From contig WELB01000026.1 of the NCBI GenBank assembly GCA_009602725.1, positions 73,134 to 137,133 of the forward strand: 64,000 nucleotides of DNA, given 5' to 3'. The position numbers and the translations under genes were made by a program. This stretch comes from Spirogloea muscicola (taxonomy: Eukaryota). The notes below the pieces were generated by a model that worked only from the letters and a program-made list of their open reading frames with translations, was not told the DNA's origin and did not search any database. Positions 1 to 64,000 of the stretch are shown here, piece after piece; position 1 is the stretch's first letter, and each line of letters opens with the position of its first letter.

Positions 1-130
<130 letters not shown>

Positions 131-172
131 GGCCTGCACGGCCTGCCCTCCTCGCTGCGCGCGCTGGCCGCC

Positions 173-2003
173 ATGGGCGACCCGTCGGGCGGCCTGGGCG
201 CCACCCGCACGGCGTCGGCGGAGCGGCCCGCGGCGCCGGGCGAGCTCGAGGCGCACGGCATCACGCCGCAGCTCTGCGACTTTGTGCGCGGCCTCACCAT
301 CCAGACCTTCAAGCAGTTCCCCGACGCCGACCTCATGGGTACCCGCTCCCCTCGCGCCCCACCCCAATGCCCACCGCTGCGGCGTCTCCCCGGCCCATTG
401 ACGCGCTCCCCCTCTTCTCGGCGCCAGCAGCGACGCCGCACGGCGGCGGCTTTGGCGCGGAGTCGTCAAGCGCGCAGCCTTCGGATGCCAGGCATCAGAG
501 CGGCGAGCGAGGTGGGCGGGGTGCCCTGGACCTCACTCCCTGGCACGAGCGCCATGCGGTGCTGATGCTTCACGAGGTGGAGGTGCGTGGCTCTGGCCCC
601 AGTGCGACGGCGCTCGCAGCCCTGTGCCCCCGCTGCCAAGCGCACGGCACTGTGCAACAGGGCCTCCCAGCCGATGGTGCTCACGCGCCAGCTCACTGCC
701 ACCACCTCGCTCCCCCACACCTGGGCTACTGGATTGCAGCCAGGACAGCCGCCTCTCAGAACGGGTAGCCCCTTGTCTCTCATTCTCTCACTGGTCTGCA
801 TACGCCGTTCTGCTTGGCAGGAGATGGCGGACTTCCGTTATGTCCTGTGCCCGCGACGGATGACGGAGCACCGCTTCTGGCAGATCTACTTCACGCTTGT
901 CTGGTCCTTTATAGCCCCGTCAGCCTCCTACCCCTCCCACACCCTGCCTGCAGCCCTGGTCAATCAGACCCTCGACCAAGGACTCATGGCTGAAGGAGGC
1001 TGCTGACCAACTTGTGCAAAGGACTGTGCGAACAACCCATGCAAGCCTGGTCAGGCACATGCGTGCTTGTAACCCTTTGACTTGGCTTCTCAGCTGACCT
1101 GCCTTCACCCAGTCCCAGTCAACAGGAGCGTGACCAGTTGGAAATGCGACGTAGAATGCAGGCTGGTCCATGTTCATAAAAATCGGTCGATTGACAGGAG
1201 AAAGGCGAGACAACAGGGGCCACCAGGTTGGCTTGGTGCCATGACGTGCATGTGCAGCTGACACAGCACCTCTGGGCTTGTGCAGCAGCTACGAGCAGAG
1301 GGTGGTCACCAAGGCACAAGGAGCCATACCAGAGCATGTCATGCCGCAGCCTAAGCCTTCAGTCGAGGCTAGTGTCTCTACACCAGCAGCAGCTCCTACA
1401 GAAGCAGCTCAAGGTGTTGAAGAGGAGCTTAGTGCCAGAGCTCAGCAGGATGTCGATGGGGGTGCAGCAAATGATGGTACTCCGAGGAGCACTGATCAAG
1501 ATATCGATGCATACCTCTTGGGACTTGGTAGCGGTGATGAAGCTGCAGGTCAGTCTCAACGTTTCAGGGTTTTAGGGTTCGCACTGTGGGCAGATGTGAG
1601 ATGTAATTGTGAGCAGAGGAGCTGTACACGTATCTCATATTACAGCTTTCCACATCCTTGTGAGCAGACGGCAATGATGACGATGATGGATTTGATGCGG
1701 ACGCATTTGACCACTTCGTCAACAGTTCTGTGAGTCTAAACCACCACGTGTGTTTCATTGTAAGTGCACTGCCATATGGACTGCACATGCTTCCTACGTG
1801 GCAGTAAGAGTAATGAAAGCGCCACTTCTATGCAGTCAAATGACGATGACCGGGAGGGTAAGAGCCAATCTAGGAGATCACCCAATGGAAATAAGGAGTG
1901 GAAGGAGAACCACATGCTACAAGACAAGACTCCTGATACCGGTATGAATAAGGCGGACAACATTGATACCCCTGTCTTGTCTGAGGGAACCAGCAGTGTC
2001 TAA
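173..2003 (+). CDS. BSD domain-containing protein (multi-exon; 3' end uncertain, 1807 or 2003)
   Basis: Exons join via GT-AG: ...LCDFVRGLTIQTFKQFP; LDLTPWHERHAVLMLHEVE|EMADFRYVLCPRRMTEHRFWQIYFTL (BSD signature LCP.x.E..FW.IYF); acidic C-terminal exons at about 1280-1548 and 1668-1729. Confidence 0.85.
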
Positions 2004-2380
2004 GTCTAGCTGTAGCTAGCCTGTGTACAGAGTAAGAGTTCAGCTGAGTTGAGTGTCAAAGTAGAATGAGTGCAAGATGAGGTAATTAAGTATGTGCCGT
2101 GGCCACCCCGTCTGCCATGACATGCATGGCAGATCAGTGGTGCTCATTTGATGTGCCTGTGTTATTAAGCTGCGCCTATCCTGTGCCTACATAGCTGCAT
2201 TGTTTAGTAACGTGTTGCTGGGCAAAGCCCACCGCCTAGGCAGCAAGCAGTGGTCTTTTTTCTCTTGCAAGCATTAGTCTGTGTGAGTTGTCAAGGTCTG
2301 TGTACATAGTACTCCGGATAATCCAGCTAGTAGCAGCCGCAAACTGGGACTAAGAATGGGCCCTGAGCAATAGCCCTGGC

Positions 2381-4613
2381 TCAGGCAGCAACAATAGACA
2401 TGTTCTGCTGAAGGTCAACTAGGGTTGTATGTTCCAAGTCTGGGTACACAGCCACAGCAGATGAAAAGTCCTGCACGCAGTAGATGATGCCTCTTGAGCA
2501 GGTCAGGTATAATGTGCAGCGTAGCAGCTTCAGTCTGCATAAGCATCCGACACATGCGCACATACCCAACTCACTTGATTTTGTGTGCTGCCAGTGTAAG
2601 TGATGATGCACCTCATGCCTGCCCCATTAGCAGCCTGAGCGGTAACAAAGAACACCCACTCAGCAGCGCCCCCTGCTTTATCAAACAGCTGCATTCGCAC
2701 TAGGGCTGTTACAAGAAATTCGTGCAAGATGCAAGATGCAAGATGCCTAGCAGGCTGCTGGTGTATGGAAGCTCAGTCAACACAGCGGAGGCTCAATGTC
2801 AACATATACAGCCCAGTAACAATACCACAGTACGGCCCTTGAGGAGTAGAGCATAGTCGTACTTTGAATCAAGTAGAGCTGACCTGCAACCCTATGAGAC
2901 TGTCCTCCACAACAAGGCAATGATCCGGGTCTACTCGCAGTCTCTGCAGGTACGCGAGAGGCATAGCATTGGACATGCATCGGTTATGCCCACGTTAGGA
3001 TCATCACATGCAATTTGTCAGTAGTAGTGCCAGTGTGGCACTGCACAGCACAGTCAGCAGGCAAAGCAGTTTGCATGCGGACCTCGGCAGCAGTCCTGTA
3101 AATTGTTGGGTCAGGTTTCTTCTTATCCACATCGTCTCCTGAACCAGCAAACATCTTCCCCCAAACTCAATTGACCATGTCAGGACAGCTTCACCGCAGC
3201 TTTCCACCCAAGCACACTCCGCATGCAACTTCACACCATTTCAAGGCCATGATTCGCAAAGTTCATCCTCGTGGAGCTCCCGTACATACCAGCAAGGAAG
3301 CAGTCTAGTAGCTGAAAGCGATCCTGCACATCGTTCAAACCCTCTGCTTAGACACTCAAACTGTTGCATTGGATTCCTAGCCACCACACAAAGTAGTTCA
3401 CGAATATCTCTGCATGCACAACCACTCAAACTTGTTACCGAATATCGACTGCATGCACAACCACTGTTTCCACTCAGAGATCAGGAGAGAGAGGTGGCAG
3501 TGTCTTTACCTACCTGACCGAGCAGAGTTTCAAGGCAGAAGATAACAGATGATTTTGTGGCTGCAGAACACACAGCCACCTTCAATCCCTGCTTGAGAGA
3601 AGTTTGTGGGGCAATCAGAGATGACGAACTCTGGCAGTCTGAGCACTACAGCAAGCCACGTGCTTGTGTTTGCTAGAGACGTTGTTAACTCAGCAGGCAA
3701 GGGCAGTGGTCAGAGGTGACAACCCTGCTGCGTGCCTCGTCCATCATGCTGACAACGCCAGGCCTTGGTTGAACCTGCAGATGCCAACCTCCTCCTGAGT
3801 CATTGCGCAAGATGGTACATCTCATGCACGACAGTACGAACTACCCTGCTTACAAACACGCTGAGCGACCAGGGAAACTCCTACATTGGTGCGGACGGTC
3901 ATGTCTCACCCCTCCTGATGCAATGATCTCCTGATACCTGGTGGTCTTCCAGTCCTGCAAAGTCATCAGGCACAAACAGGCAGAAGGCTAGTGCAAAAGC
4001 TTCAGGGACCATAAAAAGCTCCAATCCCCAAGCTCCACAGAGGCATACGTTCGAACGAGTGCATGCAGTCCAGCCAGGACAACCCTCAGGCGCATATCCA
4101 CCACAGCATATCCACCACAGCAGCTCAGCTTCCGACTGCAATGGTCTGACAGTACGGAGATGCTAAGGAACCTGCAGCGTATCAATCAGTTTCGTCTTCT
4201 CCTCGTCAGATTGAGGACCAGAGGGGAATATGGTTGAGGTTGGCCAGCCATTCTCCCCAAAGAACCTGCAGTTCCTCCGCAGCACCTCTCAGCAGTAACA
4301 CAATGGAGCCATGGACGAGTGTTCCTTCTGCGGAGTCAGAGGGGGGCGGCAGCTTGCCGTCTGCGCTTGCAGCCGTCGACGTTGGCCCCAGGTCAGCAGA
4401 CTATCGGCAGACCGTCTATGCAGCACTATCTCTCAGGGCCAGCCTGCCGCCATGTTGCATGTTGTCAATTGAGCGCATAGCCGAGGGCACACGCACACGA
4501 GAGGAAGGAGCGGCAAAAACTACCAGCGCATTTTGGGCTTGCCGCCACCAATCTTGTTCTGCAGGTCCTCGTAGAACTCCGTTGTCCAGTCCACAGGTAG
4601 GGAGCCAGGGCAC
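2381..4613 (-). CDS. HAD-superfamily hydrolase, CbbY-like (resembles Arabidopsis At4g39970); N-terminal exons missing at gap
   Basis: GT-AG exons give WTTEFYEDLQNKIGGGKPKMRW, FFGENGWPTSTIF...KLIDTLQ, DWKTTRYQEII, VQPRPGVVSMMDEA, GLKVAVCSAATKSSV, DCFLAGDDVDKKKPDPTIY, CLVVEDSLIGLQ, CIITYTGSTQNQ, DFSSAVAVYPDL...IVAA*. The DxD motif exon was not found. Confidence 0.88.
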
Positions 4614-4693
4614 CTGACATCAAACTGCAAGCCGTTGCTGGCGTGAGTACGGCCCTCTGCAGGGCAGGAAGCAGCCAGCGGCCGGGCACAGCA

Positions 4694-4711
4694 GGGGGGG
4701 GGGGGGGGGGN
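4694..4711. other. Scaffold gap/join (poly-G plus N)
   Basis: G run followed by N; the HAD gene is truncated here. Confidence 0.8.
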
Positions 4712-7270
4712 GTTGTGTGCGTAGTGCTTTACTGTGTTGGGGGTCGTTTTCTAAATTCCCAATGACCAGATCCATGAGGACGTTATCAGTCTTACCTCTT
4801 TAATTAGTGGTGAACTGTCACAGGGGCGGATTGCTGATTCTCTTCGACGGTATTATTACGGTAAGAAGCAACTTGGGCTGGGAAAGCCTTCTTGTGAAAT
4901 GTGCTAGTTTGAACAAGCGGGGAGGGGGAATCTCGGAGTGGGAATCAAACTTTGAAAGCACAATGCGCTCAACCAACCAACCTTTTGGACTACATCTACA
5001 CAACGCTGAGCTGCCATTCTACGTGACAGCAGGCCAGAGCGACCAAGGACAGATCTGCGGATCAAAGTCGGGTCAGTAGCCGTCGGTCAGCACGTGAAAG
5101 ATTCTACATAACATCGTACATGGACCGGCGGATTCCAAGCCTTCCTGCCAAAAACTAAAGGTAGCCAAGCTTTCTGGAGCAAAGCAAGGGCCTAAGCTCG
5201 CGGCAGACAGTGTAAGAGAGGCTTGCGAACATCCAAGCCCAGGCGCGCAGGCAAGCAAGAAATATCTGGAAGGCAATGGGATGTGGCTGCAACGAACACA
5301 GCTATAAAGCTGAAGGGCTAGGTCCAGATAACAGGAGTTTCTCCCAATAGGAGGCGATGTCTGTTAAAGGCCAGCCCATAAACGAATGGACAAGGTCTAA
5401 AGAGGCCGGAGAGTGGAAAATTAGTGCTAAACCAATGCCCACGCGAGTGGCTGTGACTTTTGTCCTCAGTCAGTCCTAGTCACAAGTCGCAAGTCAGAGT
5501 AGCTTGCAGCCGGGAAATTGTCAACGTGGCTGCTTCTGAGAAGAAATCAGTTGCAGCCAAAGCACGGCCTGCCCGCAAGTTCCACCGGAAAGCCTGAAAA
5601 CGCTGAAGCGAGACTGATAGCACCTAAGAGCGACCCAGCGCACAGTGGCCGGGCTGTTTCACCTTGCGGGCCTTGGCCTTGGTGGGTTGCACGCCTCACA
5701 AGCTGCCGAAGAAGGTCACGTCCTTGGGTACAGTAGGCACAAATCCTTTAAACACCTAGACTTGGCTAGCTTCGTGACAGTAGCAAAGATAACGAGTTTA
5801 TGAGTTGAATTTGCGTACATTCACTTTGAAGATGACCACACATGGCAATGCACTGGGTTTGCAAGGCTCAATCCTACGGAGAACCAAAAGACTATCAAGG
5901 CATGTTGTACTGGCACTCTTCCAGGTTCTTCTCAAAGGGAAATGCCCCGCTGGCGGTTGGGGCTCGACCTCCACCAGCAGCTTGCACTACAAGCAGTGGC
6001 CCAGCGGCAGGATCAGCGGGGTGAGCTGCCACAAACAGGGCTGCGGGCTTGCTGGCTCAGTTGTGTCCTATGGCAGGCCCCTCCGTCTTGCTCTAGCGAT
6101 CCCATTGCATCTACGTGCTAGCATGCCTTGGCTACCGCCTCTGGGTACCGACGAGGCTACTCTTTTTCTGCGAGCTCCTGGTCTGGACATTCATTGGTTG
6201 ACAAGGGGTGCTGTGCGCCATCTTTAGTAATACTTGCTATTGCTGAGTGTTTTGGGGCTTCTCCAAGATCCCTGTCCAGCCTTTTGTGCTAGCCTTTCAC
6301 AGCAAACCTTGTCTTTGCAAGGCTCTTTCCTTCACAAGTCATGACGAACAAGCAAGGAGAGTAAGGCTCCATTGTTGAGTCTTCTCTCTTTGTCATGCGC
6401 ACCAAAGGCCTCAGTGATCTCGATGCTTACCGACTTCAGGTCGTCGTTAAGCTTTTGATGGAAACGACATATTTAAGCGGCTCATATGCAAGGAGGGTGT
6501 CATTGCCAATTGGATATTAAATCTCGTGAGGCTTTTACACGTCTCATTTCCTGGCACTTCGTTTCGGTCTACCAGACGCTTATGAGCAACACAAGAAGAT
6601 GCATAACACCAACTCTATCACAGACACCTTTTGTTGCCTCGCGTCAATCTCCTTACTCTTGCCAAAAGCCGCTTGGAAAACACTTACTCGAGAACAGTTT
6701 TTGATGATTGTGTACAAGAAGATGGTTGGTCCCTTCCGTTGCACATGACTTCATTGCCGAATCCGAAGTACGGGAGGGGCTTGTCTCTCTGTACCTCGAT
6801 GAATCATATCCAATATGGGATTTTGCACGTCAACTACCTCTCTATTCAATTCTAGCACTAAGGGTAAAACTCCATGGGCAGCCACATGGCCAAAAAACAG
6901 AAGTGGCATTTTTTACCTGTTTTGTCTTAGCCATTGTGTTGAACATTTATACGGCTTACGACCGGACGTGAATGGAAGACCTTTTCCTTATCAAAGGAGT
7001 ACTTCTGCCAACTGAGCTACGTTGGCCCAAAACGGAGGACATCAAGATTCAAGCGACTGCACTGCACTGCACTGCAGAGCAGAAGCAGGGAGATTCTCTG
7101 TCTTAGTCGTTATCTCTCTATTTTGCTATCTCGCTATCTCGCTATGTCGCTATGTCGAGGCGAGAGGACCTAAAAGATCAAATTAACGAGATGAAATATA
7201 TACCTGTAATTTCATACGTCAAAAGCATGTGCTTTATTAATTGAACTACGCCCCCGCGTGGAGGAGATCA

Positions 7271-9877
7271 ATGTCTGGACGAACGACTACAGCAATAGCC
7301 GCCGAGCCCGACCTGCCTCGCCCCCCCGGCGCCCGGCGCTGCCGCTGCGGCTTCGCCACCGCCGCGCGCTTCGCCCGCCGCGATGCCGACCTCCTCACGC
7401 GGTCCGCGCGCCCCCGCGCCTGCCCGCCTCCGCCGCACGGCCCTGCTCCGCTGCCCGCGCGCTGGCCCCTGAGCTCCGCTCTTCTGCGCCTGCACTGGCA
7501 GGGGCATCTTGCACCTCGATGACCGAGCGCGGCGGGACGTGGCCTTCATCGGCTCGCACTTCCAGGGCCTCGACGGTACGGCCTGCCACGACCTGGCCTC
7601 CGACAGGCCGCACTGCATGCGGTCGGTCCATCTGCAGTTGCACACTTCCCTGCACGTCCTGCTGCCCTGCCACTCCGCCTCTCCCGTCCTCCTCCGTCCA
7701 CGCACGCCGCCTGCTGCCTTGCTGCCACCTGTCCTGGGCTGACACAGACTGCCTGAGCTGCTCGCAACAGCCAGGGCTCGCAGTGATACAGAGAGGCTGG
7801 ATGTAGATGCTCGGCACCAGGTGCAGCGTTGGCGACGGATTGCCTTGGTGAGCTCCGACGCCTGCTGCCCGTTTACATCCTCATATTCTGGTCCCCCACT
7901 TCTCACCGCCAGCATCAGAGAGTGCAATCCTATAGCATATTGTGAGTCATGGGCACACCCGAGAAAGCCCCCACATGAATGCACGTGCTCTTGCCCGAGA
8001 CAAGTCCATGCCAACTACTTCCAGCGGGGGCCTAGTCGAACCCCAGTGGTGATATAGCCTCCGACTTCTCCTGAACACGTGGCACGAATGGACATGTCGT
8101 GTGCAAAGACAACCCTCCGTTGTGTCATGCAGTGCATGGGGATTGACCTGCTCATCTTCCTCGATCTTACAAAAGTTTGCATCTGCAGGCAGATCTGCGG
8201 TTGGCTGACATGCGTGCTCGAAGAAGAGCTATGGAAGATTCCTACCTTGCACTTCAGGTTTGTAGCTCTTCAGCATGAGAAGTGACATGGTTAGCCATTG
8301 AAGTTGCAAGAGGATTGGATGCTTCAAGCGAGGATATCCATGGAAAGCTTCCAAATAGAATAGATTGCTTGAGAATGTGAATACGGATGAGCTTCTGCAT
8401 TTAGATGCCCAGTAGTGCTGTCAACGCAAGTAGATGGAGAAAGGCTGACCATGTGCTTCTTGTTGTGCAACAGGCAGCGAAAAGTGTGCATGCTGCAATG
8501 GTTGGTGTGCTACAACTGAGGTAACAAGCTGGTGCTGCCTGCTGTCAAGAGTCTCGCAGACTACCTTCTATTGATCCTGGACCTTATGCACCCAATTCCA
8601 TTGATTTGCAATATGAAGCCCTGAGAATGCATTGTTCTTCTTTTCTTCTGGTTTTCCACCAAAAGATTGCAACGATTGGCGTCTGACATCGATAGAGGGA
8701 CTGCACAAGCGGATGCAAACTCTGCACAACCTTTGGATATTGCCAGCATGCATGCTCTTCGACATTGGTCAAAGTCTGTTGAACGTTTATCAGCTCTAGA
8801 GGTATGCATTGCTGGACAAATGTATGCTTGTCAATGTGGTGCTCTGACATTCCGAGTGGAGTGTACAACCAGCACAATCTTACGAAAGCTGTCATAGCCT
8901 GTGCAGCCATCTCGACTAGTTTACATGTGAGTCGCGTTTTTAGCAAGTACCTGCACCTTCTACGGGTCGTGTGATCGGTGACTTGTGAGTTGCTCATGAA
9001 TATATTTGGTCTTTCTTCGCATCCATACGCAGGAGGCATACTGGAGTATAGGAGCCACAACTGCTGAAGCCAAGGATGTGGGTGCAACAGATGCAGATGA
9101 GGTAGACTACTGGAATTTGGTCACTCCACCGTACTTCTGCCACGTCTACGAGAATGTGAAGGTCTTTCTCTCGAAGACTCGTATTTATGTACCCTTCTAT
9201 ACACAGGCTTGTAAGCTAATATGCTTAGTGGCTTCTCATGCACACCTCTTGGGTGGCCGTGCAGTTAGAACTTATTGTGGCGGCACTTTTAGACATGGAT
9301 GAAGTTGATGGTGCGCATGGGGCTCTCTTGGTTTCTGAGAGCGCCAAGTCCCCAGATCTTGCTACCAGGTATGTGGCAGCAAAGCCTGCATTGGTGGGTG
9401 AGAATATGTCAGATTAACAAGAACGAGCTGAGTATGTTGTGCACTTTGCAACGAACACCTACCTTGCCAACGTTCTTCCAAGGAAGATGTGGGCATTGAC
9501 ATCTCAATAATATTATGTTTGTGCTTTGGACTTCAAGGCGAGCTTTGGCGGAAGCACTTGCAGCTGCTCCATCCGTCTGGGCCCTTGGAAGTGCAGGCAT
9601 GACAGCCCTTCAGGTCCTTGTGTACATATCCATACCTTCTTACATGTTTCATTCGTATTTTGGGCGAAAATGTGATTTGACTTGAGTACCATGTCCCTTA
9701 TGATGACAGAGATTGTCTGATGACGACGATGAGGCAGTTGCGAAAGCAGCCACAGAAGCACTTAAGGAGTTGCGAGCTCAATGGTGGCAGTTAGACACCA
9801 TTGGTGGTCCAACTTCCAACCCTCGAATGACGTCACTTGATGATGACGAAGCCAATGGCGATCTTTGGGATCTATAG
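7271..9877 (+). CDS. Senescence-associated protein AAF/OSA15-like (multi-exon; start uncertain)
   Basis: Spliced peptides FARRDADLLTR|GILHLDDRARRDVAFIGSHFQGLD, ADLRLADMRARRRAMEDSYLALQ, ERLSALE|EAYWSIG, SPDLATR|RALAEALAAAPSVWALGSAGMTALQ|RLSDDDDEAVAKAATEALKELRAQW match recalled plant AAF motifs (RLDARARQDVA, ADLRRADFRAKQRAMED, ALAAAPSMWTLGNAGMGALQRL); stop TAG 9875-9877. Confidence 0.8.
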
Positions 9878-11410
9878 TACTCACAATTACGATTCAGTAG
9901 TGTACACTTAGTAGTTCCCGTGTAAATATGGATAGTACTCGATGCCCAGGTAGACGAGTACTACTGGATGTTGGTGGTTGCATACTGAGTATAGAGTGAT
10001 GGTTTGTAGAAGACAATCTTCAATAGTCGCAGTTCAGTTCCGAAAGCTACAAGTAGTCGGTGGTAAGATGTGCTTCCACTGTGTTGACCCGCTCTGAAAC
10101 ACTCGCGCGCTGGTACAGTGCGGGGCCCGGTGTCCAAGGGTTAGCCACTTGACAGACTGGCTCGCCATTGAACCGACAGCAGTCATTCCATTGTAGTCGG
10201 TTCTTGACAATCCTAGGTTCATGAGCTGGCCTTCTCGGAATTTGCTGGTGCATAGACTCCTGTAGTTACAGGAGCCTATCCTGTAGTTACAGGAGTCTAT
10301 GGCAAAGTAGCAACCAACCACCCCCCCCATTCCCTTCCCATCCCCTCCCTCTCTTGACCCCAGCTTCCAATTAGCATTAATCGGCTAAAGTGATTGAATT
10401 TTGGACATTGAGGCCACTGCGATCCTCGGTCTGCCTATGCGGCTCCATTACAAGGATTGTCCAAACAAGCAGAACAATCTGTTTATTACATTCTTTACTA
10501 GCCCTGTATAGGTGATCTTGCAGATTGTACACTTGTAAGGGTCAGAAGAACTTTCCATGGTATGACATCTAAAGGAGCTTGCTCTTCTCCATGGCCTCCA
10601 AGGCTTCCAAGCTTTCCGTATGAACGTGCTGGATTCCTTCTTGAAGATCGAGATTAAGAGATTCTATGCACTGTGCAATCTAGAGTGCATTGACTGGGGC
10701 CATTTCAAGGCATCTCTCCCCTGCATCACGGGCACATGCAGGATCAAGGGTCCCATCATCATTCAATACTTCATTAATCTTCACTGCTGAAGCTGGTCAT
10801 ATTGGGCTCCTTATCCTCGTTGCACCTTTTGGTGGAAAATTGTAAGTCACAAGGATGTAGAGTAAGCAGTTGCGCATGGAATGCCTTGATGCGCTGACCA
10901 TTGGTGCCTGAGTGTTGCAGTTGTATTCGAGAGCATTAGACTGTCAAGGTACATTTGCAGAGCATAAGACTGTCAAGGTACATTTGCGATGTCTTTGGTT
11001 CGAGAGGGGAAGGGGTGACAGTTCGGCGATGTATTTGAAAGTCCTGTAGGGCTTTCTGGACTCAGTTGCCCGTATTGGGTCGGGAAGTTCCCTAGCGCCC
11101 TCGTTTGGTTGCTCAAATCGGGAATATCCTTATCACGTCGTTTACGTGCCCGTGAGCCGAACAGGACTTCAGACCGGGCGGCCGTGAAGGCTGACGAGAT
11201 CGAATGAGCATTCTTAGCTTCTGACTAGATTCGAGCAAGCACCGCAATGAACCCACCTTGGCGCAGTCCTTGACAGGAGCATCTCGGTGAAGGATGAAAG
11301 TGGTAATGACGTAGTACCAGTGACAATAGGGAGACTAGTATCCTGCTCTTTGAGCCATCCGGCCCTCAGACCGTGTCCATTGCTTTGGGCTGGCCGTTCC
11401 CAGCCATTGC

Positions 11411-12784
11411 TGTAAAGAACTGCCCCTACACACGCAAATCGGGAGAAGTCGTCCTTCTGAGGCTCGGCTGTAGGGGGTTCAGAAGCTAACCCTCTACACG
11501 GCGAAGCACTAGCGCAGAGCCGCAGCCGAAGACAGGCCCTGTGACGTTTTGATCCCTTCACGCACACTTAAGAGTTAGGACGTCCTTATTGGTTTCGGCC
11601 GCTGGGGCTTAAGAGACAAACCCCCACCATACAGTGAAGCACCACGTATACCACGCATCGGAATACCTTGGCCTGAGGCGCCGCCGAGAGGCGGCGACTC
11701 ACCTCTCAGGCACGGACCAGCAACTGTCCCCAAAGGGAGCAGCCACAGTTCACTCACAGAAGAGCCGATGAAGATCCGCAGCGACGGGTTGCGGCGTCAG
11801 GCTGCGGCAGCAGGCAGCAGCAGGGCTGCATCGGCGAGCTGCGGCAGCAGGCGGCAGCAGAGGGCTGCGCGCCTCTCTCTGGCGTGGGCTTCGCTGACTT
11901 CGACCGGGTGCCCCGAGTCTAGTCTCAGCCCCACTTATAGTGAGTGCTTCATGTGCCACCCTCCCCAGGGGTCTCTGGGAGGCTCGTCTCAAGGCCCACC
12001 TCGAGAAGGCGGGCCCGACAAGGGGATACTAGTGCGAGGGCAGGCCACGCGGCTCCCTTCTGGAAGCGGCGGCCGTCCTGCGGCGGGCCCAGCGGTACCG
12101 CCCTGCAGCGCCGCCTCGCGGCGCCGCTCTGCGCGGCATAGGCCCGGAGGCGCGCCACACATGTCCCGGCGGGCGGTTCGAGAACCCGCCTCATCTAGAG
12201 GCGGCGCGCCAGCACGTCACATCACCAGCAGGCGTGTTATACCGCGCGTCACCTCGCGCGTCGCGCGTGCATCGCACGCGCGTCGCACGCGTCAGTCGCC
12301 TGCGCGTCAGAGGTCACACGTTAGCGCTTAACTCGAATTAAGCGGCCCGTAACGGCGGGGACGTTACAGGTCCTGTGGCGCCGTTAGGCGGCGACTCCAC
12401 CTCCTGGGCGCAAGCTAGCAGCTGTTCCCAAGGGGCGCAGCCACGGACTCCCTGCAGCAGGCCCGCAGCAGGCTGCGGCGGCGGCTGCAGTGGCAGGCTG
12501 CAGCAAGGGCTCCTGGGCTTCACCGGTCCGAAGTGCTATCGGGTCTCGGCCCAGGGCCAGTAGTGCTTCCCTCGTGCCGAACTCCCTCCTGGGGTGTGAG
12601 CGGGTCGCCCCATGGCCTGCCCTTGCGGCGTGCCAAAGGTCCCCCCCCCTTTGGCAGAGTGGGACCTGACGAGGGTACTCCTAGGACGGGCGGGACTCGG
12701 CCGCCCGCACCTGGGCGGGCCACTTGCCCGTCAAGCCGCCCGGCACAGCACCGTTTGGCATAAGCAGATGGTGAAATTGTTACA
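11411..12784 (-). mobile_element. Solo LTR, family B, interrupted by a family A solo LTR
   Basis: TGTA...TTACA termini; homologous to 16109-16716 and 41488-42028; flanks ATTGC/ATTTC (imperfect 5-bp TSD). Confidence 0.75.
11540..12368 (-). mobile_element. Solo LTR, family A, nested in LTR B
   Basis: TGTGACG...CGTTACA termini; TSD GGCCC/GGTCC; homologous to 23011-23862. Confidence 0.8.
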
Positions 12785-13019
12785 ATTTCCGTAAATTGGA
12801 ACAGCTATTCACAGGGACCAGATGAGCAACAACGGAAGCAAGCCGCGGCTGCAGCAGCAGCAGGCGGCTGCAGGGCTGCCGCTCTCTCAGAGCTTCAGTG
12901 ATTCAATCTTCAACCTTCAATCAGGTACTGCTCTTGTGCTCATTTCTGCCGCTCTATAACGAGTCACCCCCACACAATCAGGGCTTCCAGTGTTCTGGTC
13001 GGGCTTAGGCATTAGGTTT

Positions 13020-13370
13020 TGGGTTTTAAGAGCGTACCTCCTACACAAGTGGAGCACAGCAACACGCAACAGCAATCCTTGCCCTGCGGCGCCTCCACAG
13101 GTGGCGACTCACCTCTCAAATACAAGCCAGCGACTATTTTCCCAAGGAGAGCAGCCACAGACTACTTCCAGGTGGTCGGCGATGACATGCTGTGACGGGC
13201 TGCGGCAACGGGCTGCAGCAGCGGCAGCAGGGCTGCAACTACATGCTGCGGCAGCGGGGGGCAGCAAGGCTGTGCCTCTCTCTGTGAGCCTCACTGATCG
13301 GGCCGTATTAATCCTGAGTATGGTCTCAGCCACTTCTTGAATACCTCCACTTGCCACGCTCCCCCAAAGG
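13020..13370 (-). repeat. Degenerate family-A-like LTR fragment
   Basis: Shares GGCGACTCACCTCTCA...GAGCAGCCACAG and GCAGCAGGGCTGC blocks with LTR A. Confidence 0.5.
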
Positions 13371-14657
13371 TATGTGGTATAGAGCTCTTCAGAATCGACA
13401 GCAAGGGCTGTGAGAAGAAGCTTGTCCAATTTAAGGCAGTGGCTGGGAGAGTCCAGCCCAAAAGAATGGACAAGGTCCAGAGAGCCGAAAGGCGTCTAAA
13501 GTACAAAGCTATGCACGAGAACACAGCGGAGGGGAGATTAGTATCGAAGGAGCCCGTGTCCCGCCTCACGTGAGCACAACAGCGACATCCCTAGCGGAGC
13601 CTGATGCATCAGGATGCGCTTGCAAGGCATAATGATGAACATAAAATTTCTTCAGGCCGACGGCGCGCAGGCCAGCTCAGATAGACATCGCAGCCACTTG
13701 CAAGTCATTTTGGGCAAACCACACAAATAGAGGCCCTCCGGCCTCCAGACCTTGCAGCAAAGCAGAACTGGAGCGCACAACCGGTACTTTGGGTTGCGGG
13801 CAAGCAATGCCAGGAAGATCAAACAGCGCAAGTGCATCTGGCTGTATAAGATTGCTCGCAGAGGCAAGGGTCAGGCACTCACGCTTGCCTTCGGAGCTGC
13901 CCTTGTCCCGGCCCATAGGGCGCTGTGGACGTGGCCTCCAGGAAGATGGACCTGCCGCCGGGCAGTCCCTTATCTGGTGGCTCTTGCCGCCGCAGCAAAA
14001 GCAGTCAGCACCTTCCACTCGCGGCTTGGGGAGGCCGCCTTGAGGACGAGCGTTCGAGCCCTGCCTTGGGTTGAATCGCTTCTTGCCTCGCTTTGTCTCT
14101 GCAGATCCGCCTGGCTCCAGCAGGGGACGCTTGCCCGGACCGGCAATGTCCGGCGTGCTGAGCACCTTCCGGGCGTGCTCCACCATCTTCGAAAAGTCCG
14201 TGAAGTCGCGGAATCCACCGCGATCCAAGTTCGCATGCGAGTGGGCAGCCCAGCCTAAAAGGGCTGGCACCGATCAATCGCCTTCATAGGCTCGCTGCGT
14301 AGCTTCGACAGCAGCAGCCTGAAGCGCCGCACATAGGGCTCGAAGTCTAAGCTTCTCTCGCCCATGCGGAGGTTGCGGGCGCGAAGCTCCGCATGTAGAT
14401 CGCCATAGGCCAACTTGAGTGAGCTGGAAAAGAACTTCCAGCCGTTGTACTCGTCGGGCGTCGAGCCCTTCTTCAGGGTGATCCACCAACCCGTGGTTCC
14501 CCTGAGAGGTAGGTCGCCGCGAGGCGCACACGTGGCCCCGCGTCCGTGCTCGAACTCACGAACCATCCGACCATCTCGTCGAGCCATGATTGCAACCCTC
14601 CCCGGTCATCTGACCGGTGAATGGTATGGGCCTGGCAAGTCCATGCTCAGGGTTGCC

Positions 14658-15202
14658 TGTAAGGAACCTCGCCCTACACACGCAGTTAGGGTGAGCAGTC
14701 CTTGAGTTCGGCTGTAGGGGGTTTAGGGACCAACCCACTACACAGGCAAAGCACTAGCGCATTGGCGCAGCGGAAGACAGGCCCCGTGGCGCCGCCGTCC
14801 GGCGGCGACTCCACCTCCTGGGCGCAGGCCGGCGCAGCAGGCCCCGCAGCAAGGTGCGGCGGCCGCTGCGGCGGCGAGCAGCGGCAAGGCTGCTCCTGGG
14901 CTTCACCGGTTCGAACTCCCTCGAGCCTCAGCCCCAAGGCTCTTCGTGCTTCCCCCGTGCCACCCCCCCTCCAGGGGTGAGAGCGGGTCGCCCCATGGCC
15001 TGCCAGGCGGCGGGCCAAAGATCCTCCCTTGAACGGGCGGATCCTAGCGAGGGTATTTCTGGACGGGCGGGGCCCGCCTCTGGGCGGGCCACTTGCCCGG
15101 CAAGCCAGCCCGCCACCTGGCGGGCCCACTTATTTCATATAGCCGGTCATGTAATGCCAACAGAGCCATGTGGCTTAACCAAAATGGCTTAACCAAATGG
15201 CA
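14658..15202 (-). mobile_element. Solo LTR, family B, inserted in gag
   Basis: TG...CA termini with perfect TSD TTGCC (14653-14657 and 15203-15207). Confidence 0.8.
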
Positions 15203-15419
15203 TTGCCACTGCTCTTGCGCATCGAGTGCACTGAGGCATCTACCTCTCGCACATGCCGCTCGCCGGTTCGCTGCCGGACGAGTAGGGCGCGATGGTCCCA
15301 GCAGATCCTCGCTAGGAGGCGAGCTGGGTGCATCGCAAGCTGGGCTGCTGCTAGATCCGGCGTGAGGAGGGCCATGCGTTGCACCACCCCAGCCGACAAG
15401 CCCCCCGCGGTACCCAGCT

Positions 15420-15505
15420 GGGCGTGCCCCCCTTGGGCGTGCCCCTCTTGGGCGTGCCCCTCCTGGGCGTGCCCCTCTTGAGCGTGCCCCTCTTGGGCGT
15501 GTCCC
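15420..15505. repeat. 15-bp tandem repeat (about 6 copies)
   Basis: TGGGCGTGCCCCTCT units; reads as GHAQE repeats on the minus strand. Confidence 0.9.
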
Positions 15506-16096
15506 GCAGCAACCACTGCCTCAGCAGCTGGCCCTGCAGCAGCCGCTGCCTCAGAAGCCAACCGCTCAACCTTCCGAGGAGGGCTCGGCCGCGCACTGGA
15601 AGTGTGTGCGACTCTATGCTGTCTAAAGATACACTGAGTGATCAATTTAGGCTCCGACAGTCAGCCGATCACACGCTCATACTGCAAAACATGGCATTGC
15701 AAGATTGTTGCACCAGCGAGCGAGCAAGCAAGGCAGCGCGCAACTCCACACCTCCAAATAACAGGCAGGCAGACAGCCACAGATATGACCAAGACCAATG
15801 CACACGATCGATGATGGCCACACGGCTAACCTTACCACACAAAGGCTGCAGGCTCAAGCCACACCTCAAGTAGGCGAACGCAGCAGGTGGTCCTCGAAGG
15901 ATCAGGCAGTCGATGGCGTTGGTCGATGCTGCTCACTGCGCAAAAATGACTCAACACCCGCTGAGCAGCCTCGCGGACCACTGTCTGGCAAGGCACTTTA
16001 TCTTCAACAGAAGAGGTCAAGCCAGCACATCAGGAAGATCCTTGCATCATCAGCGGCGAGTACAATATATCACAAGCCCGATGGATGCAAGACCAT

Positions 16097-16107
16097 CTCT
16101 GATACCA
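16097..16107 (-). promoter_or_regulatory. Primer-binding site for initiator tRNA-Met
   Basis: TGGTATCAGAG on the minus strand, 1 nt after the LTR terminal CA. Confidence 0.85.
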
Positions 16108-16108
16108 A

Positions 16109-16356
16109 TGTAGAGAACCTCGCCCTACACCAGCAGTTAGGGTGAGTTGTCCTTCTTATGTTCGGCTGTAGGGGATTTAGGGACCAACCCACCACACGAG
16201 TGAAGCACAGCGCATAGGCGCAGCGGAAAACAGGCCCTGTGGCGCCGCCGTCCAGCAGCGACTCCACCACCTGGGCGCGAGTCGGCGGCTGGCCCCCGAG
16301 GCACGCAGCCGCGGTCTCCCCGCAGCAACGCAGCAGGCTGCGTCGGCGGCTGCGAT

Positions 16357-16403
<47 letters not shown>

Positions 16404-17109
16404 CTGCTCCTAGGCTTCACCTGTCCGAAGTCCCGTCGGGTCTCAGCCCAAGGCTCTTAGTGCTTCCACGTGCCAAACCCCCTTTCCAGGGGTGTGAGCG
16501 GGTCGGCCCCATAGCCTGCCTTGCGGCGGGCCAAAGATCCTCCCTTGAACGTGTGGATCCTAGCGAGGGGTATTTCTGGCGGGCGGGGCCCGCAACTGGG
16601 CGGGCCACTTGGCCGGCCAGCCAGCCCGCCACCTAGCGGGCCACTTACCGGCAACGGCAAGCGGTCATGTAACGCGAACAGCACCGTGTAGCTTGACCAG
16701 CGGCTGGAACGTTACAACCGCCCTGTGCGGCAGGGTGCCGCCAGGTGCCTCGCGGCTCCACACGCGTCACAAGCATGTCACTACGAATCGGCGGCACCGG
16801 GCGTCGAAGCGGCGATGCGCCGGCCGCACCGGCGGTGCGGCCTCAATCGGGTTATGGCGGCGGCTCCAGCGGTGCGGCAACGATGCGGCGGCGATGAGGC
16901 CGCGGCTCCCGCGGCGCGGCGGCGATGCGACGGCGGCACCGCCGACAGACCGCTGAGCAGCTCCTCTGCTGGCGCACCGCGCGTCACCGTCGCGCGTCGC
17001 CCACGTGTCAGTCGGGCGCGGGAGTCTAACGATACTTGGCCGCGCACCCTTACCACGCGTTAGCGTTTAAGTCAAGCTTCAACGTCACGTAACGGGTGGG
17101 GACGTGACA
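16109..17109 (-). mobile_element. Composite LTR (A-type 5' part 17109-16717 plus full B-type 16716-16109), preceded by PPT and followed by PBS
   Basis: Minus strand reads ...AGATGGGGGAAAA|TGTCACG ... TGTAACG ... CTACA|T TGGTATCAGAG. Confidence 0.7.
16358..16402. repeat. (CAG)15 microsatellite inside LTR B
   Basis: Direct read. Confidence 0.95.
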
Positions 17110-20069
17110 TTTTCCCCCATCTAGATGTTCACGCCCTCGGGAACAAGGACGCAGTACGTAAGGAGAACTTGTAGATCACGTTCGACGGGGGCCTTTCAGA
17201 GTACGACGCAAAGGAGGGAGTTGCTTCTTTGCAAGATACTTACTGAGAATGGACGGGCAACAGGCAAGATGGCCAGAAGGTTCCCACGCATTGTGTTCAG
17301 GTCCATAGCCTAAGCAATTTACAAGATACTCTCGGGATCACGTCGCCCACGGAGTTTGTCGCGGTGAGACCGGATCTCCTCCACCTCACACTCTTCCTTA
17401 TCCTCGACGACAAGGTGAGGTGGGGGCGGTTGAACGCGACCATCCGTATGGAATGGTACGAGCTGGGACACATGGAATACTCGGTGTAATTTCCATTGTA
17501 CTGGGGTATCCAGCTCATTCGCAATTTTGTCGACCGGCGGCACTTCACGAAAAGGTCCAACCCACTTTGGTTTAAGGCGTACATACAGCCCGCATGGAGA
17601 GATGCTTTGTGCTTAGTAGCACTTGAGCAGCCACGTCGAAGGATATATATCGACGATGTCGATCAGCATACGCCTTTTGCCGTTGCTGGGCAATCTCCAT
17701 TGCCTAGCCCTCCGCTGAGCTTCCAGGAGGTGACCGATAATGGTTGTTGCGGCCGGCACGCGTTCCGGCCTCCCTATCTGTAAGGGTGCCCGGGGATGCT
17801 GACCGTAAGTAAGGAAGAAAGGGGTGTTCTTGGTGGACTTATGAAAGGCATTGTTCACAGCATATTCCGCTGGAGCAAGATACTTATCCCAGTCAGTCTG
17901 GCTGGGGCTTACAAAATGCCATAAACATTTCCGATTCATCCTTTCTGTTGACCATCGCTTTGGGGGTGGAATGCCTGGATAAGGATTGCTTAGTGCCAAT
18001 AAGCCAGCAGACTTCACGCCAGAAGCAACCCGTGAAGCGAGGGTCGCGATCAGACACGATTCGCTCGGGCACTCCGCGCAATTTCCATACACGGTCCACG
18101 AAGATACCAGCAAATTCCTGAGCGGACACTGTGGTGGTCGTAGGCGCAAAATGCACTATTTTACTTAGACGATCCACGAACACGACATTGGCATCATAGC
18201 CGTTTCGCGTCTTGGGGAGTTGGGTGATGAAATCCATTCCGACATCAGACCAGTTCCGCGGAGGAATCTTCAAAGGTTGGAGCAATCCGGCAGGCTTGTG
18301 AGAGCGTGATTTAGTACGCTGGCAGGTGGCGCAAGTCTTCACAGAAGACTCTACTTGGACTTTCAAGTCCGGCCACCAAAGGAGAAGCTGGACAGCTTTC
18401 TTTGTTTTCCCCATACCCAAATGACCACTATACGGAGGCTCATGCAGTTCTTGCAAGATACTGCTGCGCAAGGCATTGCAGTCAGGGACTGCAATGGCGT
18501 CACCTCGCCACCAAAGCCTTGGTCATTTACTAGTGTGCGTGCATTGGTTTCATTTGCAAAGCATGGGTCTGTGCCAGGGTCTGAACCCCTGAAGCGTGCA
18601 AGACAGCCGCCACAACAGCCCCTGCAATGTTGCGGCTCACCAGCTTCGCAATATTCATACTTCCAGAGCGGTACAGTCACTGGAAACGGAATGTGGCCAT
18701 GCGCTTAACCCACTGTGCTAGACGTCTGCTCAATTGCTGTTGTGTGTGAAAGTAGGTCAAGGGGCAATAATCCGTTACGACCGTAAATACAACACCCTCG
18801 AGATTGCATCGCCACAGTGTAGTAGGGGCGGGGCGCGCACAACAGCAAGGAGCACTTGCTCCCCCGTGGCAAAGTTGCGCTCTGCCGAACAAAGCAGGCT
18901 ACCTTCAAACGCTACGGGGTGACTGCAAGAGAACGGCACCAGTGCCGATCACAGAGGCGTCACTACTTGAAACGGCACGCCTTCTCGAGGCAAGGCCAAA
19001 ACGGATGGATTCACAAGGACCCGTTTGATATCCTCGAATGCCCTCTGGCATTTGGACGTCCACACCCAGCTAACGTCCTTACGAGTGAGCTTCGTAAGAG
19101 GAGATGCCAAACTCCGTACCTTCACAGGAACTTACGGAGGTAGTTTGCGAATCCCAAGAAGGGACGCAGTCGTGGCTCACATCGTGGCGCAATTACTATT
19201 ACAGTCCTTTACTACTTGGTGGGGTTGACGCGAGCCCCGTCTTCGTTCACAACACGCCCTATGTATGTTCCGGCTGGTTATACACATAGTTGGCATATGG
19301 TTGATTTGCACGCAGTACATGCTGCAGGTGCAGTACGTCATCCTCAGGCGTTTTACTGAAGACCAGTCTGCCATCAAGTAAACCAGCACAGAGTCACACA
19401 GTAGGGACCCAAAGACTTTCATCATCACAACCTGACACGTGGAAAGTGCTTTTGATTTGACCAAAACGGAGCATCTTGCATTAGAAGTAGCCGAGCAGCC
19501 TACAACAAGCCAAATACGGGACTTCCTTAGGTATGAGACGCAAATAGCCATCACCACTTTGCAAAGCGGGGGAGCTATACGCGTAGGCTCCCACAAGATG
19601 ATTTCACATCTCATCAATGCTAAGCAAAAGGTATGTTATCTTGACCGTGAGCTTATTTAGAGCTCATACTCGATACACGTCCAAAGACTCCGGCCTACTC
19701 CACAACGAAGAAGATGGGTGCACTGCACGACAATTGTGAAGAGCCACACCATGTTGAGAATACCACACTCGCAAAGTCAGGGGGAGACTCTGTGCGCATC
19801 ATCACGATGAGACACTCAGCCAAAGCTGGAATCATGTGAGAGTGGGTCTTCAAATACAGCCTCCCGGCTCAGCTTGCCAGGATGCTGGTCAAAGCACTCC
19901 CATACAGGTGAACCCTTTGACAACCAAAGGCAGATGTGAGCATTTACCCAGAGTACCCAAAATGCTCTAGCCAGCTGAAGGCATCATATGCCGGCAGCTT
20001 ACTCCTCGAGCACACAGAGATACTCAGGCACATAGCTGGGCCAGTGGCGCAATCTTCACTACTCAGCAT
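17110..20069 (-). pseudogene. Decayed chromovirus pol (RT remnant, RNase H, integrase, chromodomain)
   Basis: VVTDYCPL; LHEPPYSGHLG...CATCQ...GMDFITQLP...VFVDRLSK...IVSDRDPRF; EECEVEEIRSHR; multiple frameshifts. Confidence 0.85.
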
Positions 20070-20658
20070 TGTCGTGCCTGCCCGTATACCGCTTACTACG
20101 TGTCGAAGTGCCACACCTGAAGCTCTGCCTACAGGCGAGGACTCTGCTTTGTTTGCTAGCAGTAGCCTGTCTTGCATGGCCTCACTAACAGGCGAGCAGA
20201 CCTGCAAAGAATGTGGCAGAAGAGTCACCACATCCGCCGTCGATCTCTTAAGAGACCACCCCGCGAGGGGGGGTCAAGGCAGTAGGTACAGAGACTTAGT
20301 ACTCGGCGCCCCGGGGCTCTCTAGCCCGCCCATACGGGTTGCGCCCTACCCAGCGGGTCACCCCATGGTTTACCCCCGCTGAGGTTCCCTATACCACCTT
20401 GCTACCTGAGATATCCGACCAGGGTTAGCCCTGGTCGGTTCCGTCCAACCGCCCTCTAGCCGACGCTACGACGACGCTCTGCGCCCGGGCATGACAGCTG
20501 TCGTGCCTGCCTATATAGCGCTCACTACGCGTCGAAGTGCCACACCTGAAGGTCTGCCTACAGGCCAGGACTCTGCTTTGTTAGCTAACAGTAGCCTGTC
20601 CTGCATGGCCTCACTACCAGGTGAGACCTGCAAAGAATGTGGTAGAATAGTCGCCACA
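20070..20658 (-). mobile_element. Family C LTR(s) at the 3' end of the DNMT-Gypsy element: full LTR 20496-20070 plus a tandem partial copy 20658-20499
   Basis: TGTCATGCC...GGCACGACA inverted termini; 20070-20232 is repeated at 20499-20658; homologous solo copy at 44750-45338; N gap at 20671. Confidence 0.65.
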
Positions 20659-20754
20659 CCCCCCCCCCCCNTCCCCCCCCCCCCCCCCCCGGCCTGAATC
20701 TGAGGCAGCTGCATCCTCTGAGGGTTAAGCATCCTAACTATGACAGCGATATGC

Positions 20755-20889
20755 GCAGCGCGGGCAGAACCACTGCCCCGCCGGCACCTCAGCAAGAGGT
20801 GGTTGCAGGCAGCCAGTGTGCCACCCCTCATTACAATGATCGAATAGCAGCATGGGCGGCTCAGTATTCAAGCCGCCACACACTTCACA
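20755..20889 (-). other. PHD finger at the integrase C-terminus
   Basis: CEVC...MLLFDHCNEGWHTGCLQPPLAEVPAGQWFCPRC: Cys4-His-Cys3 pattern with the third Cys replaced by Phe. Confidence 0.88.
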
Positions 20890-23010
20890 TCTCATCCCCT
20901 CCATCAGCAAGGTGTAGTCAATAGTGCAGTCCACGTCGGGAAGATGGCACGGCGCACAGTTGCGCTGATGCTCCGCGACAGTGGATCCGCACCGGCCCTG
21001 CAGCAGCAGCACGCCGCTGGGCCTCACCTCCTTCACTTGCAGGACGACCCGCCGGACACCCGCGTCCAAGGTGCTGCGCTGCTGGCGCTGCACGTACACG
21101 TCAGTCGCCGTTCTCAACTACATCACCCGTGGCTGGTACTTCCCCGACCGCACCTGCGCGAAAGACAGCTTGTCGCGATGCTGCGCCACCGCCAGGTTGT
21201 CCATCGCCATCGGCATGACCCTGCGGAAGAGCCTCCCGTGCTCCTCGCAGATCGCTATTCAGCGCCCTGGGCTGTTCATGTCCACCACTGGCTCCACCCG
21301 CAGTCGGATGGCAGCTGGCAGGAAAGGATGCCTGCCAAAGAGCAAGAAGTATGGCGAGTAGCTCGCCAACGCCGCCTGCTTACTCATTCGGTACCCCATC
21401 AGCGACCAAGGAAGAAAAAGATCCCAATCCCTGGTGTCCCTCTCCAGGCAAAACTTCCGCAGTCCTCTCTTGACTGTCTGGACCATCCGCTCCGCCAGCC
21501 CATCCGCCTGTGGATTGTTGCGCGAGGTTGTCCGGTGGTCAATCAGAGCCACCTCCAGGAGCTGGTCGAAGGCGCCACGGAACTTGCTGCCTCCGTCGGT
21601 CAGCACCTCCGCGCAGGCCCCAAAGCGGCACAACACCCGATCCAAGAAGCAAGCTGCGATCAGCGAGCTGGACTTGTCTGAGATTGCACAACTTCCACCC
21701 ACTTGCTTCCATGCTCCACCATGATGAGAATGTAGCGTTGCCCACGCTTCGACAGTGGCAGCTCGCCTGCAAGATTGAGACTCCACCTGTGGAAGAGTCC
21801 GTTGATGGGGAGTGGATGCAGCTCCACGCTGCGCACCGTGAGGTTGGCTCGGACGCGGTCGCAGGCCTGGCACCGCGCCACCACCGCAGCCACATCCCGG
21901 GCCATCCCCTCCACCAGTGACCACACGCCACCAGGCTGTGGGACCTCTTCACCCCAAAGGGCCCCAGCACCTCATGCTGCTGCAGCACCAACGGCGTCCG
22001 CTCCGCTGGCCTGGGCACCACTCTCACCCCATTATCCATTTTCAAACGCAGGTGGTGGCCCTCGCGCCACCGGTACCGTTGCGCCCGCTGCTGCACACGG
22101 TCCTTGCTTGCCTTGCTCATCCCCAGCGGATGTTCAAGCCGCTGGAGGTACTCCAACACCTCCAGGTCGCTCCACACGTCCGGATCACCCCCAGCCGCCT
22201 GCTGGGCGGTCTCCCCTGACACGTGCCTCCGAGAAGTGGATGCAGTCAATCTGTCACCTGCCACGGGACCGCCCTCACGTGCAGCATCGCTAGTGGCAAA
22301 GCCTAGCAACTGCGGCATGGCTCCACAGCAACAGTACGACCTGAAGGGCCCCTCCATCACCGCGAGCCTCGCACGCCGGCTCCCGCTCCACGCTCCCCGT
22401 GGCTCCACCTTAGCTGAATCGCCTCGTTGCTCCACCGAGCCACCGCCAGCTCCCGCCGCTTCCGATCCCGCGCTGCCGCTCAGTCGAGACGCCATGGCGG
22501 TCGGACTGTGCCGCAATACCAGAGATGACTCCAACCCGCATTGCACCTTTCCAACATCGCATGCATGCGCCCCAGCCACAGAAGGAGACAACCTGAAGGA
22601 CAACCTGAAGGACCCCTCCATCACCGCGGGCCTCGAACGCCGGCTCCCGCTCCACGCTCCCGCCGATGTTAGAAGCGCCTGCCGGGTGCAGATCGCAGGG
22701 TCTTCGGGCGTGTCAAGCAGCTGCAGCAGCATCGCTGAGGCAGACCACGCAGGCAGCTCCACTTCCTCCCGGTCGTGGTCAGCTCGCGCCACGCTCCCGT
22801 CTCGAGTACTCGGGTTGGGGTTGAGACTGAGGCCGTCCGTGTCCATGTGTACCTCCCCGGCGCGATGTCGAATCTCAAACTTGTACTCCTGCAGGATGAC
22901 CACCCATCTCGCATGCTTTCCTGTGAGCTTCTGGTTCGTCATTAGCCATTTTAGCGGCTGATGGTCGGTCACTCGCACAAAATGTCCGGCAGTACAGGTT
23001 GGGCCGGAAG

Positions 23011-23862
23011 TGTGACGGCCCTGACCCTTAACAGCACAGTCGAGGGTCAGTACGTCCTTTTTGGTTACGGTCGCTGGGGTTTAGAGACAAACCCCCAGCA
23101 CAGTGAAAGCACCACGTGTGATACGCAGCGGAAGTCTCGCCCTGAGGCGCTGCCGACAGGCAGCGACTCACCTCTCAGGTACGGGCCAGCGACTGTCCTC
23201 AAGGGAGCAGCCACAGTATTACTCACAGAGAGCCGACGAAGGTCCGCGACAACGGGATGCGGCGACGGGCTGCAGCAGCGGGCAGCAGCAGGGCTGCGTC
23301 GGCGGGCTGCGGCAGCAGGCGGCAGCAGGACTGCGCCTCTCTCTCGCGGGCTTCACTGAGGTTGACCGGGTTGTCTCTGAGTCGGCTGTCAGCCCTACTT
23401 GTAGTGCTTCATGTGCCACCCTCCCCAGGGGTCTCCGGGAAGGCGGGCCCGACAAGGGGAATCTAGTGCGAGGGCAGGCCACGCGGCTCCCTTCCGGAGG
23501 CGGCGGCCGTCCTGCGGTGCCGCCGAGCGGCGCCTTGCGGCTCCGGCTTGCGGCGCCGCCAGTGAGTCACTGGTGTGGCGCGGCGTCACAGGCGCGCCAC
23601 ACGTGTACCATACACGTCATTGCGGGCACGACGGCAGAATCAGGATATGCCGAGAAGCTCCGCTCTGGAAGTCCAGGATTCGCCGCCTCGGTTGGAGGCG
23701 GCGCGCCTGCACGTCACATCGTCAGCAGGCGCGTCACACCGCGCGACACCTCGCGCGGCGCTCTCGCGCTGTCGCACGCGCGTCGCACGCTTCAGTCGCG
23801 AGCGCGTCAGTGGTTAGCGCTTACCTCGAATTTAAGCGTCCCGTAACAGCGGGGATGTTACA
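23011..23862 (-). mobile_element. Solo LTR, family A, inserted in RNase H of the DNMT element
   Basis: TGTGACG...TGTTACA; perfect TSD GGAAG (23006-23010, 23863-23867). Confidence 0.9.
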
Positions 23863-25373
23863 GGAAGTGCACCACCGCCCACACAACGCAAAGGCACTCG
23901 CCTTCGTACGAGCTGTAGTTCGCCTCCGCGGGGTTGTTGGAGCGGCTGGCATATGCCACCAGATACTCCTGTTCCTCCTTCTCCTCCTGCACGAATACTG
24001 CTCCCAGAACTAGTCGGCTCCAGTCCGTATGTAGGTGGAACGGCTTGGAGTAGCCCGGCCGCCTCAGCACCGGCGCAGATGACAGGCGCTCCTTCACCTC
24101 CTCGAACGCCTGCTGCCGCGGCGCGGTCCACACCCACGGCTTCCCCTTCTTTAAAATCTCATTCAGAGGCTTCACCACAGCAAAAAAGCCCCGCACGAAC
24201 TGCCGATAATAGCTCGCCAAGCCCAGGAAGGCCCGCAGCCTGCTGACGTCCGTAGGCACTGGCACGCGCATCAAGGCGTCCACCTTCGCGGGCTGCACGC
24301 CAAACCCTCCTGGCGACACCTCGTGCCCCAAATAGGATACCGTGCCCACTTCAACCCTACGGTATGAATAACCAGGATGGCACTTCATACCGGATGCCCC
24401 AATCCTCCCAAGCACGGCCTCCACGTGCGCCAAGTGCTCCGCCACCGTTGTACTGAACACCAACACGTCGTCGATGTAGCACTTTGCGAAGCGCAACCCC
24501 GCCAAGACCTGGTCCATCACCCTTTGAAATCTGGCCGGGGCGTTGCGCAACCCGAGTGGCATGCGCGTCCAATGGTAGAGCCGCTCCGCTCCCCAGAAGG
24601 CTGTCTTTGCCCTGTCCTCCATCTTGATCTCAATCTGATTGAAAACCTGTCGCAGGTCCAAGACGCTGAACACGCACGCTGCACCCAGCTCGTCAAAGAT
24701 CTCCTCTGGTGTGAGCATGGCATAACGATCGGGCTGAATCACCTCATTCAGGGCGCGGTAGTCCCCGCACATCCTCTTCTCCGTCCATTGGCCGAACAGG
24801 TCCTTCTTCGCCGGCATCACCATGGGAGCCGCGTATTGCGACTCCACTCCTCAATGAGCCCCACCTGCTTTAGCTCCTCACAGCGCGCCTCTCCAACAGC
24901 TCCCGGAACTGCTTCCGCTCCTCCTCTGACAACGCCTCTTCCATATCCCACTCGTGGGACAGCTTCTCCTTCCCTGCTCCCACTTCCTCCTGCGGTGGTT
25001 GCTACGCGGGCCCCCCCCCCAGCCTCCTGCTGCTGGGCCCCATGCAGCGACGGGATCCCCCCTGCAAGGACCGGTATGAATGCTTGGTGGCTGCTCCACT
25101 GCCACCGACTCCTCACCCAAGGATGCCGATGCAGGCAAAAGGGTTTGAATCGACCTGCAGGGGCCCCTTTCGGAAGCCCCTGAATTGTCGCTGCAGGCAC
25201 TCGGGTTGTCCGCCCGCGGCCTTGTGCGCCAACTGTTCGTGCTGCGACTCTACTCCCCCCCCAGTGGGAAGCCGCCAGCGCCTGCGCGAGCCGCCCACTG
25301 TGTGTAGAGCCCCTGCGCCCAATGCCACGCTGCCTGCTGGCTCCGCTGCGCGACAAAGCCTACTGACAGCACC

Positions 25374-26850
25374 CAAGTGAGAGCCCTCAGATCCATCGCC
25401 TGCCCCAACAGCTTCCGACGCTGCCTCTTGGTGAGCCCAGGAGCTGCGGTCGTGCCGGTCCCGAAGCCCAACGCCCGCTCCCGCTCGTCGGCACGAGGCT
25501 CCTCAAGTTGCTGCGTGGTGTTGTCCCACACCATGCCGGGCCCTCCATACCTGAATGCATAAGACGCCGGGTAGCTTACCAGCGTGGGCAGCGTAGCCCG
25601 TGGCTGCACCACCTTGTTGCATAGCGCGAACGGAGTAATGTCGTCCCTCTCCACTGGCTGAGGCATGCTCCGTGGGTCCAATATGTCCGCCACTAACACT
25701 CGCCCCTACACACGCAGTTAGGGTGAGTCGTCCTTGTTAGGTTCGGCTGTAGGGGGGTACAGGGACCAACCCACTACACGGCTTAGCACTAACGCATAAC
25801 GCAGCGGAAGACAGGCCCTGCGGCGCCGCCGTCCGGCGGCGACCCCACCTCCTGGGCGCGAGCCAGCAACTGGCCCCCAACGGGCGCAGCCACCGACTCC
25901 CCGCAGCGAGCCCCGCAGCAGGCTGCGGCAGCGGCTGCGGCCGCGAGCAGCGGCAAGGCTGCTCCTGTCGCCGGTCCGAACTGATGTCGGGTCTCGGCTC
26001 AAGGCTCGTAGTGCTTCCCCCGTGCCACCCCCCCTCCAGGGGTGTGAGCGGGTCGCCCCAAGGCCTGCCCTTGCGGCGGGCCCAAGGTTCCCCCCCTTGG
26101 CAGGGTTGAACCTGGCGAGGGTTAGTCCAGGACGGGCGGGAGTTGCCCTGGGCGGCCCACTGGTCCATCAAGCGGCTAGCGGTCATGTAACGCTAACAGC
26201 ACCGTGTGGCATAACCAAACGGCTGGATCGTTACAAACAGCCCGGCTGGGCGCTTGACTTACGCGGCCGCAGCTGCCACCAACTCTGGCTGCGCCAGATT
26301 GGTCCACTGCATTCGCAGCTGGTGCGCGCGGTTGCCCAGAGCAGCTGCGTCCACAGGCACGCCGCGCCCAATGCGGCTCTCCACCACCTAAAAGTCACGC
26401 CGCACATTCTCGCGGCGGTCGTCGCCTGCCGGCACGTTCTCCAACACGTATGCTAGGGGGGCCTTCTGCCCCCCCTGCAGCAGCGCCAAAACACGCTCCA
26501 GCTCCAAAAGAGCCGCGAGCGGTGGTCAGCCAACCCTCGGCCTGCAACAGCGCTGGAATGCCCTTGGCATTCCCAACCTGCAACCACCAGGTCCACCTGT
26601 CCCAACCCCCTCAGGTGGTGTGGGCCCACCAGCTGGATGTCGGCCGGCAGGGTGGTGAGGTACCCCTTGATGGCCTCCAGGGTCAACAGCTGCGGGTACT
26701 GGTCCGTCAGCCGCCGGATGTGGTGCGCTGCTGCCGCCTGCGCCACCGGATCTTGGTCGACGTACATGTACCGCTTAACGCGCACGCCGTTGGCCACCAC
26801 CTCCGCCAGCCCGGTGGCGATGCCGGCAAAGAACTCCACTAGGACGACAC
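25374..26850 (-). pseudogene. C5 cytosine DNA methyltransferase catalytic domain (DNMT3-like) within retrotransposon pol
   Basis: Motif I VLVEFFAGIATG; motif IV DLVVAGWECQGHS; RSRLFW; motif VI YVLENV; motif VIII AHQLRMQWTNL; motif IX ERERALGF; motif X RRKLLGQAMD. One frameshift near 26505, two in-frame stops, solo LTR at 25699-26235. Confidence 0.88.
25699..26235 (-). mobile_element. Solo LTR, family B, inserted in the DNMT domain (one end slightly trimmed)
   Basis: Homologous to other B LTRs; AACA on both flanks; removal restores frame KRPAGL|LVADILDP. Confidence 0.8.
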
Positions 26851-27129
26851 CACCGTCTGGGATCGCCCACTCAATGACCGTGCTATCCACCAGCAGCTCT
26901 CCGTGCAGCTGCACATCCGCCGGTGGACACGTGGGCAGCCACCAGGGCCAGCTGCTTCCACGAACGGTCTACCAGCTCTTCCACCTGCCTCGCTTGCACC
27001 ACGGGCCTATGGCCAGCGCCAGCTGCTCCCAACCGCACGGGCGCCAGTGACGTGGTTGCTGCCTTTTCCTGCGGCATGTCACACAAGTCGCTACCCACCC
27101 ATGCCGCTTCTCCTTAGCAAGCGAATGCG

Positions 27130-29680
27130 GCCCCACCAGCGACCGAAACCAATAAGGACGTTCTAACGCCTGACTGTCTGTACAGGGATCAGAACGTCAC
27201 AAGAAGGGCCCCCGTAACCGCGACTGTACTCAAACTCCCAAGCACCCCTCATCTTCAAGCAAGTCTGCTCCACCCGGCCCCAACGGGCAGTACAAGGGCG
27301 AGGGCAATTGTGAGTGCCTTTCCTTCACTCTGGTGTGGAGTCCTCAGCTGCATGACGTGCAAATGCTGTTTGAACGTGTAGGACATGCTTGTCGGCAGTC
27401 TCCTATTCCAGTAGTACGCTCCCTGCATATGCTAATGCAAGCTTTGGTGAACGGTGGTCCCCTTGTCGTCCGGGTTCCCCGCAACCAAGTGCAATCAGCT
27501 GCTCAGGTGTATCTGAAATGGGTGGACCATCATCGGGCTGACCGACCCTGTGTTTTTAATCGTGCGATGCAGGCGAGGACTGAATCAAACACCACCACCG
27601 GGCCTGTCCCTGCTCTGTCGGTACACAGCAGGCCATCCCTATATAGTACCTGGTGCTGCTGGATCACCCAGGGAAGTGCTTATTTATGTAGTTCGCCAAT
27701 ATAGTCTTGCTTCAGTTTGCGACTTAGCACTGTGTGCTTCAACGCCTAGTATGCTATTTACGGCATAACGGCTGGTCAGCCAGCCCAGATCCTTGTAGAC
27801 ACGGGTGCTTCGGTATTTTGTGTTAGTAAGACCTTTTTGTGTAACAATGGCTTGCCTGTGCAACCCGTTCATGTATTGCAAGCTACACTGGCCAATGATC
27901 AGCATATTAAAATATTGGGCCTTTGCAAAGTGCCCCTTCGCATCTAAAGCTACAGGACGGTTGTGTCTTGTCATGTCCTTGATTCGGCATCTGCCTTTAA
28001 TTTAAGTATAGGCGATGATTGGCTCTGTTCCACCGCGTCTGTGCTTGATTGTAAACAGCGCAAATGTATCGGTCGAAGTGGTATTCGTCGCTTCAAATTG
28101 CACAACGTTGACATTTCCTGTGCACCACCACCTTTGCAAGACTCTTCTCTGCGGCTTTCAGCTGTGCGGATGAAGAAGCTCCTTCGTAAGGAACCAGCTT
28201 CGGCTGCGTATCTGGGTGTTTGATGAGTGTTGAGTCTCCCCCTGACTCTGACGTGAGTATTGTGGCCTCTCGTAGTACGGCTCTTGACAACTTGTTGACA
28301 GAGTATTCGGATGTGTTCCCGGATGCACTTCCAGACGGATTGCCTCCTCATCGAGGGGTGGCTCATACAATTTCATTGGAGCCCGGCGCTGTGCCGCCGT
28401 ACCGTCCTATGTATCGACTGAGTCCTCTTGAATTTCGGAAGATGCAATCCCAAGTGACGAATTGCTCCGTAACGGCCACCTTGAGCCTTCTCAGTCCCCG
28501 TATGGTGCAGTGATTCTCTTCGTAAAGAAGAAGGATGGTAGTCTCCCGATTGCATCGATTACCGAGCCCTCAATAGCTCACTGTCAAGAACCGATAGGCG
28601 TTGCCTCGTATCGATGATCTCTTCGATCGTCTCGGGAAGCTGAGTGTTCAGCTCCCTCGACATGCAAAATGATATTTTCAAATTCGTATCCCTCCTGAGG
28701 ACGTTCCGAAGTCAGCGATTCATTCGCCGGTCGGACACTTCCAGTTCAAGGTGCTAAGTATTGGCTTGACCAACGCATTTGCCACGTTTCAGACAGTGAT
28801 AACGAAGGTCTTTGGCCCCCTTTTATATGACTTCGTGCTGGTCTACTTGGAGACGTACTGGTATTTAGTAAAACGCCTGAAGATCATGTACGCCACCTGC
28901 GGAAAGTTCTGCATTGTGCTCTGTGAAAAATTTGCATGCCAAGACCTCCAAGTGTGTATGTGTTCAACCAGCCCGGCTTGACGTACTTAGGGCATGTGGT
29001 GGGCAAAGACGGGGTGCGCGTCGACCCCAAGAAGACAGTAGTAGTCAAGGACTGGCCTGTGCCGCGGACTGTGCCGCAGTTGCGTTCCTTTTCGAGATTC
29101 GCAAACTATTTCCGAAAAGGATATGGAAGCATGGCATCTCCTCTTATTTTCGAAGCTCACTCGTAAGGACGTACCCTGGGGGTGGACGTCCGAATGCCAG
29201 AAGGCGTTCGAGGATATAAAACGGGTTCTGGTATCCTCACCCGTTTTGGCTTTGCCTCGAGAAGGCGTGCCGTATGAAGTAGTATGTGACGCCTCTTTGA
29301 TCGGCATTGGTGCCGTTCTCCTGCAGGAGGGTCATCCCGTAGCATTTGAAAGTCGCCTGCTCAGTCTTGCAGAGCGAAATCATACTACGGGTGAGCAGGA
29401 GCTCCTTGCTGTTGTGCACGCCCTCCATGTGGCGCAATGTTATCTCGAGCTTGCTGAATTTACAGTCGTAACGGATCATTGTCCGTTGACCTACTTTCAC
29501 ACACAGCAGCAATTGAGGAGGCGTCAAGCTCGGTGAGCTGAGAGCATGGCACAATTTCGATTCCAGCCGTTGTACCGCCCTGGAAGGATCGATGTGACGG
29601 ACCCGGTGAGCCGCACCATTGTAGGGGCTGCTGTGGCGCCTGTCCTGTGTGCCACACGGATACAGACTGCAGACGTGCGG
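27130..29680 (+). pseudogene. Decayed Gypsy element, plus strand: LTR A end (to 27201), protease, RT, RNase H
   Basis: ...CAGAACGTCACA LTR end; QILVDTGAS; LTEYSDVFPD...PPYRPMYRLS; VVCDASLIGIGAVL...EQELLAVV...TDHCPL. Confidence 0.8.
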
Positions 29681-31079
29681 TGTGACGGCCCTGACCCTTA
29701 ACAGCACATTCGAGGGTCAGTACGTCCTTTTTGCTTTCGGTCGCTGGGGTTTAGAGACAAACCCCCAGCACATTGAAAGCACCACGTGTGATACGCAGCG
29801 GAAGTCTCGCCCTGAGGCGCTGCCGACAGGCAGCGACTCACCTCTCAGGTACGGGCCAGCGACTGTTCCCAAAAGGAGCAGCCACAGTCTTACTCACAGA
29901 GAGCCGACGAAGGTCCGCGACGACGGGATGCGGCGACGGGCTGCAGCAGCGGGCAGCAGCAGGGCTGCGTCGGCGGGCTGCTGCAGCAGGCGGCAGCAGG
30001 CCTGCGTGGACGAGCTGCGGCAGCAGGCGGCAGCAGGGCTGCGCGCCTCCCTCTCGCGTGGGCTTCGGTGACTTGCCCTGAGGCTGGTCTCAGCTCTACT
30101 AATAGTGCTTCATGTGCCACCCTCCTCAGGGGTCTCTGGGAGGCTCGCCTCAAGGCCCACCTTCAAGTAAGCGGGCCCGACAAGGGGGAGACGATCGTGA
30201 GGGCGGCGGCGCCGCCATGCGGGGCGTGGTGCCGCCCTGCACGGCGACGCCCTGCGTGGCGCCGCCCTGTGCGGCGCGGCGCCGCCAGGCGCGTCACAGC
30301 GCCACACGCGTCACAAGCATGTCACTACGAGTCCGGCGGCACCGCCGGGTAGCTGGCGGTGCGGCGGCTATGCGCCGGCCGCATCAGTGGTGCGGCGGCG
30401 ATGCGGCGGCCCGGCGGCCATGCGGCGGCAGCTTCGGCGAGCCGCGGCGCGCTGCACGTCACTGTCTCATGTCGCCCACGTGTCGCACGCCAACGATACT
30501 GGGGCCGCGCGCCGTCACTACGCATTAGCGTTTAAACCAAGGTTAAACGGCACGTAACGGGTCGGGACGTTACGATCCTTCCCACTTAGATGTTCACATC
30601 CTCGGGAACAAGGACACAGTACGTAAGGAGAACTGGTAGATTACTTTTGACGGGTGCCTTTAAGAGTACGACGCAAAGGAGGGAGTTTCTTCTTTACAGG
30701 ATACTTGCGGAGAACAGACGGGCAATGGCCAAGATGGCACGAAGGTCCCACGTATTGTGTTCAGGTCCATAGCCTTTCCACTTTACAAGATACTCTCGGG
30801 ACTTACGTCGCCCAAGGAGTCTGTCGCAGTGAGACGAACTCCACCTCTCCTTGTCCTCGACGACAAGGGAAGGTGGGGGCGGTTGGACACAACCATCCGT
30901 ATGCAATGGTTCGAGCTGGGACACACGGAATACTTTATTTTTTCCAATGTACCGGGGTATCCAACTCATACGCAATATTGCCGACCAGGCGCACGACACA
31001 AAAGGTCCAACCCACTTTGGTAGTAATTTAGGCGTACCGCAGCCCGCATTAGAGATGCTTTGTGCTTCGGAGCACTTGA
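29681..31079 (-). mobile_element. 3' end of a chromovirus: integrase C-terminus/chromodomain, PPT, LTR A (29681-30574)
   Basis: REYLVKWKGYGPEHNTW; PPT AAGTGGGAAGGAT next to the LTR; LTR homologous to 23011-23862. Confidence 0.8.
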
Positions 31080-34000
31080 GCTTAACCAGCGGCTGCATCG
31101 TTACAGCCGCCCTGCACGGCGCGGCGCTGCCAGGCGCCTCGCGGCTCCACATGCGTCACAAGCATGTCACTTCGAGTCGGCGGCACTGGGCGGCGCAGCG
31201 GCGTTGCGCCGGCGGCGCCGCACCGGCGGTGCGGCCTCGATCGGGTGGTGATACGGCGGCTGCTCCAGCGGTCGGCGGCGATGCAGCGGCGACGAGGCGG
31301 CGGCTCCCGCGGCGCAGTGGCGGTGCGACGGCGGCACCGCTGACAAACCGCCGAGCAGCCTTTCTGCTGGCGCGCCGCGCGTCACCGTAGTGCGTCGCCC
31401 ACGTGTCAGTCGGGCGCGGGAGTCTAACGATACCTGGTCGCGCACCGTTATAACGCGTGAGCGTTTTATTCAAACTTGTACATCACGAAACGGGTGGTAC
31501 CGTATTATTTCTCCCCATCTAGATGTTCACGTCCTCGGGAACAAGGACGCAGTACGTAAGGAGAACTTGTAGATCACGTTCGATGGGTGCCTTTAAAGGT
31601 CCCTAGCCTAACCGTTTTACAAGGCACTCTCGGGACTTACGTCGCCCACGGAGTTTGTCGCGGTGAGACAAGATCTCCTCCACCTCAAAATCTTCCTTAT
31701 CCTCAACGACAAGGTGAGGTGGGGGCGGTTCAACACGACCATCCGTATGGAATATTTCGAGCTGGGACACACGGAATACTCTGTGTATTTTCCATCGTAC
31801 TGGGGTATCCAGCTCATACGCAATTTTGCCGACCGGCGGCACTGCACGAAAGGGTCCAACCCACTTTGATAGCAATTTAGGCGTACCTACAGCCCGCATG
31901 GAGAGAGGCTTTGTGCTTAGTAGCACTTGAGCACCCACGTCGAAGGATATATATCGACGATGTCGATCAGCATACGCCTTTTGCCGTTGCTGGGCAATCT
32001 CCATTGCCTAGCCCTCCGCTGAGCTTCCAGGAGGTGACCGATAATGGTTGTTGCGGCCGGCACGCGTTCCGGCCTCCCTATCTGTAAGGGTGCCCGGGGA
32101 TGCTGACCGTAAGTAAGGAAGAAAGGGGTGTTCTTGGTGGACTTATGAAAGGCATTGTTCACAGCATATTCCGCTGGAGCAAGATACTTGACGACGTCGA
32201 TCAGCACACTGCGTTCGCCGTTGCTTGGCAATCTCCAATTATTGCCTAAGCCTCCGCTGAGCTTCCAGGAGGTTGCCGGTGAAAGCTACTGCGGCCAGCA
32301 CACGTTCCGGCCTCCCCACCTGTGAAGGTGCTCGGGGATGCTGCCCGTGATCAAGTAAGAAGGGTGTGTTTCTGGTGGACTCATCGAAAGCATTGATCCT
32401 GGCGTACTCCGCTGGAGCAAGATGTTCAACCCAGTCGCTTTGGCTGGGGTTTACAAAATGCGTATCATGTCTTCCAACACCCAATTTATTCTTTCCGTCT
32501 GACCATCTGTCTGGGGATGGAAAGCCGTGGACATGGATTGCTGGGTGCCAATCAGCCTGCACACTTCTTTCCAGAAGTGCCCCGTAAAGCGGGGGTCGCG
32601 GTCAGACACGATCCGTTCGGAGAATCCGTGCAGCTCCCATACTCGGTCCACGACTTACCAGCAAATTTTTTGGCTGACGCCTTTGTGGTCGTAGAAACAA
32701 AAATGCGCCATTTACTCAGACGATCCACAAAGACGACAATGGCGTCATGTCCGTTCCGCCTCACTGGCAACCGGGTGATAAAATCCACACTTAAATCAGA
32801 CCAGTTCCTAGGCGGAATCTCCAATAATTGGGGCAACCCGGCAGGCTTATGAGAGCGTGCTTTACTGCGCTGGCAGGTGGCAGGAGTCATCACAGAAGAC
32901 TCTACGTGAACTTTCAAGTCCGGCCACCAAAGGAGAGAAGCTGAACAACTTTCTCTGTCTTTCCCATTCCCAAATGACCACTATACGGAGGCTCATGCAG
33001 TTCTTGCAAGATACTGCTGCGCCAGGCATTGCAGTCACTACAATGGTGTCACCTCGCCACCAGAAGCCTTGGCCGTTTACTAGCATGCGTGAATTGCTTT
33101 CATATGCAATACCATGGGTCTGTGCCATACCCATCACGAATACGCACATACAGCTCAGAGAGGTTGGCGGTGGACTGCCAAGCAGCTCCACGAGTAGGCC
33201 GCACGTCTGCGGTCTGAAACCTTGAAGCGTGCAAGACAGCCGCCACAGCAGCCCCTGCAATGTTGCGGCTTACCGAAACCGCAACATGTACTTCCAGAGC
33301 GGTACAATCACTGGAAACGGAATGTGGCCATGTACTTAGCTCACTGTGCTTGACGCCTGCTCAATTGCTGTCGTGTGTGAAAGTAGGTCAACGGGCAATG
33401 ACCCGATATAACCGTTGATTCAATACCCACGAGATTGCATCGCCACACGCGGATGGCGTGCACCACAGCAAGGAGCTCTTGCTCTCCCGTAGCGAGGTCA
33501 CGCTCTGCTGGACAAAGCAGGCTACCTTCGACTGCATAGGGTGACCCTCCTGCAAGAGAACGGCACCAGTGTCGATCAAAGAGGCGTTACAAAGAGGCAC
33601 GCCTTCTCGAGGCAAGGCCAAAACGGGTGGATGCACCAGGACCCGTTTTTATATCCTCAAATGCCCTCTGGCATTCGGACGTCCACACCCAGCTTACGTC
33701 CGTACGAGTGAGCTTCCTACGAGGAGGTGCCATACTTCTGTATCCTTTCAGGAACTTACGGAAGTAGTTTGCGATTCACAAAAAGAACGCAATTGTGGCA
33801 CACTCCGTGGCACATTGACTACTACAGTCGTTTACTTATTGGTGGGGTTGACGCAAACCCCGTCGTTGTTCACAACATGCCCAGATCGTTCGGATGGTCA
33901 TACACATCTTTGGCAAATGGTTGATTTGCACGCAGCAATCGCAGAACATGCTGCAAGTGCAGTACGTGATCCTCAGGCGCAATTCTGAACACCAGTCTGC

Positions 34001-34698
34001 CATTCAAGAACCAGCATAGAGTCACACAGTAGGGGCCAAAGACTTTGAGCATCACAACCTGACACGTGGCAAGTGCCATCGGTGAAAGCAAACGGAGCAT
34101 CTTGCATCCGAAGTAGCCCAGCGGCCTACGACAAGCGATCCACACGACCTTGCTCAGGTGTGAGACGAATCGGTCATGACCACTTTGCGAAGCGAGGGAG
34201 CTATACACATGAGCTTCCGCAAGACGACTCTACGGATCATCAATGCTAAGCAAAACGTTTGTTATCTTCTCTGACAGTGAGCTTGTTTAGAGCTCATACT
34301 CGACGCACATCCGATGAGTCCAGCCTTCCTCACAATGAAGAGGATGGGTGCACCGCACGACAATCTGTCAAGAGCCGCCATGTGAGAATACAACACTCCC
34401 AGCAGAGTCAGGGGGAGACTTTGTGCGCATCATCACAATGAGATACACAGCCAAAGCTGGAATCATGTGAGATACGTCTTCAATACAGCTGTTCGGCTCA
34501 GAGTGATAGGACGCTGTTCCAAAGCACTCCAATACAAGCCAACCCTTTGACATCGAAGGCGGAGACTAGCATTCACCCAGAGTACCCAAAATGCACTAGC
34601 CAGCTGAAGGCATCATATGCCGGCAGCTTACACCTCGAAGTCACAGAGATACTCAGGCACATAGCTGGGCCAATGGCGCAATCTTCACTACTCAGCAT
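31080..34698 (-). pseudogene. Decayed chromovirus pol with partial composite B/A LTR (31080-31508)
   Basis: Paralogous to 16690-20069; EDFEVEEILSHRDK; AFHPQTDGQTERIN; VDFITRLP. Confidence 0.8.
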
Positions 34699-35299
34699 GC
34701 GGGCTTACAGACAGACCACTCGAGCAGGACACAGAGCCACACCTGGTCTCGACCATACCCGATTCACGTGGCTTGATACGTAGGCACCGCAGAGAGTATA
34801 GAAGCGAAGAGAGTTCCAGGCAGCGGGTGCTGCAGGGGGCATTGACAACATTCGCCAACCCTGCCTCAGCACACCTGCTTAGCCCGTAGCCGGGATAACA
34901 TCATCAACAGCTATGGAGAGCCATGGATTTGCACTGAGAGTAGATGCTACTGATCGAGGTGCTACTGACCAGGGCCGCACACGCCTCTAGGTCAATTTGG
35001 ATGGCGGCCAGCCAAATTCCTCATCTCAATACAGTGCTAAGCATCATAGTACTTCCAGTACATCGTGGAGTGTGCCAATGCAGAAACCAGGGTGAGGGCG
35101 CACCAGCCGCCAACACCAGAGACACAACAAGGTGAGTACTACAAGTACAACAGGGTTCACCCATGCCGAGGCATCACACTGTGCCGATCTCACGACAAAG
35201 TCCACAACTTTCACGGGCACAAAGCCACAGCTAGGCCAGCTTGGGTTGAGTTGGGCTGGGCTATACCTCACCAAAGCCCAAGTTGCACAAGACTGATGG

Positions 35300-36169
35300 G
35301 TCCCGGCTAGCAGTGCTGACTAGCAGCACAGCCGATAGCTGTCACATAGGGAGCGTCCTTGTGAAACACAAGCGACGATTACCACATTGGCGAGAACGAA
35401 CATGTCGTTAGCGCCAAGCAAGGACGCAATGGCACACACGCCACTTGTCACCCACATAGAAGCCGTTGCAAATCATGATACAGCTTTGTACATACATCCA
35501 GGGGATGACACAGCTTCAAACGTGATTTTGTCAAACAAGGACAACACTGCCACGCACTGCTGGGGACCCGCCTTGAAGCGTCACACTTCATGTTTGGCGT
35601 CCATCGTAACGCATTTCATTAACAACAAACGAATCTGCCATACATACTCCTCGAAATCATTGCCCACTATGCGAATGACGTCGACCTTTTTTGCGGGCAT
35701 TGAGCTTCGCACGCACCTTTCCGTACTGGATGATGAGTGAGCAGGTGAAGAAGTCCCAAGTGATCAAACACTCTGGGGTGAGAGGACGACTTCGTGAATT
35801 TCCTAACAGTTGCGGGAGGTAAGTGAGGTAAGTGGTCGCGATTCCCACAAGGGATGGTACAGGTGCTTCACACAGCACGAACCACACGTTCCACTCACGG
35901 AGCCAGGCGGCGAGGCTGCTCTGCCCATCATACTTGGCAGGCTGGCACGGCTGGACAAGCCCAGCGCATCGCTGTGGCTTACTTTTACCTTGAGGCGGCG
36001 AATCCGCTGCTCACTCGCGCAAATACGGGCAATCAGTGTTCGCATCGCACCTCCTCGCATAACAACCCCAACACAGGGTTCACCAGCAGATCCACACTCG
36101 GGATTGCAGCCTCTACTTGCTCACTGAGGCGCTCAAGGCGCCGCGCCTCGGCGGATGTCGGGCCTTCCA
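35300..36169 (-). pseudogene. Gypsy gag remnant
   Basis: LIARICASEQRIRRL...WFVLCEAP...LVGIATTYL is homologous to gag remnants at about 15200-15350 and 42700-43000. Confidence 0.55.
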
Positions 36170-39100
36170 TGTGATGACCCTGACCCTTAAGAACACAGTC
36201 AGGGGTCAGTATGTCCTTATTGATTTCGGTCGCTGGATAAATGGAACAAACCCCGAGCACAGTGAAAGCACCAGATGTCATACACAGCGGAATTCTCGCC
36301 CTGAGGCGCTGCCGACAGGCAGCGACTCACCTCTCGGGTATGGCTTGTGGCGCCGCCATGGGTCACGGGTGTGGCGCGGCGTCACAGGCGCGCCACACGT
36401 GTCACATACACGTCATTGCGAGCACGGCGGCAGATTCAGGAATATGCCGAGAAGCTCCGCTCTGGAAGTCCAGGATTCGCCGCCTCGGCTGGAGGCGACG
36501 CGCCTGCTCGTCATATCGTCAGCAGGCGCGTAACACCCCGCGCGGCGCTCTCGCTCGTCGCACGCGCGTCGCGGGCGTCAGTCGCGTGCGCGTCAGTGGT
36601 TAGCGCTTAACTCGAAGTCAAGCGTCCCGTAACGGCGGGGACGTCAGATTCCTCCCCACTTAGATGTTCACGTCCTCGGGAACAAGGATACGAGGCCACA
36701 AACCCGAAGAGGTTAAGTTCGACAGGGCGTGTGGTACTACGACGCAGAGGGGAATGCCCTTTTGCAACATACTTACGAAGAACGGCGCGACAAAGGGCAC
36801 AATTGGCCGCCGATTTCCACGTATTGTGCTCAGGTCCAAAATTTAGCCACTTGACAAGGTACTCTCGGGACGTTTGTCGCCCACGGAGTTTGTCGCGGTG
36901 AGACAAGATCTCCTCCACCTGAACCTCTTCCTTATCCTCAACGACGAGGTGAGGTGGGGGCGGTTGAACACGACCATCTTTTGGAATGGTTCGAGCTGGG
37001 ACACATGAAATACTCTGTGTATTTTCCATCGTACTGGGGTATCCAGCTCATACGCAAATTTTATCGACCGGCGGCAATTCACGAAGAGGTCCAACCCACT
37101 TTGGTAGCAATTTAGGCGTACCTACAGCCCGCATGGAGAGATGCTTTGTGCTTAGTAGCACTTGAGCAGCCACGTCGAAGGATATATATCGACGATGTCG
37201 ATCAGCATACGCCTTTTGCCGTTGCTGGGCAATCTCCAACCATTGCCTAGCCCTCCGCTGAGGAGGTGACCGGCAATGGTTGTTGCGGCCGGCACGCGTT
37301 CCGGCCTCCCCACCTGTAAAGGTGCCCGGGGATGCTGACCGTAACTAAGGAAGAAAGGGGTGGTCTTGGTGGACTCATGATAGGCATTGTTCACAGCATA
37401 TCCCGCTGGAGCAAGATACTTATCCCAGTCAGTCTGGCTGGGGCTTACAAAATGCCATAAACATTTCCGATTCATCCTTTCTGTTTGACCATCGGTTTGG
37501 GGGTTGAATGCCTGGATAGGGATTGCTTAGTGCCAATAAGCTAGCAGACTTCACGCCAGAAGCAACCCGTGAAGCGAGGGTCGCGATCAGACACGATTCG
37601 CTCGGGCACTCCGTGCAGTTTTCATACACGGTCCACGAAGACACCAGCAAATTCCTGAGCGGACGCTGTGGTGGTCGTAGGCGCAATATGCACCATTTTA
37701 CTTAGACGATCCACGAACACGAACTTGGCATCATAGCCGTTTCGCGTCTTGGGGAGTTGGGTGATGAGATCCATACTGACATCAGACCAGTTCCGCGGAG
37801 GAGCCTCCAAATCTTGGAGCAATCCGGCAGGCTTATGAGAGCGTGCCTTACTACGCTGGCAGGTGGCGCGAGTCTTCACAAAAGACTGAACCTGGGCTTT
37901 CAAGCCGGCCCACCAAGAGAAGCTGATAACTTTCTTTGTTTTCCCCATACCCAAATGACCACTATAGGGTGGCTCATGCATCTCTTGCATGATTGTACTT
38001 CGTAGGGCATTCCATTCAGGAACTACAATGGCGTCCCCTTACCACCAGAGACACGAGTGTGCATGTATTGTTTGCATCTGGGAACTATACTCCCAAATGC
38101 TACGGAGTGACCCTCCTGCAAGAGAACAGCACCAATACGGATCAATGAGGCGTCACATATAATTTCAAATGGCACGCCTTCTCGAGGCAAGGCCAAAACG
38201 GGTGGATTGACCAGGACCCGTCCATATCCTCGAATGCCTTCTGGCACTCGGACGTCCCACCCAGGCGCGTCCTTACGAGTGAGCTTCGTAGGAGGAGATG
38301 CAATACTTCCGTATCCTTGCAGGAACTTACGAAAGTAATTCGCGAATCGCAAGAAGGAACGCAACTGTGCCACGTTCCGTGGCACCGGCCAGTCCTTTAT
38401 ACTGCAGTCTTTTTGGGGTCGATGCGAACCTCGTCTTTGCCCACCACATGCCCAAAGTATGTCAGCTCGGGCTGGTTAAAGACACACTTGGACTCTTGGC
38501 ATACAGCTTGTTTTCACGGAGCAACTGCAGCACTTGCTGCAGGTGCCCCATGATCTTCAGGCATTTTACTGAACACCAGTATGTCATCCAAGTAAATTAG
38601 TACGAAATCGTATAGTAGTAGGCCAAAGACCTTCGTCATGACAGCCTGAAATGTGGCAGGTGCGTTGGTCAAGCCAAAGGTGAGCACCTTGAATTGGAAG
38701 TGTCCAAGTGGCGTACGGAACGCCGATTTCGGTACATCCTCAGGTGTAATACGAATTTGGTGATAGCTGCTTTGCAAATCGCGGGAGCTTAACACATTAG
38801 CTCCCGCGAGACGATCGAATAGATCATCACTGCGCAGCAACGGGTACCGGATCTTGACTGTGAGCTTGTTCAGAGCTCGATAGGCGATGCACATCCGAAG
38901 ACTACCATCTTTCATTTTAACGAAGAGGATCGGTGCACTGTACGGCGACTGGAAAGGCTCGATATGCCCTTTCCTGAATTGTATGAGCCACGCCTCGGTG
39001 AGGAGGCAGACCGTCCGGAGGAACATCGGGGAACACATCCGAAACTTCTGCCAACAACTTGTCAAGAGCCGGACCATGTGAGGCCACATCACTCACTACT

Positions 39101-39650
39101 CCTGAGTCAGGGAAAGACTCAGCACTCATTACCACCAACAGATACTCGGGCGAAGCCAGTTCTGCGAGAAGGAGCTTCCTGATCTGTACAGCCGACAGCT
39201 GGATAGAGGAAGCATTCACGAATGGTTGTGCGCGGGGAACGTCTTTGTGCAATACAAAACGACGAGCACCGCGTTGACCAGAGCAAGTTCGCGCATCCAA
39301 ATCAAGCAGGGCCGCAGTGGAGCATAGCCAATCATCCCCCAAAATCACATGAAAGCCCGATGTCTATTCAATGACAAGGCGAGACACAACGGTCTTATAT
39401 ATTCGAATGCGTATGGGGACTTGACAGTAGCCCATGACTTCGGCAGTTTGTCCATCAGCCAATGGAGCTTGAGAGACATCAATAGGCTCTACAAAACCTT
39501 TGTCGCTCACAAATGTTTACTGACGCAGGAGACAGTGGCCCCCGTATCTATAAGGATCTGAACCTCCTGACCGGCCACCAGTCCTGAAAACATCATAGTT
39601 GGCGCTGCGGCGGCGACTGCCGAGGCACTTACGGTAGTAAGAATAATCTT
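36170..39650 (-). mobile_element. Chromovirus pol (protease, RT, RNase H, integrase, chromodomain), PPT and shortened LTR A (36170-36648)
   Basis: QILIDTGAT; LRMCIAYRALN...FGLTNAP...IYLDDILVFS; ICDASL; MHEPPYSGH; EYLVKWLNFGPEHNTW. Confidence 0.85.
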
Positions 39651-39654
39651 TTGA

Positions 39655-42028
39655 GCTACATAAAACTACAGGCAAGCAAAAATTGCTGGCTGTGGTGCAC
39701 GCCTTACGTGTCTGGCGTTGCTACCTAGAAGGTGTGGAATTAACGGTCGTCACGGATCATTGCCCGTTGAAATATTTCCACACGCAGCAGCATTTGACTA
39801 GGCGTCAAGCTCGAAGGGCTGAGCGTATGGCACAATTGAATTTTCAGTGGGTTCATCGCCCTGGACGGCTTTATGTTGCGGATCCTAAGTCGCAACATTC
39901 GCGGCGCGGCGGTGCCTGCCTTGAATGCTTCTGGACTGCGGGCTGCAGGACTGCGTCCAGCTCGTCGAGCTTCTTGGCAACCCTCGGCAGACCTCTCTGA
40001 GCTCTACGTGCGTATCCGTGAAGGGTATGGCACAGACCCCTGGTTTGCAGAGGCCGCCAACGTAAGCACCCTCACTGATGACGACGGCTTCTGGTGGCAA
40101 GGCGACGCTCTTGTGGTCCCGGACTGCAATGCCTTGCGCACTGGCATAATGCAGGAGCTGCATGATACGCCTTGCAGTGGTCATCTGGGAGTGAGCAAAA
40201 CCAAACAGGCTGTACGACGCTTCTTCTGGTGAAAGGTTTTTTCACCCAAGTGCGCGCTTTTGTGGCAAGCTGTGCCACATAACAGCGCAGTGAGGCAAGC
40301 CTGCCGGATTACTTCAGCCCTTGCAGATTCCGGAGCGGAATTGGTCTGATGTAAGTGTGGATTTATTACACAACTGCCTAAGACGCGGACCGGCTATGAT
40401 GCCATTGTCGACTTGTGGATCGCTTGATTAAAATGGTGCAATCTGCTCCCACGACTACGCAGGCATCAGCGAAGAATTTCGCTGGCATCTTTGTGGATAA
40501 GGTGTGGAAGCTGCATGGAGTACCTGAGAGGTTGGTCTTGGACCGCGATCCTCGCTTTACAGGTCACTCCTGGAAGGAAGTATGCAAGCTTATTGGCACG
40601 AAAAAGGCCTTGTTAAGAGCCTTCATTACACAAACAGCTGGCCAAAGTGAGCGAATGAATTGGATTCTCGAGGGCATGCTGAGGCACTCCGTCAATCCTA
40701 GCCAGACTCACTGGGAGGAGTATTTGGCTCCAGCTGAATAGGCTGTGACCAATGCCTATATGCGTCCACAAATGAAACTCCATTCTTCATCAACTATGGT
40801 CAGCATCCCCGAGCTCCACTTCAGGTGGGGAGGCCGGAACGAGTTCCCGCCGCAGTGGCCTTCACTGGGACCCTCTTGGAGGCTCAGAGACGAGCTCGGC
40901 GTTTCTTGGAGATTGCCCAGAGTCGCCAGAAGGCTTATGCTGACAATCATTGGAAGGACGTGTCCTTAGATGTTGGTGCGCAAGTGCTGCTGAGCACGAA
41001 GCACTTATCCTTGCGGGGTGGGTATGCGCAAGTTGCTGCCCAAGTGGGTTGGTCCATTTGCAGTTTAACGCCTCGTGGGCAAGGTGTTCTACGAGCTGAA
41101 GACACCGGTGCATTGGAAAGGTCCATAGAGTATTCCATGTGTCTCAGCTGAGGGCCTTCCTTTCGGATAGTCTTGTCCAACCGCCCCCACCTCCACTAGT
41201 GATCGAGGATGATCTTGAGTTTGAGGTGGACGAGATCTTGTCTCACAGGGACAAGCTCCGAGGGCGTAAGACCCGTGAGTATCTGGTGAAGTGGCTCGGG
41301 TATGGGCCCGAGCACAACACGTGGGAGCCTGCCGCCAATTTGGCATATTGTCCAGATGCTCTCAGGGAATACGTGGCCAAGGATGGTGATTCTCGTAGGC
41401 TTGGTAGAGGCAGCAGCCGGACATCTTAACACCTGTTGGTTTTTCTCTCGTTGTTCCCAAGAACGTGAACACCAGAGTGGGGAGGTATGTAATGGACCAG
41501 CCGTTTGGTTAAGCCACACGGCTCTGTTGGCGTTCCATGACCGACCATTGGGGACAAGTGGCCCGCCAGGTGGCGGGCTGGCTGCCGGGCAAGTGGCCCG
41601 CCCAGGTGCCTCGCCCGTCCAGAAACACCTTTTGCTAGGATCCACCCGTTCAAGGGAGGATCTTTGGCCCGCCGCAAGGCAGGCCATGGGGCGACCCGCT
41701 CACACCCCTAGAGGGGGGGGTGGCCCGAGGAAGCATGAGGAGCCTTGGGGCTGAGGCTCGACAGAAGTTCGAAACAGGGAAGCCCAGCAGCAGCCCTGCC
41801 GCTGCTCGCCGCCGCAGCCGCCGCCGCACTCTGCTGCGGGGCCTGCTGCGCCAGCCTGCGCGCAGGAGGTGAAGTCGCCGCCGGATGGCGGCGCCACAGG
41901 ACCCGTCCTCCGCTGCGCCGATGTGCTAGTGCTTTGCCTGTGTAGTGGGTATGATCTTTGAACCCCCTACTGCAAACCCAAGAAGGACTGCTAACCCTAA
42001 ATGCGTGTGTAGGGCGAAGTTCTCTACA
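39655..42028 (+). mobile_element. Chromovirus 3' half (RNase H, integrase, chromodomain), PPT and LTR B (41488-42028)
   Basis: VVTDHCPL; LHDTPCSGHLG; EFEVDEILSHRDK...EYLVKWLGYGPEHNTWEP; AGAGTGGGGAGGTA|TGTAAT...CTCTACA. Confidence 0.85.
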
Positions 42029-42399
42029 TTAAGGGTCCGACTAATGAGTCTGGCCTCGGCCTATTACTAAATAAGTGTCCATCTGCTACCCCTCCCCCGA
42101 GGGTGTGACGGCTACCCCAAGGTCCTCCCCCGGCGGGGCGGGCCTGACGAGGGAGTACGGCGGATCTGCCGGACGCTGCCGCGCGGGAGCGAAGCAGCGC
42201 CTGGCGGATGGGGATAACTCCCGGACGATGCCGCTCACGAGCGGAGCAGCTCCTCTCGGACAGTACGACTGGCGGACGATGCCGCGCAGTACGAAACCCG
42301 GGGCTTCGGACAGACTTAGGTGTACGGGGTGTAGCAAACATTTGGGCCTCCCAAACGGTAGATACGATACGATCATGTGAGCTTACCGGCACCATTGGC

Positions 42400-43800
42400 T
42401 CGCCCAAAGGGAGGGAACGTTTCGCAAGCCACTTGTCGCCAAGCGACAAAAGCCACACTGGCGTATTGAACACATCTCCCAGCGCCAAGCAAGGGCTCAG
42501 TGGCACATAAGCCACTTGTCGCCATGTTCGTTCTCGCCAGTATGCTGCTTGTCGCCATGCGACAAGCAGCATACTGGCGAGAACGAACACATGTTTTTAT
42601 TGCCAAGCAAGGGCGCAGTGGAAGACAATGCCACTTGTCACCCACATCAACGCCGGGTGCACATCGATTGCACTGCTTTGTACATAGTGGTCAACGAACA
42701 GGTAATAAGTCCCAGGTATTATTACCCTGGGTTTGGCGGAAAAAGTTGTCTTCCACCATGCGGTCGGGTCACCAGTGAGATAGGTGGCTGCGATCCCCAC
42801 GCGAGATGCGAAGGATGCCTCACAAGCACGAAGCACGCCATCATCTCTCGGAGCCAGGCGACGAGGCTGCCCTGACACTGGATTTGGCAAGTTGGCACGG
42901 CTGGGCACGCACCAGCCGTCCGCCGTGGCTTACACAAGCCCTGAGGCGATAAATCCGCTGCTCACCGGCACACACACGGGCGAGCACTTTTCGCACCTCC
43001 GCGCATAGCGCCCTCGACACGGGGTCACTAGCGGATCCCCACTTGGGAAGGCAGCCTTGACTTGCTCTTTCAAGCGCAAGGCGCCGGCGCCTCCTCATTT
43101 GTCGGGCCGTCCGCGCCGGGCGCTTGATGTAGTGACCCGACCCCTGTACACAGGCAATTAGGCGGTCTGTTCCTGATTGGGTACGGACGTGGTCCTGATT
43201 GGCTCGGACGCGGAGACCGCTTGCTTGTGCAGCAGCTTCTTCATCTGCGTGGCCACAGCAGAGTCGAAGTTCCAGCCGCCCATGGCGGTCTGAGGTCTGC
43301 TCATTGCAAAGGACAAAGCGCCGAGAGCCAAGGTGTACAGTCATGACGTTCAAAGTCAAGGCATGCAGATGTGGCACCAAGCCAATCATCCTCATTGCAA
43401 AGGACAAGACGCCGTGCACCACGTTGCACAGTGCAAGTATGACGCTCAATGTCAAGGCATGCTGATGTGGCACCAAGCCAATCATCCCCCCAAGACCACA
43501 TCAAAAGTACCCGGCCAGCTCAATGGCATAACAAAACACTACGGCCTTGTATTTCGGGATGCGAATGGGGACTTTGCATAAACCCAGCACATCGGTGGGT
43601 GGCCATTCGCCAAGTCACGCGCTCAAGAGCGGTGGACTCCACATCCAAGCTATGGACACCAATCTAATTTCTTGCCGACAAAAGACGCAGTGGCCCTGAA
43701 GTCCAGGAGGATCCTAGCCGGTGCATCAGCAACCAGCCCCTCGAATATAGTCGTCGTTATCCCGTGTACAGCACCGAGAACTGGGTGGCAGGCGACATAG
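42400..43800 (-). pseudogene. Gypsy gag and protease remnants with local tandem duplications
   Basis: VGIAATYLTGDPTAWW; ILLDFRATASFV (degenerate DTGA); duplicated DDWLGATSACLD. Confidence 0.6.
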
Positions 43801-44019
43801 ACCAGCAGTCTTGCTGGGTGCGGCCTCTCCTGAATATTATCACCGCCAGGCCGTAGGAGCTGGTGTCCCGTATTAAACGAGCAGAGCAGCGTCATCCCAC
43901 AACCGAGGTCGATGGGTCACGTTGCGCCTGCAGGGCACAATGGAGAAAACCACGTCTTCAGGCCGACGACGAGGAGGCCAACTCAGGTACAACTTCGCTG
44001 CTACGAGCAAGTCAGCGTC

Positions 44020-45880
44020 CGGAAGGCGTGCCATATGAGCTCGTCTGCAGCACGCCTCTTTCACCGGCATTGGTGCACGTGCTTTTGCAAGTGGCTCAAA
44101 CGATAGCGGTTGAGAGTCGCCTGCTAATTTCTGCAGAGCGACATTACAGGCGAGAAGGAATTGCTGGCTGTGGTGCACGCCTCACGTGTCTGGCGTTGCT
44201 ACCTGGGAAAGGTGTGGAGATTACAGTTGTGCGACGCCTACTTTGGTGGCAGGGCTTTTCAGCCCAGGTGCATGCTTCGTGACAAGCTGTGCCACATGCC
44301 AACGTAGTAAGGCACTTTCTGACAAGCCTGCCGGTTTTTAAGCCCATGCAGATTCCAAAGCCGAATTGGACTGGTATAAGTGTGGGGTTTTTCCATACAA
44401 CTGCTTAAGACGCGGAGCAGCTTCATGCCATTGCTTTCTTCGTAGAATGTTTGAGTACAATGGTGCATTCTGCTCCTACGACCACGCGGGCATCAGCGAC
44501 GGATATCGCTGGCATCTTCGTGGAGATGGTGTGGAAGCTGCATGGTGTACCTGAGCGGTGTGGTCTCAACCGCGAAAACCGCTTCTCGGATCACTTGTGG
44601 AAGAAAGTCTGCAAGCTTTTTGGCACGAAGCAGGCCAAGTCCACAACCTTCCATCCACAAACTGATGGGCAGACTAAGCATAGAAGCGGGTTCTCGAGGA
44701 CATGCTGAGGCACATTGTCAATCCCAGCCAAAGTGACTGGAATGAGTAAGTCATGCCCTGGCACAGATCGTCGTTGTAGCGTCGGCTAGAGGTAGCTCGG
44801 CTACAAGGCAGTCGGGCGGGCAGGAGAGCCTTGGGCGCCGGCCGCTTAGTGCCTGTACCTACTGCCTTGAACCGCCCTTGCGGGGGTGGGCCTTGATGAG
44901 ATCGGACGGCGGAGAGAGGCCATCTCTCCAAAAGCCCCCCCCCCCGTTGGAGAGCAACCTAGCGCCACCGCTGCCGCAGCCGTCTGGCGAAGGTTCGGAG
45001 GGTTCGGCGCGCGTCGCGAGTAGGCCAGCGCTCCAGGTCAGGGTGTCCAGGGGCCCGGAGCGGTGAGAGATCCCCGGCGGGGATGACCACGCAGGAGGCG
45101 CAGGGGTGCGCAGGACGCTGGGACGAGGAGACCCCAGGTCCGGAGATCCTCCAGAAGAGACCAATTACTCACGGAGAGGAGTAGTGCTGCTCTTGCCATA
45201 TTCTTTCCATGTCTGCTGACCTGGTATTGAGGACATGCAGGACAGGCTGCTGCCAGTCAAGCAGGGTCCTGGCCTGTAGGTGGAGTTCCAGGTGTGGCAC
45301 CTCGACGCGTAGGTGGTGCTATGCGGGCAGGCACGACATGTATTTGGCTCCAGCGAAATATGCTGTGAACAATGCCCTACCATGAGTCCACCAAGGAGAC
45401 GCCGTTCTTCCTCATTTCTGGTCAGCATCCCCGAGCTCCAGTTCAGGTGGAGAGGCCAGAACGCCTTCCCGCCGCGGGAGCCCGTACTGGAACCCTCTTG
45501 GAGGCTCCAAGACGGGCTCGGCATTTCTTGGGGATTGCCCAGCGCCTCCAGAAGGCTTTTGATGACAGACATCGGAAGGAAGTGTCATTCGACATTGGTG
45601 CGCTGCTGCTGATTACGAAGCACTTATGCGGCCTGTTGGTACGCGCAAGTTGTACCCAAGTGGCTGGACCATCTGCAGTAGTACGCCTTGCGGACAAGGT
45701 GTCATACGAGCTGCAGATACCCGTGAAGTGGAAGGTCCATGATGTCTTCCATGTGTCTCAACTGAGGGCCTTCCATTCGGTTTGCCGTGTCCAACCGCCC
45801 CACCTCCATTGTGATTGAGGATGACCTCGAATTTAAGGTGGAAGAGATCTTGTCTCACAGGGACAGTCTCCGTGGGCGCC
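44020..45880 (+). pseudogene. Decayed RNase H/integrase/chromodomain fragment
   Basis: TFHPQTDGQT; VHDVFHVSQL; EFKVEEILSHRD; split by solo LTR C. Confidence 0.75.
44750..45338 (+). mobile_element. Solo LTR, family C
   Basis: GTCATGCCC...GGCACGACA; both ends homologous to 20070-20496; interrupts integrase at DWNE|YLAPA. Confidence 0.7.
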
Positions 45881-45900
45881 ATGAGGCCGTGAGGCCAAGA

Positions 45901-46066
45901 GAGCTGGCCAACCCGGCCAGCCCGCAGGGCGCTGGCCTGAGGGAAAGCTGCCCCACCCGGCCAGCTCGCAGGGCGCTGGCCCGAGGGAGAGCTGGCCCAC
46001 CCGGCCAGCCTGCAGGGTGCTGGCCTGCGGGGGAATTGGCCCACCAGGCCAGCCCGCGGGGCGTGG
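45901..46066. repeat. 44-bp minisatellite, about 3.8 copies
   Basis: Unit GAGCTGGCCAACCCGGCCAGCCCGCAGGGCGCTGGCCTGAGGGA. Confidence 0.85.
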
Positions 46067-46229
46067 ACCCCAGGCGTGCGCACGTGGTACGGAGCTCGGG
46101 ATCTCAAAGCGTACAATAGCTGCACGTGGTGAAGCAATGATACCTGCACCGTTTGGGACTCCAAAACGGTAGTTACGAAACGATCATGTACGATTACCCG
46201 CCCCGTTGGCACGCCCGGACGGGGGGGAC

Positions 46230-46679
46230 CATTACACCGCCCGTCCTGGGACTCGTCGCCAGGTTCCACCCTGGCACCCGGGACATTTGGCCCGCCGAAA
46301 GGGCAGGCCATGGGGCGACCCGCTCACACCCCAGGGAGTGGGCACGGGGGACGCAATGCTGGCCTTGGACCGAGACCCGACAGCAGTTCGGACCGGTAAC
46401 TCTCAAGAGCAGCCTTGCTGCTGCCTGCGGCCGCAGCCGCCGCTGAGTCTGCTGCCGGGCTTGCTGCGGGACTCCGTGGCTGCGCCCTTTGGGGGACAGC
46501 TGATGGCTTGCGCCGATGAGGTGGAGTCGCCGCCTGACGGCGGCGCCACGGGGCTTGTCTTCCGCTGCGCTCACGCGCCAGTGCTTCACTGTGTAGAGGG
46601 TTGGCACCTAAAACCCTCCCGGCCGAAGCCAACAAGGACGACTTACACTAATTGCTTGTATAAGGGTGAATTTGTTACA
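46230..46679 (+). mobile_element. Family-B-like LTR (5' boundary uncertain)
   Basis: Shares GGCCATGGGGCGACCCGCTCACACCCC and GGTGGAGTCGCCGCC blocks; ends TTACA. Confidence 0.6.
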
Positions 46680-46734
46680 CAATGCCTGCCGTGGGCGGTC
46701 CCAGGGTAACCGCTCTATTACGTAAGGCAATGGC

Positions 46735-47400
46735 TGAAAGAAGGCGCGCGGTGCGCATGAAATTGGAAAGAGAGGCCAATGCTAGCCTGTCAAATGTCCC
46801 GTTAACAGGGTAATGAGTTGGTAAAGGGGGGCACTAATATCCTCGTGTGAGAACGTACATATCTGACAAGCTAAGCTGAGGAGCCAGACCACCGCCACGG
46901 AAGTCATCAGCCTGGCCTAATGCATGCCCAGCACGCTGGTGTATCGCGAGTGCCTGGGAGCGCTGTAGACTCAATGATAGCCGCATTCTGTACCAGGTAA
47001 CGATGGCTTCCGGGACGCTAGAATGCCCTAAGCTACCCGCCCGACTACGTCGGCGGGCATTGACATGCTGTGCCAGACGTTGGAGGAGGGAAGACCACTT
47101 CGTCCCGTAGCTGCCGTATATGTTCATGGCGCATGGGAAGAAGTGGTCGCCCCGGGGGTGGTCCTTAATGTCGCTCCTTCTTCGCATGATGTGTCGCCCG
47201 ACCTGGCACAGTCGGCGTGGGTGCCCCCTGGTTGGAATGCGTCGATGAGAACGACGTCGAGGAGAAGACGAGGCCGACCGCTCCGGGGGGTAGCAACCAC
47301 ATCCAGACGCCTGATGTGAGGTCTGCCACGCTGGATGAAGACCAGTCCAGAGAATATACAAGGTCTAGAAGATGGGCCCAAATGCTCATCTTTGTATAGG
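46735..47400 (-). mobile_element. 3' fragment of a CRE-like non-LTR retrotransposon (RLE domain and 3' UTR)
   Basis: RRLDVVATP...LLLDVVLID; DHFFPCAMNIYG; WYRMRLSLSLQRSQALAI...LSDMYVLTRGY*. Confidence 0.7.
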
Positions 47401-47626
47401 CGGACCTGGCGAGAACGATACACCTCGTAGCTTGGCGGCCTCGTAGCTTAGCTTGTCCCTGAACTTGCTGACAGCACATACGTGCGTGTAGCGTTACCAG
47501 CACCATCTGAAGGTAACCAACGATAGGCACGTCACCAACAAGTACTTGGTGACGGCTGTTGGGAAGGATGGACACCTGGAATCTGGGTCGGTAGTCAAAC
47601 GCAGAGGCTTAGCTCGTGACAGCCCT

Positions 47627-48391
47627 TGTAACGTCCCCCCTGTTTAGGAGAATGAAACGGTATCGGTAAGCGGCTTTACGCGCGGCACGCATTAGTCACG
47701 CGTGGCACGCGCCAGTTCCCAGGACTCGTGTACCATTCGTCAGGCTCGCGCCACACGAGCCCGCACCTTGCGCGTCACGCGCTAGTCGTATCCCCATTGT
47801 GCGGGTCCGCTCCTTCGCTCTCCTTCGTTCGGGGCCGGACCTTGGGCTTCCCTCGACACAACCTCGGAGGAGGGGTGGCAGGTGGAACGTTATGAGTAGT
47901 AGACCGAGGCTAGACTCTGGCTCTGGCCGGGGGACCCGCTTCCAGGAACCCAGTCTCTCTGACCCGAGGCTGCTTAGCAGGGGTTACTGAGTGCTTCGTA
48001 GCTGTTTCGTTGCTTTCTTGTGCTTGACCAGTGACGCCCAGAGAGGCACACCCCTGCTTGCCTGCTGCCGCAGCCGCCGCCCCAGCCCTTCTGCTGCCGT
48101 CTGCTGCCCAGCCCGTCGCCGCAGCCCGTTGCTGCAGACATCGCCGGCTCTCCGTAAGTGCCACGGTTGCGTCCCATCTGGGGGCAGCTACTAATCCCAG
48201 ACCCTCTGTAGAGTCGCCGCCTTCTGGCGGTGCTTCAGGGTAAACCTTCTGCTGTGCTATGTGATGCACGTGTGTGCTCCGTGTGCGCTGGCGTTCCACT
48301 ATGTAGGGGGGTAGTTCCTAATCCCCCTAGGTCTGAACTCAATAAGGACGTACTAACCCCTCACTGCGTGTGTAGGGATCAGAACGTCACA
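47627..48391 (+). mobile_element. Family A LTR, plus orientation, containing a LINE 3' fragment
   Basis: TGTAACGTCCCC...AGAACGTCACA; no clear TSD. Confidence 0.7.
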
Positions 48392-50397
48392 ACCCGCTTG
48401 AGTACTTTGAAATGTTCAGCCAACTCACTTGGCTCCTCATTCCTCGACTTCACCGAGCATCGCTGTGTAACCAACACCCTCGGCTGTCCAGCGGGCTTGC
48501 AGCAGGCTCGAGCAAGTACCACAAAGGATGGCCACTTAGTGAGCACAAGTAAGCAACCGCAAGTCAGAAACATCAAGCCGCCACTAGATGCGCCTTGCCG
48601 TGTCCTGCAAGTCAGAAAGATTAGCCGCCACTAGATGCGCCTTGCCATGTCCCTGCAGCAATCCTTGGCTTTTGCTGTGCACTTGCGGATAGGCCGCGCC
48701 TTGGCTGCTGCCTCCGGCTTCTGACTTGTCTTTGTCTACGAATTATCGTGCAGTTTTCTCTCTGCTTTGCCAAGGATTGCAATTGTACGGCTTTGTCCCA
48801 TTGGACAAAGCAGGGACAGGGGGGAAGCTTCGGCTCCGCGATGGAGTTACTGACAGAGTTCATATTGATTCTGCTTAAGAAATGAAAATATGAGCCAAAA
48901 CCGATTTAGCCATCACTGATGGCGAAATCATATGTGATATCCCTCCGAAGGCGTTGCATGAAAGAACATGAACGGCACACACATCGATGCACCAGATGAG
49001 TTTATCCACCAGAAACGGTTGTGCTCATAGGTTGCCTCGTCATGTGCTTCGCAGCCATCTACATTGCTGAGATCCTTGTAGTCGAAGTGGTATTCCGGAG
49101 GAGAATTTAATGAGCTGGAAGTAGAGGATGGACAGCGATTGCGACGCTTTTAGACTGGCTCAACTTAGCAGCATTCCGAATGAGAGACAACAGGTCAAGA
49201 CCAATATAACAAGTGTTAACGGCGCTTTGATATCTGGGACCGACTTTGAATGTCTCTGTTGGCCTCCCACCGAGAATGCCATATCCGTTAGCTGCGAGCC
49301 AGCGACCTTGTTTGTTTGTTCATCACGTAGTGTACACGTTAGAGATATGTACAACGAATTATCAATTATTATACACAATTAGAAGTTGATGAGATTGGTC
49401 GAGTTTTTTCTGTAGGAGATGGGATTGCACGTGTATATGGATTAAATTTGTTAAAAAGGCAGGATAATTAGTAAAATTCTCTAGTGGTGTAAAAGGAATG
49501 GCTTTAAATTTAGAGACTGAAAATGTAGGAATTGTGGTTTTTGGTAGGATACAACTATAGTCAAACTTAATGGTTTCAGAGTAAGAATGACGTCCTAGAA
49601 ACAACTGACATCCACACGCTCGACAGGTCTAGCAAGACAACCTGTACCCATATGTAAGAAGAGACGAGAAGTGAGCTCTTCCAGAAGGGGGCCGCGGGTG
49701 TGAATGGCCAGCTCAGATAGAATGGTCTATAGACCCATATAAATCTACAGATTATGTCGTTGTGTCAATGTCAGCAACTACTTATCTGCACATCTGTTGT
49801 ACCATCTGTTACTGCCTCTGACTTGCAATTCCCTTGATGTTGTAAACTAGAAGATGATCTGCATTTGCAACATTGTTACTTGACATAATGCACGATCCCA
49901 GAAGGCAGCTACTATACGAGGAATACAACAGGGGCTTATTGATAAAAGCCTGTATCACAAGATCACAAAGGGTTGGGCAAGCAAACGGTCACTACAAGTG
50001 TTCATGACAGTACAAAATCACGTATGTGAGAATTGATAGTCTTGAAATCATCCCACATCAACCAGTATGTAAGCTGCACGAGCGTAAAGAGACGGTACTT
50101 CAATATTGAGCAACTGGTAACTGCTTCGCCCAATCGTGATTTGTGATGCTTTATCATCAGGGTCAGCCAGTCATGCACTGAAGAGCACTATAACGAGCTT
50201 ACTTTCACAAAAGCTTGTGTGAGTGAGTGGTGGCCACATAACACTACCTTGCATTCGACACGTGCATAAGGGAGAACGATGGAGAGCAAAGCTCAAAGCC
50301 ACAGCAAAATATTCAAGCTACTGGGCATATAAAGACATTGCCTTGACAAATACTACACTGAGATGAGATGGGAATTTTATGTAGGAGGCTATCAAAC

Positions 50398-52237
50398 CTG
50401 CGGAAAGTGGAATATTTGTTGACGTGGTACCAATTTCGTTGGAGTTGCCGTCATGTCAGCAGTAGCATATTTATCCTTGTCTCCCCAGAGAAGAAGTACA
50501 GGAATGGATATTTGTACAGTGGGCTCTTGAAACCAGAGTCCTTTGAAGAATGCTCTATGATAGTTGATCGAACAACCCAAAGCTCCTGGTACACTGAAGG
50601 CTTCCACATGCCTGGAAGATGTCAACTTTATTGTCAAGTCGTCTCAAAGTTACATAACAATGATAGCTCAATGGTAGAATGTGACTTGAAGCAACCTACT
50701 TGTTGACGTCCTCCTCAGAAAGCCTTTGAAGAGGTTCTCGCTCATATCGATGTCGCAGCTTCTTGTATCTGTGCCATAAGAAAGACCGTTTGATGGGTAC
50801 ATGCACCAAGCAGCACAAAGTCCTGGCTACTGATCAATACACCAACCTCACAAGTGAAGGTCGAGAGCAATGGCAAGGGAGATTCACCTCCGAAAAGTCG
50901 CACGAGCGTAATTAATTTATAAACTTTGCGACCCAGAATGCACAAAGACAACATACGAGAAACCTTTTGCTGACCCCTGACATCGTTGGACAAGGTTGAG
51001 ACTCTGCGAGGTCACATCCAGTAGCTTGAAGAAGAGCTTACCTGTTGAGTGTCATGAATCTCTCAGGAATGCTTGGAATCTGGAAGACGTCTGAAAATGC
51101 AAAGGTCATTAAAACTCCGAAGGTTGTTAATGAGCGGCACGGCAAGCCATCAATCAGTCAAGCTAAGCTCACCGAATCCTACCTGCTGACCATGTCCAGG
51201 TTGAAGGGCAATATCATCTGTCTTATGGTGCTCTACTCCATCTAACTAAAAGTAGCGCAGCAGCACTAAGTGCACGAGGATGCTCAGAAATTGTATACAA
51301 GTCTTCAACGAGCCGAGCAGGAGGCAAGCAAGCTACAGAAGAGCCGGAACATACACCAGTACCAATATCGTAAGGCTTTCATAGGGGTTCGCCAAAGCGA
51401 AAGGGCGTCTTTGAGCACTTTTGGGTGTGGTCCATTGAGCACAATCAACTTCTGTAGCTTGTCAGGATAATCCATTGCAAAAGCCCAAGCAACCAATGCT
51501 CCCCATCCATGGCCCACCTGGGATCACGCATGTGCAGGGCATAAAAGTACGGCCACAGCTGATTGCTGCACAGCGGGTATGCAAGTCAGGCAGACATTTC
51601 AGGGGGGGCAGGTGGGTCTGGCACAATTGACAACGCACCACAGCCAACGCGGTTGTCCTCGACGATGTTACTGCAATGACTGCCGCGAGGTCGTACGTCA
51701 GCTGCTTCTGGCTGTAATTCCAGATGCCCGGAACCTGGGAAGACAGGTTGTAGCCCCGCAAGTCCAGACCGACGACATGGAGTCCAGCCAGCGCCAAGGG
51801 TGCAAGCTGGCGGCGCCAGCTGTACCAGAATTCGGGGAAGCCGTGGAGGAAGACGACCTGCATGACCGTCAAGCACGTGAATCTTGTGGCTGCCGTGCGC
51901 GACAAGGAGTCGTTGTCTGGCATGGCGGTGCGCCTCCAAGCTAGAGTGGTATCAGCAGCATAGGCAGGCTGTTGAGCACTTCTATGTCAGTTGCAAGTGG
52001 TGGCCAACAAGGCCTTGCCTGCATCTGTCGTTTAGAGCTTGCAGCGGAAGGCAGAGTTGCACAGGGCAGTGAGCATTGGGCTGGAACTCGGCGGCTCACC
52101 GGTCGGCGAGCGAGGTCGCCACCCTCGACATAGTGCAAGGAGACTGGTCCACGGTGAAGCCAGCGGTGGATGAGCTCGGCGCCGTCGACGCGCTCGCAGG
52201 CAGGAGGAGAGGGGCCAGGCGGGGAGCCGAGCGCCAT
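50398..52237 (-). CDS. Alpha/beta-fold hydrolase, epoxide hydrolase family (at least 6 exons; terminal exon not identified)
   Basis: Exons splice in frame: SLHYVEGG..RP|VVFLHGFPEFWYSWRRQ...DLRGYNLS...ALAV|VGHGWGALVAW...RYWYW|YVFQIP|...LSEEDVN|KHVEAF...SINYHRA...PVLLLWGDKD. Confidence 0.85.
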
Positions 52238-52419
52238 TGTGGTAGGCGCCACGGCTGGCGCGCAGTGGCGAGGGGGCCGGCGGTGGACGCCATGCCGGAC
52301 GGCGGAGGGACCCGAGGCCAGCGGCAGTCGACATCTTTGGCTGTCTGGGTCCTCGTTTCCACACGTTCGATGCCCGCCGACGTAGTCGGGCGAGTAGCTT
52401 AGGAAAAAGTTCGGACATT

Positions 52420-55400
52420 CTAGCGTCCCGCAAGCCATCGTTGCATGCTAAAGAATGCGGCTATCATTAAGTCTACAGCGCTCCCAGGCACTCGCGATAC
52501 ACCAGCGTGCTGGTCGTGCATTATCCCAGGCTGATGGCTTCCGTGGTGGTGGTTTGGCTCCTCAGTACAGCTTGTCAGATATGAATGTGCTCACTTGGGG
52601 ATATTTAGTGTCCCCCTTAGCCAGCTCATTACTCAGTCAAAGGACATTCATAAGACCAGAATTGGCCTCCCTTCAATTTCACGCGGACCGCGCTCCTTGC
52701 CAATCTAGGCTACACGCGACGTGCAGATGTGTTTCCGGCTGAGATGGGCTTGCCAGCTGCAAATCTGTCGTTCTTGCGACGACGTTTCGGCCTGTTTGCA
52801 GCATGCTCAGGCTAATGCTTTGCACCAGAAAGCTGGGCGAGCTCTAGTTGGTCGTCGGGCCGAGCGATCAAACGAGTGGGGGATAGTTTTCCGGCAGCTA
52901 GTCTGTCGGATGTGAGGCTCCTCGCTCGTAACTACTGAGTGGTCCATCCTCCCCCGTTCTGCCATAGCCTCTTCAGGCCCTGCAGTCGCTGCTTAGCTCG
53001 TAGTGTGGCCCCTTGTCAATTCTTTTCGGGCTGGCTTCTCACAGCCCTCGCCCCCATTGGGAGAGCCACTTCTTCTAGTTGGTGGCAGTGGGCTTCGTTT
53101 CTGACATCTAGTATCCAGGCATCGATTAGTGACCTTTATGTTTTGTGCTCATTAACCCGTGGTTAATGAGCAAGCAATCTGCTGTAGATTTTGTAGGTCT
53201 TTAGATGTGCTTGCCTGTGTACTCGGCCATTTGGCCTTCGTTTGTTTCAAAAACACGAAATTGCGTGAGGGATGTGAGAACGTGTTTGGAAAGTGATGGA
53301 GGGCCAAAATGATTGCACTTCCAGGGTGTCCAATCAGAAGTAGTCCAATCTGCATTTGTTGAGTGGAGCTGCTTGATCATGCATCTGTAAGTCACAGAGA
53401 GATTACGATCTGGCCGCGCTTGCTTAATGAGTAGATTTGTAGTTTGCGCCTTCCGGCCCATTCATGCCTTCTGGGCTGGCCTCACAGCCATCGCTTTGCC
53501 ATCACAGCACGGACTTTGGACCAGCTGTTTCCTTTTCCAATCGTGTATTTTCCCCCATTCGATGCCCGAGGGTGTGGAAGTCCGGGAAAGCGCGCCAGCT
53601 GCCCGGTTCCAGCGGGGTCGCCCGTCATGGACCCGGCCTACAACTAACTTCTCCCGTTCTGACATAGCATCTTCAGGCCCCTTCGTAGCTGCTAAGCGCT
53701 TTTTAAACGCTTGTCCGTCTCCCTCCAGCGGTCCATGGCGCACGCCTTGCATCTGCGTGCTGGCCGTGCTCTCGCTGCGGCCTCCGGCTTTCGTCAGGGG
53801 GATGGTTTACCGGCAGCTAGTCTGTCGGATGTGAGGCTCCTTACTCGTAACTACTAAGCGGTCCATCCTCCCCCTTTCTGCCATAGCCTCTTCAGGCCCC
53901 GCAGTCGCTGCTTAGCTCGTAGTTTGGCCCCTTCGAACCTTGTCAATTCTTTTCGGGCTGGCTTCTCACAGCCCTTGCCCCCATTGGGAGAGCCACTTCT
54001 TCCTCTTTTTAAAGGCCCCTCCGTCATTTGGCCCTTTCGAACCTATGTCAATTCTTTTCGGGCTGGCTTTTCACAGTCCTTGCCCCCATCGGGAAGTGCC
54101 AGAAGCCCTTTCTTCTTTTTCTAACTTCCGGCAGAGCCCTCGCTGCTGCCTCTGGCTCTGGCCAGGGGAAGAAAGGGCTCGCCCATCGAGGGTAGGGGCT
54201 GGAAAAGCCAGCCCTAAAATAGAAGCCAGAGGTCCTGCCTCTGGCTCTGGCCAGGGGACCCGCTTCCAGGAGCCCAGCTTCTTTGACCTAAGGCTGCTTA
54301 GCAGGGGTTACTGAGTGCTTCGTAGCTGCCTTGTTTCTTCTTGTGCTTGTTTCTCTTAGCGCTTCCCTGGCCCCCTACTCATACTTTTTTCGTCCTTTTT
54401 GGGCTGGCTTTTCCAACCCCTATCCTCAATGGGCGAGCCCTTCCTCTGACTTCTATGAACAGCCAGCCCGAACAGCGCTGCCAAATAGAAAAAAGAAGTG
54501 GCTCTCCCAATGCCAGCCCCTCTTCTCTCGAGCACTTTCTTTCTCCCAATGGGGGCAAGGGCTGTGAAAAGCCAGCCCGAAAATAATTGACACAGGGTCC
54601 AAGGGGCCACAATGACGGAGGGGCCTGACAATGCTATGTCAGAACGGGTGGAGAATGGACCACTCAGTGCCAAATTGACTGGTGGCTGTGACAGAAAGAA
54701 GAAGTGCGCGCCCATAGAGAAGAAGAAGTGGGTCTCCCAATGGGGGCAAGGGCTGTGAGAAGCCAGCCCCAAAAAGAATTGACAAGGTTCGAAGGGGCCA
54801 AACTACGAGCTAAGCAGCGACTGCGGGGCCTGAAGAGGCTATGGCAGAACGGGGGAGGATGGACCACTCAGTAGTTAGGAGTAAGGAGCCTCACATCCGA
54901 CAGACTAGCTGCCGGAAAACCATCCCCCTGACGAAAGCCGGAGGCCGCAGCGAGAGCACGGCCAGCACGCAGAGATGCAAGGCGTGGGCCATGGACCGCT
55001 GGAAGAAGAAGTGGCTCTCCCAATGGGGGCAAGGGCTGTGAGAAGAAGTGGCTCTCCCAATGGGGGCAAGGGCTGTGAGAAGCCAGCCCGAAAAGAATTG
55101 ACAAGGTTCGAAGGGGCCAAACTACGAGCTAAGCAGCGGCTGCGGGGCCTGAAGAGGCTATGGCAGAACGGGGGAAGAGGGGCTGGCAAAGCCAGCCCAA
55201 AAAAAAATGGACAATGTCCAAAGCCAAAGAAAGAGGAGCCGGAAAAAGAAGAAGTGGCTCTCCCAATGGGGGCAAGGGCTGTGAGAAGCCAGCCCGAAAA
55301 GAATTGACAAGGTTCGAAGGGGCCAAACTACGAGCTAAGCAGCGACAAAGGAAAATGCGGAAAAAGCGGAAAAAGGACTACACTACAAAACACTGCGAAA

Positions 55401-58400
55401 CAAATAGACGATGCAGAGGGAAGCTCAGTACCCACCGAAGGGGAGTTGGTGGATGGGGTGTGCCCTCCCCGGAAGTAGTGCAATACTGGGGCGACGCTGG
55501 CGGGCCCGAGCAGCAAGCTGCCTCTGTGGGTCCCGCCCCCCCGCATATCATTATATCATAAAACATTAGAAAAATCAAAACAATATATGTAAAATACAAA
55601 ATATAAAATTTAATTTTTAAAAACTAAAAAATTAAAGATATTTACTATCATGTGACCTGATGGGTCATGAATAAGATATTATACTGATAAGAACAGGTAC
55701 TACACTTGATCTTAGCCAAAAGGCCGAAAGGCTGTGACAGGCCAGCTACCGCGCTCAGCCGTGACGAACCAAGCGCGAGTTGCAGAAGCAGAGGCAGGGC
55801 AGGTACCTGACGAGAGGCGCGCGTTGCGCATGAAGGAATATCGTGTATTTGAAACAAACGAAGGCCAAATGGCCAAGTACAAAGGCAAGCACATCTTAAG
55901 ACCTACATAAGCTACAGTAGATTGACCCGCTCATGCACGTTGCGCATGGAGCCCCCTTGCTGCCCTCTTAGCACTTAGTACCTGGTTTTTTGCGCCATCC
56001 GGCTCCTTCAGACCTTGTCCATTCCTTTGGGCTATCCTCGTACAGCCACCTAAACCCTCTTTTTCTGTCGGCGAGCAATTTCTTACAGCCACTGGTCAAT
56101 TTGGACGCGCTCTTGAGCATGGAACAGAAAGAATATGGCGACGGCTATTAGTAGAAAGAGAGAAGTGGCTATCCCAACGGGGGCAAGGGCTGTGAGAAAG
56201 TGCGCTCCCATAGAGAAAAGGTGCTGGCAGAGGCCAGCCCGAAAAGAATGGACAAAAAAGCAAAGAGCCAAAAAGGTGCCTACAAGGAAAAGACACAGCT
56301 AGACACAAGACGACGCATCGGGAAACTCAGTAACCCCTGCTAAGCAGCCGCAGGTCGAGAAGCTGGGCTCCTGGAAGCGGGTTCCCAGGCCAAAGCCAGA
56401 GGCCGCAGCGAGGGCACGACCGGCACGCAAATGCAACGCAAAAGCCATAGACCTTTGCAGCGAGACGGACAGGCGCATTCGATACACTTGTGCGAGCGAG
56501 CCTGCAACATGGAAGAGAAGTGGCACTCCCAATTGGGGCAAGGGCTGTGAAAAGCCAGCCCGAAAAGAATTGACAAAGTTTCGAAGGGGCCAAATGACGG
56601 GGCCTAAAAAGCGTTAAGCAGCTACGAAGGGGCCTGAAGATGCTATATGCAACATGGAAGCCCACCGGCTCCCCATGGTAGCGGCGGGAGAGGGCGTGGC
56701 GCACGAGCTGGTTGAGCAGCTCGAGCCACCGAGCACCCACCCTCCGAGAAGACAGCCCGAAAAGTAATTGACAAGGTTCGAATGGGCCAAATTACGAAGG
56801 GGCCAGAAGCGCAATTGCAAAACTGGGGTAGGCTGATTCACTCAATGGCAACGAGTGAAGAGCCTCAAATCCGACAGACTAGCTAGCGGAGAACACTCCC
56901 CCTGACGAAAGCCAGAGGCAGCAGCGAGAGCACGGCCAGCATGCAGGTGCAAAGCGTGGGCCATGGACTGCTCAAGGGATATAGATTCGCATGCAGTGTA
57001 CCTGAGCCAACGAGCCAGCGGCAGAAGGAAAGAAGAGAGAGAGAAGGCGCGCGGTGCGAATTGGAAGGGAGGCCATTCAAGCCAATACATTGTTCAGGCA
57101 CGAATTTTTGCAAAAAATGAGGCCGCATGAAGCGAAGCCCTGTGCTGAGGTGGCTAAGGTAACAGTGTGACGTTAGTACCCACCTGAGCACATGCAAAGC
57201 CGACAAGCTGACTCAGGGAGCCCGAGCGCCGACATGGAAGCCGGTGGCCAGACTTGGAGCTCGCGCAGCTCGCTGATGAATAGCCAGAGCTTGCGAGCGC
57301 TGCAAGAAGCGAAAGCCGCATTCTGTAACATGCTACTAATGCCTGCGGAATGCAAGTGTGCCTCAAGAAAGGCCATTCCAGTGAAGGGCGATGGCTGTGA
57401 TTGGCCAGCCCAGTAAAAAGAACTGAGTAGTATTTGAAAGGGCCAGAATTTCATTAAAGCACAGCGACTCGAGTGGCCACTGGGTGCTCAACACCCCCTC
57501 TTGAGAAGCCGCAGGTCAGACAAACTAGTCACCCGGTAGCGGTCCCCTGTCTGTAGCCAGAGGCTGCAGCCAAAAATTGGAGGCCAAGCCTAGCCAATAA
57601 ACAGCCTAGGCAACAGAAGGCAACTAAAGAACAGCAAAGCTTCAAAATACTGGGCGATGACAGTGAAAGGCCAGCCCAAGCAAGGAAGCTCTCCTACAGA
57701 GAGAAAAGCCCTCTCGGAAAGAAAGAGAGAAAGGTCGCAGATGCTGCCCCGGCCAAATAAGCAAGCATGCCAACCATCTGGTGGTGGATGACAACGCCCC
57801 ACTTGCGGTAGACGTCCATGGGGCAGTGGCTGTTGAAGTCCAGCCCAAATATTTTAGAAAGGTCCACAGGAGCCGTAACCACCTAGGAAGCAAGTGACCA
57901 CTACGGATGGCCGCTCAACAACCGACTAGCCAGAAGCCACAGCCGAGAAAGCCAGCAGCCACAAGCTATCTCCCCGCTCATAGGTGGAAGTGGCAGGCAG
58001 GGGCCGCGGCCAGCACGCAGAAGCAAAACGTAAGCCAGGGAATGCCGTGGAGATGTGGCAGTCGCACGCGGAACAGGAAGGCCTGACAGCCATGGCGTTG
58101 CAGTCTGGCTGCTCTTCTTGCTACTATAGATCACCGCTCGTAGCAAACACGGGTGCAGAAGGCAAAGCTACCGAGCCTTCAACGCCCCGTTGACGTGCAT
58201 GGCAAACACGTACGGTCATTATCCACCATGTGATTGGCATTCTTCAGTTGCTTGGCTGGGGCAGCATCAACGACCTCGTGCCCTGCCTTCGACGTTCGGG
58301 GGGCTAAGTCGGTGTATTTAAAAGCTCCGTGCTAATCAATCAACGGTAACGCTGGAATCCCTGCAAGGCGTGCTGACCGTCACCTTGGCAGGCCTTGTAT

Positions 58401-59490
58401 GGGGACTGTCGGCCCGGACCTGGATGGGCATCACTATTCATCTCTCTATGTGCTGTATATCATGTACTGCATTTGATCCCGTGCCTTCAGGAGGATGGCA
58501 AAGAACACAGCTTCTGAGGAAATCATAGGCAGCCGTCAATCCCATTGAACATGTACAGCGGAGTCCCTCTGCCGCCAGCTCCGTAAAAGCCATGCTCCGC
58601 TTTCCACTCTCGCTCTGCGACACACCAGGGGGAGATGGTGGAGCAAGGCCAAGGAGGTGGTGGCTGCCCGGATAGAAGAAGGCCTTGGCCCCTTTGAACC
58701 TTTGTCATTTCTATTCGGGCTGGCTTTTCACAGCCCTTGCCCCCGTTGGGAGAGCCACTTCTTCTCAAAAGAGGTGAGTGCTGTATAAGAAGGTAAGCAT
58801 ATCCATAGGGGGCGAGGACTGTGAAAAGCCAGCCCGGAAAGGAGAAGGTCTGAAGGGGCCGAACAGCGCTGAAAGCAAGTACTGAAGGATGATCGTACAG
58901 TAACCACTAGATAGCAACCGCAAGACAGAAAGAAGAAGTGGCTCTCCCAACGCGGGCAAGGGCTGTGGAAAGCCAGCCCGAAAAGAACAAAGGTTCGAAG
59001 GGGCCAAATGACGTAGGGGTCTAAAGCGCTAAGCAGCTAGGAAGGGGCCTGAAGATGCTACGAAGGGGCTGGAGAAGACAGAAAGTCGCGAATAGGAAAG
59101 AAGTTGGATCTTCCAAGGGCCCCTTTTCTGGCCCCTACGAAATTGTTCATTCCTTCTTCCTGGGCTGGTCAAATGCAGCCATCGGCCTCTACTGGAAGAC
59201 TCATATCCAAATGGGGCGGAGGCTGTAAATGAAAGGAAATTTTTTTTCTGGCCCCTTCTGGCCAGAAAACCCCACGCTCCGCTAAGGGGAATAACGTGTA
59301 TTGAAACAAACGAAGGCTGAGGGGGGCGCCCCTCCGTCATTGTGGCTTAGGCCCCTCCGTCATTTGGCCCCTTCGAACCTTCGTCAATTCTTTTCGGGCT
59401 GGCTTCTCACAGCCCTTGCCCCCATTGGGAGAGCCACTTCTTCTTCTTCTTTCTTCTGGCCAGAAAAGCGTTCAAGCAACCAGCTGTGAA
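52420..59490. mobile_element. Cluster of 5'-truncated CRE-like LINE 3' ends in both orientations
   Basis: At least 15 copies of TTCGAACC...GGGCTGGCTTCTCACAGCCCTTGCCCCCATTGGGAGAGCCACTTC(TTC)n, often preceded by ORF-end peptides (RMRLSxSLQRS...SDxRLLxRxY*). Confidence 0.75.
55455..55735 (-). ncRNA. U2: U2 snRNA copy (probable pseudogene/variant) with an 81-nt AT-rich insertion
   Basis: TCGGCCTTTTGGCTAAGATCAAGTGTAGTACCTGTTCTTATCAG; Sm site AATTTTTT; stem III with GCTTGC; stem-loop IV loop ATTGCACT. Confidence 0.88.
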
Positions 59491-60090
59491 TGAGTGAAGT
59501 GGCTCTCTCAATGGGGGCAAGGGCCGTGAGAAGCCAGCCCAAAAAGAAATGACAAGGTTCGAAGGGGCCAGACTACGAAGGGGCCAGAAGCACTACTCAA
59601 AACTGGGGTAGGATGAAGGAGGAGCGAACTCTCAGTAACCTCTCGTCAGTAGATGCAAATCTGAATAGCTATCAGGCGGAAAGACGTCGCCCTGACGGAA
59701 GCCGGAGGCCGCCGCCAGAGCGCGGCCTGCGCGCAAGTGGACCGCAAAAGCTAGGGACCGCTGCAAAGAGACGGCCAGGCGCATCCGGAAAACTTGGGCG
59801 AGGGACCCGGCGACATGGAAGCCAGGCTGCTCGCCCTGCTACCCGTGGCGGCGGGCCGCTGCCCGCCGCGCAAGGCGGTGAAGTAGGTCAAGCTATTTGG
59901 CGCCATAAGGCGCCGTGTACGTCGACGGCGAGTGGGACAAACTCGTCGCCTACCGGGCGATCCGAGTACTTGCGATCCTTTGCGTCGGCCGCTTGGCGGA
60001 CGGCGTAGCCCGCCTCCTCCGCCGAGCGTGTAGCACTCCTGGAATCCAAGGAGTCCGTTGTGACGACGTCGGCAATGAGCCGAGGCCCCT
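59490..60090 (-). mobile_element. CRE-like LINE 3' part: RLE domain, stop (59632-59634) and 3' UTR unit
   Basis: GPRLIADVVTTD...AADAKDRKY...EFVPLAVDVHG...RMRLAVSLQRS...DLHLLTRGY*. Confidence 0.8.
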
Positions 60091-60136
60091 CCTAAACCCC
60101 GGGCCGCCGCCGGCGCCTTCGCCGGCGGCGCCCGCC

Positions 60137-63100
60137 ATGGGGTCCGCGGCGGCGTGCAAGCCCCCTCCCTACTCAGCCCCCGCGCCGGCTCCCGTGGCCA
60201 CCGTCACTCCCGCCGCTGCCGCGCCGCCTGCCGTCGCCCCACCCGCGCGTTCTCGGCGCCGCCTTCGGAGCCGGAGCCCCGAACTTCCCCCGGCCAAGTT
60301 CGCTTGGGCGCAGCGGTTCCTCGCCTTCTCCGCTTTCCATGCCGCCACCACGCCCCCTCCGCCGCCGCCCCCTCCGCCTTTCCCCCTCCCCGCACCATCG
60401 CCCCCACCTGCGCCCCCCCCATCTCTCCCGCTGCCGTCTTCCCCGCCTGTGGCATCCGCGCGCGTGCTGTGCCCAACTTGTCCGCGGGATTTTGCTACTC
60501 CCCGCGGTATCTCCTCGCACCGGAGACACTGCAAGGGGTATCCCAGCCCCGCTGGCTCGACGCCCGATGCGGCCGCCGCAGCCTGCACCCCCAATGCCAC
60601 TGTCTTGGCAGCCGCACTTCAGGAACAGATCCCGGAGGAGCATATCTCGCCTCCCGCCCCAGGGCCGCCGTCACCACCGCCGTCGCCGCCGCCGCCGCCA
60701 TCTCCGCCGCCGCCGTCGCCGCCGCCGCCGCCACAGAGTCCACCTTCGCCGTGCCAGCCAGCCGATGCGGTCGTCGCGGCTGGCGGCCCCTTCGCCATGA
60801 TCCTGGCAGCCTCACCTCAGGAGCAGACCATGGAGGAGCATGTATCGCCTCCCGCCCGTGAGAAGCAACGGGCACCTGCTTTATCGACTCAGCCCTCGAG
60901 ATGTGAAGGGCCCCCAGAGGTGAACCCGGTCTCTCCGCAGGGTGCCTTGTCCCCTGGGCGTGATGCTGCCCCTGATATCCCCGTGAGTGAGCCTTCCGTG
61001 GCAGCAGGGCCGCCGTCCCCACCGCCGTCGCTGCCGCATCTGCCGCTGTCTCCACCGTCGCCGACGTCGCCACCACCGCCACCCCAGCATCCTCCTCCGC
61101 TGAGCCAGCCACCTGCCTCGTCCTCGCCGCCGCTTCCCGGGTCTGCGCTTCTGCCTTCCCAGCCACCCACCATCCCGCCTCTCGAGCCGCCCTGCCCCCC
61201 ACCGTTGCCGCCCCCGACGCCGCCCTCGCCACCGCCGCCTCCGCCTCCACCGCACGCACCAACTCCACCACCCTCGCCCCCACCTCGCTCGCTCGACCCC
61301 CTGCTGTGCCAGCACTGCCAGACGACCTTCACCACGCGGTCAGGCCGGGCCAACCACGAGCGCGCCTGCGCGCTCAACAACAACCGTGCGGCACAGGCGC
61401 GGAGCGCAGCGGCTGCGGGCGGCCGCCGGGGCAGACCAGGCAGGCCTGTCCCTCCCGCGCCAACCCCTCCCACGCCTCAACACTGGCAGTGGCTGGCCGG
61501 CCTCGACCTCGCTGCCATCCACCGCCAGGCGGCCCTCCCGCTCCTCCGCCATGTGCCCCGCGGGGTGCGCCCGCACATTCGCCGCGCGCTCCGCCCGGCG
61601 ATGCAGCGGATTGCCAGGGACCACGGGGACGAGGCGGCTTGGAAGCAATTTCTCCTCTTCCCCCGGCTACTGCTCGGTCGGGCCCCCCACGACAGCCGCT
61701 GGCAGGGCCAGCAGCCCCTTCTGGAGCGCGTCCGATTGTTCGAGAGCGGCCACTGGGAGGAGCTTCTCGCACGCCATGACGCAGCGGTGGCGGCCTCGGC
61801 GGCGAACCGAGGTGATGCGCGGGCCGCACCAGACAGGGCCGCCAATGCTCGCCGGGCTCTGCGTTTCGGTCGCGCGGGCGAGTTGTCAAGGGCGGTCCAG
61901 GCCCTGGACGATGCGGTGCTGGCGCCCACCAATGCTGCCACAAGAGCGGCCCTGGAGTCCCTGCACCCTGCGGCTCGCCACCCCCTGCCCCCGTGGCTGG
62001 CCACCTTCGCACCGCCGGAGGAGGTGGTCCTCGAAGCCGACGCCCTGCGGAGGGCCCTGCAGAGCAGCCGCCGCGTGGCCGCGGGCGGTCCTTCCCACAT
62101 GCTCACCGAGCATCTCCGGGAGATCTTCCTGGAGGGCGACCCGGCCAACTTCCAGGCGCTCCACCAGGTGTGCCAGCTTCTCGCTCGCGACCAGGTCCCG
62201 GCCAGCGTTCGCGGCGTCCTGTGCACCAGTACATTGCTGGCGCTCAGCAAGGCCGGTGGGGGAGTCAGGCCCATCGCCATCGGTGAGGTGCTCTACCGCC
62301 TGGTGGGGCGCGCGCTTTGGCGACAGCACGCAGGGCAGGCCCAGGCACACCTGGCGCCCCAACAGTTTGGTGCGGGGCTGCGGAGCGGCGGTGAGACGGT
62401 CGTGCACGGCGTACGGGCCGCCCTGGACCTGCATCCCGAGTGGGTTGCCATGGCGGTCGACGTCCGCAACGCCTTCAACAGCGTTGATCGTGGTGTCATC
62501 GCGGAGGAGCTGAGAGAGGCCTTCCCCAGCCTTCTACCCTTCTTCAGGCTGGGGTACGGTCAGCCATGCGAGCTGCAGTGGCGGGCGGGGGGTGATGCGC
62601 TGGAGACCCTCCACTCCACCAGGGGCGCGCGCCAAGGGGATCCACTGTCGGGGTTCTACTATGCGTTGGCCCATCACCGTGCGCTCCAGGCAACGGTCGC
62701 GGTTCACCCCGGCGTCCTCGTGCCGACATACGCTGATGACACCACGCTGGTGGGGAAGCCAGAGGAGGTCACAGCTGCCTTTGACACCCTCCAAGTGCAG
62801 CTGAACGCGATCGGCCTGGATATTCGGGCGGACAAAGTGTAGCGCCTGGTCCCCTGAGGGCCTGCCAGCCCACCTGCGCCTGCCCGAGGGTTGCCAGACA
62901 CCAGCCGGGGGCCTCACCCTCCTCGGCGTCCCCCTAGGCGCACCTGCCTTCGTGACAGAGCAGCTGCAGGCGCGGCTGCAGGAGCACCTCCGGCCAGCGG
63001 ACCGTCTCCACATGCTCCACGACATGCAGCTGGCGACTGCGATGTTGACACGGTGCATTGCGCAGCGGCCACAATATCTGGCCGGCACCATCCCCCCCTC

Positions 63101-63945
63101 GTCGGCGGTGAAGGCAGCGTATGCGGCCTTTGACTCCGGCATCCTGGCGTCCGCGGCCACCCTGGTGCAGCACCCCGCGTTCCTCACCACACCAGCTGCG
63201 CTGCTGCAGGTTAGCCTGCCGATCAGCCGGGGCGGCATGGGATGCCGCTCAGTTGCCCGCGGCTGCGAGGCGGCCTACATGGGTAGCTGGGCTCAGGTGG
63301 CAGCCCCAATGTGCCAGAGGTTCCTCGTGCACGGCCAGCGCCTCCTGGAGCGGGTGGCAGCTGAGGTGGAGATCGGTCAGCTGCCTTTTCAGGTTGCCCT
63401 CCGCTCTGCCCGCGACGGGCTCCTGGCGGTCCACCCCCACATATCGGAACAGGCCGTTCCTTTCATCCACCTCGCCCACACCCCAGACCAGCGTGCCCAG
63501 GCACGCTTCTCGGCGCTGGTTGAACAAGCGGCCTCCGACCAGGTGGTGGAGCTTCTCCCTTCGGCTGACCTATGAGGGCGCGCCCGGCTGCTCTCAGCCT
63601 CCTCCCCTGGGGCGGCGGCGTGGCTATCAGCGCTTCCACTCCACGCGGCGCCCACTATGCCCAATGAGGTCTTCCGGACGGCGGTCCACAGGCTCTTGGG
63701 CCTCCTCCCCCCCTGCCTCGTGGGCGTCACTCAATGCGAGTACGGTGCCCGACACGTTGATCCCGCGGAGCTGGCCGCCCACATGCTCCGTGGCGCCCAC
63801 GGGGGCGAGCGGACCGCTTCCCACGACCTCCTGCGCGACGGTATGCAGGGGGTGTTTTCGGAGGCGGGCTTCAAGGTCGCGGTGGAGAACTCCTCAATCA
63901 TGCCCATCAAGCTGGGCGCGGACGGCCAGCCCCATACGCAGCTGG
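60137..63945 (+). mobile_element. CRE-like non-LTR retrotransposon ORF: Pro-rich N-terminus with two C2HC zinc fingers, RT, start of RLE region; frameshift near 62835 and stop at 63573
   Basis: CPTC...HRRHC and CQHC...HERAC; GGVRPIAIGE, QQFGAG, DVRNAFNS, GARQGDPLS, YADD, LLGVPLG, GGMG, AAWLSALP, SHDLLRD; no APE domain; ATG in CCGCCATGG context. Confidence 0.88.
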
Positions 63946-63949
63946 CGTA

Positions 63950-64000
63950 TGGCAGCTGAGGTGGAGATCGGTCAGCTGCCTTTTCAGGTTGCCCTCCGCT
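63950..64000 (+). repeat. Exact duplicate of 63355-63405 at the window end
   Basis: TGGCAGCTGAGGTGGAGATCGG...CCTCCGCT occurs twice. Confidence 0.9.

Follow-up and report, generated by a model that had tools for sequence, protein, structure and literature searches.

A decayed Gypsy element with a methyltransferase domain

The window (the whole 64,000-nucleotide stretch analysed here) is a nest of decayed elements. One of these, at 26854-20070 on the minus strand, was identified by profile and Pfam searches as a decayed, 5'-truncated Gypsy retrotransposon with a complete DNMT3-type methyltransferase (DNMT), reverse transcriptase (RT), RNase H, integrase, and a PHD finger (Table 1). Its coding region is interrupted by frameshifts and stops and by two LTR insertions of foreign origin; gag and protease are absent, and tblastn gave no match above 27110. 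This copy itself is dead; its host is likely a freshwater alga. The initial annotation had described a retrotransposon with its own cytosine DNA methyltransferase at 20734..27100, which is borne out in content and position, with all features on the minus strand, but not in its 3' limit, since the element continues to 20070.

Table 1. Features of the element and of a related mini element in the window
Feature	Position	Strand	Remarks
DNMT3-type C5 methyltransferase, N part	26474..26854	-	Motif I EFFAG; motif IV GWECQ with catalytic Cys; profile E 2e-45
DNMT, middle part	26232..26510	-	Motif VI ENV, motif VIII; frameshift near 26510, two in-frame stops; profile E 6e-22
Foreign LTR-like repeat within DNMT	25700..26236		
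DNMT, C part	25346..25702	-	ERERALGF, LLGQAMD; profile match 25702-25358, E 1e-41
DNMT-RT linker	24845..25345	-	Frameshifted, partly deleted; 502 nt versus 441-444 nt in intact kin
RT (YIDD) and most of RNase H	23864..24844	-	One open frame
Foreign solo LTR inside RNase H	23012..23862		TG..CA; 5-bp target duplication GGAAG
End of RNase H	22715..23011	-	
Integrase, zinc-binding region and core	21265..22180	-	Frameshifted twice (near 21905 and 21690); N at the first acidic position
Integrase C-terminal region, then PHD finger	20734..21264	-	Two stops in integrase part; ORF stops just past PHD
Polypurine tract, poly-G	20665..20690	-	
Repeat B1	20499..20664	-	TG directly after tract; ends GGCACGACA
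Imperfect 20-bp palindrome B/GC/A	20488..20507		Core GACAGCTGTC; proposed attachment joint
Repeat A2	20239..20496	-	Starts TGTCATGCC
Repeat B2	20070..20238	-	88% identical to B1; element 3' end (CA); sits in another Gypsy
Non-coding mini element, same family	44749..45338	+	A, 280-bp internal part, purine tract, B

The order RT-RNase H-integrase together with a polypurine tract (PPT) is that of Ty3/Gypsy elements. Pfam recognized RVT_1 (E, 2e-22), RNase H (2e-28), and PHD (2e-9), and a purpose-built profile the integrase (8e-55 and 1e-27). Two full LTRs with TG..CA outer ends were not found; instead, the repeats are split: the 5' end carries A, and the 3' end B-A-B. The element does not qualify as DIRS, PAT, or Ngaro, because a DDE integrase is present and Pfam scans, which covered the window pieces and the Gypsy-type relatives, matched no tyrosine recombinase.

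Two solo LTRs had been proposed as inserts. The one in RNase H is just that, whereas the insert in the DNMT (~25700-26236) is an LTR-like repeat with an eroded left end and no clean target duplication at its borders; at least five partial copies lie elsewhere in the window. Contigs from public runs bridge both inserts (25694 to 26236 and 22972 to 23863), and the insert in the DNMT is absent from other copies.

The methyltransferase and its relatives

Three collinear pieces of the DNMT cover positions 3 to 328 of a 335-position profile, for which 62 homologous domains of full length were aligned. The motifs EFFAGIA, GWECQ, ENV, AHxLRxxWTN, ERERALGF, and LLGQAMD follow in the order I-X of an unpermuted C5 methyltransferase, with Glu for Pro before the Cys, and can be read without introns, as first reported. 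The Pfam DNA_methylase model (PF00145) matched the broken first piece weakly (E, 0.004, below the curated cut-off), and it was the purpose-built profile (E, 2e-45) that confirmed the domain as real and complete. As to its type, a profile of 24 intact domains matched DNMT3A/B best (7e-19; DRM, 4e-10; M.HhaI, 1e-7), and so did an AlphaFold model of the WEC-bearing relative L007 (pLDDT 95; E, 8e-19; TM, 0.71/0.83). Judged by profile and predicted structure of these intact relatives, the domain is closer to DNMT3A/B than to DRM, DNMT1, DNMT2, or the bacterial enzymes.

The WEC found in place of PC in motif IV is a family trait and not damage, being the commonest version (84 of 146 aligned domains). 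With the PC-motif Pro replaced in at least 84 of the 146, such domains might have lost most or all catalytic activity and persist for binding DNA or SAM, and the KnitGypsy-Dnmt3 enzyme of Klebsormidium nitens did not methylate in yeast, in an assay that its authors call inconclusive (PMC5890265; for this and the other publications cited, statements apply to the accessible part of the text). We consider loss of catalysis improbable, however, given that the motif IV Cys is kept in 142 of 146 domains, that ENV, the motif VIII Arg, and the motif I Gly are likewise invariant or nearly so, and that EC and PC versions are mixed across both domain architectures. Among relatives, dN/dS of the DNMT was ~0.11, 0.11, 0.13, and 0.03 in four of six pairs, the other two being saturated at synonymous sites, which indicates purifying selection on the domain.

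The DNMT had been described as upstream of and collinear with the Gypsy RT-RNaseH-integrase. The same order is kept by two intact relatives, P0184 and P0182, which encode gag-PR-DNMT-RT-RH-IN-PHD in one ORF, are collinear with the window copy over all five domains (38-62% identity), and are its nearest rows in both the DNMT and the RT trees. A host DNMT retrocopy that merely came to lie beside an ordinary Gypsy might be imagined in a nest of decayed elements, where the DNMT-RT linker is broken, but the intact same-order relatives, the shared nearest relatives of DNMT and RT, and the similar contig depth over DNMT (1800-3300), RT (~2000), and integrase (2500-2900) refute such a chance juxtaposition, to which we assign a negligible probability. 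Neither of the two outcomes that would have refuted the first reading, lack of a DNMT match or relatives without the segment, was seen in the window copy and these intact relatives. Compared with single contigs near 150, these depths suggest ~10-20 related copies, with the proviso that depth is not copy number and that the four runs represent one sample.

The closest named proteins are from Spirogloea muscicola (86% and 74%), in support of the further host suggested initially, and relatives occur in Closterium, Marchantia, Sphagnum, Scenedesmus, and Chlamydomonas eustigma; no K. nitens-labelled sequence was among the named matches. DNMT capture of this kind had been called rare, which was an overstatement: at 50% identity, the N-terminal half of the domain has matches in 627 clusters. 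A word-index search alone recovered only one relative. In chlorophyte relatives, the DNMT is relocated behind RNase H, and in the largest group it lies between RNase H and integrase-PHD (DNMT after RT in 59 of 218 proteins). L001 and L003 have a stop between gag-PR-DNMT and RT, which places the DNMT in the gag ORF; it is thus not always fused to Pol. The DNMT-before-RT group forms one clade in a quick tree (36 rows; SH-aLRT, 91) but not in a smaller, careful one. The DNMT trees cover family relatives only, two distant DNMTs were unsuitable as an outgroup, and the RT tree has just two outgroup rows, from the window, so that a single origin of the family is no more than a possibility.

Several candidates were set aside. 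The Copia-DNMT fusions P0105 and P0127 are Closterium gene models that may join nested elements, and we do not claim them. P0271, labelled a bacterial MAG protein, matches the domain of the eukaryotic L002 and was taken as a binning error. Mp8g17980 is not MpDNMT3b, which is Mp5g09290 (10.1101/2021.02.12.428880).

Split repeats and a palindromic joint

The 3' end of the window copy, overlooked in the first reading, has the DIRS-like arrangement PPT-B-GC-A-B. At the B/A joint lies the palindrome CGACA-GC-TGTC, whose two halves correspond to the ends of the element. Among the host contigs listed, flanks are mixed at the start of A (at least 17+6 contigs; agreement, 0.38-0.51) and at the end of B (at least 11-14 contigs; agreement, 0.41), and one conserved sequence, matching the leader of the mini element, follows the end of A. 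The element ends are split, as A...coding...PPT-B-GC-A-B; the element opens with the TG of A and closes with the CA of B. In this assignment, B-A-B comes from the window copy, which has no 5' end, and the 5' A from the mini element, the host contigs, and L013, the one locus with a visible 5' flank, which starts at the A half-site, preceded by unrelated DNA and without B. The mini element is flanked by a 4-bp duplication with one mismatch (AGTA/TGTA), a single degraded site. No tRNA-type primer site was recognized downstream of A.

The joint recurs in relatives. Its strict form, CGACAG[CT]TGTC, occurs in 13 of 80 metagenome loci, and a relaxed pattern was seen 13 times versus 1.06 expected in the 3' regions of 32 PHD-bearing loci, with a G-rich tract 62-220 nt upstream of the joint in 13/13. 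It is absent from L006 and L019, although each extends more than 3 kb on the 3' side; the other loci without it are mostly short contigs. Four matches to an 18-base joint in viral contigs lie in a phage-like gene without retroelement domains and were put down to chance.

Proposed integration route and known counterparts

We propose that live copies of this element probably methylate their own new cDNA and integrate via a circle opened at the palindromic joint in the end repeat. RNA would run from A1 into A2, and reverse transcription, with the plus strand primed at the tract, would then give (B-GC-A)-internal-(B-GC-A); in other words, the functional LTR would be B-GC-A, with integrase sites mid-LTR instead of at the LTR ends. 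End-joining would produce a 2-LTR circle, leaving the A2/B2 seam behind, and a staggered cut in CA^GC.TG would yield two recessed CA-3' ends with 2-nt overhangs, a normal integrase substrate. Insertion of the opened 2-LTR circle would restore A-internal-B-A-B, and opening of a 1-LTR circle, or cutting at both joints, would give A-internal-B, presumably a dead end without terminal redundancy. CA-nn-TG-type circle junctions opened by a DDE enzyme are found in the IS3 family. HIV pre-integration complexes likewise cleave and integrate 2-LTR circles at a palindromic CA-nn-TG junction, but there the joint is built from LTR ends and serves a side route (PMC4372172), whereas the joint of the present element lies within the repeat itself and would serve the main one.

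Possibly, the split ends arise without circles, either by integrase cutting internal joints of linear cDNA, with B-A-B formed by tandem insertion or recombination, or by a DIRS tyrosine recombinase integrating a circle in trans. The A-internal-B mini element and locus L010, which begins B-A-B-A, are in line with the former, and DIRS-type elements among the matches that combine this DNMT with Dam (P0060, P0198) with the latter. Still, B-A-B recurs in the window, in L011 (which reads PPT-B-GC-A-B), and, per the authors' legend, in K. nitens (PMC5890265), the TG..CA ends and 4-bp duplication fit a DDE integrase, and the element encodes no recombinase, so that we regard both routes as unlikely, though less so than any other alternative considered.

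Under the circle model, the DNMT would travel with Pol and work in the manner of DNMT3A, drawing on SAM and on the Cys of motif IV, the Glu of ENV, and the Arg of motif VIII; it would mark CG in the cDNA or circle, while the PHD finger may read histone H3 and steer insertion. Self-methylation is likely, with a precedent in the DIRS-borne Dnmt3, which methylates CG in yeast (PMC5890265). The window copy bears no footprint of it, since its CpG o/e of 0.77-0.92, a mild depletion, resembles that of neighbouring elements. Conceivably, the DNMT acts at integration instead, tethered with integrase and PHD finger and methylating the target site or the new copy, thereby dampening the element or its neighbours. 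The position of the DNMT in the largest group of relatives and the nearly constant PHD finger would suit this, and animal DNMT3 has a PHD-like ADD domain. However, the DNMT lies beside protease and RT in the group of the window copy and in the gag ORF in L001/L003, which fits particle cargo, and we think a role at integration rather doubtful.

The closest counterpart is KnitGypsy-Dnmt3 of K. nitens (de Mendoza et al. 2018; PMC5890265), with an intronless, unpermuted Dnmt3-type domain in the Gypsy coding region, DIRS-like A-coding-B-A-B repeats, purifying selection, and a streptophyte alga as host. In the window copy, the Pol ORF is also intronless, with Dnmt3 and RT parted by the broken linker. 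The hosts differ, and the accessible text of that report mentions neither a PHD finger nor a palindromic joint or integration model; it places the event in the K. nitens lineage, whereas the relatives described here come from chlorophytes, zygnematophytes, and bryophytes. SymbioDIRS-Dnmt3 shares the Dnmt3 domain in Pol and the split repeats and is the only version shown there to methylate CG, but is a dinoflagellate DIRS element with a tyrosine recombinase, not a DDE integrase (PMC5890265). EpiLTRs and DAM-LTRs also combine methyltransferases with a chromatin reader in LTR elements but use a DNMT4-related enzyme, Dam, and a chromodomain, and their authors hold the streptophyte Gypsy-DNMT3 elements apart (bioRxiv 10.64898/2026.05.21.726589). 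Gypsy-7a_cRei of Chlamydomonas reinhardtii, likened here by description only, is a green algal Gypsy with a PHD finger and a subdivided LTR, but no methyltransferase is among its listed domains (PMC9940879).

In a wider reading, for which we see the balance as even, these elements would form an ancient Gypsy lineage across green plants, from chlorophytes to mosses and liverworts, with attachment sites kept mid-LTR as a conserved CGACA-GC-TGTC and routine IS3-like integration of circular cDNA; the circle would be the natural DNMT3 substrate, and many members would also carry a PHD finger and, so far unannotated, a second methyltransferase fold dependent on SAM.

DNMT3 capture by a Gypsy element is already in print for one alga, Klebsormidium (KnitGypsy-Dnmt3, 2018; PMC5890265). 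Our data add an old, widespread family with two enzyme positions and many intact natural copies, which makes the role of a retrotransposon's own silencing enzyme testable in culturable algae and in Marchantia. DIRS-like repeats are puzzling on an element that encodes an integrase; the conserved palindrome within them suggests a concrete explanation and predicts integration through a circle, which in retroviruses is only a side path.

A decayed Gypsy element with a DNMT3-type methyltransferase

Decayed retrotransposons nested within one another make up the window. In the minus-strand element under study, a DNA methyltransferase (DNMT) domain is followed by reverse transcriptase (RT), RNase H, integrase, and PHD. 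The DNMT matches positions 3 to 328 of 335 in a profile from 62 full domains, in three pieces that connect once a single frameshift and a 537-bp insertion are bridged. This extent, with the same-strand order, bears out the initial annotation of a DNMT upstream of and collinear with RT-RNase H-integrase. RNase H is interrupted by a second insertion, a solo LTR flanked by a duplication of 5 bp, and host contigs from public runs skip both insertions. Because the DNMT, linker, and integrase carry frameshifts and stops, and both gag and protease have been lost (a plus-strand Gypsy lies in their place above 27130), the window copy is dead. Its long RNase H-integrase linker nevertheless keeps an open reading frame. 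DNMT-integrase joins in host contigs are deletion derivatives without RT.

Features in the window and in metagenome loci of relatives
Feature	Position	Description
RNase H-integrase linker	22180-22715	535 nt versus 72 nt in relative protein P0184; 65-bp duplication
DNMT-integrase joins	21744->25081, 22410->25012, 22576->25134	DNMT 3' side joined straight to integrase region in host contigs
Mini element	44749-45338	order A, 280 bp, purine tract, B
Potential hairpin	44909-44929	end of A and leader start
Repeat array	52800-59700	~100-200 bp repeat, direct and inverted copies, some 97-100% identical
Proline-rich frame	59909-62842 (+)	977 codons, RT domain at its end (E 4e-12)
Split-ORF form	L001:2477-4660, L003:976-5082	gag-protease-DNMT, stop, then RT-RNase H-integrase-PHD in same frame
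C-terminal SAM-methyltransferase fold (predicted)	L007:11146-11835, L044:8063-8752	DPF and SPW-like motifs
Same fold (predicted)		L013, L018, L021, L025, L027, L028, L032, L037; C-termini of P0001, P0039

Family, enzyme, and relationships

Gypsy elements with a DNMT3 are a known kind: according to a review, green algae and charophytes harbour Gypsy and DIRS elements that bear a methylase (PMC6338049), and the streptophyte and dinoflagellate cases are restated in PMC12344493. We found no report of such Gypsy elements from Spirogloea, chlorophytes, or bryophytes in the literature searched, which included few subscription papers. The N-terminal half of the domain is matched by 627 clusters (the best 150 listed). 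Named members include Spirogloea muscicola proteins, which match the query piece at 86% and 74%, and others from Closterium strains, Sphagnum troendelagicum, Scenedesmus sp. PABB004, Chlamydomonas eustigma, and Marchantia (Mp8g17980 and MARPO_0008s0049). These matches make S. muscicola, or a species near it, the probable host. Among 218 proteins examined, the DNMT follows RT/RNase H in 59, directly precedes integrase in 13 more, precedes RT in 19, comes after protease in 36 whose records contain no RT, and stands alone in 86.

The split-ORF form belongs to a bryophyte-like group that also lists P0007, P0163-P0180, and P0183; its stop may, from the sequence, be read through. Mp8g17980, annotated as a methyltransferase, has the ORF1 form (gag-protease-DNMT). 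G-patch domains lie between DNMT and integrase in P0083, P0096, P0132, and P0135, and the DIRS-like proteins P0060 and P0198 combine the same DNMT family with RT and a Dam domain; DIRS and Gypsy elements may have exchanged it.

Intact relatives best match DNMT3A/B among solved structures, and the predicted fold of a WEC-bearing relative (pLDDT 95) matches DNMT3A at E 8e-19. The WEC reported in place of the usual PC is confirmed: the query carries EC, as do 84 of 146 aligned domains, which include the query and a few redundant rows (PC in 48, other xC in 10, Cys absent in 4). Of six relative pairs, four were unsaturated, and their DNMT dN/dS ranged from 0.03 to 0.13.

The RNase H-DNMT-integrase group, to which the named chlorophytes belong, forms a clade in the DNMT trees (support 98 in one, 91/98 in the other). 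The window copy clusters with P0182 and P0184 (93/95), also its nearest rows in the RT tree, and this group adjoins a Marchantia-Sphagnum-L003 group with weak support (83/73).

Many relatives end, past PHD, in a predicted, unannotated class I SAM-methyltransferase fold (AlphaFold pLDDT 82; weak Foldseek matches at E 4e-4 to 1e-3, adenine DNA methyltransferases among them) that the window copy lacks.

End repeats and a possible replication route

Next after the PHD stop is a poly-G tract; behind it lie B1 (166 bp), the dinucleotide GC, A (258 bp), and finally B2, an 88% match to B1. Where A starts and where B ends, the host contigs carry mixed flanks, and one shared sequence follows the end of A. 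Among the 12 listed of 229 host-contig rows, none has a mixed flank where B starts. A 4-bp duplication, mismatched at one position, flanks the mini element. The palindromic joint CGACA-GC-TGTC occurs in 13 of 80 metagenome loci, and 3' of PHD in 12 of 32 PHD-bearing loci, some being copies of one element and many contigs ending early. It is present in both domain architectures and in L044, a permuted contig, and truly missing from L006 and L019. L010 and L011 carry a variant, L011 reading PPT-B-GC-A-B, and L013 begins at the A half-site, preceded by unrelated DNA. No report of the joint was found in the literature searched, which included few subscription papers. De Mendoza et al. define DIRS-like repeats as A-coding-B-A-B (figure 1) and assign them to KnitGypsy-Dnmt3 of Klebsormidium nitens (figure 4 legend; PMC5890265).

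Because B comes after the tract and A before the leader, the functional LTR would be B-GC-A, and the integrase-type ends would sit in the middle of it. If the cDNA ends were joined and one palindrome cut, the product would be exactly A-internal-B-A-B; HIV 2-LTR circles offer a precedent (PMC4372172). No tRNA-type primer site is evident, and the potential hairpin may allow self-priming. Methyltransferase activity is shown for the DIRS version only (PMC5890265), and marking of cDNA has been proposed for the published elements. The DNMT would most likely mark new cDNA here as well.
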